DNA from: an uncultured bacterium
GTDB lineage: Bacteria > Lernaellota > Lernaellaia > Lernaellales > Lernaellaceae
Direction: 5' to 3'
Length of the DNA stretch: 47,804 nt
Assembly (NCBI GenBank): GCA_964534375.1
Contig: CAZHPN010000022.1
Span: 1 to 47,804, forward strand
Shown: positions 1 through 47,804 of the stretch, one piece after another
How positions within the stretch are numbered: the first letter of the stretch is position 1
Layout of the letters: the number at the start of each line of letters is the position of its first letter
Notes under the pieces: generated by a model
Database searches by the model: none
The model's input: only the letters and a program-made list of their open reading frames with translations
Told to the model about the DNA's origin: nothing
Translations under genes and position numbers: made by a program

Positions 1-894
1 GATGACGCCGCGTCGCCGGCTTGGTCCGCGCTGGCTAGCGGCGTCAGCAGCCCGTTGTCCGCCGGTTGGGGCAGCGCCTCCTCCGATGTGTTTGCGGTCG
101 GACAAAATCTGGCGACCAACACGGGAATGATCGTGCATTTCGACGGCTCGTCGTGGTCGGCGACGACGAACGGGTCCACGAGTTGGCTGTTCGGCGTTTG
201 GGGCAGTTCCGCCGCGGACGTGTTCGCGGTGGGGCCGGCCGGGGCCGGGGCGGGGGGCGCGGTGATTCACTTCGACGGCGCCGCATGGTCGGCGATGGCG
301 AGCGGGGCGACGGCGGCGTTGTACGGCGTCTGGGGCAGTTCGGCGTCGGACGTGTTCGCAGTCGGCGATGATATTTTGCACTACGACGGCTCGTCGTGGT
401 CGGCGATGACGAGCGCGGCGGGGGCGGCGTTGACCGGCGTTTGGGGCAGCTCGCCTTCGGATGTGTTCGCCGTCGGGCAAAACGATGACGGCCAGACGGG
501 CGTGATTCTGAGCTACGACGGCTCCGCGTGGTCGACCATGGCGACCGGGACGGCGCCCGGGCTGAACGGCGTCTGGGGAAGCTCGGCGTCGGATGTGTTC
601 GCCGTCGGAAGCGGCGGCGCCGTCCTGCACTACGATGGTTCCGCGTGGTCGACGATGGCGAGCGGGACGTCGGCGGTATTGTACGGCGTTTGGGGAAACT
701 CCGCCTCGGCCGTGTTCGCCGTCGGATACGCGTCGACCGGGATCGGCGCGAGCGTGGTATTGCTCTACGAGGGCTCGTCATGGTCGGCGATGACGACCGG
801 TGCAACGGTGCAGTTGAACGGCGTTTGGGGAAGCTCGTTTTCGGATGTGTTCGCCGTGGGCCTGGAAGGCGCGATCCTGCACTACGGCGGTTAG
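1..894 (+). CDS. Beta-propeller repeat protein (WGSSASDVFAVG...HYDGSxW repeats), 5'-truncated by window edge
   Basis: Frame 1 is open from base 1 to TAG at 892-894. About seven ~40-45 aa repeats of L.GVWGSS.SDVFAVG..G.ILHYDG..W. Confidence 0.85.
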   Translation, partial: DDAASPAWSALASGVSSPLSAGWGSASSDVFAVGQNLATNTGMIVHFDGSSWSATTNGSTSWLFGVWGSSAADVFAVGPAGAGAGGAVIHFDGAAWSAMASGATAALYGVWGSSASDVFAVGDDILHYDGSSWSAMTSAAGAALTGVWGSSPSDVFAVGQNDDGQTGVILSYDGSAWSTMATGTAPGLNGVWGSSASDVFAVGSGGAVLHYDGSAWSTMASGTSAVLYGVWGNSASAVFAVGYASTGIGASVVLLYEGSSWSAMTTGATVQLNGVWGSSFSDVFAVGLEGAILHYGG

Positions 895-920
895 CCGAGG
901 CTCCAAAAGCGAGCCACTGC

Positions 921-987
921 AGAATGGAGAATGTAGAATGAAGAATTGGCGGCGCCGCCCGAATTTCTCCATTCTCCATTCAACATT
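921..987. repeat. Inverted heptamer-array hairpin: (AGAATGN)n / (CCATTCT)n
   Basis: AGAATGG AGAATGT AGAATGA AGAATT at 921-947, GC palindrome GGCGGCGCCGCC in the middle, AATTTCT CCATTCT CCATTCA ACATT at 962-987. Confidence 0.75.
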
Positions 988-1091
988 ACCGTTTTCGCTC
1001 CGCGAACGGCGAATGATCGCGGCTGGCCCGCGTTGCCGGGATTCTCTATAATCACCTCGCAAGGCTCCGGTGGGGCGGCCGTTTTCAGGCG

Positions 1092-2945
1092 GTGTTCGGG
1101 ATGATTTTACGGGGAATCGCGTTCGCGCTGGCGCTGGGCCTGCTCTTGCCCCTGCCGTTGCTGGCCGCTCCGGCCATCAACGTCATTTCCATGGGCGACA
1201 GTTGGGCCGATCAGTGGTGCGACGCGATGACGACCGTAATCGATTCGTACGGGGTCGAGGCGAACGTCTGGGATATGGGCGTCGGCGGCACAACGACCGG
1301 CGATTGGGCGGCGGCGGGCGAATTGGATTCCATTCAAACGGTGCTCGGCGAGTACCCACAAATCGATTGGATCATTATCAGCCTCGGCCTCAACGACCTG
1401 CTCGACCTGTATTTAGTCGGCGGCGACGGCGATACGTTGTTCCCCATTGTTAACCAGAACCTGCGGACGATCATCGACGAATTGCTGGCGATGGGCCCGG
1501 CTCTGAAGATCTCGGTGAACGGCTACGATTTCCTGAACTTTGTCCATTCCAGCAGCTGCGTTACGGACGGCCAACTCTGGCTCGGCGGCGACACGAACAC
1601 GCAGGACAACCTCGTGGCGCGTTTGACCGATATCGCCCAAGGCCTTGCCGCCGACTATCCGCAAGTGACCGCGGTGAACCTCCTGGGCACGTTGCAGGCG
1701 GCCGGCGGCGTGCCGGACGCGCCCGATTATTACCTGCCGTCGCCGGCGCAATATTTCGCGGAGGAAACCGATTGCATTCACCCCGACGGCCCCGGCGGCT
1801 ATCAGGCGCTCATGGAGCGCGTTTACGAAGGCTGGTTCGTCCCGGCGAACGACGACGACGACAATGACGACAACGACGACGACAACGACACGGCCGCGCT
1901 GACGTGGGTTCCGGTCTCGGGCGGCTCGTTCACGATGGGTTGCTCGCCCGGCGACACGAACTGCCAGACCGACGAGAACCCGCCGCACAGCGTCACGCTC
2001 TCTCCGTTCCTGATCACGATGACCAATATCACGCAGGGCCAGTACGCCAGCGCCATGGGCGCCAACCCCAGTTGGTTCGCCGGTTGCGGCCCCGCGTGCC
2101 CAGTGGAGACGGTGTCGTGGGCGGACGCCCTGGCCTTTTGTCAGGCGGCCGGCGGCCGGTTGCCGACGGAGGCCGAATGGGAATACGCAGCGCGCGCCGG
2201 CACGACGACGATCTACTACTGCGGCGACGATCCGTCGTGCCTGCCGGCCATCGCCTGGTATCTTGCCGACTCCGGCCGGATAACGCACCCGGCGTGCGGG
2301 CTGAGCCCGAACAACTGGGCCCTCTGCGACATGTTGGGCGACGTCAACGAATGGGTGAACGATTGGTATGACCCCGACTATTACGCGACTTCCCCTGCCG
2401 ACGACCCGCCAGGACCGAGCGGCAGCGCCGAAGACAGCCGTGTCGTGCGCGGCGGCAGTTGGACGGATGTCGCGACCACCCTGCGCGTTTCCGCCCGCGG
2501 CTGGGTCGATCCGAACACGCAGGTCGACTGCATCGGCTTCCGTTGCGCCAAGGACGCGACGAATGACGACGACAACGATGACATCGACGACGATGACAAT
2601 GATGACGACAACGACGACAACGACGACAACGACGACAACGACGACAACGATGACAACGATGACAACGATGACAACGATGACAACGATGACAACGACGACG
2701 ATGATGACAATGATGACGACAACGACGACAACGACGCGGCTGACGACGATGCCGGGGATGACGACGCCTCGCCCGACGACGATGAATCGCCGGATGACGA
2801 CGTTTCGCCCGACGACGATGAATCGCCGGATGACGATGTTTCGCCCGATGACGATTCTTCGCCCGACGACGACAAATCGCCCGAGAACTCGCCCGAAACG
2901 CGCAGGGAAGGCAGCAACAGCAGCGGCGACGGTTGCGGTTGCTGA
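1092..2945 (+). CDS. Secreted SGNH/GDSL-like hydrolase fused to FGE-sulfatase (SUMF1) domain, Asp-rich tail, C-terminal GCGC
   Basis: Signal peptide. SGNH blocks GDSW, GLND and DCIHP. FGE-sulfatase motifs FTMG, RLPTEAEWEYAARAG, DMLGDVNEW, RVVRGGSW and GFRC. Confidence 0.85.
   Translation: MFGMILRGIAFALALGLLLPLPLLAAPAINVISMGDSWADQWCDAMTTVIDSYGVEANVWDMGVGGTTTGDWAAAGELDSIQTVLGEYPQIDWIIISLGLNDLLDLYLVGGDGDTLFPIVNQNLRTIIDELLAMGPALKISVNGYDFLNFVHSSSCVTDGQLWLGGDTNTQDNLVARLTDIAQGLAADYPQVTAVNLLGTLQAAGGVPDAPDYYLPSPAQYFAEETDCIHPDGPGGYQALMERVYEGWFVPANDDDDNDDNDDDNDTAALTWVPVSGGSFTMGCSPGDTNCQTDENPPHSVTLSPFLITMTNITQGQYASAMGANPSWFAGCGPACPVETVSWADALAFCQAAGGRLPTEAEWEYAARAGTTTIYYCGDDPSCLPAIAWYLADSGRITHPACGLSPNNWALCDMLGDVNEWVNDWYDPDYYATSPADDPPGPSGSAEDSRVVRGGSWTDVATTLRVSARGWVDPNTQVDCIGFRCAKDATNDDDNDDIDDDDNDDDNDDNDDNDDNDDNDDNDDNDDNDDNDDNDDDDDNDDDNDDNDAADDDAGDDDASPDDDESPDDDVSPDDDESPDDDVSPDDDSSPDDDKSPENSPETRREGSNSSGDGCGC
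2563..2880 (+). repeat. Coding tandem repeats: (GACAACGAY)n encoding DND, then 18-bp SPDDD(E/V) units
   Basis: 9-bp and 18-bp periodic repeats are directly visible inside the CDS. Confidence 0.9.
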
Positions 2946-3096
2946 TTCGAATCCACGCTGCACGTTTCCGGGGCGGCAAGCGGCCGCTCCGGAAACGCCT
3001 TCATAGGGAGCCGCGAGTCAGATTCTGCGGAGTGAACGACTCGCCTTACGGGCCAATACCCGGACCACAGTTCAGATTCTTTTGATATTTGATCGG

Positions 3097-4782
3097 TCAA
3101 CGATGAAGAATCGCACGAATCCGAGAAGCGTCGATTCGAAATATTCCTTTTCTCTCCGAAACGTAGAGCGCGTCGTTATCGCTAACGAAAACACCGCGCA
3201 GCAGCGGAAGAACGGCGTCCATCAACGGCACACGGCCCGCCGCCTGCCGTGGGCGAACGGCGGTCAATACCCGCTTGGCGTTCAAGTCGAGAACGGTGAC
3301 GGTCCCCCCCATGTAGTTGCCGACGTAGACAAGCCCGTGCCGCAGGTCGATTTTCACTTCGCGCGGTTGAAAACCGACGTGAATTCGAGCGACGGGCCGC
3401 AAGTGCAGATCCAACACGAGAATCTCGTTGGCAAGTGGACGGGCGATCCAGATCTCGCCCGTCTCCTCATTGACGTGCGCGTCAAAGTTTATCCAGCCGA
3501 TCCAACGGCTTTCGATAATTTCGTAGGAACGGACGTCCAGCGCTCGCAGCAAACCCGGGAATATGTCCGGCGTGACGTACAAGCGACCCCGCCGATCATC
3601 GATGGCCCCGCCGTAAAACATCCACCAGTCTCCGATGGTTTCGAGTCGCAAGGTGTCAACGTCGATAACTTGTATCCGACCGACCTCCGGAATTTCAAAT
3701 AGTTTTCGCGCCGCGGCCGAAATCACGGGAAAGAGGGGGAGTTGCTGAGCGGCCGTGGGCACCTGCCATTGCCGGCCCGACTGCAGCGCCAAGACGCACT
3801 GCTGCTCTCCCGCCCGGCTACCCCTGTTGCTGATGAAGATCTTTTTTGATTGCAAATCGTACGCCATCCGTTGCGGTTCAAACGTCTGCGCAATTTCCTC
3901 CCACTTCTCACCAACGAGTTTTTTTGCCGGCGAGTGAGCAAAAGTCGCATACGTTTCGCCGTCCGGCGAAACCAGCACGTCGTACGCCGCGTCGCGGCTC
4001 ATTTGATCCGCCGCCACCTCGCGCGCCGCCTGAAATTGCGTGAGTTCGAGAAAACCCAAAAGGAATCCGGCGAAAACGGTCAGCGGAGCCCAGATGTGGC
4101 GGGCCCAACGTCGTGAAACTCCCCATCCGCTCAGATAAAGCCCCAAACCGGAAAGGCCCAACAAGGCGGCCGTTAACGGCCGCATGGCGGCCAACGCCCA
4201 CCACACGCCCGCCGCAAGAAAAACAAACGCCAAAAAATTGACTTTGCCGAAGAAGAATAGTCCTTGGACGGCCCATTTGCGCAACAGAGACTTGGTGGCA
4301 ACAAATCCGAATGGGCGATCGATGATGTTTCGCTTCAGGAACAGCGCCGTATGAATCAGCCACAAGGCCGACCAGAACTGAAAAAGGCGGTACGGGGGCC
4401 CGGGCATTAGAAAAAACACCGTCAAAAGCCCGGCGTTGAAAAGTCCTTCCAACAAGAAATCTTTCATCCAGAGGATGCAGTTCTCCCCGCGGAACAAAAT
4501 CTCCAGAAACGACAGCGGCGGCGCAAGGCACATCACGAGGGAAAAGATGCCCAGCGGGTCCAGCCGGCGAGACCGCTCCGCGTGGCCCGGATGCAGATTT
4601 TGCGGCGTCAGCCGAACAGACAGCGCCCGCGATTGTCCGTCGCACTCGTCGGCGGATACGAGCGCGAAACCTGCGTGAAAACAGGCTGACGACATCCGGC
4701 CGGCGTTCACAGCGGGGTGAATTCGTGAAAGAACCCGGGGGGATGACTCAAACGGCGCGGCGCGGCGGCGGAACACGCTCAT
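3097..4782 (-). CDS. Membrane protein with C-terminal YncE/YVTN-like beta-propeller
   Basis: Several hydrophobic helices, then propeller-type strands (IHVGFQPREVKID, VYVGNYMGGTVTVLD). ATGA overlap with the upstream GT2 gene. Start uncertain. Confidence 0.65.
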   Translation of the reverse strand: MSVFRRRAAPFESSPRVLSRIHPAVNAGRMSSACFHAGFALVSADECDGQSRALSVRLTPQNLHPGHAERSRRLDPLGIFSLVMCLAPPLSFLEILFRGENCILWMKDFLLEGLFNAGLLTVFFLMPGPPYRLFQFWSALWLIHTALFLKRNIIDRPFGFVATKSLLRKWAVQGLFFFGKVNFLAFVFLAAGVWWALAAMRPLTAALLGLSGLGLYLSGWGVSRRWARHIWAPLTVFAGFLLGFLELTQFQAAREVAADQMSRDAAYDVLVSPDGETYATFAHSPAKKLVGEKWEEIAQTFEPQRMAYDLQSKKIFISNRGSRAGEQQCVLALQSGRQWQVPTAAQQLPLFPVISAAARKLFEIPEVGRIQVIDVDTLRLETIGDWWMFYGGAIDDRRGRLYVTPDIFPGLLRALDVRSYEIIESRWIGWINFDAHVNEETGEIWIARPLANEILVLDLHLRPVARIHVGFQPREVKIDLRHGLVYVGNYMGGTVTVLDLNAKRVLTAVRPRQAAGRVPLMDAVLPLLRGVFVSDNDALYVSERKGIFRIDASRIRAILHR

Positions 4783-5795
4783 TTCGGATCATGCCGATTG
4801 GGGACATAAAGCCGGTGCCCGCCGAGGAAGGAAAAGATGCCGCCCAGACCGAAGGATACCAGGAAGGCCCACATGGTCGCCGCCGCCCCGATGGCGTGAC
4901 GCGAGCGGCCGTGGCGTTGTTCCGCCAAGAAAATCGCGAATTGCACGAATTGAAGCGCCAACAGGAGATCCGGACGTCTCATCACGAGTCCGAGGATTGC
5001 GTCGACAACCACGAGAGTTGACGGCATGTAGACCCAAAATCTCCCGGCGCGCCGGAAGCGCCTGTAATCGGCGAGACGCAGACCTTCGTTGAATTGCTGG
5101 AGGCAAAACCGCAAGAGATCCCTTCGATGGTGGAAAACCACAATGCGGGCGTCGTACACGATTCGGTAGCCGGCTTTCAACACGCGGTCGCAGAACTCGA
5201 CATCCTCCGCCGTGCGCAGCGAGCCGTCGAACCCGCCAAGCTGCGACAGCAAATCCCGCCTCACGAGCATGTTGCACGTGGTGGCGTTGGGATAATTATC
5301 GAGTTGCTGCACGAGGCGGTCCGAGAACCGGTACGCGCCGCGGCCCATCACCAATTTGCTTGCAATGGCCAGCCCGGGAAGCTGCCGCCAATACCCATCT
5401 TCCGGAGGCGTAAGATTGGGGCCCGTAACGGCCGCCACATCGGCGGCCTCCCGAGCGAGTCGCGCCACGGCAAGGGACAGCCAATTCGGCGTCGCGTACG
5501 CATCGGAGTCGATGAAGGCGACGAACGGACAGTCACGCGGAACCGCCTCAATGCCGCGATTGCGCTTTTGCGCGATGGTTCCGACGCAGGGCGTCTGCAC
5601 CCCCCATTCCGTGTATTCCGCGACGAAGCGGTCGGGCACGAGGATCAGGCTCAGGAATCGTGCGTCCATCCGAAGCAACGACTCAAGGCACTGATCCACG
5701 TAGTGCGTCCGAGTTTTGAACACCACGACGACGGCGGCGCGCAACAAGGCGCGGCCGTCCGTTTCGGAAGTGGCGCGGCTCGGGTCGGCCGTCAC
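4779..5795 (-). CDS. Glycosyltransferase family 2
   Basis: KRNRG, FVAFIDSD (DxD), GGFD...AEDVEF motifs and C-terminal TM helices. Confidence 0.88.
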   Translation of the reverse strand: MTADPSRATSETDGRALLRAAVVVVFKTRTHYVDQCLESLLRMDARFLSLILVPDRFVAEYTEWGVQTPCVGTIAQKRNRGIEAVPRDCPFVAFIDSDAYATPNWLSLAVARLAREAADVAAVTGPNLTPPEDGYWRQLPGLAIASKLVMGRGAYRFSDRLVQQLDNYPNATTCNMLVRRDLLSQLGGFDGSLRTAEDVEFCDRVLKAGYRIVYDARIVVFHHRRDLLRFCLQQFNEGLRLADYRRFRRAGRFWVYMPSTLVVVDAILGLVMRRPDLLLALQFVQFAIFLAEQRHGRSRHAIGAAATMWAFLVSFGLGGIFSFLGGHRLYVPNRHDPK

Positions 5796-7249
5796 GACAG
5801 GCGCTCCGCGCCGTCCGCCCGCTTTCTTGAAATCCGGCGGTGGAAATCATCGACGATTAAACGGATCAAGAACTTTAGCCCGAGGTACGCAATCTCGAAA
5901 TCCTCGCGATACCGCAAGTGGCGCAACCGTCGCGCGACAAATCGCAGATTCAGGCAGCACCGCAGATACGCCCAACGGCGGACCGACTCTAGCTCCTCGC
6001 GGGTCATCGTCGCCGGAACGAAGACGATCGAATGCATATTGTAGTGCTCAATGTCCGGGTCCAACGCTCCAAATTCCGGGGCGATCTCGGCCAGCCGCGT
6101 TCCGGGAAAGGGCGTCAAGGGAAAGAACTCGGAGTAGTGGCTGTTCAATTCTCTGGCAAAGCGGCCGGTTTGTTTCGCCTCGTCGACGGTCTCGCCCGGA
6201 ATGCCGAGAATGAACAACGACATGGTGAGAATGCCCGCGGCGTGCGTCATGGCCACCGCGCGTCGCGCCATGTCGACGGTGTTGCCCTTGCAAAGAAAAT
6301 CGAGGTTCTTTTGAACGCCCGATTCGATGCCGAAGAAAATCTGAGAGCAGCCCGCGCGCTTCATTTTCTTGAGGATGTCCTCGTCGACCGAATCGACGCG
6401 CGCCGCCGCCATCCAGAGGAGGCGCAGCCGTTTCTCCAGGAACAGCTCGCAGAACCGCTCCACTCGCTCTCGCCGGAAGGTGAAGTGCTCATCATAGAAC
6501 GTGATTTGCCGGACGGCGTAATCGCGCGCGTACGACGCAATTTCCTCCATGCAGGCATCCGGCTGTCGGTAGCGAATCGTGTGACCCAGGAGTTGGGAAC
6601 AAAAGAGGCAGTGAAACGGACATCCTCGCGACGTGACGACGGGCACGGCGGGCAGCGTGCGGTAGGCGCCAACGTGGGGCCGATACCGCCGGACATCGAC
6701 GAGATCGTAGGCGGGATAGGCAAGGGAGTCCAAGTCGGCGATCGCGGGTCGAAGATCGTTGTGAGCGCGACCGGCGGCCTCCTCGCGACTGAGAGCGCCG
6801 GCGACTCCGCAGAGGGTCTGACGCCGGGAGAGACGGTCGACCAGCTCCGGCGTCGTGATTTCTCCCTCCTGCATTACGACGACATCGAGCGCCGGGCATT
6901 CGGCAAGACAGCGTTCCCCGAGAACGCTCGGTCCCGGACCGCCGGCGACGAGCGTCACGGACGGGTCGTGGCGGCCCACTTGGGAAAGCAGACGGCTTGC
7001 TTGCGGCCACAGGTTCACGACGCACCCGACGCCGAAGACATCCGGGCGGAAACGGTCCACCTCCGCGAGAATGCGGGCCGAACTCTCAAAGGCGCCATCC
7101 AGGAAACGAACGTCATGGCCGGCCCGCTGGAGCGAGCCGGCGACATACAGCGTGCCGGTCGGCGGTTCGGCGCCGGTGACCGAGTCGAGCATATAGTTTT
7201 CGTGGGTCGCATCCGGCGAGTACGGCGCTGAAGCCAACAAGATCCTCAT
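5792..7249 (-). CDS. B12-binding domain radical SAM protein
   Basis: N-terminal cobalamin-binding region (PPTGTLY, VAGGP, EGE). TSRGCPFHCLFC (CxxxCxxC), GIESG and GIPGET motifs. Confidence 0.9.
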   Translation of the reverse strand: MRILLASAPYSPDATHENYMLDSVTGAEPPTGTLYVAGSLQRAGHDVRFLDGAFESSARILAEVDRFRPDVFGVGCVVNLWPQASRLLSQVGRHDPSVTLVAGGPGPSVLGERCLAECPALDVVVMQEGEITTPELVDRLSRRQTLCGVAGALSREEAAGRAHNDLRPAIADLDSLAYPAYDLVDVRRYRPHVGAYRTLPAVPVVTSRGCPFHCLFCSQLLGHTIRYRQPDACMEEIASYARDYAVRQITFYDEHFTFRRERVERFCELFLEKRLRLLWMAAARVDSVDEDILKKMKRAGCSQIFFGIESGVQKNLDFLCKGNTVDMARRAVAMTHAAGILTMSLFILGIPGETVDEAKQTGRFARELNSHYSEFFPLTPFPGTRLAEIAPEFGALDPDIEHYNMHSIVFVPATMTREELESVRRWAYLRCCLNLRFVARRLRHLRYREDFEIAYLGLKFLIRLIVDDFHRRISRKRADGAERLS

Positions 7250-7416
7250 CCGGCGCTCTATCGGTCCAAACGGGCAACCGCTTGACGATTCGTCAATGCC
7301 GGCCTCGGGAATGAATGCTCCACGAACGACTCGTTTGCGGGGGGCGCCGAAAGCGATCTGGCCCCGATCCTTGGTTCACTTGCCAGAGCGCATTGTCGTG
7401 TCAGAACTTCGCGAAG

Positions 7417-8544
7417 TCAATGAGTTTGCGCGCGGTGGAACAGCCTCCAGCCGATGGCTCGGCGCAATCCTTTCAGCACCAGCAACGGCGAGCGCAGCAG
7501 CGACGAAAACGCCATGCACGGGGTGTAGCAGCGCCGACACGACGAAAGCTCGACCGTTGCCTGGGCCGTTCGGGGATCCGCCAACAGCGCTTTTGCGTTC
7601 CAGCCAAAGTCTGCCAGAGAACCCAGCGCGGTGTTGTGAAAGTAGCAGTATCGCGCAACGCCTTTCGCATCGACGGTCAACACGTCGCGGACCGCCGAGC
7701 AGGGGACAACGCTGCCGCGACTGGAAAAGTGATCGGTCGCCAAGCCGATAAATGAGAGGGGCAACAGGTCGACAATTCGGCGCAAGCGGAATTCTTTGGC
7801 CGCCTCCTTCAGATAGGTCACGTCGTCCGGTCCCGAGCGCACATGGCTGGCCGGCCCGTGACCAATCAGATCGCTGTCGTCCGCCAAGGTATAGACGTGC
7901 GTGTGCGGGCCGTATTGTTGCACGATGAAGCGGTGAATTTCCCGAAGGGCGTGCCGGTTGATAGCCGTCGCTACGGTTTCAAACGACAGGTGAAAGTGCG
8001 GCCATTTCTGTTCCAGCTCGAGCAGGCCGCGAATGGTTCGTTCCAAATTTTCGAAAGCGCCCGGCGTGCCGCGCGCGACGTCGTGCAGAGCCCCAATTCC
8101 GTCGATGGAGACCGAAACCAGCAAATAGGGAACAGGAACGTCCGCAACCGCGCGAACGTTCTTCAGCACGCGCTCCGAATGGAAGCCGTTGGTGTGAAAA
8201 TTGAGCAACGTCAGCTTCGGGCACGAATTCGCGATCCCGCGGATAATTTCCGGAAAATCGTCACGCATGGTCGGTTCGCCGCCGGTAACTGTGACCCAAT
8301 ACAGATCAGAGGAAAGACTTTGCACGATACGGAGAATCTGATCGGAATTAAGTTCGTTCGATCCGTCCGATTCGAGTGTCCAAACGCCGCAGGTTTGACA
8401 GTGGCTGTCGCACCGTTCCGTCACGAAGAAAATCAACTTGTGAGGCGATGTTCGGCGGAACTGCGGCCAAGTCAGCGCCAAATGCGCGAGAAAACGGCAC
8501 AATGCGGGGAATTGCCGGCGGCGTTCCAGTTGTTCGTGACTCAA
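7417..8544 (-). CDS. Radical SAM protein with SPASM/twitch-like C-terminus
   Basis: CDSHCQTC, TGGEP, TNG and SIDG motifs. C-terminal C..C..CxxCxxxC cysteines. Confidence 0.88.
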   Translation of the reverse strand: MSHEQLERRRQFPALCRFLAHLALTWPQFRRTSPHKLIFFVTERCDSHCQTCGVWTLESDGSNELNSDQILRIVQSLSSDLYWVTVTGGEPTMRDDFPEIIRGIANSCPKLTLLNFHTNGFHSERVLKNVRAVADVPVPYLLVSVSIDGIGALHDVARGTPGAFENLERTIRGLLELEQKWPHFHLSFETVATAINRHALREIHRFIVQQYGPHTHVYTLADDSDLIGHGPASHVRSGPDDVTYLKEAAKEFRLRRIVDLLPLSFIGLATDHFSSRGSVVPCSAVRDVLTVDAKGVARYCYFHNTALGSLADFGWNAKALLADPRTAQATVELSSCRRCYTPCMAFSSLLRSPLLVLKGLRRAIGWRLFHRAQTH

Positions 8545-8730
8545 GCGGCCGAACTCCGTCCTTGCCGGTTCCCTTGAAGCGCGACGCCGCCAATATAAAC
8601 TGCGTCGAATCGTTTTTGCAAGTCAAGCGTGGGCGCCGAATTCACAAGAGAAGCAGCATCGAAGTTTGACGATTACCTCTTCAAGAAAACCGAAGAAACA
8701 GGGGCAGAAAAGACGATCAGCGGATAAGTT

Positions 8731-8806
8731 TGGGCGCCAGGTGGGCGCCAAAGCCCCCAAAAAACGAACCCCCAGGGCGAAAACCCTGAGGATTCAAGCA
8801 CTTAGC
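8731..8806. other. att-like flank of tRNA-His: tandem TGGGCGCCA repeats, hairpin and IHF-like box
   Basis: TGGGCGCCA at 8731-8739 and 8742-8750, hairpin CAGGG-CGAAAA-CCCTG, and TTCAAGCACTTA next to the tRNA 3' end. Confidence 0.45.
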
Positions 8807-8809
8807 GAG

Positions 8810-8882
8810 AGGGGTTGAAGGGGATCGAACCCTTGACACTCGGAGCCACAATCCGATGCTCTACCAACTGAGCTACAACCCC
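8810..8882 (-). tRNA. tRNA-His (GTG)
   Basis: Cloverleaf: acceptor GGGGTTG/CAACCCC, D arm GCTCAGTTGGTAGAGC, anticodon arm TCGGA-TTGTGGC-TCCGA, T arm AAGGG-TTCGATC-CCCTT. CCA not encoded. Confidence 0.95.
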
Positions 8883-9079
8883 GCGGCCCATTTCAGGAAC
8901 CGCTAGTTTAGCCGCCGCGATTTGAGTGTCAATCGGCCCCGCCGGCGTTTTCCGGCCGACCCGCGCCGCGGACAAACGCAGGCCGACCGCAACGCTTGTC
9001 GCGGTTGCCGGCGCGGCATACACTGCGCCCCGGCCGCGTCGGGCGGCCGCTTAACCATCTCGGCGAACATCGAATCGCG

Positions 9080-11170
9080 ATGAAAAAAGACGGCGATCCC
9101 ACTTTTGTCCTCGGCAGACGGCACGTGCCCGAACAAGTCGTTTGGCTGGCGTTGGCGATCGTGTGGCTGTCGTTTTTTACGTTTCGTTTTGCCGCGATCT
9201 TCACGAACGACAACGTCCAGGTCATCGGCGGCACGTTGGCGACCGGTTTGCTGGACGGCCTGGCGTCGCCGCCCGGATACTACCAGGACGAGCACACCAC
9301 CGGCTGTTTGTTGTTCGGGGTGCTGCTCCTCCCCGTCTATTGGGCGTTCGGCTCGTCGCTCTTATGGATAAAATTGCTCAGCGCTTTCTTTGTAGTCGCG
9401 GGTATTTTTTGCTGGATTATTGCCGTACGGCGCGCCTGGGGGCGGCCGGCGGCGCTGGTGTTTTATCTCTGGACTCTTTTCCCGCCGCCCTATCTCGAAT
9501 GGAATTATCATCAGTCCTGGGCCAGCCATGTCGAAAGCTATCTCTTCTCCGGCTTGCTGTTGCTATGGTTTGCGCGGGCCGGTGCGTCGCCGCCGCGACG
9601 CCGCGAAACCTTCGCCTACAGCTTGCTGGCGGGCCTGGCCGCCGCCTTCGCGCAGGAAAACCTGCTGATCGTTGCGGCGCTTGCGACGACGTCGGTCTGG
9701 CGCTGGCGACGGCCCGAGGTCCGGCGGCTGCTCGTTCCGGCGGCGATCGGCTTCCTCGTCACGTTTTCGCTGTCACTCATTTCCCCGCAGATGCCGATTG
9801 CCCACAATCGATTTGCGGAGGTGGCCCGACACTGGCTCGTCGACGGCTGGCGCGAATGGCGCGAGCTGTTCGTGGCGATTTTGCCGCACTGCGCCAGTTA
9901 CCGGGGCCTCGCCGGCGACTACTTGTCTGGAGCCTGGTTTTTTCTCGCCGTGCTTGGCGCGATCGCTGTCGCACGCGACAGCGCGGCCGAAAACACCGGC
10001 CAATCCTCGAAGGCGTGGCTGTCGCGCGTTCTTTTGCTGCAAGTGTTTTTCTTCATCGCGGCCTACGGTCTGGGGGCGTACCGCATCCGGTCCGCGCCCT
10101 TTACCGATTTTCACGAACTGCGCTATCTCGTGCCGATCTCACTGACGCTCCTCGCCTTTCTCTCGTATCTCGTCTGGCGGGTGGGGAGCCGCTGGAAATG
10201 GGCATTTTTGGCCGGTTTTCTCATCGCCGGATTCATCAACGTGACGTCCGACGTCGACTTTACGGTCGACGCCCTGCGCCAAGGCATTCACCGTTTTCGA
10301 ATCGAGCGGGGCGACGATTATTACGGGTACATCGCGAAAAATGCCGTGCCCTTTTGGAGCGGCAACGGCCAGGCGCTCGCGTACGTTGCGGCGTTGCCCC
10401 GACGCTGGCGCGGCGAGGGTTTCGTGCAAGTGGGCGCGTGGATGGGGCCATCGGGATTTCTCGCCCTGGCGTCGGGCGACCGGACGCTCGACGAAGACGC
10501 GCGGCGCAATCTGGCGCGCGGCGCCGGCGTGGCGATCGCGAGCGCGGACCGCCCGGGATCAAGTCCAACCGCGGCGAGTCTCGGCGATTCGCCGAACACC
10601 GCGGTGGCGGGGTTGCGCGATCTGAGCGCGGAGATCGCGACGTCTTTGGCGGCAGGCGTTGGCCAGGGAATGTTTTTCGAGGATGCGCGTCTCGGCGGCG
10701 GCGTGGTTGACCGCAGCCCGCTGTCCGAGCCGATCGAGAAAGAAACGTTAGCCCGCCGGAGGCGCGCGGAATGTACGGCCAAGATTCATTTCGTCGAACA
10801 GTTGCTGCCGCAATTGAGCGAGAACGACCTCATTGTCGCGGCGATTGGCGGCATGGGGTATACGGACGGCCGCGGGCTCGGTTCCGGATTCGAACTGGAT
10901 TACGACCTCACGCAGGACAGAATCAACGATATTCTGTCAATTTGGGAAGACGTACTGCCCGGCGAGCAGCGCGAGGCTGCGGGCCGGGCGCTGCGGCAGG
11001 GCTTTGCCGAGGGTTTCGCGGATCGACTCAAAAACGATTTCAATCGCTACACGTTTCGCTCGCGCGCCGTCGGCGTGGCGATGATCCGCGACGCGCTGTT
11101 GAAACAGGGGATCCGTTTGCAAGAAGCCGGCCCGCGTTCCAGCGAATTCAAATTGGAAATTCTTGAATAG
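9080..11170 (+). CDS. Polytopic membrane protein, ArnT/PMT (GT-C)-like glycosyltransferase
   Basis: About 10-12 hydrophobic helices, acidic NDN/DEH early loop, RYLVP motif and a soluble C-terminal domain. ATG 9080 chosen within ORF 8996-11170. Confidence 0.6.
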   Translation: MKKDGDPTFVLGRRHVPEQVVWLALAIVWLSFFTFRFAAIFTNDNVQVIGGTLATGLLDGLASPPGYYQDEHTTGCLLFGVLLLPVYWAFGSSLLWIKLLSAFFVVAGIFCWIIAVRRAWGRPAALVFYLWTLFPPPYLEWNYHQSWASHVESYLFSGLLLLWFARAGASPPRRRETFAYSLLAGLAAAFAQENLLIVAALATTSVWRWRRPEVRRLLVPAAIGFLVTFSLSLISPQMPIAHNRFAEVARHWLVDGWREWRELFVAILPHCASYRGLAGDYLSGAWFFLAVLGAIAVARDSAAENTGQSSKAWLSRVLLLQVFFFIAAYGLGAYRIRSAPFTDFHELRYLVPISLTLLAFLSYLVWRVGSRWKWAFLAGFLIAGFINVTSDVDFTVDALRQGIHRFRIERGDDYYGYIAKNAVPFWSGNGQALAYVAALPRRWRGEGFVQVGAWMGPSGFLALASGDRTLDEDARRNLARGAGVAIASADRPGSSPTAASLGDSPNTAVAGLRDLSAEIATSLAAGVGQGMFFEDARLGGGVVDRSPLSEPIEKETLARRRRAECTAKIHFVEQLLPQLSENDLIVAAIGGMGYTDGRGLGSGFELDYDLTQDRINDILSIWEDVLPGEQREAAGRALRQGFAEGFADRLKNDFNRYTFRSRAVGVAMIRDALLKQGIRLQEAGPRSSEFKLEILE

Positions 11171-11209
11171 TTTCGGCAACGCCGGCCGGCGCCATCGCGG
11201 AAAGGCGTG

Positions 11210-11857
11210 TTAACGCCGGCCACCGCCGCCGCGCGCGCCGCCGCGACCGCCGGCGAAACCGCGACCGCCCGAAAACCCGCCGCGACCGCCGCCGGCGCCC
11301 CGACCGCCCGAAAAACCGGCGCGGAACTCGCCGTATCCGCGATAGCCCGAATAGCCATAGCCGCGATAGCCGCGATACCCGGGATAGTAGTATCCGCGCC
11401 CGTACGCGACGTAATCCCCGTAATACGGATAACCAGCGTACGGATAATAGGCGCCCGCATCAGGATTATTGACCACGACGTACGACGGTTGCGCCGGCTG
11501 ATTCAGCGGCGGCAGATTTGTGACGTACGTGTAGTTGTCGCGCGGCGCTTCCGCCGCGGATGCGGACTCCTGCGCTTTCTTGGCCCACGCCTGGGCGGCC
11601 TCTTGGAAATCCTTCCGATCCGACTGGACCGCTTGAATCTGGTCTTGCGTCGCCTTGATCTGCGCCTGCAGCGCGGTCATGGCCTTTTGCTGCTCGATGA
11701 TTTCCTGTTGGAGTTGCAGCAGGTCGAGCGCATTGTCGTTCGCCGCCGCCGTCGCAGCGGGCGCCGGCGTTTTCGCGTCGGCCTGGAGGTTTTTGTCGCA
11801 AGCAAAGCCGGCAAGAAGCAGCAGGCCGCCACAAGCCACCAGCAGCAGATTTTTCAT
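11210..11857 (-). CDS. Lipoprotein with coiled coil and Tyr/Gly/Arg-rich (RGG) tail
   Basis: GGAG RBS then MKNLLLVACGGLLLLAGFAC lipobox. QQEIIEQQK coiled coil; GYRGY and GGRG repeats. Confidence 0.75.
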   Translation of the reverse strand: MKNLLLVACGGLLLLAGFACDKNLQADAKTPAPAATAAANDNALDLLQLQQEIIEQQKAMTALQAQIKATQDQIQAVQSDRKDFQEAAQAWAKKAQESASAAEAPRDNYTYVTNLPPLNQPAQPSYVVVNNPDAGAYYPYAGYPYYGDYVAYGRGYYYPGYRGYRGYGYSGYRGYGEFRAGFSGGRGAGGGRGGFSGGRGFAGGRGGARGGGGRR

Positions 11858-11897
11858 GAGCGCGGCTCCTTCGTTGCTATCGGGCGTTTCCGAGTTC

Positions 11898-12638
11898 TCA
11901 TCGGTAATACCCGCCTCTTCTGCCGAACGACGAGGGCGCCGGAGCGGGGTGCGCTTCGAACCGCTCGCCGACCGCACGGGGCGCGTTGTGAACGACCTGC
12001 GTCGGCGGCGGAGCGGGTCGCGAACTTGGCGGCGGCCCGGCCGGCGGGACCGACATTCCCGCCACGGCTCGGCCGCTTTGCTGCGGCGGCGTGGGCCGCG
12101 AATCGGCCGAGGCTGCATTCACCGGCACAGGCAGATTGCCCGTTTGGTTCCAACCGCCGGCGCCGGGACGACGATCGCAATTGCGGTAACAGGGAACGCC
12201 GCCGCCCCACACCCCGTAGGAGCCATAAATGGCGTATGTGCCGCCTTGGGCGCCGCCGTCAACCATCGGACCGTCGGCGGGCAGCTCCGGACTCGGCGGA
12301 ATGTTGACGACGTACGTATCGCCGTCTTGCGTCGGGTCGGCCTCCGGCGGGGGCGCCGCGTCTGACGCCTGGCTGGCCCAGCCGCGCAAGATTTCTCTGG
12401 ATTCCGCGTTTTGCGCCTGAATCGCCGACAATTGGCTTTGATAGTTCTTCACGTCGTTTTGCAACGTGATCAGATATTTCTGCTCGTCGATGATCTCTTG
12501 TTGGAGGGATCTCTGATCGATCAGGTTCTGTCTGGCGATCGAGGTCTGTTTCGCGATGGCGTCCGCCCGCAGACACCCCAGCGTGAGCGCCGTGAAGGCA
12601 ATCGCCGCGGCCACGCTGACGTATATCCACTTTTTCAC
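11898..12638 (-). CDS. Lipoprotein, paralog of the adjacent gene, Pro-rich tail
   Basis: MKKWIY...LTLGC lipobox. Shares LQQEII.EQK and TYV.N.PP segments with 11210-11857. Confidence 0.75.
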   Translation of the reverse strand: MKKWIYVSVAAAIAFTALTLGCLRADAIAKQTSIARQNLIDQRSLQQEIIDEQKYLITLQNDVKNYQSQLSAIQAQNAESREILRGWASQASDAAPPPEADPTQDGDTYVVNIPPSPELPADGPMVDGGAQGGTYAIYGSYGVWGGGVPCYRNCDRRPGAGGWNQTGNLPVPVNAASADSRPTPPQQSGRAVAGMSVPPAGPPPSSRPAPPPTQVVHNAPRAVGERFEAHPAPAPSSFGRRGGYYR

Positions 12639-12783
12639 GGACCGAACCCCTTTCCCGACTTCAATATAATCAATCCCTTATGAAGTCAAGCGGATTCCTC
12701 ATTCCTGAACTGTTGACACCGCAAGCGGCTCTCCGGTTAGGTCGCCGGCCGCGCCGCGACATCGGCGATCGATGGGGAAAGCC

Positions 12784-13878
12784 TTAGGAGTGCGAACGTC
12801 GTTTCGGCGGCGGCGAAAACGTGTACCGGCCTGCCGCCGGGCTGCGGAATGCGGCGACGGGGCGCGGCGCCGGCCGGGACATCTGAATCCGCGGCGCATT
12901 GGCGCGCGAGGCCACCGCCGGCGGACGCGGCGCGACCCGGGGCGCCGCCGCGGCTTGTCTGACGCGCGTCGCGTTTCGAACGGCAGGAACCGCCGCAATT
13001 TTCCTGGCCGGCGGCGTCGCCGCCGGAACTACGGCGTGGGTCGCGCCGGTGAGCGCCTTGGCCGATCGCGCGGCATTAGCGTTTCTTGCGGAATCGCGGT
13101 CCAACCCGGGCGTCGCAACGCGCGGAGCGCCGTTCGATCGGTTCGCAACGACGGCATGTTCCGGCGCTGACGCGACGAGCCCCTGCGGCGAACGAGGCGT
13201 TCCGCCGCCGATGCCGGACGCCGGCGGCGCCGACGACTGTCTCGACGAATTGCCCGGCGGAACGCCGTTTCCGGACGGTCGGTTTCCAGACCAGTTATTA
13301 TTGGGGTTGTCGTTGTGGAAGCCGTGCGGGTAGCGCCGGTATTCCGACCAGTAGCGCGGCCCGTTATAGAACGGAGAATATCCCCAATATGCTACGGGCC
13401 AGTAAACATCCCACCAACAGCCGAAAACCAACGGGTAATACGGATCCGGATAGAATATCGGTTCGTAGACGGGGTAGTAAATCGGCTGCGGATAACCATC
13501 GGCGAAGATCGCATCCGGCGCCGCCTGATCGACGAAGATGTCCGAATTCGCCGGCGAGGTCGCGTCCCCGTCAGCGTCCGGCGCCGGCAATTGCGGCGGC
13601 TGTTGCGGATCGAAGGCAACGGGTGGCGAATTCGCTTCGGCGCCTGGGTTTTCGCCGGGAACGGCGGCGTTCGGCGGCGCGAACGGCGGCGCGGCCGGCG
13701 GCGGTTGTGCGTCTGCCGGGTCAGCCGGCGGCGACGACGTCAATGCCGGCTCGGCGGGCGCGTTTTGCGGGTCGTTCGGCGACGCAGCGATTTGGTTGGG
13801 CGGCCCTTGCACTGCCCACGAAAGCGTAACGGCAAGAAGGACGATTCCAACAACGCTAAACCCAATTTTGGCGTTCAT
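12784..13878 (-). CDS. Secreted Pro/Ala-rich low-complexity protein
   Basis: Signal peptide, Pro-rich region, aromatic YYP/WW core and basic C-terminus. Confidence 0.65.
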   Translation of the reverse strand: MNAKIGFSVVGIVLLAVTLSWAVQGPPNQIAASPNDPQNAPAEPALTSSPPADPADAQPPPAAPPFAPPNAAVPGENPGAEANSPPVAFDPQQPPQLPAPDADGDATSPANSDIFVDQAAPDAIFADGYPQPIYYPVYEPIFYPDPYYPLVFGCWWDVYWPVAYWGYSPFYNGPRYWSEYRRYPHGFHNDNPNNNWSGNRPSGNGVPPGNSSRQSSAPPASGIGGGTPRSPQGLVASAPEHAVVANRSNGAPRVATPGLDRDSARNANAARSAKALTGATHAVVPAATPPARKIAAVPAVRNATRVRQAAAAPRVAPRPPAVASRANAPRIQMSRPAPRPVAAFRSPAAGRYTFSPPPKRRSHS

Positions 13879-14005
13879 TTTCGTGCCCTTTGCGCTCTCT
13901 GAAGCTTGGTTTCGGAGAGTTAAGTCAGTTCGCCATTTCCAAAATCTGAGACACGCCGGCAGCCCTGAAAGTTAGGTCGGCGCGCGGGCATCGACGGCTG
14001 GCAGG

Positions 14006-16387
14006 TCAGTGGTTCAACACCATCCGGGCTTTGGCGTTCCGGCGGGCGGCCTCTGGCGTGAACCAAAGCGGCACGGCGGCGCCGCGCATCCACGGTTCGA
14101 TCATGTCGTCGTAATGCGGATGGCTCGGCTGGCCGGATTGGCCGAGCGGCCCGACGATCGTCGTTCGGTCGGGGTCGCCGATCGGCGCCAGCATGCGCAG
14201 CGAGGGAATGACTTCCACGGTGTAGCCGTCCTCGGCCGGATCGAACGCCGCCACATTCACCGTGTTGTTGTCGCCCGGCGCCGGGAACGGTCCGCGGCTG
14301 AGCAGGTAATGGGTCAGCGGCGAGTCCGCGCCCGGGTGCGCGAAAAAGTAATGGTGCAGATCGCCCCACCGCCAACTTCGCGGGTTGGGCGCCAAGTTCT
14401 TCTTCAACCATTCCTCGGTGCGCGCCAACGACGTCTCCAGAATGCGCTGCGGCGCGTCCTTTTGCGGCACGCCGCCTACCTGCCAAACCGGCGAATCCAG
14501 GCGGTCGAGCAAGACGTTCTGCCCCAGGTACGCCTCGCCGCAAACGTGAAAATAGTACGGCAGCGCGTCGCCCAACCGGTCGGCGAGCAGCGTGCGCGTC
14601 CATTCCGTCAGGAAAACTTCGAACACGGCCGCGCCGGCGCTGTTCGCGTCGAGGTTGCGATCCCAGTCCGTCAGGATCTTCATCATTCGCGACGCCGCCG
14701 GATCGGCGAACTTGTACGCCTGCAATTTCGGCACAATTTCGTCGGCCTCGAGCGAGTGCACGTCCATCTGCAGGTCGCGAAAATCTTGCGACGTCGGGTT
14801 TTTCAGCCGGGCGAGCCGCGCGCTGATGCGCTGGAACCGATACGGCGCGCACCAGGCGTACGAAATCGCATGCGGCGAATTGGGCGTCACCGAACAATTG
14901 TTGGCGGTCGCGATGAAACCTTCCGGCGGATTGTATTTCGACGGCATCGAGTCGTAATCCAAATAACCGATCCAGTCCATTTTCCCCGAAGAACCGTCGG
15001 CGGGCAGCCAGCCGGAATAGCCCTGGCGCAGCGGCGGCGCGCCGGTCGCGTGCCAGCCGATATTGCCCTCGCCGTCGGCAACCAACAGGTTTTGCCCGAG
15101 CACGCGGAACCGCCGGCCCGCGGCGAACGCTTCCTGCACGGTCGTGGCGCGATTGAGTTCCAGCAGGCCGAGAACGGTCTGATCGTTGATCGGCGCCGGA
15201 TCGACCGTGCCGTACCAGCGCAGGGCGACCGCCGCATCGGAATCCTTCGTGATTTCCGTTATGATCGGCCCGAACGCGCTGTGCAGAATGGTCTTCGTCT
15301 GCTGGCCCTTCGGCAGCTTGAAAACCTGCGTGTCGCGGTCGAACGCGCGCGTCTGGTCGCCGACGTAATAGCGATTGTGGTCCGCCGGGTCCAGGCGCAG
15401 GACGTACAGATCGACCACGTCGGTCATGACGTTGGTGAAGCTCCAGACTATGTGCTCGTTGCGTCCGATGACGATGCCCGGCGAGCCGGCCATCGACGCC
15501 CCGGCCGCATGATAGCCCGGCGCGTTCAGGTTGACGAAATACCAAATGCCCGGGGTCATCACTTCCAGGTGCGGATCGCTGGCCATCAACGGTTTGCCGT
15601 CGCTGCTTTTGGCGACAACCCAGTTGTTGCTGCCGCCGCTCAACAGCTTCGGTGAGGCTTGCAGAAGCGAATCGACGGCCGGCAGGAATTTGCCGATTTT
15701 ACGCGTGCGAATTTGCTCGAATTGCGGTTCGAGCGGCAAGATGGCGCCGGGGTGCGACGGAAACAGGTCGGCCCAACCGCGCGCGTCGAGGCCCGCGCGG
15801 CCGGCGATGATGGCGAACTCCTGGCGCGAGTTCGTTTCCAGGAACCACGCGTTGAGCACCATGACGCTGAGCACATCGGCGACGGTCCACCGTTCGGGCA
15901 CGGCCCCGAGCATCTGAAATTCAACGGGCAGGTTGCCGCGGTGGCCGTCGATGAACGCGTTGACGCCCTCGACGTACGCGCGGGCGATCGTCTGCTCGCG
16001 TTCGCCGAGGTGGGCCGCCAGGTATTCGCGCAGCGCGGGCATCCCGAGGAGGCGTATCCAGTGGTCGATGTCGACCGTTTTTTCGCCGGCCAATTCCGCG
16101 ACGCGGCCGGTGGAGAGCCGGCGCATTAGTTCCATTTGCCACAGGCGATCCTGCGCGTGCACGTAGCCCTGGGCGAAGAACAAATCGTGCTCGTTTTTGG
16201 CGAAAATCGACGGAATGCCGCTGGCGTCGCGGAGCACTTCCGTTTCCTGGCCGACCGCCAGGCCGCGAACCTCCCCGTCGACGGGCGTGAAGCCTTTTTC
16301 CAGAAATAACTTGGCGCACGCCGCGAGCGAAAGGACGAGCAGCGGCAGCAGGAGGCAAAATCGTTTGGTTGCCGATCGGGCGCTCAT
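14006..16387 (-). CDS. Penicillin acylase family Ntn-hydrolase (peptidase S45)
   Basis: QGYVHAQDRLWQM, catalytic SNNW, DPHL, TANN and GQSG motifs. Confidence 0.93.
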   Translation of the reverse strand: MSARSATKRFCLLLPLLVLSLAACAKLFLEKGFTPVDGEVRGLAVGQETEVLRDASGIPSIFAKNEHDLFFAQGYVHAQDRLWQMELMRRLSTGRVAELAGEKTVDIDHWIRLLGMPALREYLAAHLGEREQTIARAYVEGVNAFIDGHRGNLPVEFQMLGAVPERWTVADVLSVMVLNAWFLETNSRQEFAIIAGRAGLDARGWADLFPSHPGAILPLEPQFEQIRTRKIGKFLPAVDSLLQASPKLLSGGSNNWVVAKSSDGKPLMASDPHLEVMTPGIWYFVNLNAPGYHAAGASMAGSPGIVIGRNEHIVWSFTNVMTDVVDLYVLRLDPADHNRYYVGDQTRAFDRDTQVFKLPKGQQTKTILHSAFGPIITEITKDSDAAVALRWYGTVDPAPINDQTVLGLLELNRATTVQEAFAAGRRFRVLGQNLLVADGEGNIGWHATGAPPLRQGYSGWLPADGSSGKMDWIGYLDYDSMPSKYNPPEGFIATANNCSVTPNSPHAISYAWCAPYRFQRISARLARLKNPTSQDFRDLQMDVHSLEADEIVPKLQAYKFADPAASRMMKILTDWDRNLDANSAGAAVFEVFLTEWTRTLLADRLGDALPYYFHVCGEAYLGQNVLLDRLDSPVWQVGGVPQKDAPQRILETSLARTEEWLKKNLAPNPRSWRWGDLHHYFFAHPGADSPLTHYLLSRGPFPAPGDNNTVNVAAFDPAEDGYTVEVIPSLRMLAPIGDPDRTTIVGPLGQSGQPSHPHYDDMIEPWMRGAAVPLWFTPEAARRNAKARMVLNH

Positions 16388-16515
16388 GATTCTCTCCTTG
16401 ACCAGACGAGCATTTCTTTCGCACGTTCTTTCTCAAAAGTACATCTCTCATTGCTTGTGACCGCGGGGTCGGCCGGCTACTATCGCCTAAGCGCAAAACA
16501 AGGGCGGAGAAAAAC

Positions 16516-17052
16516 ATGCTGGCTCGAGAACGACTTTCGGCGACGGTGGGCATGATCCTGGCGGTCGCGCTGCTCGCGGCGGCGGATTTGCCGGCGGGCG
16601 GCGTCACGCCGGGCAATCCGTTGACGACCGAATTGGGCAAAAACACGCCTGACTACTTCCTGCAACCCCGCGTGCGGGCGCAGATCTTGCTCACCGTCAA
16701 CGAAAAAACGATCACCAAGCTGGACGCCGCGGCGGCGGAGTTTTCGCGGCTCTTTCCGGACGGCTTCACGCAGACGACGTTTCCGCGCACGGCCGCCGAA
16801 CGGACGACTTTGGCGGGCGCGTGGTTCGACAAGAGCAAGCAAAAAACTACGTACGACAAAAACGAGATGTTGTACGTCGATTTCGACCCGGCCGCGTGCA
16901 AGGATTGCGTGGCGCAGGTCGCCAAATACAAGGATTACATCGCGCGTTTATTCGGCGAGTCGGAGGTGTGGGTGACATTGACGCCCATTTGGCGCGTGTT
17001 GACGCCCTCGTCCCCGGATTGGGCGGAGGCCGGCAAACCGCCCGCGAAGTGA
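16516..17052 (+). CDS. Exported hypothetical protein
   Basis: GGAG RBS, signal peptide, CxxC motif and host-like codon usage. Confidence 0.7.
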   Translation: MLARERLSATVGMILAVALLAAADLPAGGVTPGNPLTTELGKNTPDYFLQPRVRAQILLTVNEKTITKLDAAAAEFSRLFPDGFTQTTFPRTAAERTTLAGAWFDKSKQKTTYDKNEMLYVDFDPAACKDCVAQVAKYKDYIARLFGESEVWVTLTPIWRVLTPSSPDWAEAGKPPAK

Positions 17053-17285
17053 TCGCCGGCGGTTTCCGGCCCGGCGCAATTTAGCGCGACCGCTGGCTTT
17101 TCAGCGGTTCGACCGCCGGCGCCCCCGCAGGCAGTTTCGCCGAAAACCATATATATTTCAATTCGTTGCGACGTGTGCGCCCGAACATTCACCGCTTCGC
17201 CGACAATTCGTTCAATCGCGCAATATCTGCTTATGATTGAGGCAAGTGCTTGAAATGAATCAGGACATTTAGTGCGTCTGTATTC

Positions 17286-17301
17286 TGGCATATTTCTTGC
17301 T
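17286..17301 (+). promoter_or_regulatory. Putative sigma-54 (-24/-12) promoter
   Basis: TGGCATATTTCTTGCT gives GG-N10-GC in an AT-rich intergenic stretch, about 30 nt before ATG 17333. Confidence 0.55.
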
Positions 17302-17332
17302 TTACACGGTCTTGGGTCGAGAAAGGTTCGCT

Positions 17333-18379
17333 ATGATAGCTCAACGTCGCAATGATGCGCGAACCCGTTTGGCCCGCAATCGACTGCCGCTGAAATCCTC
17401 GTTTCGTTTCTTCGCGTTTGGGAGGTTGCTGGCGCCGGCGATCTTGTGCGTCATGTTCGCCTGCGGGTGCAACGTCCTGAACGACCTGGTCGGCGACCTT
17501 ACCGAACATACGATCACGGTTTCGCAAACGATCGAGAACGACAGCGTCGTCAGTGAATACTATTTCACGCCAATTGCGGAGAACATTCTCGTTGCGGCGG
17601 GACAGACGCAAATCGTCGGCCCGTGTTCGCTGTCCAGCCTCGCCGACCCGATCGAGATTTCGCAACTCGGCTTGGGGCAGATGGCGTTCTTTTTCACGGT
17701 GCAAATGGCAAACCTGGGCGACGCCGGCGCGACGGTGTTGTTCGCCATGAGCCCGAATGCTCCCGGGCAGTCGGCTGTCGGCGTCACCGAACTGCATTTG
17801 TCGCCGCAGCAGTCGCTGACGATCAGCCCGCCGCAAACGCTCAGCGGCAACGTCGCGGCCATCAACGGGCGGTTGACGTCGGTCTTCAACCAACTCGACG
17901 CCGACCAGAACATCTACCTCGCGATCGCCGTCGAGGGCGGCGACGCGAACGGGGTGCTCATCCAACAGATCGGCATTGCGACGCCCCCCGCCTATCTGCA
18001 AACGCAGAAGATTACCGCCGACGGCCTCAGCGCCTACCGCAAGGACATCTCGCGCGTTTACGATCCCGAGTTGTTGGGCGGCATTTACAATAATGGGGCC
18101 GGAGTGGCCGAGGTCCGGCTGTACTTGCGGCGGTCGAACGAGGCGAACCAACCGGACGACCCGATCGGCCTCGCCGACATCAATCCGGGCGATTCCGTCG
18201 CGGGCGACCAGTTGATCCAGGCCGGCGGCTACGACCGCATTCAGCAGGCGTTTGGCGAGGTCATGGACGGCGCGATCATGAATTACTACTACACGGCGAT
18301 CAGCACGCAAACGATCGACATCACGAGCGACGATTTGAGAATTCAGGCGAAGGTCGAAATCAAGATCCATCCGTTCTGA
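17333..18379 (+). CDS. Putative lipoprotein, function unknown
   Basis: Long ORF with hydrophobic stretch ending MFACGC and a beta-rich body. Start uncertain. Confidence 0.7.
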   Translation: MIAQRRNDARTRLARNRLPLKSSFRFFAFGRLLAPAILCVMFACGCNVLNDLVGDLTEHTITVSQTIENDSVVSEYYFTPIAENILVAAGQTQIVGPCSLSSLADPIEISQLGLGQMAFFFTVQMANLGDAGATVLFAMSPNAPGQSAVGVTELHLSPQQSLTISPPQTLSGNVAAINGRLTSVFNQLDADQNIYLAIAVEGGDANGVLIQQIGIATPPAYLQTQKITADGLSAYRKDISRVYDPELLGGIYNNGAGVAEVRLYLRRSNEANQPDDPIGLADINPGDSVAGDQLIQAGGYDRIQQAFGEVMDGAIMNYYYTAISTQTIDITSDDLRIQAKVEIKIHPF

Positions 18380-18420
18380 CCGCCTTTCGTTTCCGAGGTC
18401 GCGGTCGGCGCTGCGCCCAG

Positions 18421-18461
18421 GGGGTCGCCGGCCGGCGTTCGGCCGGCGGCCCCCGTTTCTT
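18421..18461 (+). terminator. GC-rich hairpin, probable terminator
   Basis: GGGGTCGCCGGCCG-GCGTT-CGGCCGGCGGCCCC followed by GTTTCTT, just downstream of the stop at 18379. Confidence 0.5.
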
Positions 18462-18571
18462 GGGGGCTGGGGCGCTACCGGCGGCGAAAAGTGCGCGACG
18501 GCCAAAAAATCACTTGAAATCCGCTATTTGGCGGAGTAAGTTGGCCCAACTGACGAAATCCGAAGTGGGCC

Positions 18572-19141
18572 ATGACCGACGTCACCGTGCCGACTCATCT
18601 GGAAATCCGCCACAAATTCGCAACAATTTCCGTTAACCTGACAATGCGTTCGAAAAACGGCGTGAAGCTGTTCGGCGTGCGCTGTCCGTCGTTGCGGCTG
18701 AAGAAACGCGCCGAAATCTGGACGCTCAATGGCAAGCCGGAAATGGCGCTGTGGATGTGCCCGGTCTGGGGGATGTCCTGGAACGTGCAGGTCAATCGGC
18801 CGACCGATGAGATTCTGGGCGTCGTGCAACGCGAGAAAAACGAACAAACCGGCGCGACGGAATGGGTGGCCATGGACGCCTTCGGCAACGCGAAACTGCA
18901 AGTGCGCACCGTCGGCGACTTTCTCGATCGGCTGAAAACTCGGGTCATGTTGTTTTCGACCCGCGAGGAAAAAATCTACTCCGGCGACCGGTTCCTGGGG
19001 ACGTTCGTGACCCGCGCCGGCGTCGTGCACGAACGCTACTATGTCGACTTGGCGCCCGAGGCGTCGACGGTGGTCGATCCGCTGCTCATGTTGGCGACGA
19101 TCGCGACCCTTTCCGGCATCTTCAATCGCCTGTTCACGTAA
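18572..19141 (+). CDS. LURP-one/scramblase (Tubby C-terminal)-like protein
   Basis: Beta-strand-rich 189 aa ORF ending in a hydrophobic helix (VDPLLMLATIATL), typical of this fold. Recognised by pattern only. Confidence 0.5.
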   Translation: MTDVTVPTHLEIRHKFATISVNLTMRSKNGVKLFGVRCPSLRLKKRAEIWTLNGKPEMALWMCPVWGMSWNVQVNRPTDEILGVVQREKNEQTGATEWVAMDAFGNAKLQVRTVGDFLDRLKTRVMLFSTREEKIYSGDRFLGTFVTRAGVVHERYYVDLAPEASTVVDPLLMLATIATLSGIFNRLFT

Positions 19142-19220
19142 ACGACGACGGCCGGTTCGCCTTGCGTTTTCCACGCCGCGGGTTATCTTACGCGCGAGCG
19201 ACGGCGGTTCTTTGAAATGC

Positions 19221-19569
19221 GGGGGCGATACGGTTTCGACGGGAGGATCCGCGGGTACGACCGGCGCGCCGAGGTCCGGTGGCCTCGTTAAACTGCCGGA
19301 CGGCATTAATTGCCAACAATAATTACGCAATGGCTGCCTAACTAAGGCAACCCGTCTCTCTCGCTCGTGTTGGCGGGGAGGGAAGAGGCGTCGTAACAGT
19401 CAACTAGCTTAGCAGGGCTCGCCCGGGCGCTGCGAGGCGAAAGCAATCGGGCTCGGACCAATGAACCTTGTTCGTGGGGGTCGGCGGTCTCAAAACCAAA
19501 TCACGAACTACGCTCGTAGACGGCGTATCCAAAGCCTTTCGGACGCGGGTTCGACTCCCGCCGCCTCCA
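19221..19569 (+). ncRNA. ssrA: tmRNA; tag peptide (A)ANNNYAMAA at 19312-19341
   Basis: 5' GGGGGCGATACGGTTTCGAC and 3' GCGGGTTCGACTCCCGCCGCCTCCA give a G3:U70 acceptor stem. Internal tag ORF ends YAMAA-TAA. Confidence 0.97.
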
Positions 19570-19628
19570 TCATCCTATCTTATTGATTTTACGCGGTTTT
19601 TTGTTGCGTCACCCCCTCGCTTGGAGGG

Positions 19629-19650
19629 AGTGTAACAGAAAGTGTAACAG
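19629..19650. repeat. Tandem AGTGTAACAG repeats, probable integrase arm-type sites
   Basis: Exact 10-mers at 19629-19638 and 19641-19650, between ssrA and the integrase stop. Confidence 0.65.
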
Positions 19651-19687
19651 GTTTTGTTCCGCGTGAGCATGAGTTTGCCCCTCCAAA

Positions 19688-20818
19688 TCAGCGGTTTTCC
19701 ACCGCTGGCGTGAGCCCCGTGTACAGTTGCATGACGGCTTGATCCAGGGCTTCCGGAGATAGGTGTGCGTAGCGCATTGTAGTCTTGATGTCCTTGTGTC
19801 CGAGCAGTTTTTGAACCTTGTACAGGGAGACGCCACGGATCACCAGTTGACTGGCGAAGCTGTGGCGAACGTCATGGAAACGAATCGTCGGTAGGCCCGC
19901 CATTCGCATGACCCTGCGAAAAGCCCCTTTGACGCGGTTCTCGTCGAGGTACTTGGCCCCCCGGTAAGGGAACACGAGGTCGCCTTGCAGGTGCCGTAGT
20001 TCTCGGTACTTCAGCAGCGCTGCCCGTGCTGACGGATGCAGCGGCAGTTCCCGAGAGTCTACGCCCTTCGGCGTATCCAGATGTCCCTTGTAGACCGCCC
20101 GATCAACGATCACGACGCTGCGCACGAAATCAATTTGATCCCAGGTCAGCGCGGCGAGTTCGCCCAGCCGCATACCGGTCGTGAAAGCCAGCATGAAGAA
20201 TGGATGCCAATCCGGTTCGATTTTCCCGCAGATGTCGAGGAATGCTGCGGACTGCTTCTCGTCGTAGTAGTGGAAGCTATCTTTTGGCGTCTTGAACATG
20301 TGGACTCGCTCCATCACGTTTTCCTCGATGTAGCCGTTCTCTTTTGCCGCTCGGAACATGGATTTGAGCACCCCGATCATGTTGTTGATCGTCTTCTTGG
20401 ACAGACCTTCGTCCACCTTCTGGCGCATGAAGCGTTGGACATCCTCGGGCCGAATTGCCGCGAGGTCGCAGTTCCCGAAGAACGGGAACAGGTGCACGCG
20501 GACAATCGACTCCTTGCGGATTTGCTCGGAGTATTTCCAACTCGCGCGGTAGTTTTCCAGCCATTGCCTTGCCCAGCCGCCGAACGGGATTTCCTCATAT
20601 TGGATCACCCCTGTTTCGGCTGCCGGATCGTTTAGACCCTCGACAAAGCCTTTGGCTTGCAACTCCCGGTGCCATTTACGCCCCAGTGCCAGAGCCTGTT
20701 TCTGGTTCTTTCCTGCTCCAGTCGAACGGTGCCACCTTTGGACGTTTCCGTTCTTGCCGCGGTACGTGAAGTCCACGTACCAGATTCCGTTCCGTTGCCG
20801 GAGATTGATCTTGCCCAT
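19688..20818 (-). CDS. Tyrosine recombinase / phage integrase
   Basis: TGMRLGE, TPKG, FHDVRHSFAS, LLGH and TTMRYAH catalytic residues; N-terminal arm-binding region. Confidence 0.96.
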   Translation of the reverse strand: MGKINLRQRNGIWYVDFTYRGKNGNVQRWHRSTGAGKNQKQALALGRKWHRELQAKGFVEGLNDPAAETGVIQYEEIPFGGWARQWLENYRASWKYSEQIRKESIVRVHLFPFFGNCDLAAIRPEDVQRFMRQKVDEGLSKKTINNMIGVLKSMFRAAKENGYIEENVMERVHMFKTPKDSFHYYDEKQSAAFLDICGKIEPDWHPFFMLAFTTGMRLGELAALTWDQIDFVRSVVIVDRAVYKGHLDTPKGVDSRELPLHPSARAALLKYRELRHLQGDLVFPYRGAKYLDENRVKGAFRRVMRMAGLPTIRFHDVRHSFASQLVIRGVSLYKVQKLLGHKDIKTTMRYAHLSPEALDQAVMQLYTGLTPAVENR

Positions 20819-21140
20819 TCATGTTCACCTCCTTTCGATGGGCGTGATCTCCAGCATCTTGCCGCAACCATGATAGCAGCTTTTGCTTAGAAAAACGCCA
20901 GGAACGACCGACTTTTCGCCCTGGGACTTGGCCACGTCGAGCGGCGTCCAAAAGGGCACGTTCGGTCACTTTCAACAACTCGGCCGCTTCAGCGACCGAA
21001 AAGACTTCATCAACCGGAATAACACCCGGGTGCAACTCCTGAAAATATTGCGTGGCGGTGTCTTCAGTCATCGGCCGCCAGTCGGCTACTGGCTGGTCCC
21101 CACACGCCTCAAGAAAGTTGCTCGAAATAGATTCGTTCAT
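20676..21140 (-). CDS. Excisionase-like HTH protein
   Basis: VFSVAEAAELLKV...RRGQVPGRKVGRSWRF. The ORF overlaps the integrase 5' end by 143 nt. Confidence 0.8.
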   Translation of the reverse strand: MNESISSNFLEACGDQPVADWRPMTEDTATQYFQELHPGVIPVDEVFSVAEAAELLKVTERALLDAARRGQVPGRKVGRSWRFSKQKLLSWLRQDAGDHAHRKEVNMNGQDQSPATERNLVRGLHVPRQERKRPKVAPFDWSRKEPETGSGTGA

Positions 21141-21251
21141 GAAAAAAAAGCCTCACTGTCGGCAGCACGCCGGCCAATAACCGGGCCGGCGGCTACCGTG
21201 TACAGAGTTACACAGAATTCCCCTCCGACCGGCCCTACCACGACCCTTGTT

Positions 21252-21392
21252 GGGGAGGCGGGGAGGCCGGGGAGGGTGTTTCTGTTTTTGTTAAAATCGC
21301 GGGAGCGGGTGGTCACAGGTTGGCCGCAACGTCCTCTTTTTTTGAATAACGTCTAAGGCCTCCCTGGCCTCCCTGGCCTCCCTGGCCTCCCT
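21252..21392. repeat. Inverted GGGAGG iteron module, copy 1 (origin-like)
   Basis: 3x GGGAGG at 21252-21276, ~80 nt spacer with A/T tracts, 4x GGCCTCCCT at 21357-21392. Overlaps the primase 3' end. Confidence 0.85.
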
Positions 21393-23790
21393 GAGGCACA
21401 AACTTTGAGCCGAAAGTCGCACGGTCGGGGATGCCTTCGGGGGCGCTGCTGGCATCGCGAAGTCTCAGGCCATGCCAGTACCAGACGCTTCGCTTATGCT
21501 TACGGAAGCCCCGCTCCTGTAAGCGTTCGGCGAATGTGCTGGAACTACCTGCCATGAGACCTTGCTTCTCGCAGAACTCTTTGTACCTCGCGTACAATGG
21601 ACCTGATTGTACAGACTGTTCCTCCGCGACGATGCATTCTTGGTCGAGAAACTGCCCCAAACGGTCCATGTCGTCCACGTAGGACTCCACAGCTTCCATG
21701 ACCTTGGTCGGAGGGTTCTCTCCCGTGCGCAGGTATTCCTTGCAGCCGTCAACCAGCCACATGAGGATTCCGGGGGCCTCAGCCCACAGTTTTTCGTGAA
21801 GCTTGTCGTCGATTTTGTCTTTGGCGACTTGCTTCTCGAACGGGATCAAGCGAAGCCGGCGGGTCATCGCATGAGAAAAATCGGTCAACACAGGGCGATG
21901 ATTGGTCGCCAGGACAATCATGAACTCCGTCATGAACTCGAAAAATTCCTTATGCAGGAACCGAGCTACCATCGTGTCGCCGCCGGTCATCCGTTTGACC
22001 ATCGCCTGATTCAGGCGCTGACCGCCGTCCAATTCCTCCGCAACTGCCAGACGGGCTCCGGCCAACCGAGCAACGTCATTGCGGGGGCCGTTTTCACGGT
22101 TGGAAACGAGGGTCGAACTGTCCGTGGATCTTGCGTAGTCGCCAAACAGCTTGGTCAGCAATTCGACGAGGGTGCTCTTTCCATTGCAGCCGGAACCGTA
22201 AAAAATGAAAAGCGCCTGGAGTTTCTTCCCGCCTAACAAACCGTGCCCGAGGATGCGCTGTAAATACGCGATCATCTGGGTGTCGCCGCTAAATATATCC
22301 TTCAGAAACCAGTCGAAGGTTGGACATTTGGCCGTGGGCTCAAAAATCACAGGCGCTTGTTTCGTGATATAATAGTTACGCTCATGTGGCAGTAGCTCGC
22401 CGGTTCGAAGGTCGATGGTGCCGTTCATCACATTGAACAAAAATGGGTTCTGGTCGAATTGGTCCCGGGTTATTGCAACCTCGGGTTCGCTCTTTGCCAT
22501 TTCGATTGCGGCGTTGATCTTTCCCGCGGATTCCGAAACTCTGGCCCACCGCTCGATCTCCGCCCGTTCCTGGTCTGAAAGTGCGTCGGTGATCTCGTCC
22601 ATTATTTTGGCCGCGACGTGCTTCGCCATCTGGGTGACTTCGCCTGTTGTCTCTTCTGGCCAGCGTCCCTCTTTCCAGACTCGCCAGAGGTTCTCATCCC
22701 AGACGTAGCGACTTTGGTCCGCGATTTCCCGGGCCAATCGTTGCCCGTTGCCCACGTCCGTGAACTTTCGACGATGCGGAGGAAGTTGTTCTGCTGCGAC
22801 GTGAGAGCGAACCTTTTTTAAGGTCCGTTCGATATAGTCGGCGCGGAGCTTGGGCTCGTCCCCGGCTTTGCGCCGACGCGCAATCAACAGATCCGTGACC
22901 TCCTGGTCGGACCATCCGGCCCTTACGGCAACAATTGCCATGGCCATATCGTAGCCGCTTGGGCTCCGGTCTTTTAGATCGGGGCGCTTGGCGTCCCAAG
23001 TAGCCGCCGCCTTTTCGTCCTTCGCCAGAAGTTCCGTCAACTTCTCGGCCGGGGGACTGGCGTTGGGATCCAAAACAAGGTCGCCGACAACGACTGCTTT
23101 CGCGCCACTGGCAACTTCTGTTGGGAGGTCTTTCTGGAGCGGGACAGTGAATTCTTCGAAATCAGACGGGTTGTACCGCCGGCTGGGTTCGATTGACTCG
23201 ATCGTGACGGGGACGCCGCCATTGTGGTTCACCGTGCCGGGCAACCTTAGTACCCTGGCTAAATCTCCGGTGGAGTCAATGTCGCACCCAAGGGCTCTCT
23301 TAAGGAATGCCTGCCACAGCTTGGGCAATTCCGGCCAATCCTGGGCAGGTGTCGGTTCCTTGAACAGCCAGTACGCATGTACCCCGCCGCCCGATTTGAC
23401 CAAGAGGGTAGGCGGAAGGGGGAGCCCCGCAAGGAACTCCCGCGCCTGTTTCTCGGTCGGATAATTCTTTTTCGCCTCCGGTTTGCGGTCGGCAAAATCA
23501 ATATCCACCCACAAGCCGGGAATCCACCTTGCGCTGGTCGCATTGCCGCGTGCCCCGGCGGAGTCGCGATCATGGACACAGCAGGTGTAATAAACGTTCT
23601 CCTGCTGGCCCAATTCCACGGCTTTCTCGGCCATTGCGGCTAGGCCTGTGTCATCTGGCGGGAACCACATGGCTGAGCCCCCGCTCTTGGTCCACAGGCC
23701 GACAACACTGCCGCCTGCGGGGGGCTCGGGCCACAGGGCTTTCAAAAAATCGGTACATTCTCTTTGTTTTTTTTCATAAACAAATTCCAT
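21313..23790 (-). CDS. Primase-helicase: RepB/AEP-like primase domain + D5_N + P4-family SF3 helicase
   Basis: WVDID, SGGGVHAYW and RVLRLPGTVN primase motifs. TDVGNGQRL (D5_N), Walker A GSGCNGKST, KRMTGGD and TNHRP. Confidence 0.92.
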   Translation of the reverse strand: MEFVYEKKQRECTDFLKALWPEPPAGGSVVGLWTKSGGSAMWFPPDDTGLAAMAEKAVELGQQENVYYTCCVHDRDSAGARGNATSARWIPGLWVDIDFADRKPEAKKNYPTEKQAREFLAGLPLPPTLLVKSGGGVHAYWLFKEPTPAQDWPELPKLWQAFLKRALGCDIDSTGDLARVLRLPGTVNHNGGVPVTIESIEPSRRYNPSDFEEFTVPLQKDLPTEVASGAKAVVVGDLVLDPNASPPAEKLTELLAKDEKAAATWDAKRPDLKDRSPSGYDMAMAIVAVRAGWSDQEVTDLLIARRRKAGDEPKLRADYIERTLKKVRSHVAAEQLPPHRRKFTDVGNGQRLAREIADQSRYVWDENLWRVWKEGRWPEETTGEVTQMAKHVAAKIMDEITDALSDQERAEIERWARVSESAGKINAAIEMAKSEPEVAITRDQFDQNPFLFNVMNGTIDLRTGELLPHERNYYITKQAPVIFEPTAKCPTFDWFLKDIFSGDTQMIAYLQRILGHGLLGGKKLQALFIFYGSGCNGKSTLVELLTKLFGDYARSTDSSTLVSNRENGPRNDVARLAGARLAVAEELDGGQRLNQAMVKRMTGGDTMVARFLHKEFFEFMTEFMIVLATNHRPVLTDFSHAMTRRLRLIPFEKQVAKDKIDDKLHEKLWAEAPGILMWLVDGCKEYLRTGENPPTKVMEAVESYVDDMDRLGQFLDQECIVAEEQSVQSGPLYARYKEFCEKQGLMAGSSSTFAERLQERGFRKHKRSVWYWHGLRLRDASSAPEGIPDRATFGSKFVPQGGQGGQGGQGGLRRYSKKEDVAANL

Positions 23791-23846
23791 AATCTTTTCC
23801 TTTGCAAATATTTTCTAAAAATGGGCAATCAAGCCCGAAACGCACC

Positions 23847-24038
23847 TCAACGGTCGTGCGTCTGACCAACTTTGCGAAACACATTGAGTAACTCCTGTCT
23901 GTCGAAATAGATCTGTCTGCCCACCCTCCAGTGGGGAATCTGGTGCTCCCTCAACAGCCGATAAATCGTGTTGAGGGAAACGCGGAACAGTTGGGCTGCT
24001 TCGCCCGGCGTAATCAACTTTACGGTCTCTTCGTTCAT
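23847..24038 (-). CDS. Excisionase/AlpA-like HTH protein
   Basis: GGAGGT RBS; LITPGEAAQLFRVSLNTIYRL...IPHWRVGRQIYF. Confidence 0.85.
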   Translation of the reverse strand: MNEETVKLITPGEAAQLFRVSLNTIYRLLREHQIPHWRVGRQIYFDRQELLNVFRKVGQTHDR

Positions 24039-24219
24039 GTACATCACCTCCCTTCGCTTCTTACTTTCTTCCGGCGCCATGCCGGAGCGGGAATCACGAG
24101 GCTGCTGGTCTGTGGAAAACTATGGCGGGGATCACAATGTGCTTTGGAAAACCCGGAAAAGCTCTTATTCCCATACCACCGCAAAACAGCCAGCGCGGTT
24201 CCTCTCACGCTTCACCATC

Positions 24220-24248
24220 ATTATGTCATAATCACCGCTTCGTGTCAA
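24220..24248 (-). promoter_or_regulatory. Sigma-70 promoter for the HTH-primase operon
   Basis: Minus strand TTGACA-17 nt-CATAAT. Confidence 0.65.
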
Positions 24249-24676
24249 TAGCCCGTCAACTTAACCCGTCATATCAACTCGGGCAACGGTTTAACCAGAT
24301 GCAGTTTCATTGTACGTTTAACCACACAACCACACCAGCAAAACCTTATCACCGATCACCCACGGCTGTTACCCCAAAACCGGCCTACCCATGCGAAGGA
24401 AGTATATCAAAAAACCAACGTGCAGTCAACAACTACCCCCATCTCCAACAGTCGCTGGCCGATCTCACATTCTGCCTCTTGTGGGATAGTGGGAGCCGGT
24501 TTCACAACAAATCAATTATTAGTCGTAAATCCGAAGAGTTCCTTACACGGGGATGGTCCCTGATCCCCCAAAACGGGCCTTGTGACCGGTTCCCCCTGAT
24601 GCTTTTCTCGAAAGTACATATTGCACTATGATGGGGGGCCGCGATTATGGTTCGAGTTCATGCCTTCCTCCTCCGT

Positions 24677-25528
24677 CTACCAGCTACGGCATGCGGCTTG
24701 GTGTCCGCAGCCCTCGCAGGCCCAGCCCGGATTCGGGTAGAACACGTCCTGGTCGAGCGCCCTCAGTACCAAATGGGTCAGCTTTTCAAACCGTCGCACG
24801 TCCCGGTCTTCGCGGACGGTTACATATTCCTCAATGGCCGGCTTCTTCAATTTTAGGGCAACCTGCCAACTCAGAGTGAGTTGGGCGTCCTCTGGGAGGA
24901 ATCCGCCCCTATCTAAGAGAAATTTGTACGCCGTGAGTTGGTTGTCACTGGCGATCTTGGCCTCGTCGTACCTCCGAGCGGCGGTTTTCAAGTCGATCAG
25001 ACGGTACAGCGAATGGTCAGACGTGTCCCGAAGCATCACGTCCACGACGCCGATGAAGTCGATGTTCTCGTCCAGGGCAACGCGGAGGGGCTGCTCCACG
25101 GCAACCACGGACTCGGCAGTCGGCATTCCCTTCTGCTGAAGCCAAGTGTAGTAAGCCTCGATGAGCTTGACCCCGAGGTCTTTCAAACTGGCCCAGGTTT
25201 CGTCGTTTTTGAGCCGGACATAACCCTTCCCGGCTTCTTCCTGGGATGCCCAGTGGGCGGCGAACGCCTCCTGCAATTCCTGCAAGGACGGCACGTGATC
25301 GGTGATTTGGACGGTTTTGTACAGCAGTTCGATCCCCTGGTGGAACGCTGACCCGAAGGGCAACGCCACGGGCACGAATTCCGGTTGCAGGCCCAAAACG
25401 TAAGCGAATTGGAACTTTAACGGGCATAAGAGGTACGTATTCAATTGCGAGTAGCTGATGTGCAGGCCATCGCGGATTTCGTCGAGGCTGGGCATCAGAT
25501 ACGGTCTGGATTCTTTGGCTGCGAACAT
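24677..25528 (-). CDS. PD-(D/E)XK nuclease (AddB/RecB/Cas4-like)
   Basis: SYSQL..YLLCP, GSAFH, GVVD, IDLKT, QLTAY and C-terminal CxxC...C. Confidence 0.88.
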   Translation of the reverse strand: MFAAKESRPYLMPSLDEIRDGLHISYSQLNTYLLCPLKFQFAYVLGLQPEFVPVALPFGSAFHQGIELLYKTVQITDHVPSLQELQEAFAAHWASQEEAGKGYVRLKNDETWASLKDLGVKLIEAYYTWLQQKGMPTAESVVAVEQPLRVALDENIDFIGVVDVMLRDTSDHSLYRLIDLKTAARRYDEAKIASDNQLTAYKFLLDRGGFLPEDAQLTLSWQVALKLKKPAIEEYVTVREDRDVRRFEKLTHLVLRALDQDVFYPNPGWACEGCGHQAACRSW

Positions 25529-25635
25529 GGTTAGTTCCTTTCGGTTGGTGTTGGATGGGGCAGACCGGACCAGGAACCAGGCTTGATGACAAATTCCGTG
25601 GCCCGATCCGCCGAATTGCTGGATGTACAGTTGTG

Positions 25636-26292
25636 CTAAGCCGCTTGGAGCGTCTGAATGAGGTCGCTGGCCTGCGCTTTGCTGATGAAGTCGGGCATCT
25701 TCTGGTAACGCTGGACGCTCAACCGTTGGAGGTCGTCCTTGGTCATTTGCCGGTCTTTGATGAGGTTGTGCAGATAGGCGAGTTGCTTGGCGGTGATGCG
25801 GCCGTTACCGTTGCCGTTCCCGTTTCCGTTGCCGTTGCTCGGTTGGGTCTCGCCGTTGGACTTCGCGGGTGCGCTGCCCGGTTCCTTCGGTCTGGCTTCC
25901 TCTTTGTCGTTCTCGAACATGTGTAGGCCCACTCCGAGCAGGGTCGAGGCCTTCTTCAAGCTGTCGGTGCTGGCCGCTTTGAAGTCGTCCACGAGGCTGA
26001 CGACTTCCCCGGTCTCTTTGTTCAAAGTGATGCGTGAGCCACCGAACGACATCTTGACGCCCAGCGGGCAGGTCAATTTTCCGAGGACCGACACCTCAGG
26101 ATCGTGAATCTTGTACTCGGTGATTTCGAAGGACCACTGACCGTCGAACGCCTCGTTGAGCCGGCGGATGACGGCATGGCCCTCGATATACAAGAGCGAT
26201 TGCCCGAAGTTGCCCGGGCGGCTTTTGATTTGGTCCTTGGTGAACGGGGTTTCGAGGACTTCGCGGACACTGCTTTTGTTCTGATCTGACAT
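25636..26292 (-). CDS. Rad52/Rad22-family single-strand annealing protein
   Basis: LLYIEGHAVIRRLNEAFDGQWSF and FKAASTDSLKKASTLLGVGLHMF; C-terminal ITAKQ helical domain. Confidence 0.88.
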   Translation of the reverse strand: MSDQNKSSVREVLETPFTKDQIKSRPGNFGQSLLYIEGHAVIRRLNEAFDGQWSFEITEYKIHDPEVSVLGKLTCPLGVKMSFGGSRITLNKETGEVVSLVDDFKAASTDSLKKASTLLGVGLHMFENDKEEARPKEPGSAPAKSNGETQPSNGNGNGNGNGNGRITAKQLAYLHNLIKDRQMTKDDLQRLSVQRYQKMPDFISKAQASDLIQTLQAA

Positions 26293-26369
26293 AGCTCTGC
26301 TCCTTGTTTTTGGCGCACCTCTGCCGTTGGCTGGTCGGAATAACCAGTTGAAAGGTGCGGCCGGGTTAG

Positions 26370-26549
26370 TTAGAACTGCGGAATTGGCTCGTAGGTGTAA
26401 CCTTCAGCGAAGGCTTCATTGGGACGCCGGACTACCGGGCAGCCGCATTCGGGATTGACCGTTGGGCCGCGATGGTTGGATGGTACGTAAAGAGTTTCCT
26501 CAAAGGTGGGTTGAGCGGGAGTAGCTTTTTCACGTTTGTCGTCGTTCAT
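26370..26549 (-). CDS. Small hypothetical protein (59 aa), not in the supplied ORF track
   Basis: GGAGGT RBS 3 nt before ATG. MNDDKREKATPAQPTFEETLYVP...YEPIPQF, co-oriented with its neighbours. Confidence 0.5.
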   Translation of the reverse strand: MNDDKREKATPAQPTFEETLYVPSNHRGPTVNPECGCPVVRRPNEAFAEGYTYEPIPQF

Positions 26550-26651
26550 GGCACCTCCGTTGTTAGATGAGTTTTTCGCTTACGCTTGATTGGCCGTAAG
26601 AGGGGAATTAGCGCGTTAGTTGCTTGGTTACGTAGCTGTCCGACGTAAGGC

Positions 26652-27479
26652 TTACGAGTTGGCTGCGGCATTGAGGCGGGGATTGAGGCGGGATTCGATG
26701 CCAGAAATAATCTGCTGAACGACGTGGACGATGTTGCTGAGCCGGTCGGTCACCTCCTTTCCGTTGGCTCCGTGAAGGGCCAAATAATTGGGTGCGGCGG
26801 ACGGCACGGTGAAATACCGGCAAACGACGTTGGCCGCGGTCTCGGCCTCGATCTCACGGGTTTTTCTATCCAGTTCGCCGTGTTTGGCCTTATGCCCGAG
26901 CAGTTCATGGGCAATTTCGTGGGCCAGAACGGCAAAGCGATCGGCCCCTTCCAGGGCGTCCGAAATGACGACGGTTCCGCCCTTGGACACGCCGTAGAGT
27001 GATCCGTGCAGTGTCGAAGTCTCGACCTTGATTTGCTGTGCCCCGGCGAAATCGGTCAGCGCAGTGGTCAAGTCAAACGCACAGGCCGAATGACTCAGGA
27101 CCTCGACCTCGGGCAGTTCCTCGCCTTCCGTTTGGCTCAGGTCAAAGACATAAACCGTGCGGAAGCGGGTTACGATGGTTTCCTCGTCGGTCTCGTCGTC
27201 TTTCTTCTTGACGCCGATCGGGGCCAGGATGGCAATGCCCTTCTCGCCCTTCCGAACGAACCGGCCCATGCTCTTCCACGTTTGGAAGCCGGCGACACGG
27301 GTTGCATCGGGCCGTTGGCAAAAGATCAGGATCGTGTTGTGGAACGAGTAGTTGTGGAACCGGGCACAGAATGAAAGGTAGTCGGTCAGTTCGCGGCTGG
27401 TTCGGACCTGATCCGTCGAGGCCGCAAGTTGCTCGACGAAGCCCTTGATCCGTGAATGCAGTTCGATTGTCGTTGGCAT
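26652..27479 (-). CDS. ArdC-like ssDNA-binding domain + zincin metallopeptidase-like domain
   Basis: FHNYSFHNTILI, VAGFQTWKSMGRFVRKGEKGIAILAP, VFDLSQTEG, HEIAHE and EIEAE. Confidence 0.88.
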   Translation of the reverse strand: MPTTIELHSRIKGFVEQLAASTDQVRTSRELTDYLSFCARFHNYSFHNTILIFCQRPDATRVAGFQTWKSMGRFVRKGEKGIAILAPIGVKKKDDETDEETIVTRFRTVYVFDLSQTEGEELPEVEVLSHSACAFDLTTALTDFAGAQQIKVETSTLHGSLYGVSKGGTVVISDALEGADRFAVLAHEIAHELLGHKAKHGELDRKTREIEAETAANVVCRYFTVPSAAPNYLALHGANGKEVTDRLSNIVHVVQQIISGIESRLNPRLNAAANS

Positions 27480-27506
27480 GATCGTGCTCCTTCGTGTGGT
27501 TGAGAT

Positions 27507-27734
27507 TTAGTGATCCTGGATTCGGTAAAGAGGCGCGGGCAGTTCCGTCGTGCGGCGGGTCGGCCACGGCGACTGGCCAGCGGCAAACAGCGCCCGCCAG
27601 CGTTCGACGTGGGCAATATTGCGGCGTCGCTGTGCCGCGGTTGGAGGCGGGGCGAGCTGGCAATACTTGGGCCAGGCCACAATGCGGGCAAACCATTTCT
27701 TGATGCGGACGCGAAGGTCTGTGATCGTGAACAT
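27507..27734 (-). CDS. Small hypothetical protein (75 aa)
   Basis: AAAGGAG RBS before ATG 27734; first gene of the ArdC-Rad52-nuclease run. Confidence 0.55.
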   Translation of the reverse strand: MFTITDLRVRIKKWFARIVAWPKYCQLAPPPTAAQRRRNIAHVERWRALFAAGQSPWPTRRTTELPAPLYRIQDH

Positions 27735-27887
27735 GGGCACTCCTTTCTGGTGGTTGAAAAAGTTGATGGGGGCCGGCTCGTTTCTTTTTTCCGGAAGCCT
27801 CACGGGTCCCCCGGATCCAGGTCTCAAAAAAATTGTGCTCAGGAAAAAATTTTCTCTGGGAATTTCTTGGTCGGGAAGTGTTTTCGC

Positions 27888-27916
27888 TTGATTATTTGGT
27901 CAAGTTGTTTTACTTT
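27888..27916 (+). promoter_or_regulatory. Putative sigma-70 promoter
   Basis: TTGATT-17 nt-TACTTT in AT-rich DNA upstream of the 28142 ORF. Confidence 0.5.
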
Positions 27917-28141
27917 TTCTATGCCTCATCGACGTGTGACTGAACGGCTTCTGCTCTGAACAAGGGGCTGGCGGGCTGGTTACCCGCGAACGACGTTGTT
28001 TGGGTATCGACGGTGAGAAGAACCACCTAGCACGACGCCGCCTGCACGCGCCGTGCTAACCACACGGTCGCCTCTACAGGAAGGGGTGCTTGTGGTGCTG
28101 CTAGGTGGGCCACTTGTCGCCCCTTTTTTTTTGGCGGTTTC

Positions 28142-29834
28142 ATGGTTGTTCTGGCTTTCATAGCGGTGATGGCGGTGACCGGAATTGGAGGTTCGGTGTA
28201 CACCGTAAGGAAATTGCGTGCGATTGCGCAGCGAAGAAAGGAATGGAAAGCCGCCGATGACTTTGTCATGGCAGCAGGAGCCGGTGGAGCGAGCCTCGTC
28301 GATCTATATCTGGTTTCCGAACATCACGAGCAGGCTCTCGCCAATCTGCACCATATTTATTCACACGCAATTCCTGCCGACGCCAGTCCGCTCACCTGGG
28401 CGTCGTACTTCGAGGAGCACGCGCAGGAGGGACCGAGGCACATTCAGGGTGTCGTGAATGCTTGGCAAGGGACGCTCGCGGAACACCAAACCGTCGAAAC
28501 GTTGAATGCCGATCCGCTTCTTCGGGAGCACGGTATTACCGCCCATCAATTCGACGCCCCGAATCATCCGGGAACCGACATTTATTTCGCCGACTCACAC
28601 GGGCATGCGTTGTCGCACACGCAAGTGGAAGGTCTCGGGCTGCCCGATCAATTGCAGGTGAAGTCATACGCGGCCGACAACGTTCACAATTTTCTGGATC
28701 AAGTTCACCAACATCCGAACCTCGACTACGTGGTCAATCACGAACTTTATGACCACTTAGCTTCGAGCGGAACGCTAGATCATCTGTCGGGTCACGTTAT
28801 CGACGGCGGATTCAGTACCGATGCGTTGCATGACCAAGCGAAGAGCGTCATCGGCGACTTTCATCAAGCTCAAGATGTTGCTCATCACGTTCCGTTCGTG
28901 GCCGTGGGCATGTTTGGGTACAAGACGGCGCGAAATCTCCGCGAGTTGGTCAAGGGCAACCAGAGCTTCTCAGAGGCCGGCGTAAACATTACCGCCGATG
29001 GCGTTCGTGTTGGCGTCGGCGGCATGGCAGCGTTCGGAGGCGCAAAGATAGGGGGGCCTTATCGGGTCCATGATTCTACCGGGAGTTGGCACAATAATCG
29101 GAGGCGTTGCCGGCGCGCTCGCTGCTGGTTTGGGTGTAACAAAGCTCTTCAATAAATTGAAAAACCGGTTCAAGTACGGCGAAATAATGGACGCCTGCGA
29201 GCGGATCGGACTGCGATACTGCTTTGCTGCCCAAGACCCATCCGCTGGGGTTTTCAGGTCCGTCGAGAATGGCCTCCTAAACATCCCGAGGGTTCAAGCC
29301 GGATTGGACGCGGAGTTGGCGCTCGCGACCGAGTACGGGGTTCCCTCCGGATTGACCACCGATGCAAAGCTGGCCCCTGCGCAAGCGCTCCTGGCCAGAA
29401 GCGTGGTCGAAATTGAAAGGCAACTTCGGATCGCGCGCCGCGCTGTTCCCAAGATCGTCAGCAGGTTGACCGGGTTGGTCTCGCAGTTGAACAACAAGGC
29501 CAATCCGAAACAAGGCTACGGCTTCCTCGGCTGGCTCGTCGCGTCCCAGTCGGACCATCTGCTGGCTGACTGGCCGGATGACACTGGGGATGTGGAAATC
29601 GTGAAGAAACGGGCCGCGGATTTTCCACACCATCCATACCGTTTGGGTGACGAGGCTGCCGTACTGAAAACCGTCGCAGCCGAAAGCGTCGCCGAAGCGG
29701 AACGTGAAGTGGCCCCGGCGGTCCCTTTCTGGCAAGAACCAAGTTGGCCCCTGGTTTTCGGCCTTTTTTTGAGCATCGGGCTTCTAGTCGCAGCGGGCAT
29801 ATGGGCCTATGCGCATTGGTTTCGACTGGGTTAG
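28142..29834 (+). pseudogene. Glycine-zipper membrane protein split by a +1 frameshift in a G6 run
   Basis: ORFs 28142-29155 and 29070-29834 join as ...GAKIGG-LIGSMILPGVGTIIGG... if one G is removed at 29051-29056, giving about 563 aa. Confidence 0.75.
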
Positions 29835-29897
29835 TCAAACGGACGGAGGTGTCGGATGCGAGTTTCGATCCGCCTTCCGACCAGAAAGGGAAAAACC

Positions 29898-30647
29898 ATG
29901 AATAAGCTGTTTCTGATTGCCTTGATGGCGGTCCTCGCGCTGAGCCTAGGATTGTTGATCGCATGCGGCAGTTCAAGCAACAAGAGTAGTTCCGCGGCGC
30001 AACCAGAGGGGGCGTGCTGCGTGCAGACAACGTGCTCAATCACGTCACAAGCGGCCTGCAGCGGCGGTCATTGGCTTGGGGGCAATACCGTCTGCGCGCC
30101 GAACCCCTGCGCGGTGAGTGACGATGACAATGATGACGACGGCTCGCCTGACGATGATGACAACGACAATGATAACGATGATGACGATACCACTGGAGAA
30201 TCCGTCTGGACCGATACGACGACCGGTCACATGTGGCAGAACGGCGCAACAGTCGGGGCAAACTATTATGAATGGACGGCTGCGCAGAATTACTGCGCGG
30301 GGCTGAGTTGGGGCGGCTACAGCGGCTGGCATTTGCCGGATATTGACGAGTCTCGCAGCCTGATCCGGGGGTGCACCGCCGCAGAAACGGGTGGTTCCTG
30401 CGGCGTGACCGACTCGTGCTTGGAATCAAGTTGCACTAGTGCTGCATGTAATGGTTGCTCAGGGTTAGATGGCCCCGGGCCGGGCGGTGCCTACTGGCCT
30501 CCAGAGGTCTCAGGCAAAGCCACGTGGTATTGGTCGGCCTCGGCGGTCGCGGGCGGTCCCGGCGGCGCGTGGGGTGTCAGTTTCAGCGGCGGTACCATTG
30601 CCGTTCTCTACGACGATCTCAGCCTTTGTGCGCGGTGCGTTCGGTAG
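29898..30647 (+). CDS. Lipoprotein with Asp-rich linker and DUF1566 (Lcl-type) domain
   Basis: Lipobox LLIAC; WTDTTTGHMWQ, GGYSGWHLPDIDE, YWSAS, AWGVSF and terminal RCVR. Confidence 0.85.
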   Translation: MNKLFLIALMAVLALSLGLLIACGSSSNKSSSAAQPEGACCVQTTCSITSQAACSGGHWLGGNTVCAPNPCAVSDDDNDDDGSPDDDDNDNDNDDDDTTGESVWTDTTTGHMWQNGATVGANYYEWTAAQNYCAGLSWGGYSGWHLPDIDESRSLIRGCTAAETGGSCGVTDSCLESSCTSAACNGCSGLDGPGPGGAYWPPEVSGKATWYWSASAVAGGPGGAWGVSFSGGTIAVLYDDLSLCARCVR

Positions 30648-30730
30648 CCGCAGAACCCTATCGCAGGGCGTTCTTGACTACCTTGGTGAGCAGTATGCAC
30701 GCCAAGCTGGCTTGCTGACCGGCCAAATTC

Positions 30731-30863
30731 AGGGAGGCTGGGGAGGCTGGGGAGGCCCTACATAAAATCTCCAGAAAGTGATTCGCTGTACACGATCGCG
30801 TGATGCACACGGCCATTTTTTGAGAAAAACACGCTGGCCCTCCCTGGGCTCCCTACCCTCCCT
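30731..30863. repeat. Inverted GGGAGG iteron module, copy 2
   Basis: AGGGAGGCT GGGGAGGCT GGGGAGGCC, 79 nt spacer, GCCCTCCCT GGGCTCCCT ACCCTCCCT. Confidence 0.88.
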
Positions 30864-31339
30864 GTCCGCGGCTGAAAACTACCGGTCGCCGTCAATCATG
30901 TACACGGAACGTCCGGCCAGCCAAGTCTGCCAACACCGCTGGAACTGCGCCGGCTGCTAGGATGTCCGCGTTGACGCCGAGGGCGAACGCTGCTACTCTA
31001 AATCCACCCGTTCTGTGAAGTGGTTTTTCCTCGTCTGGCCGAACGATGCAACCGTTCGGCCTTTTGTTTCCCTACAGGTGTTTGCCTCGGCCACAGACAC
31101 GCCTTCGGGACTCATTTGCGACTTCTGTGACCAGTATACACGCGACAATATGGTCCTGACCGGCCAGAATCACCGTGCTGGAAAGGCAATTGGCGCCGGC
31201 CCATCAAATCCGCCCGAAAAGAGGGGCCGAAAGATCGCCCTCCAAAACGGCCGGAGAAAACCCTCGTAAACAAAGGATTCTTGAAGGCGTTTTTTAGTGC
31301 GGGAAAATCATTAATTTTCTCCGCACCAACAATGTTGTA

Positions 31340-32716
31340 TTAGGATGCGGCTAAGACACTGGGTATAGCCGGGCGAGTGGGGCGCTGTCCCACGGTCGCT
31401 CTCACAATACAATTACTGACATCACCAGTCACCGTGGAATGGTGCGCTTCGCCCGACGCGACTCGCACGGCCTGTGTGATGGCGAGCGCGCCAGCAAAAG
31501 CGCTGACGAATGGAACGGCAACGCTACTGCCGGCAAGGATAGCGGCACCGCATCGACCCTCTTCGTTGTTACGGACGATCTCCTGGTAGGCAGGGAGCTC
31601 CATCAGCCGCGTGGTCGTGGTGGCCGTTGCATCTTCGTCGTCTTCAAAATGTTGGCAGGGGTTCATTTTGGAATCTGCGGTGTCGAAAACGTTGATCCGT
31701 ATCTTCTGGAAATTTGCAGCCGTCGCGCCGAGCCCAGCATCGATCACGTATTCGAATTTAGGGAGCCCGAGCCAGCGGCGCGGTCGCATGCTATCCAGGC
31801 CGGCTAACGCGAGCAAAGGCTCCTGATCTGTGCGCCGTAAAGTTTCGTCGAACCGGCGATCGATGCGGCGCACGCAAAAACCCCTCGCCTCCGCCCATTC
31901 CTCTGCGATGCGGGTCTTGAGTGGGCCATATCGGCCGCGACGGACCAATATTGATGTCGCCCAGTTTTCCTCTTTGACGATATCGTCATCCTGGAGAAAA
32001 AGAAGCACATTGTTGGGCGTCGGATACGGCAGCATGGAAAGTGACCACAGAAACGCCTGGCCGAGATTGCCGAGCCCTATTAGCCAGAGCTGTAGGGGCA
32101 GGTAGCATTGCGACTGCGGGGGGCCAGGGTCGTAAAGGGTGCTATCGGGTGACCAAAGCGACAGAGTTTGCGGTATCCTTCCGGCTTCCGCATGATCTTG
32201 CTCGGCCATGAAAGCCTGGCCGATGGCGAGTGCACCGGCCGCGACGCCGGCGAGAAGACAATCGCTGCGGCCGTTCGCCCTAGGTGTGCGGCCAGGCGTG
32301 ACGCCTGCGACCCATCCGTCCCAAAATGCTTGAACCGACCAGGTGCTGCGATGGTTCAAGACTGGGCCAATGAGAACGGCCCGGTTTGGGAAGGGATCGC
32401 CCACGACAGCGCCGAGCTCGTAAGCCGCAGCCGCAAGATTACTGGCCGGAAGTGGGAGAGGGAGAAGCAACGGGCGATCGACCTGCCCGTGAACGCTAAC
32501 TTTCCCCTTCCCGAAGCAGCGAACAGCCGTGACCGTGGCCGTGAGAAAAGCTGCTTGCCCCGCCGGCGTGTCGGCCGCTTCGCTCGCGAGAAACAGGGAG
32601 AGGCCGGAGTTGGCGAATTTCTTGCCTGCTTCGGCAAAGGAATAGCGGCCGGAATTCACTAGCGTGAGAAGGACGCGCGAGGTCTCGGAATCGATTTCGA
32701 TTGGCGTCGTTGTCAT
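31340..32716 (-). CDS. bilD: E1/ThiF-family ubiquitin-like activating enzyme (BilD-like)
   Basis: IGLGNLG, D.D....N, DAGLG and GRCG..LAG..V.VPFV motifs. ATGA overlap with the JAB stop. Confidence 0.85.
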   Translation of the reverse strand: MTTTPIEIDSETSRVLLTLVNSGRYSFAEAGKKFANSGLSLFLASEAADTPAGQAAFLTATVTAVRCFGKGKVSVHGQVDRPLLLPLPLPASNLAAAAYELGAVVGDPFPNRAVLIGPVLNHRSTWSVQAFWDGWVAGVTPGRTPRANGRSDCLLAGVAAGALAIGQAFMAEQDHAEAGRIPQTLSLWSPDSTLYDPGPPQSQCYLPLQLWLIGLGNLGQAFLWSLSMLPYPTPNNVLLFLQDDDIVKEENWATSILVRRGRYGPLKTRIAEEWAEARGFCVRRIDRRFDETLRRTDQEPLLALAGLDSMRPRRWLGLPKFEYVIDAGLGATAANFQKIRINVFDTADSKMNPCQHFEDDEDATATTTTRLMELPAYQEIVRNNEEGRCGAAILAGSSVAVPFVSAFAGALAITQAVRVASGEAHHSTVTGDVSNCIVRATVGQRPTRPAIPSVLAAS

Positions 32717-33234
32717 TGCGGCCACCATCCGATGTAGAGGGTCCGGGCGCCATGCGCGCTGTGGTCGCGCCACTGGCGCGCGCCGAGATATTCGTACACA
32801 CCGACTTCTCCTGGTAGGTGATTGCATGCGGCGTAATCGGGGACGATGAGCGCGAAATGGCCGAGTTCCGCGATCATGGGATTCTGGCGGTCGGTTCGGC
32901 TCTGGCTGTAATGACCGGGATGGACGTGCACATCGGCCACGACACTCATTTTCAAAGCGCGACATTTTGCCCAGACCAGGCCGAACTTGCTACCGTCGAA
33001 CTCGACGATGCCATTGGCGAAGCAATTTGGATCGACGTCGTCGTAGTAGAGGAAGTGCTGGATTCTTCGAGTACGTCGGTTGGCGTTGCCGAGAAGGAAG
33101 GCACCGCTCTCGCGCCTGCCAGCGGCTCGCCGTTTCAGTTCCTCGACGCCCTGGTTCCAGATGCGTGGGCTACAAACCAGCTTCGGGGGCCGGCCGAGAG
33201 CCGCGCGCAGCAGCGTTGGAAGTGAGAAGACCAT
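32713..33234 (-). CDS. bilC: JAB/JAMM metallo-isopeptidase (BilC-like)
   Basis: RESGAFLLG and VHVHPGHYSQSRTD (E...HxH...S..D). Confidence 0.88.
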   Translation of the reverse strand: MVFSLPTLLRAALGRPPKLVCSPRIWNQGVEELKRRAAGRRESGAFLLGNANRRTRRIQHFLYYDDVDPNCFANGIVEFDGSKFGLVWAKCRALKMSVVADVHVHPGHYSQSRTDRQNPMIAELGHFALIVPDYAACNHLPGEVGVYEYLGARQWRDHSAHGARTLYIGWWPQ

Positions 33235-33673
33235 GCAAATCCTCCAAGATGAAAGCGATTTCACGCTTAGGATTCCAGGCGAGGTTGGGGTGCGCCTGCG
33301 CCCAGTTGTTATGGGCACCGCTTGCACGTTCCCAGGGTCGATAAACGGTGTTATGCGGTGCCCAGTTCTTAAAGGCCGCCACCACGCGATCTGACCCTTT
33401 CGGGCGGCGGTTCTCGGCGAGTAGGTCGTTGGTCGCGCAATCCCAGATCTGAACGGCTGGCGCAGTTCCGGGAAATCCGGACAGCTCAAAGTGAAAGAAA
33501 TATTCGCTGGCGGTGCCCTCTGGCTCCACCGCAGCTACCGCCATGATCAGCACGGGAAAAGTATACGATACCACGTGCCAGTACTTACACCGGTCGCCCG
33601 CCTTGAAGCGGGTGGACGCCAAATCGGCGTCCACCGCGCTTTGTGCAGGGTTAGCAAGTCCATCGGGAATCAT
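33170..33673 (-). CDS. bilB: E2-like protein (BilB-like)
   Basis: Position between Ubl and JAB; FP..AP....WD, PKG, and Y.P..R...H.NW...HP...W pattern. Confidence 0.78.
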   Translation of the reverse strand: MIPDGLANPAQSAVDADLASTRFKAGDRCKYWHVVSYTFPVLIMAVAAVEPEGTASEYFFHFELSGFPGTAPAVQIWDCATNDLLAENRRPKGSDRVVAAFKNWAPHNTVYRPWERASGAHNNWAQAHPNLAWNPKREIAFILEDLHGLLTSNAAARGSRPAPEAGL

Positions 33674-34199
33674 CGTTCGCTCCCTGCGGCAACACGCCCC
33701 GAATCAAGTCAAGGGCGAGTCGATGGTGGTGGTGGTGCCCTTCGTGTTGAACGTAGCGGCCGATATGGGCGGTCTTGGGCAACTCGTGAGCGTCCGGAAT
33801 TTTGTCGTGGCGGGCAAGCTCCATCTCTGGTGCTAGGATCGGATCGAGATTAAATCCGTCCTTGCCGACGGCCCAGTCCAGGACACATTGGACGCGGGCG
33901 GACGGGGGAAACCGTTTTTCCTTTTCCAGGTTCTTGTAAAAGACAACGACCGCGATCTCCCGCACTCGATGGACGTGGTGTTTCTTGCGCGCCATGTCGT
34001 CCGTGACGACGATGGCAAGATCCAATGGCTCACCGCAATCTTCGACCAGCAGGATCGCCTCTTCCGCCGGGAAGCCACCCTTCTCGGCGACGGCCACGAC
34101 GATTTCGCGGGCCGTATGGCCCCGAGGAACGGGAATAAATTCGATTCCCTTGAGTGTTTCGCCTTCAACCATCACTTCAATCGTTTGTTCGTCAGACAT
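33651..34199 (-). CDS. bilA: Tandem-domain ubiquitin-like protein (ISG15-like, BilA-like)
   Basis: Two beta-grasp-sized halves linked by HVHR; RFPPSARV..VLDWAV; ends LPQG plus a 9-aa extension. Confidence 0.78.
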   Translation of the reverse strand: MSDEQTIEVMVEGETLKGIEFIPVPRGHTAREIVVAVAEKGGFPAEEAILLVEDCGEPLDLAIVVTDDMARKKHHVHRVREIAVVVFYKNLEKEKRFPPSARVQCVLDWAVGKDGFNLDPILAPEMELARHDKIPDAHELPKTAHIGRYVQHEGHHHHHRLALDLIRGVLPQGANDDSRWTC

Positions 34200-34255
34200 A
34201 GTGTTTCCTCCTCCGTTGACACCTCACAGGGGGGCCAACGCGATGTGTTCGCAAA

Positions 34256-34321
34256 ACAGTAATATTCGCCAACCATGATGTCAAGAGCGTCTGTTGACTT
34301 TTTTTCGCGATGCATTAACAT
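34256..34321. promoter_or_regulatory. Back-to-back sigma-70 promoters between bilA and the capH-like gene
   Basis: Minus: TTGACA(34284-34279)-17-TACTGT. Plus: TTGACT(34294-34299)-16-TAACAT. Confidence 0.65.
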
Positions 34322-34350
34322 AAGCCAAGTTGAACTGGCGGGGTACATAT

Positions 34351-34752
34351 ATGCGTCTCGGCGAACGGATCAAGAAACGGCGAATCGAACTCAATTGGAC
34401 ACAAGACGAGTTATGCCGCCGAGCCAAAATCAGCAAAGGGTTTCTGTCCGATGTCGAAAACGGAAAGCGAAGTATAGGCGCAGAAACCCTCCTCGATCTC
34501 GCTCGCGTTCTTTCGTTGTCCTTAGATTATTTGATGACAGGGGACCCCTCAGAAACGCTTCCGAACGAAGAAATCGAGATACCGGCGGGCCTTGCTCGGT
34601 TCGCAGAACAAGAAGGGCTTTCATTCCGGAATACATTGGCGATGTTGGACATGCAACGCCAGATAATCGCTCACCGAAGCTCCTCAAAGGAAGAAGGTTT
34701 GGACGAAGTTGATTGGCGGAATTTTTACAACGCGGTGAAGGATTACCTGTGA
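34351..34752 (+). CDS. XRE-family HTH repressor (CapH-like)
   Basis: LGERIKKRR..LNWTQDEL...ISKGFLSDVENGKR. Divergent from the defence operon and coupled to a peptidase gene. Confidence 0.88.
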   Translation: MRLGERIKKRRIELNWTQDELCRRAKISKGFLSDVENGKRSIGAETLLDLARVLSLSLDYLMTGDPSETLPNEEIEIPAGLARFAEQEGLSFRNTLAMLDMQRQIIAHRSSSKEEGLDEVDWRNFYNAVKDYL

Positions 34753-35792
34753 GACTCGATCGTGAGCCAGAAGTAATTCGCGTTGCCTCGGAGTTGAGGG
34801 CCGTAGATCAAGGAAACGGACCTGTCCAAGCCGTCATCGATTATTGCTGCGAGAAGGCACGTCGTCTGATTGGCGGATTGAAAATAAGTTCGCTCGCCGA
34901 GTTCGAGCAAGTAATCTGTTCCAGGCTCAAGCTCGTCTTTGAGACGATTTACGACGACCGGGATTTGGATGTTGTTGCGGAAAAATATAGACGCCTCGGA
35001 GAGATCGCTTTCCTTCGAATCAAAACTACGTTCGATCCGGCAACTTTTGCAATCCTTATGGAAAGAAGAAACATTAACGGGCGATCACCTGACAGATACG
35101 TCGCGGTCATCGACTGTCGCGGCGAAAAGGCCCACCGGGCCTACTTCTCTCGTTGGCACGAAATCGCTCACTTGCTTACGCTTAAGCGTCAATTGGAATT
35201 GCCGTTCTATCGATCAACGGGAACGACACCTTCCGAGAAACTGATGGACTCTGTCGCGGGTGAGTTGGCTTTTTTCGCCCCGCTTTTCGGGCCGGTTTTG
35301 GAAAAACACATCCGCGCAAATGGTCTTCTCTCGTTTGGTGTGGTGGATGCCGTGCGCTGGGACGCTTGTCCCGAGTCGAGCTATCAAGCGGCGCTTTTCG
35401 CCTGCTTGAGGCAGACGCCGACGGCGGCATTATTACTTGATGTTGGCCTCGGTCTCACGAGTGCCGAGAAAAAACTTGTCGAATCGAAGTCGCTACCGCT
35501 TTTCCCGGTGAAAGCGCCAGAACCGAGATTGCGGGTGTTAACCGCAAATTCAAGTGCTTCAGCACGCGCCACCGATTTTCGTGTCCATCGGAACATGCAC
35601 GTCCCTGCCGAATCCATAGTCTCGCAGCACTACGAGGACACGAAAGACTCGCCCATTGATACTGGCGCCGCGGGTCTGGAAGACTTTTCTATCTGGCGTC
35701 ATTCCGATGGACGGTCCGTCGGCGAGGGCCAGATTCGCGTCGAGGCAAGGCGCTTCGGCAATCAATTCCTCGCGTTGATCACACGGCCCTAA
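34749..35792 (+). CDS. ImmA/IrrE-family metallopeptidase (CapP-like)
   Basis: RAYFSRWHEIAHLL (HExxH) with downstream E. GTGA overlap with the HTH gene. Confidence 0.82.
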   Translation: MRLDREPEVIRVASELRAVDQGNGPVQAVIDYCCEKARRLIGGLKISSLAEFEQVICSRLKLVFETIYDDRDLDVVAEKYRRLGEIAFLRIKTTFDPATFAILMERRNINGRSPDRYVAVIDCRGEKAHRAYFSRWHEIAHLLTLKRQLELPFYRSTGTTPSEKLMDSVAGELAFFAPLFGPVLEKHIRANGLLSFGVVDAVRWDACPESSYQAALFACLRQTPTAALLLDVGLGLTSAEKKLVESKSLPLFPVKAPEPRLRVLTANSSASARATDFRVHRNMHVPAESIVSQHYEDTKDSPIDTGAAGLEDFSIWRHSDGRSVGEGQIRVEARRFGNQFLALITRP

Positions 35793-35996
35793 CTTCCCCC
35801 GTCGGGCGGCATTTTTATGCCGGCCGAGCCGACAATCACGGTTGTCTTCGGCGTGGGCAATGTTTTTTCATCCAATTCGCTCTCCCCTTTTCGCGGCCTT
35901 TCTCGTCGGTTCCTTGTGCGACACATACTGAAGATAGGCCGCAATCCGGTCCGTTGCAATTGCCTTCCGAGCCTCGGACAACTCGATCTCACGTCT

Positions 35997-36114
35997 GGGG
36001 AGGCCAGGGAGGCTGGGGAGGCCCTTTGTAAAATTCTGTAAAAATGATCCCGAATGGGCAGGCGCTGTTTTGGAAAAGTTTACGCAGACCCTCCCTGGGC
36101 TCCCTACCCTCCCT
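35997..36114. repeat. Inverted GGGAGG iteron module, copy 3
   Basis: GGGGAGGCC AGGGAGGCT GGGGAGGCC, 64 nt AT-rich spacer, ACCCTCCCT GGGCTCCCT ACCCTCCCT. Confidence 0.88.
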
Positions 36115-36259
36115 GTTCTGGCCTTGATCTATCCGATCCATCGTTTTCTTCCAGCGATTTCGAGGTCAATGTCGAAGGCTTATCTAGGCAGCGCCAGCCA
36201 CATGTCATTCGCGATCGCTTTTTAGCTCGACCTCGCCGTGGCAGGCCATCCGGTACCCA

Positions 36260-39025
36260 CTAAACCAACTCAAACCAGCCGGCGAGGCGAGCGGAAAATG
36301 CGCCGGTATTGTCCGCAATGCCGCGGTGGCGAAGTTCACGCTGAAGCATCGGCTCCAGGTGGTCCCGCAGGATTTGGCGCCGTTGGGCAATATCGAATGT
36401 GGGAGCGGCGGGCGCACCGTGCATCAGCTTGTCGGCCTGTTTCTCCCACGAGGGCATCCGCGTTCCGTCCGGCCGCGTGGCCAGCGGGACCAGATAGAGC
36501 CGTTGCTCGCCCTTTGCCGTGTTGCTCTCGACCATCCACCAGGACAGCACGCCGGCGCCCTGGCCGTCGCTCTGCACGGCCACGCCCAACTCTTCGGGCG
36601 GCAGACCTCTCCAACGCTCCAAAGCCTGCTTGATGACCGGATGGTCGATGCCGAGCAGGTCCACATCATCGCGCTCGCGGGCGAGGTCACGGTTCGTCGT
36701 GAAGCGCACGATCATCTCCGCGTTCGGCCCGCGCAATTCATAGACCTCATCCGTAATCTTGACGATCTTCTGTCCCTGATCCGCGGTGGCCGCACCCAAG
36801 AACCGCACGAGTCGGTCGATGCCGGCCTCGATGTCGGCGAACGGCTTGTAATCCTCCAGGCTGAACCCCTCCAGGTCCTGGAAAAGCTCGAAGACGACCT
36901 GCCGCGCCTCCTTGGCATTCGACAGAGCCGCCTCCAACTCAAGCTGTGTCCGCTTCAATTCCGGGTCCGACAACGCATCTTGGTACAGCCGCTCGTAGCT
37001 CAGCTTCTCCGCCAACTGGCCTAGAATCTGCGAGCGCAGGTCTTCCGCGACGTTGCCCTCGTCGTCCACCTTGCCCAAGGCGGTGGCGATCTCCTTCAAT
37101 TTGTCTTCCAACAACAGGAAAATCCGGCCTTCGATGGTGTCGGAAAGCACAAGGTTATACACTTGGGCGGTATGTAGCTGTTTGTAACGATGAATACGGC
37201 CGATGCGTTGTTCAACGTCCATCGGGTTCCACGGCAAATCGAAATTGAACAGGACGCGAGCGGTCTGAAGGTTGATGCCTTCGCGGCCGGCTGCGGTGCA
37301 GACGAGCACCTTGGGGCCTTCCGGCGCTCGGAACCGGCGCTCGGCTGCGACCTTGGCGCCGTGATCGCCGCCTTTGAGCACTACTACTCCCTGGCCGGGA
37401 TAGTCCGCGTCGATTTCCCGGCCGATCAGGTCCACCGTGCCCAGGTACGTGGCGAACACGACCACCTTCTCGTTCGGGTTGATGCGCCACAAAGCCCCAA
37501 GAGCCGCGAGGAGCTTCTCGACCTTGGTTTCCCGCTCGGCTGCCGGCGTGGCGAGCAATTCTTCGATACGCTGGCGCTCCTGGGGCAAGGCCAGACTGAT
37601 CGCGGCTGCGGCAACATCCTCGGCATGAGCGGTGGCAAATTCCGACGAATAGGGGTCCGCGGCCATCTTCAGTTCGTCTTCGTCCAGCTTTTTCAGAATC
37701 TTGATCTTGGAGTCGGCCAACACGCGGTCCACCTGACCGCGCCCAATCGGGTCATCGCCAAGGCCGTACTCTTCCCGAATTAGAACACGGGCCTCATCAT
37801 AAAGAGCTTGGCGGCCGTCAATATCGAGGTCCTGGTCCCGCAAGATCGCCTCGTGCAGGGTCAGATTCAGCAGACGCCGCCTGAGTGTGCGCCGGACGGC
37901 CGCAAAGCTAGAGGCGGCGATCTTCTGGAAGATGGCCATCACGAAACCCAGGCTGCGCCCCTTGTTGCCCTGGCGCTTCGCAAGAGCAAAGCCGTCCTCC
38001 AGGTATTCCCGCAGCCGGTCGTAGAACACACGCTCGGTATCCGACATTAGGAACGATTCGGTATGCACTTGGCGGCGGGCAAACAGCGCCGAGCCGTCCG
38101 GCTTGCAGGAGTCGGCCTTGGTGCGCCGATAGACGACCGCATTGAGCCGGTGCCGGTTCTCCACCATGTCTTCGGGATGTTTGAACAGCGTCGGATTCAG
38201 AAGCTGGACCAACATCCAGAACCGGAAGTGGTCGCCCTGGTGCGGCGTCGCCGACAGCATGAGCATGTCGCGGCAATGCGACCGCAACGCCTCAGCCAGT
38301 TTGTAGTTCTCGGTCTTGGTGACTTTCCGACCGCTTCGATAGGCGGACAGGTGGTGCGCCTCGTCAAAGACGATCAGGTCCCACGGCGGCGCTTCCAGAA
38401 TTTTTCGCAGTCGGGCGGGCCGTTTGAGCGTGTCGATGCTGGCGATCAAGAAGTCATGCTTGGCAAAGGCGTTGGATCTCCGGTCGGTGACATCGCCCTC
38501 GCTGCCGAACATTTCAAAGTCGAGGTTGAAGACTTCGTTGAGTTCCAGATACCAGTTGTTCACCAGACCGGCCGGAACAACCATCATGGCCCGCTTCAAT
38601 TCGCCTCGGCTGGTCAACTCGCGCAGCAGCAGCGCCGTTTCGATGGTCTTGCCCAACCCGACTTCATCCCCAATCAGGTAACGCCGCGGCGAGGCCGTGG
38701 CGATCCGGTGCGTCAAAACCACTTGATGAGGCAGCACGTCAATCTTGGCGGCTGTCAATGCCGCCGCGCTCTCCATCAGCGGCAACGAGTGTGCTTCACA
38801 GGCCAGCCACGCTTTCCGCAGACGCTCCGCTGTGCCCTGGACGCCGGCGAGGATGCGTTCCTTGTACGGCGTCTCCCAACGGACGGAAGAAACCGGGACG
38901 ACCTTCTCGCCGACGGCGAAAAAGACGCGCACATAGCCGTCCTGCGGCTGGTCGATGATGACGCCATTGCCGAACTCGACGTGGTTGATGCGTTGACCCG
39001 GTTGGATGGTCAGAACGTCTTCCAT
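36260..39025 (-). CDS. SNF2-family SF2 helicase (BrxHII-like)
   Basis: DEVGLGKT, DEAHH, SATPH, EGINLQ and EQRIGRIHR. ATG overlaps the upstream stop. Confidence 0.92.
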   Translation of the reverse strand: MEDVLTIQPGQRINHVEFGNGVIIDQPQDGYVRVFFAVGEKVVPVSSVRWETPYKERILAGVQGTAERLRKAWLACEAHSLPLMESAAALTAAKIDVLPHQVVLTHRIATASPRRYLIGDEVGLGKTIETALLLRELTSRGELKRAMMVVPAGLVNNWYLELNEVFNLDFEMFGSEGDVTDRRSNAFAKHDFLIASIDTLKRPARLRKILEAPPWDLIVFDEAHHLSAYRSGRKVTKTENYKLAEALRSHCRDMLMLSATPHQGDHFRFWMLVQLLNPTLFKHPEDMVENRHRLNAVVYRRTKADSCKPDGSALFARRQVHTESFLMSDTERVFYDRLREYLEDGFALAKRQGNKGRSLGFVMAIFQKIAASSFAAVRRTLRRRLLNLTLHEAILRDQDLDIDGRQALYDEARVLIREEYGLGDDPIGRGQVDRVLADSKIKILKKLDEDELKMAADPYSSEFATAHAEDVAAAAISLALPQERQRIEELLATPAAERETKVEKLLAALGALWRINPNEKVVVFATYLGTVDLIGREIDADYPGQGVVVLKGGDHGAKVAAERRFRAPEGPKVLVCTAAGREGINLQTARVLFNFDLPWNPMDVEQRIGRIHRYKQLHTAQVYNLVLSDTIEGRIFLLLEDKLKEIATALGKVDDEGNVAEDLRSQILGQLAEKLSYERLYQDALSDPELKRTQLELEAALSNAKEARQVVFELFQDLEGFSLEDYKPFADIEAGIDRLVRFLGAATADQGQKIVKITDEVYELRGPNAEMIVRFTTNRDLARERDDVDLLGIDHPVIKQALERWRGLPPEELGVAVQSDGQGAGVLSWWMVESNTAKGEQRLYLVPLATRPDGTRMPSWEKQADKLMHGAPAAPTFDIAQRRQILRDHLEPMLQRELRHRGIADNTGAFSARLAGWFELV

Positions 39026-39546
39026 TAGGAAATCCTGTGCAGGTGCAGCCCGATCCAGCCGGGACCGTCGGCGTCCTGGTTCGTCGCATCGGGATTCATG
39101 ACGCGGCAAACATCCTTCTCGGCGCCGCCCCAGAGGAGTCGGCCGATCGGTAGGTCTTGATTGCGGTACGGCTGGGCGCAACGCCAGGAGTAGCATTCCG
39201 TGGGAAGGTTCATGTTGATGCGGTCGCGGCCAGAGGGAATCCAGAGTATCAGGCTCGCCTCCGATTGATATTCATACTGAAAACTCAGAATGGCGGGCTT
39301 TAGATCACGCTCCAACCACGTTTCGGCGTCTTCGGGAGTCAACGTGTCGAGGCATCCCTCCAGGCCGGCGACGATGAGCGTCGAACTCTTGTTGCTGGGC
39401 AAATCCTCCGGCCACTTCCGGGCCATCTCGAAAAAGACGCGGATGGAAACGACCTCGGAAGGGGCGGCCAAGTTCGCCAGCGTCTCGCCATCCCACAGGA
39501 GGGAAAAGCCCCGCCGCGTCCATGATTGGTCTTTTAGTAGCTGCAT
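39025..39546 (-). CDS. Hypothetical protein of the DUF499 operon (possibly degenerate ATPase-like)
   Basis: 173 aa, tightly coupled between the methylase and helicase. LIVAGLE resembles a Walker-B strand; no Walker A. Confidence 0.75.
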   Translation of the reverse strand: MQLLKDQSWTRRGFSLLWDGETLANLAAPSEVVSIRVFFEMARKWPEDLPSNKSSTLIVAGLEGCLDTLTPEDAETWLERDLKPAILSFQYEYQSEASLILWIPSGRDRINMNLPTECYSWRCAQPYRNQDLPIGRLLWGGAEKDVCRVMNPDATNQDADGPGWIGLHLHRIS

Positions 39547-39552
39547 GACGGC

Positions 39553-42500
39553 CTACTCCCCTTTGTCTCCGAATTGCATTTCCAGTTGAACAAGCTTCTC
39601 CCGGTTCGTCCGCGCCCAGGTTTGGTAGATCACCTGTGCTCGTGTCGCCGCATTCCGAATCTCATTGGTCGCGCCGCGTTTGATGTGCCATTCGAGCAGC
39701 GCCGCCAGAGCCGGGTGCGGCCGGAAATTCTCGTTCTTCAGCGTGTCGGCGGCGTTGATGCCGCTGTTTTCAAAGCACGCGCCGATCAGGAACATGGCCT
39801 GGTCGTAGTCCGCCGTCATGCCCTGGCGGCGACGACCGTGCCACGTCTGCGCGATATCTCGCGGCGAGCCGAGGTGGTAAACCTTGCCCTCCTCCCTGCA
39901 CCAGCCGCGGTCTGCGAACTCGTTAGGGGCGATGCCGGTCCCCTTGAGAAACTTTTGCATCTGGTCCCGCGGCTGTTCAGTGCAGCCCTCGAAGATGCGG
40001 AGAAACTGCCGCGTAAATGGCTCTGCGGTGACGGGCGGCGGCTGTTTGGCCTTGCCGGATTCTTCGTCGAGAAGCTGGTTGATGCCCAGGAGCGCATCGC
40101 GGACGGTAAACTCGCGGCCCTCGTCCACGTACACCTTGCCGTAGTGCCGGGAAAAATATTCCAGCGCCTTGCCGCGCTTGATGACCTGGAGATCGGCCGG
40201 GAGCAATCCTGCTTTGGCATGGTGTTCAAGGAGAGACTTCAACTGCTGAACATCATCCAGCACCTCGCGCCGCATTCGTGCCCAACTTACGGGCTTCGGT
40301 TCCTCGGTACGCTTTCGGCAAACATGGATGATGTCGTACTCGATCTGCTTGGAGCCGAATTCACCTTCGCCTTTTGTCTCGTCGCTGCGAATCGGATAAG
40401 TCGCTTCGAGGTAGAAGCCGGTGTCGAAAAGGCTCTCCAGCACGGCCACCCACGGCGCATCTTCACTATGGTGAAACGTGAAGCAGAGGAGGCCGCCCGG
40501 TTTGAGAATTCGGTGCGCCTCACGCCAGCATTGCGTAAGGAGCCGCTTGTAGAAACCGTCGGGATTTTCAGGCTCACGAGCGCGGTTGGACACGACCTCC
40601 AATGCCTTGGGCGTGTACTCTGCCGTGAAATTATCTGGGTATTGAGCTTTGAGCACCAACCGCAACCAGACGTAGAAGAAGTCCGAAAGTTCGGAGTAAT
40701 GGAGAAGACCACCAAACGGAGGATCAGTAATCACCAGATCGAACGATCCGTTAGCAAGCGAAACAAGGTCGGTCGCCGAGACACTAACAACCTCATGAGC
40801 GCTGAGGATCGGGGGGTCTCCGCACAGAACCTTTGAACTCTTGCCGGTCAGGCCATTGGCGATTGTTGGAGTCGTTGCGTCAAGCCATTCCGTGCTTACG
40901 AGTTCCCACGGGTCTTTTCGCCATTGCAACCCCTTGAAGAGCGCCTCAAACGTCGATGACCACGGCCCATAACCCATGGGACTAAACACCCCAACTTCGA
41001 TTACCGTTGACTTCGGATGAAAATTTGGATTGGAAAGCGCTGGTGCTAACTTGTCGTATGTCATGTGCCAAAATGACAGCATACATTGATTTCGCAAATA
41101 TTGCTGAAATGCACCAAGCACATATTCCCGCGCTTCCCATCGGTGTGGGGGCCCTCCCACTCGAACAATCGACCGCAGAAGCTGTGTATGCCCAAGAAGT
41201 TGGCGCGAGTTGAACATCCTCCACCAGTGCGTGAAGCCGTGATTGGGGATGCCTCCGTTGAGCAGGTGCGTCATGAAGCCGTATGGCAGCTCACTTCGTG
41301 GCCAGTAGTCTTTGAGGTCTGTTTCGTTTCGTGAGGCCCACTCGTGTACGGCGGCGTCGAACGCCGAGGTGTCGGTGGCGGGGGAGAAAAAACGGCCGCC
41401 ATACGGTCGGCTTTCACGGTCACAGGCGGGGCAGTATCCCTGGATTGCGTATGCAGCGACCGGGCCAGTTTTCCCGGAGCGTTTGACTGTTTCCAATACG
41501 TCCTGCACGGTCCCGCAGGCGCCACATGCGTAGTGTGACTTTCTTGGCACGGTCCCTTTGTTCGTCGAGAAGGTGATCTTCGTGGCCGGGCAGGTGATCT
41601 CAGCCGGCAAGGCACCGCGGACCTCAACTAAGCGCATGCTCCGAGCACGTTCACGGTTCCATGCGGTTATTGGCCCAGGACCATCCTGGGAGCTTCCACC
41701 GTAATCTTGCCCGTCGGGTCCGACTTTGGGCGAGCCTTTTAGCCAGAATGGATGGACCAGTAACGTGAGGTCGATTTTCTTGTTCTTCCCCTTGCCCAGC
41801 GACGGTTCAATCCGGTGTTTGCAATGCGGACAGACCGCTCCGCGAGTCGTATCGAGGATGGCGAAAGGCTTCTCACCGGCGGCGACCACCAAAGGAACTC
41901 CAGGAGCCATCCGTGCCTCGGCCGCCTCAATATCAAACGGCTTATGGCATCTTGGACACTCATAGTCCTCCCAGGTTTTCACAGATAGCGTCTTCACGGC
42001 CATAACGGGGCTCGACATGATCGGTGTGCGATGGCCACAGCCGGTGACTTGGCAGGGGCCATGCTTCGCCCAGAAGACATAGATGATCTCCGGCCCCTCG
42101 TAGCTGTAGTCCAGACGCTGTTCGGGCGTCAGGGTCAGGGGATCGAAGCCCTTGCCCATGACCTTGCCGGTCGAAACGTGGGTCCATTTGCCCTTGTGGC
42201 CGCGTGGGCATTCGCAGGCGTAAAACGGCATAATTTTTGGCTTGACCTCGGCCTCGATGTCGGCGAGGAGCGCCTCCACTTCTTCCTTGGTCACCTTGGC
42301 GAACTCGTTCTTGACGACGAACCAGGCGACGGGGTTTAGGTCCGTTCCCCACATCTGCATACCGAGCCGCGAGCCTTCCACCAGAGTTGTCCCGCCGCCC
42401 ATGAAAATATCGGCCACCTTCAAGCGCGAGAGGGCGCCTTTCTTCTGGTGGTTGGCGTAGTACACATCCCATACCGCCTTGGCCGCCTGCGCCGGGTCTT

Positions 42501-42780
42501 CGGGTGCTTTCATCGCGGCGGCCAGCAGCATGGCGCGGAACACGCTCGACCGGCGCCGCGCCCACCACTTCGACATCTGGTAGATCGGCTTGCCGGCGTT
42601 GCCCTCGATTTGCGCGATCTGGTTGATGGGCAGCAGCGGGAAATCCACTTCCAGACAGGTCGGCGGCCGGTTCGGGTCATTGAAATCGACCGTCTCGACG
42701 GCAACATTTTTTCCCGCGCCGACCGTATCGGCGATTTGTTGAGCGAGCGACTTCCCACCATTCTTTACTGCACGAGCCAT
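39553..42780 (-). CDS. DUF1156-type amino-DNA methyltransferase with Zn ribbons
   Basis: KWWARR, DIFMGGG (SAM binding), TDPPF (catalytic motif IV) and several CxxC pairs. Confidence 0.9.
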   Translation of the reverse strand: MARAVKNGGKSLAQQIADTVGAGKNVAVETVDFNDPNRPPTCLEVDFPLLPINQIAQIEGNAGKPIYQMSKWWARRRSSVFRAMLLAAAMKAPEDPAQAAKAVWDVYYANHQKKGALSRLKVADIFMGGGTTLVEGSRLGMQMWGTDLNPVAWFVVKNEFAKVTKEEVEALLADIEAEVKPKIMPFYACECPRGHKGKWTHVSTGKVMGKGFDPLTLTPEQRLDYSYEGPEIIYVFWAKHGPCQVTGCGHRTPIMSSPVMAVKTLSVKTWEDYECPRCHKPFDIEAAEARMAPGVPLVVAAGEKPFAILDTTRGAVCPHCKHRIEPSLGKGKNKKIDLTLLVHPFWLKGSPKVGPDGQDYGGSSQDGPGPITAWNRERARSMRLVEVRGALPAEITCPATKITFSTNKGTVPRKSHYACGACGTVQDVLETVKRSGKTGPVAAYAIQGYCPACDRESRPYGGRFFSPATDTSAFDAAVHEWASRNETDLKDYWPRSELPYGFMTHLLNGGIPNHGFTHWWRMFNSRQLLGHTQLLRSIVRVGGPPHRWEAREYVLGAFQQYLRNQCMLSFWHMTYDKLAPALSNPNFHPKSTVIEVGVFSPMGYGPWSSTFEALFKGLQWRKDPWELVSTEWLDATTPTIANGLTGKSSKVLCGDPPILSAHEVVSVSATDLVSLANGSFDLVITDPPFGGLLHYSELSDFFYVWLRLVLKAQYPDNFTAEYTPKALEVVSNRAREPENPDGFYKRLLTQCWREAHRILKPGGLLCFTFHHSEDAPWVAVLESLFDTGFYLEATYPIRSDETKGEGEFGSKQIEYDIIHVCRKRTEEPKPVSWARMRREVLDDVQQLKSLLEHHAKAGLLPADLQVIKRGKALEYFSRHYGKVYVDEGREFTVRDALLGINQLLDEESGKAKQPPPVTAEPFTRQFLRIFEGCTEQPRDQMQKFLKGTGIAPNEFADRGWCREEGKVYHLGSPRDIAQTWHGRRRQGMTADYDQAMFLIGACFENSGINAADTLKNENFRPHPALAALLEWHIKRGATNEIRNAATRAQVIYQTWARTNREKLVQLEMQFGDKGE

Positions 42781-42785
42781 TTGAA

Positions 42786-43784
42786 TCAGGACCTCTTCCG
42801 CGCCAATTCGATGAACGGCGAAATCACTTCCAGAACGGACAAGCCGCCGTGGGCCAAGGTCGGGTAGCCGCCTTGGCTTTTCCACTTCCGACGCCCGACG
42901 ACATAACGATTCTCGCCATGCCGCGAAGCGACCACGAGGTCCAGCGGCGGTACGCACGAGGAACCAGCGCCGTTGACGGCCGCATGACGACTGCTCTTGA
43001 ACATGTTCTTGAGCTGTTTGGCTTGGTCTTCGGGCGTGTCGGGAAACAGCCCGGTGGCCGCATAGCCGTGATCGGACGTGATGACGAGGCGACGGCCGGT
43101 GGTGAGGCGGTCGATCAATTGCCAGAAGTCGTCGCTGGTCAGTTGGGTAGCGGCCTCCTGGGCGAGCATCTCGACGCCCTTGCCGGCGCCGGACCATTCA
43201 TGGACCTTGTTGTCCGGCCACTGATGCCATAGGACCCACCGCGGCTCGCCGGCAATCAACCCGGCGCAATCTTTCCAGGGGACCGCGACCGTATCGGTGT
43301 GTGCCTTGGCAAGGCGATTCGTGGAAGGCGCTCCGTTGTTTTCCAGGGCACCCCGTTCACCGTAACCGAGTGCTTTGGCGAACGGGGTGGTGTCGGCGGG
43401 AAGCTCCGCCGCCATCGGCTTCGCGGTCACCAACTCGTATCCTCGCGCCTGGGCGCCGTGGATGATCCAAGGAGCCTCGCGCAATGAAAGCGCGTCGAGG
43501 ACCAGAACCGCTTTTCCGCCATCCTGGTTCTTCCACCAATCGGCCAGCGCGTCGGTCGTATGCTCCGTGCATCCTTCAAAAGTGGTCCAGAGGTCCCATC
43601 CTGCGGAGGCAAGAAACAAGTCGAGTGCGGCAATTTCACGGTCGCGCTTGCTCACCTCGCCGGCCGGATTTTTGGCTGTGATTGGCTTCGTGCAGATTTC
43701 CCAGGCGTGATTGAAAATAGTTTTCCAGGCGTCTTTCGGCTTGTTCCGGGAAAGCTTGCGGAGAAGGTCGAGAGGCAGTGCCAT
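42786..43784 (-). CDS. Short PglZ-like alkaline-phosphatase-superfamily protein
   Basis: LVLDALSLRE, LP..T, VITSDHGY and HGGLS..E motifs. Confidence 0.82.
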   Translation of the reverse strand: MALPLDLLRKLSRNKPKDAWKTIFNHAWEICTKPITAKNPAGEVSKRDREIAALDLFLASAGWDLWTTFEGCTEHTTDALADWWKNQDGGKAVLVLDALSLREAPWIIHGAQARGYELVTAKPMAAELPADTTPFAKALGYGERGALENNGAPSTNRLAKAHTDTVAVPWKDCAGLIAGEPRWVLWHQWPDNKVHEWSGAGKGVEMLAQEAATQLTSDDFWQLIDRLTTGRRLVITSDHGYAATGLFPDTPEDQAKQLKNMFKSSRHAAVNGAGSSCVPPLDLVVASRHGENRYVVGRRKWKSQGGYPTLAHGGLSVLEVISPFIELARKRS

Positions 43785-46504
43785 CAGACCTCCTCCTTTT
43801 CCAACGACAACTCGTAGGTTAGGCCGTCGGGCAGGCCCCGCAGCAGCTTTGAAAGCTGAGCGCCGGTGGCTTTGCTGATTTTCAAGTTCACGTCCCGCAC
43901 GGTAACGCCCGGTCCGATGCCCCATTGGTCCCCAGCTACGCTCATTAGGTTCAGGCCTGAATTGGGGTCCGCGTGGCAAGGTTTGACGGTCGGGGCGCTC
44001 GTTCCGGTCGGGAAAATATCAAGCCTAGTGATGGGCTTGGTCCCCGTCGCGGTTACGCCGGCAGGCGGCTGCACGGCGCCCGGTTGTCCGTTTCCGGTTT
44101 CGGCGTTGGGCGGCAGAACCACTGTGGCCGCGGGGGCGACGGATTGCGTCTGCGGCACGGCCTGCGGCGTGACGAGTGAAGTCTCGTCAAGATGTTTGCC
44201 CGTGATCTGACTGAGTTTGTTCCTCATGCGGTTGTAGGCCGCTTCTTCGGCCTCGCCAGTTTTGGCTTGCAGATACTCGGTGCCGCGAAGATTGATGGCG
44301 ATGAGTCCGCGGGCGCACAACCAGACGATCTTTTCCTTCATCAGGGTTTCGCCGAGCCATGGGATGCAGGTCTTCTGGTTGGGCCGAGGCTCCTGGAGTT
44401 CGCGGAGCAGTTTGCCAAGGGAGTCGTTGGCGACGGCCGCCTCGTTGACCATTTCTTCGAAATCTTCTTGGGCGAAAATGTTGGTCCTGATGGTTTCTTC
44501 CATGGCTTCCGGCGCTTGGCTGCCGAGCTTGGCGAGCGGTTCCGGTTGTTGGAACTGACAACGGTCGGGATGTTCGTAATCCCAGACCAGAAGCACCGTA
44601 AAGCGGTCGAAACGCTCCTTGATGATGCGGCGCAGTTCACGTTGGTATTTGGCTTTCAACTCTGTGTATTCGCGGCTCTGGATTTCCCATTCCTGGGCCT
44701 TGAGCACCGCACGGGCCAGCACGATCAAGTCCCGGTCGGCATACATATCCGTGCTATCGGCCTTGGGCAGCAGGAACCGCACAGTGTTGCGGCGATTTTG
44801 AAGATGTTCCTTCAACCAAGCGCCGAGGCGCTCGTGTAATTTGTCCGGTTCTTCCGGCAGCACGACGATCGGCAGCCGGTCCCCCCAGTTCGCGGGTCGA
44901 ACGTCGTCTTCCACATCTGTCCAGGGATCGGTGAGCCAATTGGGCGGCAGAACGATGACACAGAAGCCCCTTGGCACATCATCGCCGCCGCCGATCACGT
45001 ATCGGACTTCCTTGGCCAGTCGGCGGTGATCGCGGCCATCGGTGAACAGCCGGTCGTTGCGGGCCGACGCCATCAATTTGGCCTGGGGGTTCTCCTCCTC
45101 ACGGAAAATGAACTTGTCGCCATACTCATGGATGTTGAAACTATTTTCGATGATGGTCGCCATCTCAGCGTGAAAGGCGTTGTCATCCACAGGCGTCTTC
45201 TTGCTGATGTCGATGTGCAACGTCGCCCGGTCGGCCCCGGCGAGGTTGCCGACGGCCAGTGAACGAAGCCACAGGGCGCTGACGATCTCGGCAAGGTGCG
45301 GAACAAGCTTCTCCGCCGACGGCACGGCATCCTCGACGGCCTTCAAGTTGCGCTGGGCCTTGTCGCGTAACGCGGCGTGGTCTCGATTGGCAACCGAGTC
45401 GAGCAACGTGGCGATGCTGGTGTTCTCATCGTCAAGGCGAAAGTCTGCGGCAGTTAGGAGCGGTTCGTTAGCGCCGTGGGTTTTGAAAAGATCGGCCAGG
45501 ATGCGGATCAGGTCGCGGGTTTCCTGGGCGCTCGTTGCCACCAGAACCTGGTCCTCCAAAAGCTGCATAAGATGGGGGGCGAAGGGCCACATCTCGATGA
45601 ACTCGTCGCTGCGGCGGTCCCGGTCCGCAGGCGGAATCTCCGCCAACCGGAAGTATTCCGAGATGTGCGGCGCGATCAGGCGCGCAATATCGTCGGCCGG
45701 AATGTTCATCCGGTTTTCGAAGAGGCGGTGGAGCAGGAGCCGGCGCCGATCCTGCTCGGCGTACTTGCCTTTGAAATCAATGAGAATCGGGTTCACACGA
45801 TGAATCTGTTGGTACGCTTCGGTGTTGCCGTCACGCACAGAGACTACCAACACGAGCAGTTCGGGGTGTTCCTTGGCGATTTCCGACAGAATCTGAATAA
45901 AGTTGAAAGCCCATTGTTTCCACGGATACTGCTTGGTGTTGGTCAGGCCGTCGTACCAAGTCTGGAATTCGTCCAAGAGGAGCGCCGTGGGTTGCTTCTT
46001 GAACATTTCCAACACGAGGCTCGCCGGCATCACGTCGGACTTCTTCGAGCCGCCAGCCTCCCACTTGCCGCGGATATATTCGCCCGCCGGGTGGTTGTCC
46101 AGCAGCAGGTCCCACAGGTACCTGTATTCCTGGCGATGCAGGCTTTCGCTGATGACGTGCATTACCGGCCTTAGCGGGATAGCTGCTGCCTTATTATTGT
46201 GCAGCCGGGAGGCCCAGGATTGCAGCCACGCCTTGGTTGCGGCGGGGTCGGTCAGGGCGTGATAAAGGACGGCCAACAGGTGCGACTTGCCAAGCCCGCG
46301 GTCGCCGATCAGCACGACCGGCCGACCTTGGTCCGGCCCAATGGCCTCCACAGCCTTGAGCAGGTCGAACGACGGGTACGTGATCTCTAAAAACTCTGCG
46401 GCCGGCACCTGCGTGGCTCCGGTTTTCCTGTCGTTCTTCAACTCAATTGCGGTGCCCTTCAGGCGCTTTCCAAGGAATTCCTTCCGCAGTTTCAGTTCGA
46501 GCAT
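43784..46504 (-). CDS. DUF499-family AAA+ ATPase (BrxC-related)
   Basis: FLEITYP, Walker A GDRGLGKSH, Walker B LLLDE, and WPFAP. Confidence 0.85.
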   Translation of the reverse strand: MLELKLRKEFLGKRLKGTAIELKNDRKTGATQVPAAEFLEITYPSFDLLKAVEAIGPDQGRPVVLIGDRGLGKSHLLAVLYHALTDPAATKAWLQSWASRLHNNKAAAIPLRPVMHVISESLHRQEYRYLWDLLLDNHPAGEYIRGKWEAGGSKKSDVMPASLVLEMFKKQPTALLLDEFQTWYDGLTNTKQYPWKQWAFNFIQILSEIAKEHPELLVLVVSVRDGNTEAYQQIHRVNPILIDFKGKYAEQDRRRLLLHRLFENRMNIPADDIARLIAPHISEYFRLAEIPPADRDRRSDEFIEMWPFAPHLMQLLEDQVLVATSAQETRDLIRILADLFKTHGANEPLLTAADFRLDDENTSIATLLDSVANRDHAALRDKAQRNLKAVEDAVPSAEKLVPHLAEIVSALWLRSLAVGNLAGADRATLHIDISKKTPVDDNAFHAEMATIIENSFNIHEYGDKFIFREEENPQAKLMASARNDRLFTDGRDHRRLAKEVRYVIGGGDDVPRGFCVIVLPPNWLTDPWTDVEDDVRPANWGDRLPIVVLPEEPDKLHERLGAWLKEHLQNRRNTVRFLLPKADSTDMYADRDLIVLARAVLKAQEWEIQSREYTELKAKYQRELRRIIKERFDRFTVLLVWDYEHPDRCQFQQPEPLAKLGSQAPEAMEETIRTNIFAQEDFEEMVNEAAVANDSLGKLLRELQEPRPNQKTCIPWLGETLMKEKIVWLCARGLIAINLRGTEYLQAKTGEAEEAAYNRMRNKLSQITGKHLDETSLVTPQAVPQTQSVAPAATVVLPPNAETGNGQPGAVQPPAGVTATGTKPITRLDIFPTGTSAPTVKPCHADPNSGLNLMSVAGDQWGIGPGVTVRDVNLKISKATGAQLSKLLRGLPDGLTYELSLEKEEV

Positions 46505-46586
46505 ATCGACCTCTCCTCGTTATCGTGCGCGCGTCATCCGCCCTTCGAACACGGCGATTTCCGAATAATTCTCGAAGGATTTGGAC

Positions 46587-46615
46587 AGAATACGCGGCGG
46601 AAAGGCAGAGGTCAA
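46587..46615 (-). promoter_or_regulatory. Sigma-70 promoter for the DUF499 operon
   Basis: Minus strand TTGACC-17 nt-TATTCT, about 80 nt before ATG 46504. Confidence 0.6.
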
Positions 46616-46929
46616 TGATCACGCGAAGCACGACCTATCGAGGAGAAGCCTGCCGTGTATTGCCGCGACACGCGCTGGGTACCGTGCTGCCGCATCGGCC
46701 GTAACGAGAAGATATCGAATATGGTCGCCTACTGTCGTTTCCACTTGCTTTTGCCTTTTTTTGGCGGCGCGTTTCCGTATATGATGGGTACCAAGGCGAA
46801 AGACTATGCCGTTGGTCTAAATTGCGCAACGGCGGACGCAGCGGGGTTACGGCAAAGCTATTTTTTTTGAACGCCGCGAGGAAGCGACAGGCGACGGGTC
46901 TTTCCCGAACGCGAGGAGAGGGAGTGGTC

Positions 46930-47727
46930 GTGGTCAAAACCAAAGAAGAAGCCGGGGGCCACAACCCGGAAATGCAAAGCGGTCCCGGCACTAGCTGGAA
47001 CATCGTGACCGGCTGTAACCCTTACAGCGACGGGTGCCTTCACTGCTGGGCCAAAGATGTAGCGGCTTGGCAGGGCCGGTTGCGCAGGGAACACTACGTA
47101 AAAAATGGATTCAATGTTGCGGTCAACGAGTCGAGGCGAAACTGGCCGCTTTCCGGCCTTCCCCAAAAGCCCCGCACACCAGTGCGTTCTTGGGTTACCG
47201 AAATGGGTGACCTGTTTCACGAGAAGGTGCCGGACGATTTCATCCGAGGGGTCTTCGGGACGTTGCAGCAGGTCCCACAGCATCGGTTCTACGTGCTGAC
47301 AAAGAGGGCGGAGCGGTTGGCGGAACTAGGCGCGAACCTACCGTGGCGACCGTGGATCTGGGCCGGAGTGACCATCGAGTCGGACAAATACGTTCACCGG
47401 CTGGACCTGTTGAACAAACTTCCGCCCGCGGTCAACAAGTTCGTCATCTTCGAGCCGCTTCTGAGTGCAATCTCGACTCTCGAATTCGAGGGAGTCCAAT
47501 GGATCGTGGTCGGCGGCGAGACGGGAAAAATCCATCGGCCAATGGAAGAGGATTGGGTTAGGGGGATTCGCGACCAAGCAAGAGCGGCCGGGATTCCGTT
47601 CCTATTCAAACATTGGCCCGGTCTGAAACACAACTCGCGCGAGGCGCTGCTCGACGGGAGAACGTGGGCGGAATATCCGGAGACCTTGTTGACCAACAAT
47701 GTGCCTTGGATGGCCGGCGACCGGTGA
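46930..47727 (+). CDS. DUF5131 (phage Gp37/Gp68) radical-SAM-like protein
   Basis: WNIVTGC...DGCLHCWA, MGDLFH, LTKR, EPLL, WIVVGGETG and PFLFK motifs. GTG start chosen after a purine-rich RBS. Confidence 0.88.
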   Translation: MVKTKEEAGGHNPEMQSGPGTSWNIVTGCNPYSDGCLHCWAKDVAAWQGRLRREHYVKNGFNVAVNESRRNWPLSGLPQKPRTPVRSWVTEMGDLFHEKVPDDFIRGVFGTLQQVPQHRFYVLTKRAERLAELGANLPWRPWIWAGVTIESDKYVHRLDLLNKLPPAVNKFVIFEPLLSAISTLEFEGVQWIVVGGETGKIHRPMEEDWVRGIRDQARAAGIPFLFKHWPGLKHNSREALLDGRTWAEYPETLLTNNVPWMAGDR

Positions 47728-47804
47728 CTTTTAGGCGTAAGGTCGGTCACTAACCCAACTTCGCCAGTTAGGAAAAAAATGAGGGCTGATTTCGCCTGCG
47801 GCGC

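Follow-up and report, generated by a model that had tools for sequence, protein, structure and literature searches.

An integrative island in the genome of an uncultured bacterium carries three copies, all of the same polarity, of a module in which short tandem nonamers face each other across a low-GC spacer. One copy lies at the end of the gene for a fused primase and SF3 helicase, and the two others flank a defence system. To the reading that the island is a replicon of the SaPI/PICI/P4 type, with module 1 as its origin and modules 2 and 3 as extra origin-type sites acting in cis, we give about an even chance.

The island and its backbone

The window, that is, the whole stretch of 47,804 nucleotides that was analysed, belongs to a 6.3-Mb genome and contains an island of at least 28 kb inserted at the tmRNA gene (19221..19569, plus strand; ARAGORN; Rfam 189.6 bits). 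The 3' end of this gene is attL, the attachment site of the island, and attR is a 52-nt repeat, 94% identical, located by blastn and sequence inspection on another contig (C13:55584-55635). The host comes from a small, sparsely sampled phylum.

The backbone genes on the minus strand encode a tyrosine integrase (19688..20818; Pfam Phage_integrase, E 5.9e-32), an HTH_17 protein that is excisionase/AlpA-like (20676..21140; Pfam HTH_17, E 1.8e-11), the fused primase and D5-type SF3 helicase (21313..23790; Pfam D5_N 2.9e-29, DUF5906 and Pox_D5; PHROG DNA primase 5e-123), a PD-(D/E)XK nuclease (24677..25528; Pfam PDDEXK_1, E 3.9e-32), a Rad52/22-type single-strand annealing protein (25636..26292; Pfam Rad52_Rad22, E 1.5e-11) and an ArdC-N-like anti-restriction or metalloprotease protein (26652..27479; Pfam ArdcN 2.2e-11; PHROG anti-restriction protein 1.3e-13). 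Since the listed ORF of the HTH_17 gene overlaps the integrase gene, its true start is probably internal. The final gene upstream of module 2, on the plus strand, encodes an Lcl_C-domain protein with a poly-Asp linker (29856..30647; Pfam Lcl_C, E 1e-16). The GC content is about 0.56 in the backbone, about 0.61 in the Hma operon described below and about 0.51-0.55 in the HTH/peptidase region, for an overall value of 0.579.

The primase aligns to PDB 7ola, the PriRep5 protein of SaPI5, over residues 431-743 (E 1.1e-14), and to the alpha protein of P4 with 26% identity over 273 amino acids (E 2e-13); judged by its domains and relatives, it is probably the replication initiator of the island.

Anatomy of the three modules

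All three modules are given on the plus strand. Module 1, the probable origin (21253..21392), has its left arm at 21253-21278 and its right arm at 21357-21392; module 2 (30731..30865) has them at 30731-30757 and 30838-30865, and module 3 (35997..36116) at 35997-36023 and 36089-36116. An earlier note on this DNA had described the last two as modules of the same orientation, each with three RGGGAGGCY units, a low-GC spacer and three inverse nonamers, and both are confirmed. Module 1 is a third copy missing from that note, and lies over the stop codon of the primase-helicase gene. Each arm of each module has three to four units, opposed around the spacer. In module 1, the left arm consists of three GGGAGG-type units and the right arm of four copies of GGCCTCCCT; the module overlaps the final 27 or so codons of the primase ORF, which reads through the right arm as QGGQGGQGGQGG and terminates inside the spacer, with its stop at 21313. 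The left arm units of module 2 are AGGGAGGCT, GGGGAGGCT and GGGGAGGCC. The pattern RGGGAGGCY has 11 matches in the window for 1.66 expected, a count reached in 0 of 100 shuffles, and all 11 are in three spots: 21260-21392, 30731-30757 and 35997-36023.

The spacers of modules 1, 2 and 3 are respectively 78, 80 and 65 nt long, with GC contents of 0.45, 0.45 and 0.40. Those of modules 2 and 3 rank in the lowest 2.4% and the lowest 1.0% of island windows of the same length, and that of module 1 within the lowest 2.5% of island windows. The cores had been said to be diverged, which is true of most of their length, as the spacers are just 52-55% identical, but a TAAAAT block and a T-run/ACG block are kept in all three modules, and identities of this order were matched by merely 1-9 of 300 shuffles. 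For modules 2 and 3 the resemblance ends with the arms; the flanks outside them are 49-50% identical, which is probably background.

Modules 2 and 3 have exactly the same right arm, as had been claimed: this 28-mer has no further occurrence even when 3 mismatches are allowed. Its cores are GGGAGGG and GGGAGCC, not GGGAGGC. The left arms of these two modules are identical at 24 of 27 positions, and the three differences are all in the 2-nt linkers between GGGAGGC cores, with no compensating change in the identical right arm. Such linker-only, uncompensated changes fit sequence-specific recognition by a protein better than stem pairing. The predicted hairpin folds of the modules have z values of -2.4 to -4.2. 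The modules also have G-quadruplex potential.

Contigs of runs X1 and X2 bridge modules 2 and 3 in unchanged context, and contigs from a second sample and study (records 9 and 11) show each module in the same context with zero letter differences.

Distribution of the nonamer unit

In the host genome, the tandem GGGAGGCY unit is found in the island only, with 7/7 and 8/8 matches on C22. The earlier note had set beforehand, as an observation that would speak against its reading, a motif scattered over the genome like a REP; every genome match is inside the island. The unit is absent from 7 other genomes of the host's family, and 16 other genomes of the phylum yield just two two-unit matches, both coding and attributable to chance. 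GGGAGGC-type arrays are also present elsewhere as plain simple-sequence-repeat (SSR) tracts (L014, L044, L045).

Viral loci give a second view of the unit. A helicase homologue accompanies the true triple-nonamer pattern in 10 of 39 loci, versus 1 of 16 for the reversed pattern, where the sole match is weak and some 2.2 kb away from the repeat. The nonamer array cluster begins -77 to +87 bp from the stop of the related helicase gene in seven viral loci, which represent about five distinct elements, as L147/L161 and L150/L167 look like duplicates by sequence. Each of these seven loci has a single cluster within up to 10 kb per side: extra copies are thus not conserved among replicons of this type. 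The helicases nearer to that of the island (35-39% identity: C181, C73, G005, G010) have no adjoining nonamer arrays. Similarity of the C-terminal domain fails to separate array-bearing from array-less helicases, and no specificity determinant was found in this comparison.

The earlier note's description of the modules as origin-like gains from these results. It is supported by the homology of the primase, by the layout of module 1, placed at the primase-helicase stop as in SaPIs and PICIs, by the excess of helicase homologues in viral loci, with the array recurring at helicase 3' ends in seven of them, and by the restriction of the unit to the island.

The cargo between and beyond modules 2 and 3

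The Bil operon (31340..34199, minus strand) matches PADLOC in all four genes, with E-values from 4.8e-30 to 5.2e-125: the E1-like BilD (31340-32965; 5.2e-125), the JAB protein BilC (32713-33489; 2.1e-63; Pfam Prok-JAB), the E2-like BilB (33170-33673; 1.7e-49; Pfam DUF7665) and the Ubl BilA (33651-34199; 4.8e-30), all on the minus strand. These coordinates are the limits of the listed ORFs, and BilC and BilD may in fact begin further inside theirs. Judged from these matches, the Bil (bacterial ISG15-like) defence system is complete.

Divergent from bilA on the plus strand is the gene of an XRE-type HTH regulator, CapH-like in kind (34330..34752; translation; Pfam HTH_3, E 1.5e-14). The frame proposed earlier, 34275-34712, has to be abandoned, as it yields an Arg-rich low-complexity product. 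The next gene (34713..35792, plus strand; translation) encodes a protein of 359 amino acids that has the HExxH motif HEIAH and is CapP/ImmA-like in kind; Pfam, PADLOC, NCBIfam, PHROGs and PDB sequences gave no match to it. The two, an HTH_3 regulator followed by a HEIAH partner of no matched family, may form a pair of the CapH/CapP type.

Adjoining the Bil block is an Hma-like defence operon (36260..46504, minus strand; PADLOC and Pfam), composed of an SNF2 helicase (HmaA, 36260-39196; PADLOC HmaA 1.9e-91; Pfam SNF2-rel_dom), a DUF1156 methylase (HmaB, 39553-43197; PADLOC HmaB 2.4e-36; Pfam N6_N4_Mtase, DUF1156) and a DUF499/AAA ATPase (43784-46504; Pfam DUF499), all on the minus strand. Modules 2 and 3 do flank the Bil block, but the bracketing is less exact than had been stated: 475 bp separate the end of module 2 from the BilD stop, and module 3 starts 205 bp past the peptidase stop. 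Module 3 was correctly placed at the end of the DUF499 operon, being 144 bp beyond the HmaA stop (36260), which is the 3' end of the operon.

Comparison with known systems

The SaPIs and PICIs (SaPI5 with PriRep5, SaPIbov1, EcCICFT073) are, like this element, integrative islands with a fused primase and self-loading SF3 helicase homologous to PriRep5. The origin of SaPIs is described as having iterons directly downstream of the rep ORF and an AT-rich centre between opposed sets, with at least two iterons per side (PMC9371898), and the legend of Fig. 2 in PMC6092414 gives E. coli PICIs a similar layout; module 1 and the viral loci match it. The differences are that the island iterons are GGGAGGC nonamers with a period of 9 bp, whereas those of SaPIs and PICIs are penta- or hexanucleotides, that the island has three full origin-like modules over 15 kb instead of one, and that its host is from a poorly sampled phylum, not from the Firmicutes or Enterobacteria.

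The core of the primase-helicase is also homologous to P4 alpha, and in the record of P4 a single 'type 1' iteron is annotated at two sites some 4.7 kb apart: crr, which adjoins the 3' end of alpha and consists of two 120-bp direct repeats, and ori. According to the annotation text of the record, crr is required in cis. As in the P4 ori and crr, a short iteron is found in the island at more than one site and in both orientations, and one of these sites is at the 3' end of the primase gene. Unlike in P4, where the iteron is an 8-mer and the DNA between the two sites carries replicon and regulatory genes, the unit of the island is a nonamer, and its distant copies are full modules with opposed arms that bracket the Bil system and enclose defence cargo. 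Defence hotspots are described in P4-like satellites (PMC9122126; PMC13586616).

An integron cassette array was considered and judged a poor fit. The modules resemble attC sites in being imperfect inverted repeats, about 60-140 bp long, that border gene blocks, but their arms are tandem nonamers rather than R''-L''/L'-R' boxes, and the bracketed block, unlike an integron cassette, holds six genes in two divergent operons, with its own regulator pair. No integron-type attI/Pc platform was seen; the only integrase is 10 kb away, at the tmRNA attachment site.

Alternative explanations

Mirrored repeats are common in this host: its genome has 129 period-9 arrays, which fall into at least five unit families, and for 33 arrays an inverted partner lies at most 400 bp away; the paired arrays have arms of a length similar to those of the modules and spacers of about 30-150 nt. 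One family, 310 bp long and with the unit GCGGGAGTG, has members scattered beside unrelated housekeeping genes, and many mirrored nonamer arrays share the geometry of the modules yet are unconnected with any primase. Modules 2 and 3, perhaps all three, might thus be ordinary hairpins of this host-wide class, standing between genes and unrelated to the replication of the island; that modules 2 and 3 sit between convergent gene ends agrees with this, as do the GGGAGGC-type arrays among SSR tracts elsewhere. Near ORF ends, Rehm et al. 2015 (PMC4692102) reported pairs of convergent G-rich SSRs, the GGGAATC pairs of Xanthomonas, which share with the host arrays and the modules a short tandem unit mirrored across an intergenic spacer, with hairpin and G-quadruplex potential. 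We consider this explanation unlikely: in contrast to such pairs and arrays, dispersed over chromosomal loci, GGGAGGCY is restricted to a single mobile island, where it is linked with the primase gene. The unit, polarity and core blocks common to the three modules point to homologous copies, not independent births; one copy is exactly at the SaPI/PICI origin position, and viral contigs, too, have the unit at the 3' ends of helicase genes. Moreover, three modules are found in 0.45% of the genome where about 0.09 would be expected (P ~1e-4), a rough figure that assumes our own estimate of about 20 evenly spread paired loci. Modules 2 and 3 could also be functionless, decaying scars, origin copies duplicated or imported with the cargo when the island recombined with related elements resident in the same cell. 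The divergence of the spacers is close to background, GC differs between blocks, and one cluster suffices in the related viral elements. This we hold to be quite improbable, as the arms have changed far less than the spacers (28/28 and 24/27 positions conserved, with changes in linkers only), a pattern more suggestive of selection acting on the repeat units than of neutral decay.

The earlier note had gone further, proposing that modules 2 and 3, as non-autonomous copies of the origin, mark the boundaries of a cassette, so that recombination between them excises, deletes or exchanges the 5.3-kb Bil block. The Rad52-type protein and the PD-(D/E)XK nuclease, both encoded by the island, might recombine the repeats, and a circle with a hybrid module could replicate through the primase acting in trans. 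The modules are indeed direct repeats, at the junction of backbone and cargo and between two defence systems, and PMC13586616 states that it is not yet resolved by what route satellite hotspots exchange their defence cargo. Nevertheless, we regard this proposal as very improbable. The searches yielded neither a close relative of the island nor a relative with different cargo at the module positions; the Hma operon has no module beyond its other end (46504-46822); the bracketed block is not a promoterless cassette; the spacer divergence argues against recent repeated recombination between the copies; and the primase-linked viral relatives have one cluster apiece. The predicted junction between copies 2 and 3 is absent from the contigs assembled from four runs, a kind of data in which rare events would be missed. 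Integron-like shuffling, moving or swapping of the Bil block by the modules thus has no support.

Discussion

Against the replicon reading we have counted the single cluster per viral locus, the array-less closer helicases, the C-terminal domains that do not tell array-bearing helicases from the others, the SSR tracts, the mirrored arrays of the host and the right-arm cores that differ from GGGAGGC. Counted in its favour, in addition to the findings that support the origin-like description and the linker-only changes between left arms, are the same polarity and common core blocks of the three modules, the two-site iteron of P4, and the unchanged context in the second sample. Under this replicon reading, the fused primase and SF3 helicase would be the initiator of a SaPI/PICI/P4-type replicon, and the origin would be module 1, where the opposed GGGAGGC iterons would surround a low-GC region that melts. 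Two further full copies, with arms kept and spacers drifted, would be present as modules 2 and 3. Their position at the cargo borders may be explained because gaps between convergent operons tolerate a non-coding element of 120-135 bp; alternatively, they may have arrived along with the acquisition of cargo. The C-terminal domain of the primase would bind all three modules, and modules 2 and 3 would act in cis when the induced island replicates, serving as auxiliary origins or, as in P4, as crr-like helper or copy-control sites.

Three modules of the same type

Two modules on the forward strand, at 30731-30865 and 35997-36116, have the form that the earlier note described: three tandem copies of RGGGAGGCY, a spacer of 80 or 65 nucleotides, and three inverse units. 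A further module, at 21253-21392, lies outside the region delimited by that note, although its wording implied it. We number them 1 to 3 from left to right. The window contains 11 matches to RGGGAGGCY, for an expected number of 1.66, a count that none of 100 shuffles reached, and all 11 fall within the three clusters. The modules share the same polarity, and their cores have common blocks: TAAAAT past the left arm, and a run of T with ACG ahead of the right arm. The GC content of the spacers is 0.40-0.45, compared to 0.579 for the island, which places them in the lowest 1-2.5% among windows of the same length.

Modules 2 and 3 are the closest pair, with an overall identity of 71%, versus 61% for either of them with module 1; similarity stops where the arms end. 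The 28 bases of their right arms are exactly alike, and have no further match with up to 3 mismatches. Their left arms have three differences, each in the 2-nt linker between GGGAGGC cores, and none is compensated in the identical right arm. Spacer identity among the three modules is 52-55%, a level attained by 1 to 9 of 300 shuffles. This pattern of kept arms and drifted spacers, in a small sample, is more in keeping with a protein that recognises the units than with selection on stem formation. The modules do fold as long imperfect hairpins (z between -2.4 and -4.2), as is expected of any inverted repeat.

Other readings of the modules were rejected: there is no Rfam match, the modules contain no promoter or terminator consensus site, with counts equal to the shuffle expectation, and the small forward-strand ORFs that begin within modules 2 and 3 are mutually unrelated. 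Four of the five canonical G-quadruplex motifs of the island (four tracts, G3+N1-7) fall in module arms, at 21252-21276 (+), 21362-21391 (-), 30842-30862 (-) and 36093-36113 (-); the minus-strand motif of modules 2 and 3 sits within the exactly conserved right arm.

The island and its cargo

The window is one entire contig, C22, in a genome of 6.3 Mb and 381 contigs. Next to the tmRNA gene (19221-19569) come, in order, genes for an integrase, an HTH_17 protein, a fused primase / D5-type helicase, a PD-(D/E)XK nuclease, a Rad52-type protein and an ArdC-like protein. The 3' end of the tmRNA gene recurs as a 52-nt copy on another contig, C13, some 200 bp from where that contig ends; the island therefore extends beyond the window, and measures at least 28 kb. 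An accretion of several islands in tandem was rejected, the att sequence having no internal copy in the window.

The block between modules 2 and 3 is a complete Bil system, BilA-D, together with a divergent XRE-type HTH gene and an HExxH protein of 359 amino acids for which the family search gave no match. The HTH frame used in the earlier note, 34275-34712 (145 aa), has to be replaced: its product is Arg-rich and of low complexity, and the ORF is probably spurious, while the overlapping frame 34330-34752 is a clean XRE-type HTH (HTH_3, E 1.5e-14). To the right of the block lies an Hma-like operon (SNF2 helicase, DUF1156 methylase, DUF499 ATPase). Module 2 stands between the Lcl_C gene and bilD, at convergent ends, and module 3 between the genes for the peptidase and the SNF2 helicase; there is no module past the DUF499 gene.

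The gap of 475 bp from module 2 to the bilD stop (30866-31340) has no protein-family match, including for an 84-aa ORF at 31015-31269, and holds a terminator-like hairpin on each strand (31037-31061 on the plus strand, 31276-31261 on the minus strand), again in numbers equal to the shuffle expectation. Past the Hma operon, near the contig end, a DUF5131 protein (46822-47727) matches the PADLOC candidate-defence models PDC-M41B and PDC-M30B (E 6e-67); since it lies directly ahead of the contig end, the cargo probably goes on, on another contig, before the attR repeat on C13.

A predicted origin at the end of the primase gene

Module 1 overlaps the stop of the primase: translated in the primase frame, the right arm gives QGGQGGQGGQGG, and the ORF then stops in the spacer (minus strand, 21313-21400, with 14 further residues between the QGGQGGQGGQGG tail and the stop). 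Unlike in the island, the helicase stop is just ahead of the arrays in several viral relatives. PriRep5 of SaPI5 (7ola, E 1.1e-14) is a homologue of the primase, and so is P4 alpha in its helicase core. Origins of SaPIs are described as iterons directly downstream of rep, with an AT-rich centre between sides of opposite orientation (PMC9371898), and the same layout is reported for E. coli PICIs (PMC6092414). Module 1 is very probably the SaPI/PICI/P4-type origin of the island, in agreement with the earlier note, which had called the modules origin-like. When modules 2 and 3 are compared with a SaPI-type origin, every stated sequence feature is present in each of them.

Distribution in the host and its phylum

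The earlier note had considered that the motif might be scattered as a REP. In the host genome it is confined to the island: two tandem units match 7 times and a looser form 8 times, in every case within it. The tandem unit is absent from the 7 other genomes of the family, and the 16 other genomes of the phylum yield only two chance two-unit matches, both within coding sequence. Over the family, class and phylum collections, 17 genomes in all, the module is found nowhere else.

The mirrored architecture is not unique to the island. After filtering, the host has 129 tandem arrays of period 9, 33 of which have an inverted partner at most 400 bp away, in at least five unit families; examples are found at C87:18157-18251, C45:7120-7296, C62:12262-12389 and C119:6598-6727. 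The array units include TATAGGACC, GATCAACAG, CACAGATTA, GGGAATTCT and GACCTCTGC. In the GATCAACAG family, arms are alike and spacers are not, with a mean spacer identity of 0.43 over 28 pairs. Convergent GGGAATC pairs near ORF ends are reported for Xanthomonas by Rehm et al. 2015 (PMC4692102). An element of about 310 bp with unit GCGGGAGTG has at least five copies in the host (C44:19962-20260, C29:5250-5530, C224:1-300, C298:3817-4121, C94:544-843, C296:1-28); its nonamers, which run in both directions, surround an AT-rich stretch. Whole matches between copies are 81-87% identical, and spacer parts 75-87%; the copies adjoin unrelated housekeeping genes, often at contig ends. The GCGGGAGTG element looks like an origin, with no primase nearby.

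Viral and metagenome loci

The triple-nonamer pattern occurs at 39 loci in viral contigs, 10 of which encode a homologous helicase, with 25-33% identity; the backwards pattern gives 16 loci and one weak helicase match, about 2.2 kb from the repeat. At 7 viral loci, which amount to about 5 distinct elements since two pairs look identical, the array cluster starts between -77 and +87 bp from the helicase stop. All of these elements have sets of nnGGGAGGC in both orientations around a spacer. Compact 3+3 modules occur in the unrelated contigs L139, L125 and L120 as well. At L148:10001-10084 and L075:2003-2086, the pattern lies about 1.88 kb from the stop of a D5-type helicase; in L148 it belongs to a longer repeat of period 27 nt, coding in appearance, a context unlike that of origin-type arrays.

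Several observations go against a simple story of iterons and their initiator. Such arrays are missing next to helicases nearer to that of the island (35-39% identity). Tried as a specificity marker, C-terminal domain similarity fails to separate array-bearing from array-less helicases, and the same type of array is also found in simple-sequence-repeat tracts. No paired period-9 arrays were found beside paralogous and closer primases on host contigs C181 and C73, in genomes G005 and G010, or at 34 loci from the protein search.

A metagenome scan gave at least 119 pattern loci from 8 of 64 parts, for an estimated 980 stretches or so overall. More than one cluster is present in 5 of the 158 pattern loci listed, and those inspected are simple-sequence-repeat tracts or coding repeats, not islands. 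As a point against the reading of modules 2 and 3 given below, primase-linked viral loci have one cluster each within the flanking DNA examined, so that extra copies are a peculiarity of this island.

Role of modules 2 and 3

Three modules with like units fall in 0.45% of the genome, where about 0.09 would be expected if some 20 paired loci were evenly spread, a rough figure that uses our own estimate from the host array listing. Dispersed clusters have a precedent in P4, whose record annotates the type 1 iteron both in crr and in ori, about 4.7 kb apart; crr consists of two direct repeats of 120 bp, and adjoins the 3' end of alpha. Modules 2 and 3, which are homologous origin-type sites, most likely bind the initiator of module 1 and act in cis on replication. 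That they match the cargo borders is best explained by these being places that tolerate non-coding insertions, with the manner of cargo acquisition possibly an added reason.

The earlier note went further, with the two modules as origin copies that bound a cassette, in an integron-like shuffling. In the most novel version of this idea, complete satellite-type origin copies, as direct repeats at the cargo borders, would let the defence block exit as a small circle with one hybrid origin, replicated in trans by the primase; this would allow replication-coupled amplification, and cassette exchange between related islands, by a route distinct from integrons and transposons. In a milder form, induction would bring a selective rise in the dosage of the Bil and Hma genes through firing of the two extra origins, whether in situ or from the excised island. 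We hold this reading to be very unlikely. The hybrid junction does not appear: contigs of four runs over 28000-47804 have no joint of either kind, skip or back-joint, between the two modules. The contig joints listed involve a poly-Asp repeat (30112-30530) and the Hma genes, with short sides, and the low-depth joints 42332>35801, 36912>46302 and 32242>44756 are away from the modules. One contig of run X1 (30655-41773) covers both modules, and run X2, which comes from a different sample and study, has contigs that bridge each of them in an unchanged context; contig depth, one figure per contig, is flat. Since the runs are kept as contigs and rare variants are dropped, the missing junction is not evidence against rare excision.

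Cargo breakpoints call for a close relative, and none close enough was found among the 17 genomes, the viral contigs and the metagenome loci from 8 of 64 parts, beyond which relatives may exist; the best primase match in genome contigs is 41%, over part of the protein, and viral contigs contain no relatives of BilD or of the peptidase. The bracketed block also differs from integron cassettes in that it consists of two divergent operons with a regulator. The cassette model may hold, but is unsupported so far.

Significance

How phage satellites and islands exchange the defence systems in their hotspots is described as an unresolved question (PMC13586616). If origin copies did mark and mobilise cargo, the flanking homology that is otherwise lacking would come from them, along with a route to cargo amplification. 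Even when read conservatively, the island adds an uncultured and poorly sampled phylum to the range of the SaPI/PICI/P4 replicon type. It defines an iteron, the GGGAGGC nonamer, that is found again alongside D5-type helicases in viral contigs from the environment. It is also a natural case of one element with three complete origin-type sites.

Follow-up and report, generated by a model that had tools for sequence, protein, structure and literature searches.

Bil operons encode the bacterial pathway closest to eukaryotic ubiquitination, and published accounts describe this pathway as a Cys-to-Cys relay (10.1101/2023.09.04.556158; 10.1101/2023.09.26.559546; 10.1101/2022.05.11.491447; PMC11601596; PMC11601603). 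[quoted passage not shown] Defence has been demonstrated for five Bil operons (10.1101/2022.05.11.491447). The characterised Type I BilABCD, the bacterial ISG15-like system, is the operon of Collimonas sp. OK412 (10.1101/2022.05.11.491447; 10.1101/2023.09.04.556158). For this system the preprint of Hor et al. reports the mutants G163L, C113A, D115A, and C385A, and C113A abolishes defence (10.1101/2023.09.04.556158). Type II BilB (CEHH, Pfam Metal_CEHH PF14455; Ensifer aridi; PDB entries 8TYZ and 8TZ0) is described as an E2 fold without the C-terminal helices of canonical E2s, alongside a BilD-type E1; the C138A mutation abolishes conjugation and a disulfide between the E1 Cys and the E2 Cys was seen (10.1101/2023.09.26.559546). 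The loss of function in both C113A and C138A indicates that these relatives do use the E2 Cys. A working E2 without Cys is described for the Bub operons (BubB E2, BubCD E1), which have an invariant E2 Ser, an E1 Tyr without Cys, and a DUF6527 protease (PMC11601596).

Our literature search found no paper on a Cys-less Type I BilB, and published operon tables may contain such members unnoticed. The UEV proteins (Mms2, Uev1a, and TSG101) have a UBC fold without the catalytic Cys and are non-catalytic partners in ubiquitin transfer, either paired with an active E2 (Ubc13) or binding ubiquitin. The archaeal SAMP/UbaA and Thermus TtuB/TtuC systems carry out E1-driven conjugation of a Ubl to lysines without a thioester-forming E2; these systems lack any E2-fold protein, and their E1 also serves sulfur transfer.

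Here we describe a Bil-like operon in which a Trp stands where the needed Cys is expected. This operon is one member of a larger pattern, in which whole Type I BilB clades lack the Cys (having Trp, Tyr, Phe, or an aliphatic residue instead) yet retain the Cys of the E1, the Gly of the Ubl, and the JAB peptidase and are under purifying selection. The presence of Trp in a group that is otherwise well conserved suggests either that tagging proceeds by an undescribed route or that these operons do something else.

A Type I Bil-like operon with Trp in the E2 signature loop

The window, a 47,804-nucleotide stretch of DNA from an uncultured bacterium, carries on its minus strand, between 34199 and 31340, four genes that overlap or abut in the order Ubl, E2, JAB, and E1. 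All four PADLOC Bil models are matched by these genes, at E-values between 4.8e-30 and 5.2e-125. The first gene, bilA (33651..34199), encodes a Ubl of 182 aa, residues 5-173 of which match positions 2-162 of the 162-position BilA profile at 4.8e-30. It is followed by bilB (33170..33673), which encodes a 167-aa E2-fold protein of the Trp-type clade of DUF7665/BilB (PADLOC BilB 1.7e-49; Pfam DUF7665 3.3e-30, 105.1 bits against a gathering cut-off of 27). The last 65 nt of bilB are shared with bilC (32713..33234), which encodes a JAB/JAMM peptidase of 173 aa (PADLOC BilC 6.1e-64; Pfam Prok-JAB 9.2e-5). The E1 gene bilD matches PADLOC BilD at 5.2e-125 over residues 92-537 of a 541-aa ORF (31340-32965), with the likely start at M80 or M84 (31340..32728). 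The same BilA-B-C-D order recurs in 13 related loci. Judged by its gene content, the region at 31340-34199 is a predicted Type I Bil-like anti-phage operon, BilA-BilB-BilC-BilD.

A DUF7665 search over 401 genomes of one bacterial family gave a match in five, among them a locus (L021) with a BilA of 163 aa that ends in Gly, a BilB of 161 aa with Cys113 in the motif LYIPCDR, a BilC with Asp115 in the JAB motif, and a BilD with Cys385. Because these residue numbers are those of the four published mutants, L021 stands in here for the characterised system; among the matches listed for a Cys-type profile, none was a named Collimonas protein. The related motif LYLPCDR, which an earlier note on this DNA had given as the usual form of the segment, is indeed the motif of Cys-type members.

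Read directly from the DNA, residues 110-116 of the window BilB are VYRPWER, with W114 encoded by TGG at 33332..33334 (minus strand), as the earlier note had reported; its count of C29 and C79 as the sole Cys of the protein also holds. The Trp lies in the family signature loop Y111-R-P-W114-E-R-A-S-G-A-H121 (33311..33343, minus strand), and the surrounding region reads ..NTVYRPWERASGAH.. A BLASTP comparison of the window BilB with that of L021 (29% identity, E 5e-22) pairs W114 with C113 and H121 with the next His, and MAFFT and hmmalign give the same column. In BLASTP and in three multiple alignments W114 falls in the column where Cys-type members invariably have their Cys. As aligned, W114 thus occupies the place of the Bil Cys relative to the characterised Type I system, and the Cys that this system needs for defence is absent from the window BilB.

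The likeness to Type I BilABCD extends to the four genes in the same order, to a BilB in DUF7665 with the loop Y-x-P-x-[DE]-R..H..W, and to the retention of the E1 Cys, the Ubl Gly, and the JAB Asp. The differences are that Cys113 is replaced by Trp here and throughout the clade, that BilB identity is only 29%, that the spacing between R116 and H121 is one residue shorter, that the window BilA has a 9-residue tail after its Gly, and that a CapH-like HTH gene and an ORF with a HEIAH motif lie upstream.

Conservation of Trp in the window clade

The window BilB and its 119 best relatives (54-77% identical) were aligned as a close set of 120 sequences. Residue 114 is Trp in 119 of these and Gly in one, a degree of fixation well outside chance. 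The earlier note had allowed that an alignment might place the catalytic Cys at C79 or C29. However, the C79 column contains Cys in 41 of the 120 sequences and L, P, V, or T in most, while the C29 column contains Cys in one and Arg in 118; none of the columns of this alignment is a conserved Cys. The note had further considered that Trp might be unique to this genome or unsupported by reads, and here too the close set speaks against it, as do contigs from four sequencing runs of four studies (one run may be the source of this DNA), which show no difference at the W114 codon. Finally, the S118 column, which had been suggested to supply a nucleophile in place of the Cys, is Ser in 59, Gly in 35, Ala in 25, and Thr in one of the 120 sequences, arguing against such a role.

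A scan of species genomes with a profile of the close relatives returned 14 loci, in MAGs labelled Acidobacteriota, Nitrospirota, Alphaproteobacteria, and Betaproteobacteria. The BilB was readable in 13 of them, all with Trp; the remaining locus (L015) is broken. A metagenome scan seeded with BilD found 562 relatives; the best 80 loci yielded 63 with a BilB, 31 of Trp type, 31 of Cys type, and one of Phe type, in a ranking that favours relatives of the window BilD and that includes one locus (L025) which is probably the same DNA as the window. All 48 W-type BilB proteins, from the window and from the loci in genomes and metagenomes, have the Trp. Across 76 pairs from 39 W-type genes, pairwise dN/dS has a median of 0.21 and does not exceed 0.58. 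In a tree of 110 representatives the window clade comprises 18 rows, all Trp, with an SH-aLRT support of 99. Taken from these comparisons, the Trp type is a clade-wide form of the Bil E2 that lacks a conserved Cys, is maintained by selection, and occurs in operons that are complete in other respects. The window BilB itself differs from the clade at three near-invariant Arg positions, where it has C29, H33, and H61, and the copy in this genome could be weakened as a result.

Residue 114 across the BilB family

Searching 1.84 billion representatives with a profile returned 374 hits, the best 150 of which were aligned with the query; the loop was intact in 127. Among these 127, drawn from the best 150 of 374 plus the query, residue 114 is Cys in 35, Trp in 29, Tyr in 22, Phe in 17, Val in seven, Met in five, Leu in four, Ile in four, and Gly, Thr, His, and Ser in one each. 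Of the 92 representatives without Cys at residue 114, 21 contain no Cys anywhere, and no other column has Cys in more than 23. Additional searches brought in 118 more clusters of Cys type and 45 of a Tyr type with the motif FYHPYDR; because Trp-, Cys-, and mixed profiles served as the queries, the family counts are no census. In the aligned representatives Cys is nonetheless, by sequence, a minority state at residue 114 across the whole BilB family. The rest of the loop is constant in every residue-114 class, with Y111, P113, [DE]115, R116, H121, W124, and W133 retained, the Y and R of the loop having been used to select rows.

In the remaining 92 rows of the tree the residue-114 classes are mixed, with Tyr, Phe, and Leu types grouped in one subclade. 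The Cys state undergoes 14 parsimony changes, at least three of which are forced by well-supported branches. Constraining the Cys-type members to a single clade costs 74.8 log-likelihood units, with a p-AU of 0.0445 that is marginal and too weak to establish many independent switches, since the group was named after the tree had been seen. The spectrum of C, W, Y, F, V, I, L, and M at this position, along with the mixing of Tyr, Phe, and Leu types, fits a hydrophobic contact better than a nucleophile.

The rest of the conjugation machinery

Of the components that surround the E2, the earlier note had judged the E1, the JAB, the Ubl Gly, and the regulators to look intact. The GRCG Cys of the E1 (residue 472 of the 541-aa ORF), the JAB motif E...HxH...S..D, the Ubl Gly (G173), and an HTH regulator were confirmed to be present. 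The E1 Cys is kept in 82 of 82 readable operons, comprising 43/43 of Trp type, 36/36 of Cys type, 2/2 of Phe type, and 1/1 of Ile type. In the window, the residue of BilD that pairs with C385 of L021 is Cys 472 (codon 31550-31552), and all 15 BilD sequences that were aligned have this Cys. A Type I BilA is a Ubl with two beta-grasp domains and a C-terminal Gly (G163 in the characterised system). The window BilA has G173, in ..VLPQG, at the end of the PADLOC match, followed by the 9-residue tail ANDDSRWTC, and G173 is the predicted reactive Gly. In W-type loci BilA ends in ..P-N-G plus zero to nine further residues; a PQG ending occurs in an Ile-type operon (L114) and in one of two Phe-type operons (L085), and none was seen in the other Phe-type locus (L024). 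All 13 loci that extend over the JAB motif retain it as ES..HVHP..S..D, and in the window BilC the active site HVHPGHYSQSRTD aligns with HTHPGAGFQSDSD of L021, which contains the D115 of the characterised system.

We also looked for a second E2 that could supply a Cys. The genome of the window, which is 94% complete, has one DUF7665 gene. Matches to UQ_con, Prok-E2_A/B/D/E, and Metal_CEHH were absent from it, in a search whose controls were silent except for Prok-E2_D, so that absence is not proven. Pfam Metal_CEHH was found in 0 of 17 genomes of the window's phylum and, in one sampled class, in 0 of 401 genomes above the cut-off, with one 21-bit fragment. The situation thus differs from that of the UEV proteins, in that neither the operon nor, with most controls silent, the genome yielded an E2 bearing a Cys. 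The comparison with Bub is also one of contrast, since in the window the E1 Cys is invariant, residue 114 is the non-nucleophilic Trp, and the JAB peptidase is a separate protein.

A second E1 Cys, in 'ALCGVDN', is present in 30 of 30 Cys-type BilD sequences versus 3 of 18 of Trp type. A functional link between this residue and the E2 Cys was considered and rejected, as Phe takes its place in two operons of Cys type, and the Cys does occur in five of Trp type.

Fold of BilB and the canonical E2 register

The AF2 model of the window BilB (pLDDT 84.4) has an E2 fold. The best Foldseek matches are the E. aridi BilB chains 8tyz_C and 8tz0_C, followed by UBE2K and Rad6, and VIA gives 8tz0_C a Z of 10.8 with an rmsd of 3.6 over 129 aligned residues, among 236 chains with Z of at least 8. 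An archaeal UQ_con cluster in an Atlas structure row has a TM of 0.59. Type II BilB is therefore the best structural match to the model, and the two proteins share the absence of the C-terminal helices of canonical E2s and the pairing with a BilD-type E1. Atlas clusters mix DUF7665 and Metal_CEHH, although HMMER found no sequence match between the window BilB and Type II BilB. The Type II crystal structure has C138, H151, and a Cys-Cys contact between E1 and E2 (10.1101/2023.09.26.559546), and the window BilB differs in having no such Cys. The signature loop is modelled at low confidence (residues 111-130, pLDDT 54-67), and C79 follows strand beta4.

The relation of residue 114 to the catalytic Cys of canonical E2s was approached through sequence. 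The window BilB contains neither the canonical HPN motif nor a Cys eight residues after it, and it gives no Pfam UQ_con hit. None of the PDB sequence searches made with the window BilB, the profile A1, the family-wide profile A2, the L021 BilB, and a further member (P0147) recovered an E2 chain. A Phe-type member (P0155) has a sub-threshold match to Pfam UQ_con (E 0.0036), and with phmmer it gives weak matches to three canonical E2 chains (E 0.0063, 0.64, and 0.99). All three alignments put the canonical [HN]PN..G..C segment on window residues 86-96, with the Cys on R96. The R96 column is Arg in 43-89% of sequences, depending on the residue-114 class, and Cys in 0 of 416. The spacings N88-G93-R96-W104 equal those of the UBC signature, and the short helices at 87-89 and 95-100 of the model fit this register, which rests on P0155 while the profiles find nothing. 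If the R96 register is right, the Bil loop with residue 114 would be an insertion beside the old active site, and the 'Bil Cys' may lie outside the canonical UBC register. In the crystal structure of Chambers et al., by contrast, the Type II C138 is reported at the canonical place (10.1101/2023.09.26.559546). Given this weak signal at R96, the residue-level match of W114 to the canonical E2 Cys is tentative.

Possible routes of Ubl transfer

We consider most likely, at a probability of about 0.5, a non-thioester E2 variant, in which the Ubl would pass from the E1 Cys directly to the target with BilB as the scaffold. BilD would still adenylate BilA and form the E1~Ubl thioester. BilB, unable to form a thioester of its own, would dock on E1~Ubl in the manner of 8TZ0 and hold the target. 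This last role is proposed because Bil E2s are thought to recognise their targets directly, without an E3 (PMC11601596). The loop residues Y111, [DE]115, R116, and H121, beside the bulky residue 114, could then help a target lysine to attack the E1 thioester directly, roles that we infer for these residues; BilC would trim the 9-residue tail of BilA and remove stray conjugates. Direct transfer from E1 to lysine on an E2 scaffold is without precedent in Bil. Even for the Cys-type system, the Hor preprint reports that no Ubl~E2 thioester could be seen (10.1101/2023.09.04.556158). A Cys-independent route had been put forward in the earlier note, both as direct E1 transfer and through a residue such as S118; the general idea survives as an inferred reading, while its S118 form found no support.

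A wider version of this scheme, which we offer tentatively and would not bet on, takes the whole Type I BilB family to be an E3-like platform for direct aminolysis of E1~Ubl by a lysine of a phage protein. R96 would then lie in the canonical Cys register and the signature loop would be a Bil-specific insertion, in which residue 114 is an exchangeable hydrophobic residue (C, W, Y, F, V, I, L, or M) and Cys is one variant among these. Should Cys-less operons defend, they would do so either by Ubl conjugation on an E2 scaffold without an E2 thioester or by a new acceptor chemistry, and either outcome, if defence is real, bears on the origin of E2 and E3 roles.

Such an acceptor chemistry would arise if another BilB nucleophile takes the Ubl, as an oxyester on Tyr111 or on Thr109/Ser or as an acyl-imidazole on His121, so that the relay is kept in a non-thiol form. 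Bub provides the model, working through a Ubl~Tyr oxyester on the E1 and a Ubl~Ser oxyester on the E2 (PMC11601596). Y111 and H121 persist whatever the class of residue 114, but this includes Cys-type BilB, in which they are equally well conserved although the protein has a Cys to use. The T109 column contains Thr or Ser in 110 of the 120 close sequences, yet T109 is specific to the Trp clade, the column being mostly Ala or Cys elsewhere. Tyr at residue 114 itself is not rare (22 of the 127 representatives and the 45 further clusters); however, the Tyr types are interleaved with Phe and Leu types, suggesting that a hydroxyl at this position is dispensable. With S118 poorly conserved (Ser in 59 of 120) and the E1 keeping its Cys, unlike that of Bub, we consider a non-thiol relay unlikely.

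It is also conceivable, at still lower probability, that Ubl conjugation to targets has been lost from Bil operons of the Trp type and from the other Cys-less ones. In that case BilB would be a pseudo-enzyme (for instance a sensor, an E1 inhibitor, or a decoy), or the operon would rely solely on E1~Ubl or the Ubl-adenylate. The absence of the defence-essential residue of the characterised system and of any conserved Cys is in keeping with such a loss, and pseudo-E2s exist in eukaryotes in the form of the UEV proteins. However, the operons retain the E1 Cys, the JAB site, and the Ubl Gly with its cleavable tail, and this retention is sensible only if thioester formation and deconjugation still matter. 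The purifying selection on BilB and the conserved gene order and bilB/bilC overlap likewise argue against a pseudo-enzyme. If Cys-less operons indeed do not conjugate, the PADLOC Bil models count many systems with a mechanism other than the assumed one.

An E2 inactivated in this genome by a single TGY>TGG change, as the earlier note had proposed, or an assembly error at this codon, has next to no probability: TGG is one base from TGY and the window BilB has its three unusual substitutions at conserved Arg, but Trp is clade-wide (119/120 close sequences, 48/48 W-type operons), the contigs of four runs agree, the gene is under purifying selection (dN/dS 0.21), and the operons are intact in several phyla. 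A faulty by-eye alignment with the true thioester Cys at C79 or C29 can be dismissed just as firmly for this clade, the position of C79 after strand beta4 and its Cys in 41 of 120 sequences being outweighed by the L, P, V, or T found there in most, by the Arg at residue 29 in 118 of 120, and by the agreement of all alignments in placing W114 on the invariant Cys.

Neighbourhood of the operon

Upstream of the bil operon and divergent from it, on the plus strand, lies a CapH-like HTH regulator (34330..34752; Pfam HTH_3 1.5e-14, PADLOC capH 9.7e-10). It is overlapped by an ORF of 359 aa (34713..35792, plus strand) in which a HEIAH motif was read from the sequence. This ORF has no family match in Pfam, PADLOC, NCBIfam, or PDB sequences, and it may be a CapP-like metallopeptidase partner. 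A search of viral contigs found one Bil locus only. In the window, the bil operon is located on an island that begins at a tmRNA gene, next to which it is integrated, and an integrase, and an Hma-like helicase/methylase system adjoins the operon.

Arg96 of BilB and substitutions in the window copy

BilB proteins of all classes, as defined by the residue at position 114, keep the block L85..[RW]90-P91-x-G93-x2-R96-V97..F101..W104 (window 33371-33418), in which R96 is encoded at 33386-33388. By phmmer, this block falls onto the HPN..G..C..W segment of canonical E2 enzymes in weak alignments from one relative, and in this register the canonical E2 Cys would correspond to Arg96 of BilB rather than to residue 114.

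The window BilB was also compared with its own clade. Among 120 aligned close sequences, its own included, three near-invariant Arg residues are replaced in the window protein by C29 (codon 33587-33589; Arg in 118/120), H33 (33575-33577; 107/120), and H61 (33491-33493; 101/120), and a Cys at position 29 is found only in the window BilB. The window BilB may have decayed to some degree or become specialised.

Variation among Bil operons

Two Bil operons, L114 and L115, are present in one alphaproteobacterial MAG. One is Trp-type (VYRPWDR) and the other Ile-type (LYHPIDR), and each has a separate BilD, both with the E1 Cys. At a locus in a Bryobacteraceae MAG (L015:3834-5410), the matching sequence comprises just the initial part of BilA and BilB; since no match to BilC or BilD was found within 4 kb downstream, this looks like a broken operon copy.

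An additional Cys five residues upstream of the Bil Cys is present in 59% of Cys-type BilB proteins, as in the C108 and C113 pair of the BilB encoded at L021:3999-4484; the corresponding residue in the Trp clade is Thr. Among the BilD proteins of loci L057-L103, those of Cys-type operons carry a second invariant Cys, ALCGVDN (30/30), two residues ahead of the adenylation-site Asp. In Trp-type BilD this position is mostly Ala, Ser or Val, with Cys in 3/18, and the window counterpart reads LALAGLD (32044-32046 region); the association of the second BilD Cys with operon type is not strict. The 541-aa bilD ORF includes ~80 extra upstream codons lying over bilC in a different frame (window 32729-32965), where tblastn matches probably reflect bilC conservation and not a longer BilD.

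Genomic island and neighbouring genes

At window 19221-20818, a tmRNA gene has a tyrosine integrase directly after it, and beyond the integrase are genes for a D5-type primase and a PD-(D/E)XK nuclease, one Rad52-like gene, and one ArdC-N-like gene; Bil is therefore part of an island that has inserted at ssrA. The window also holds two overlapping genes (34330-35792): a CapH-like HTH gene and an ORF of 359 aa carrying an HEIAH motif. Searches of Pfam, PADLOC, NCBIfam, and PDB sequences gave no match for this ORF, and the pair was not matched at E 1e-5 in 14 related genome loci with flanks of up to 4 kb. An Hma-like system adjoins Bil (window 36260-46504) and comprises an SNF2 helicase (PADLOC HmaA, 1.9e-91), a DUF1156 methylase (HmaB, 2.4e-36), a 173-aa ORF with no match whatever, and a DUF499/AAA protein, followed by a DUF5131 gene (window 46822-47727).
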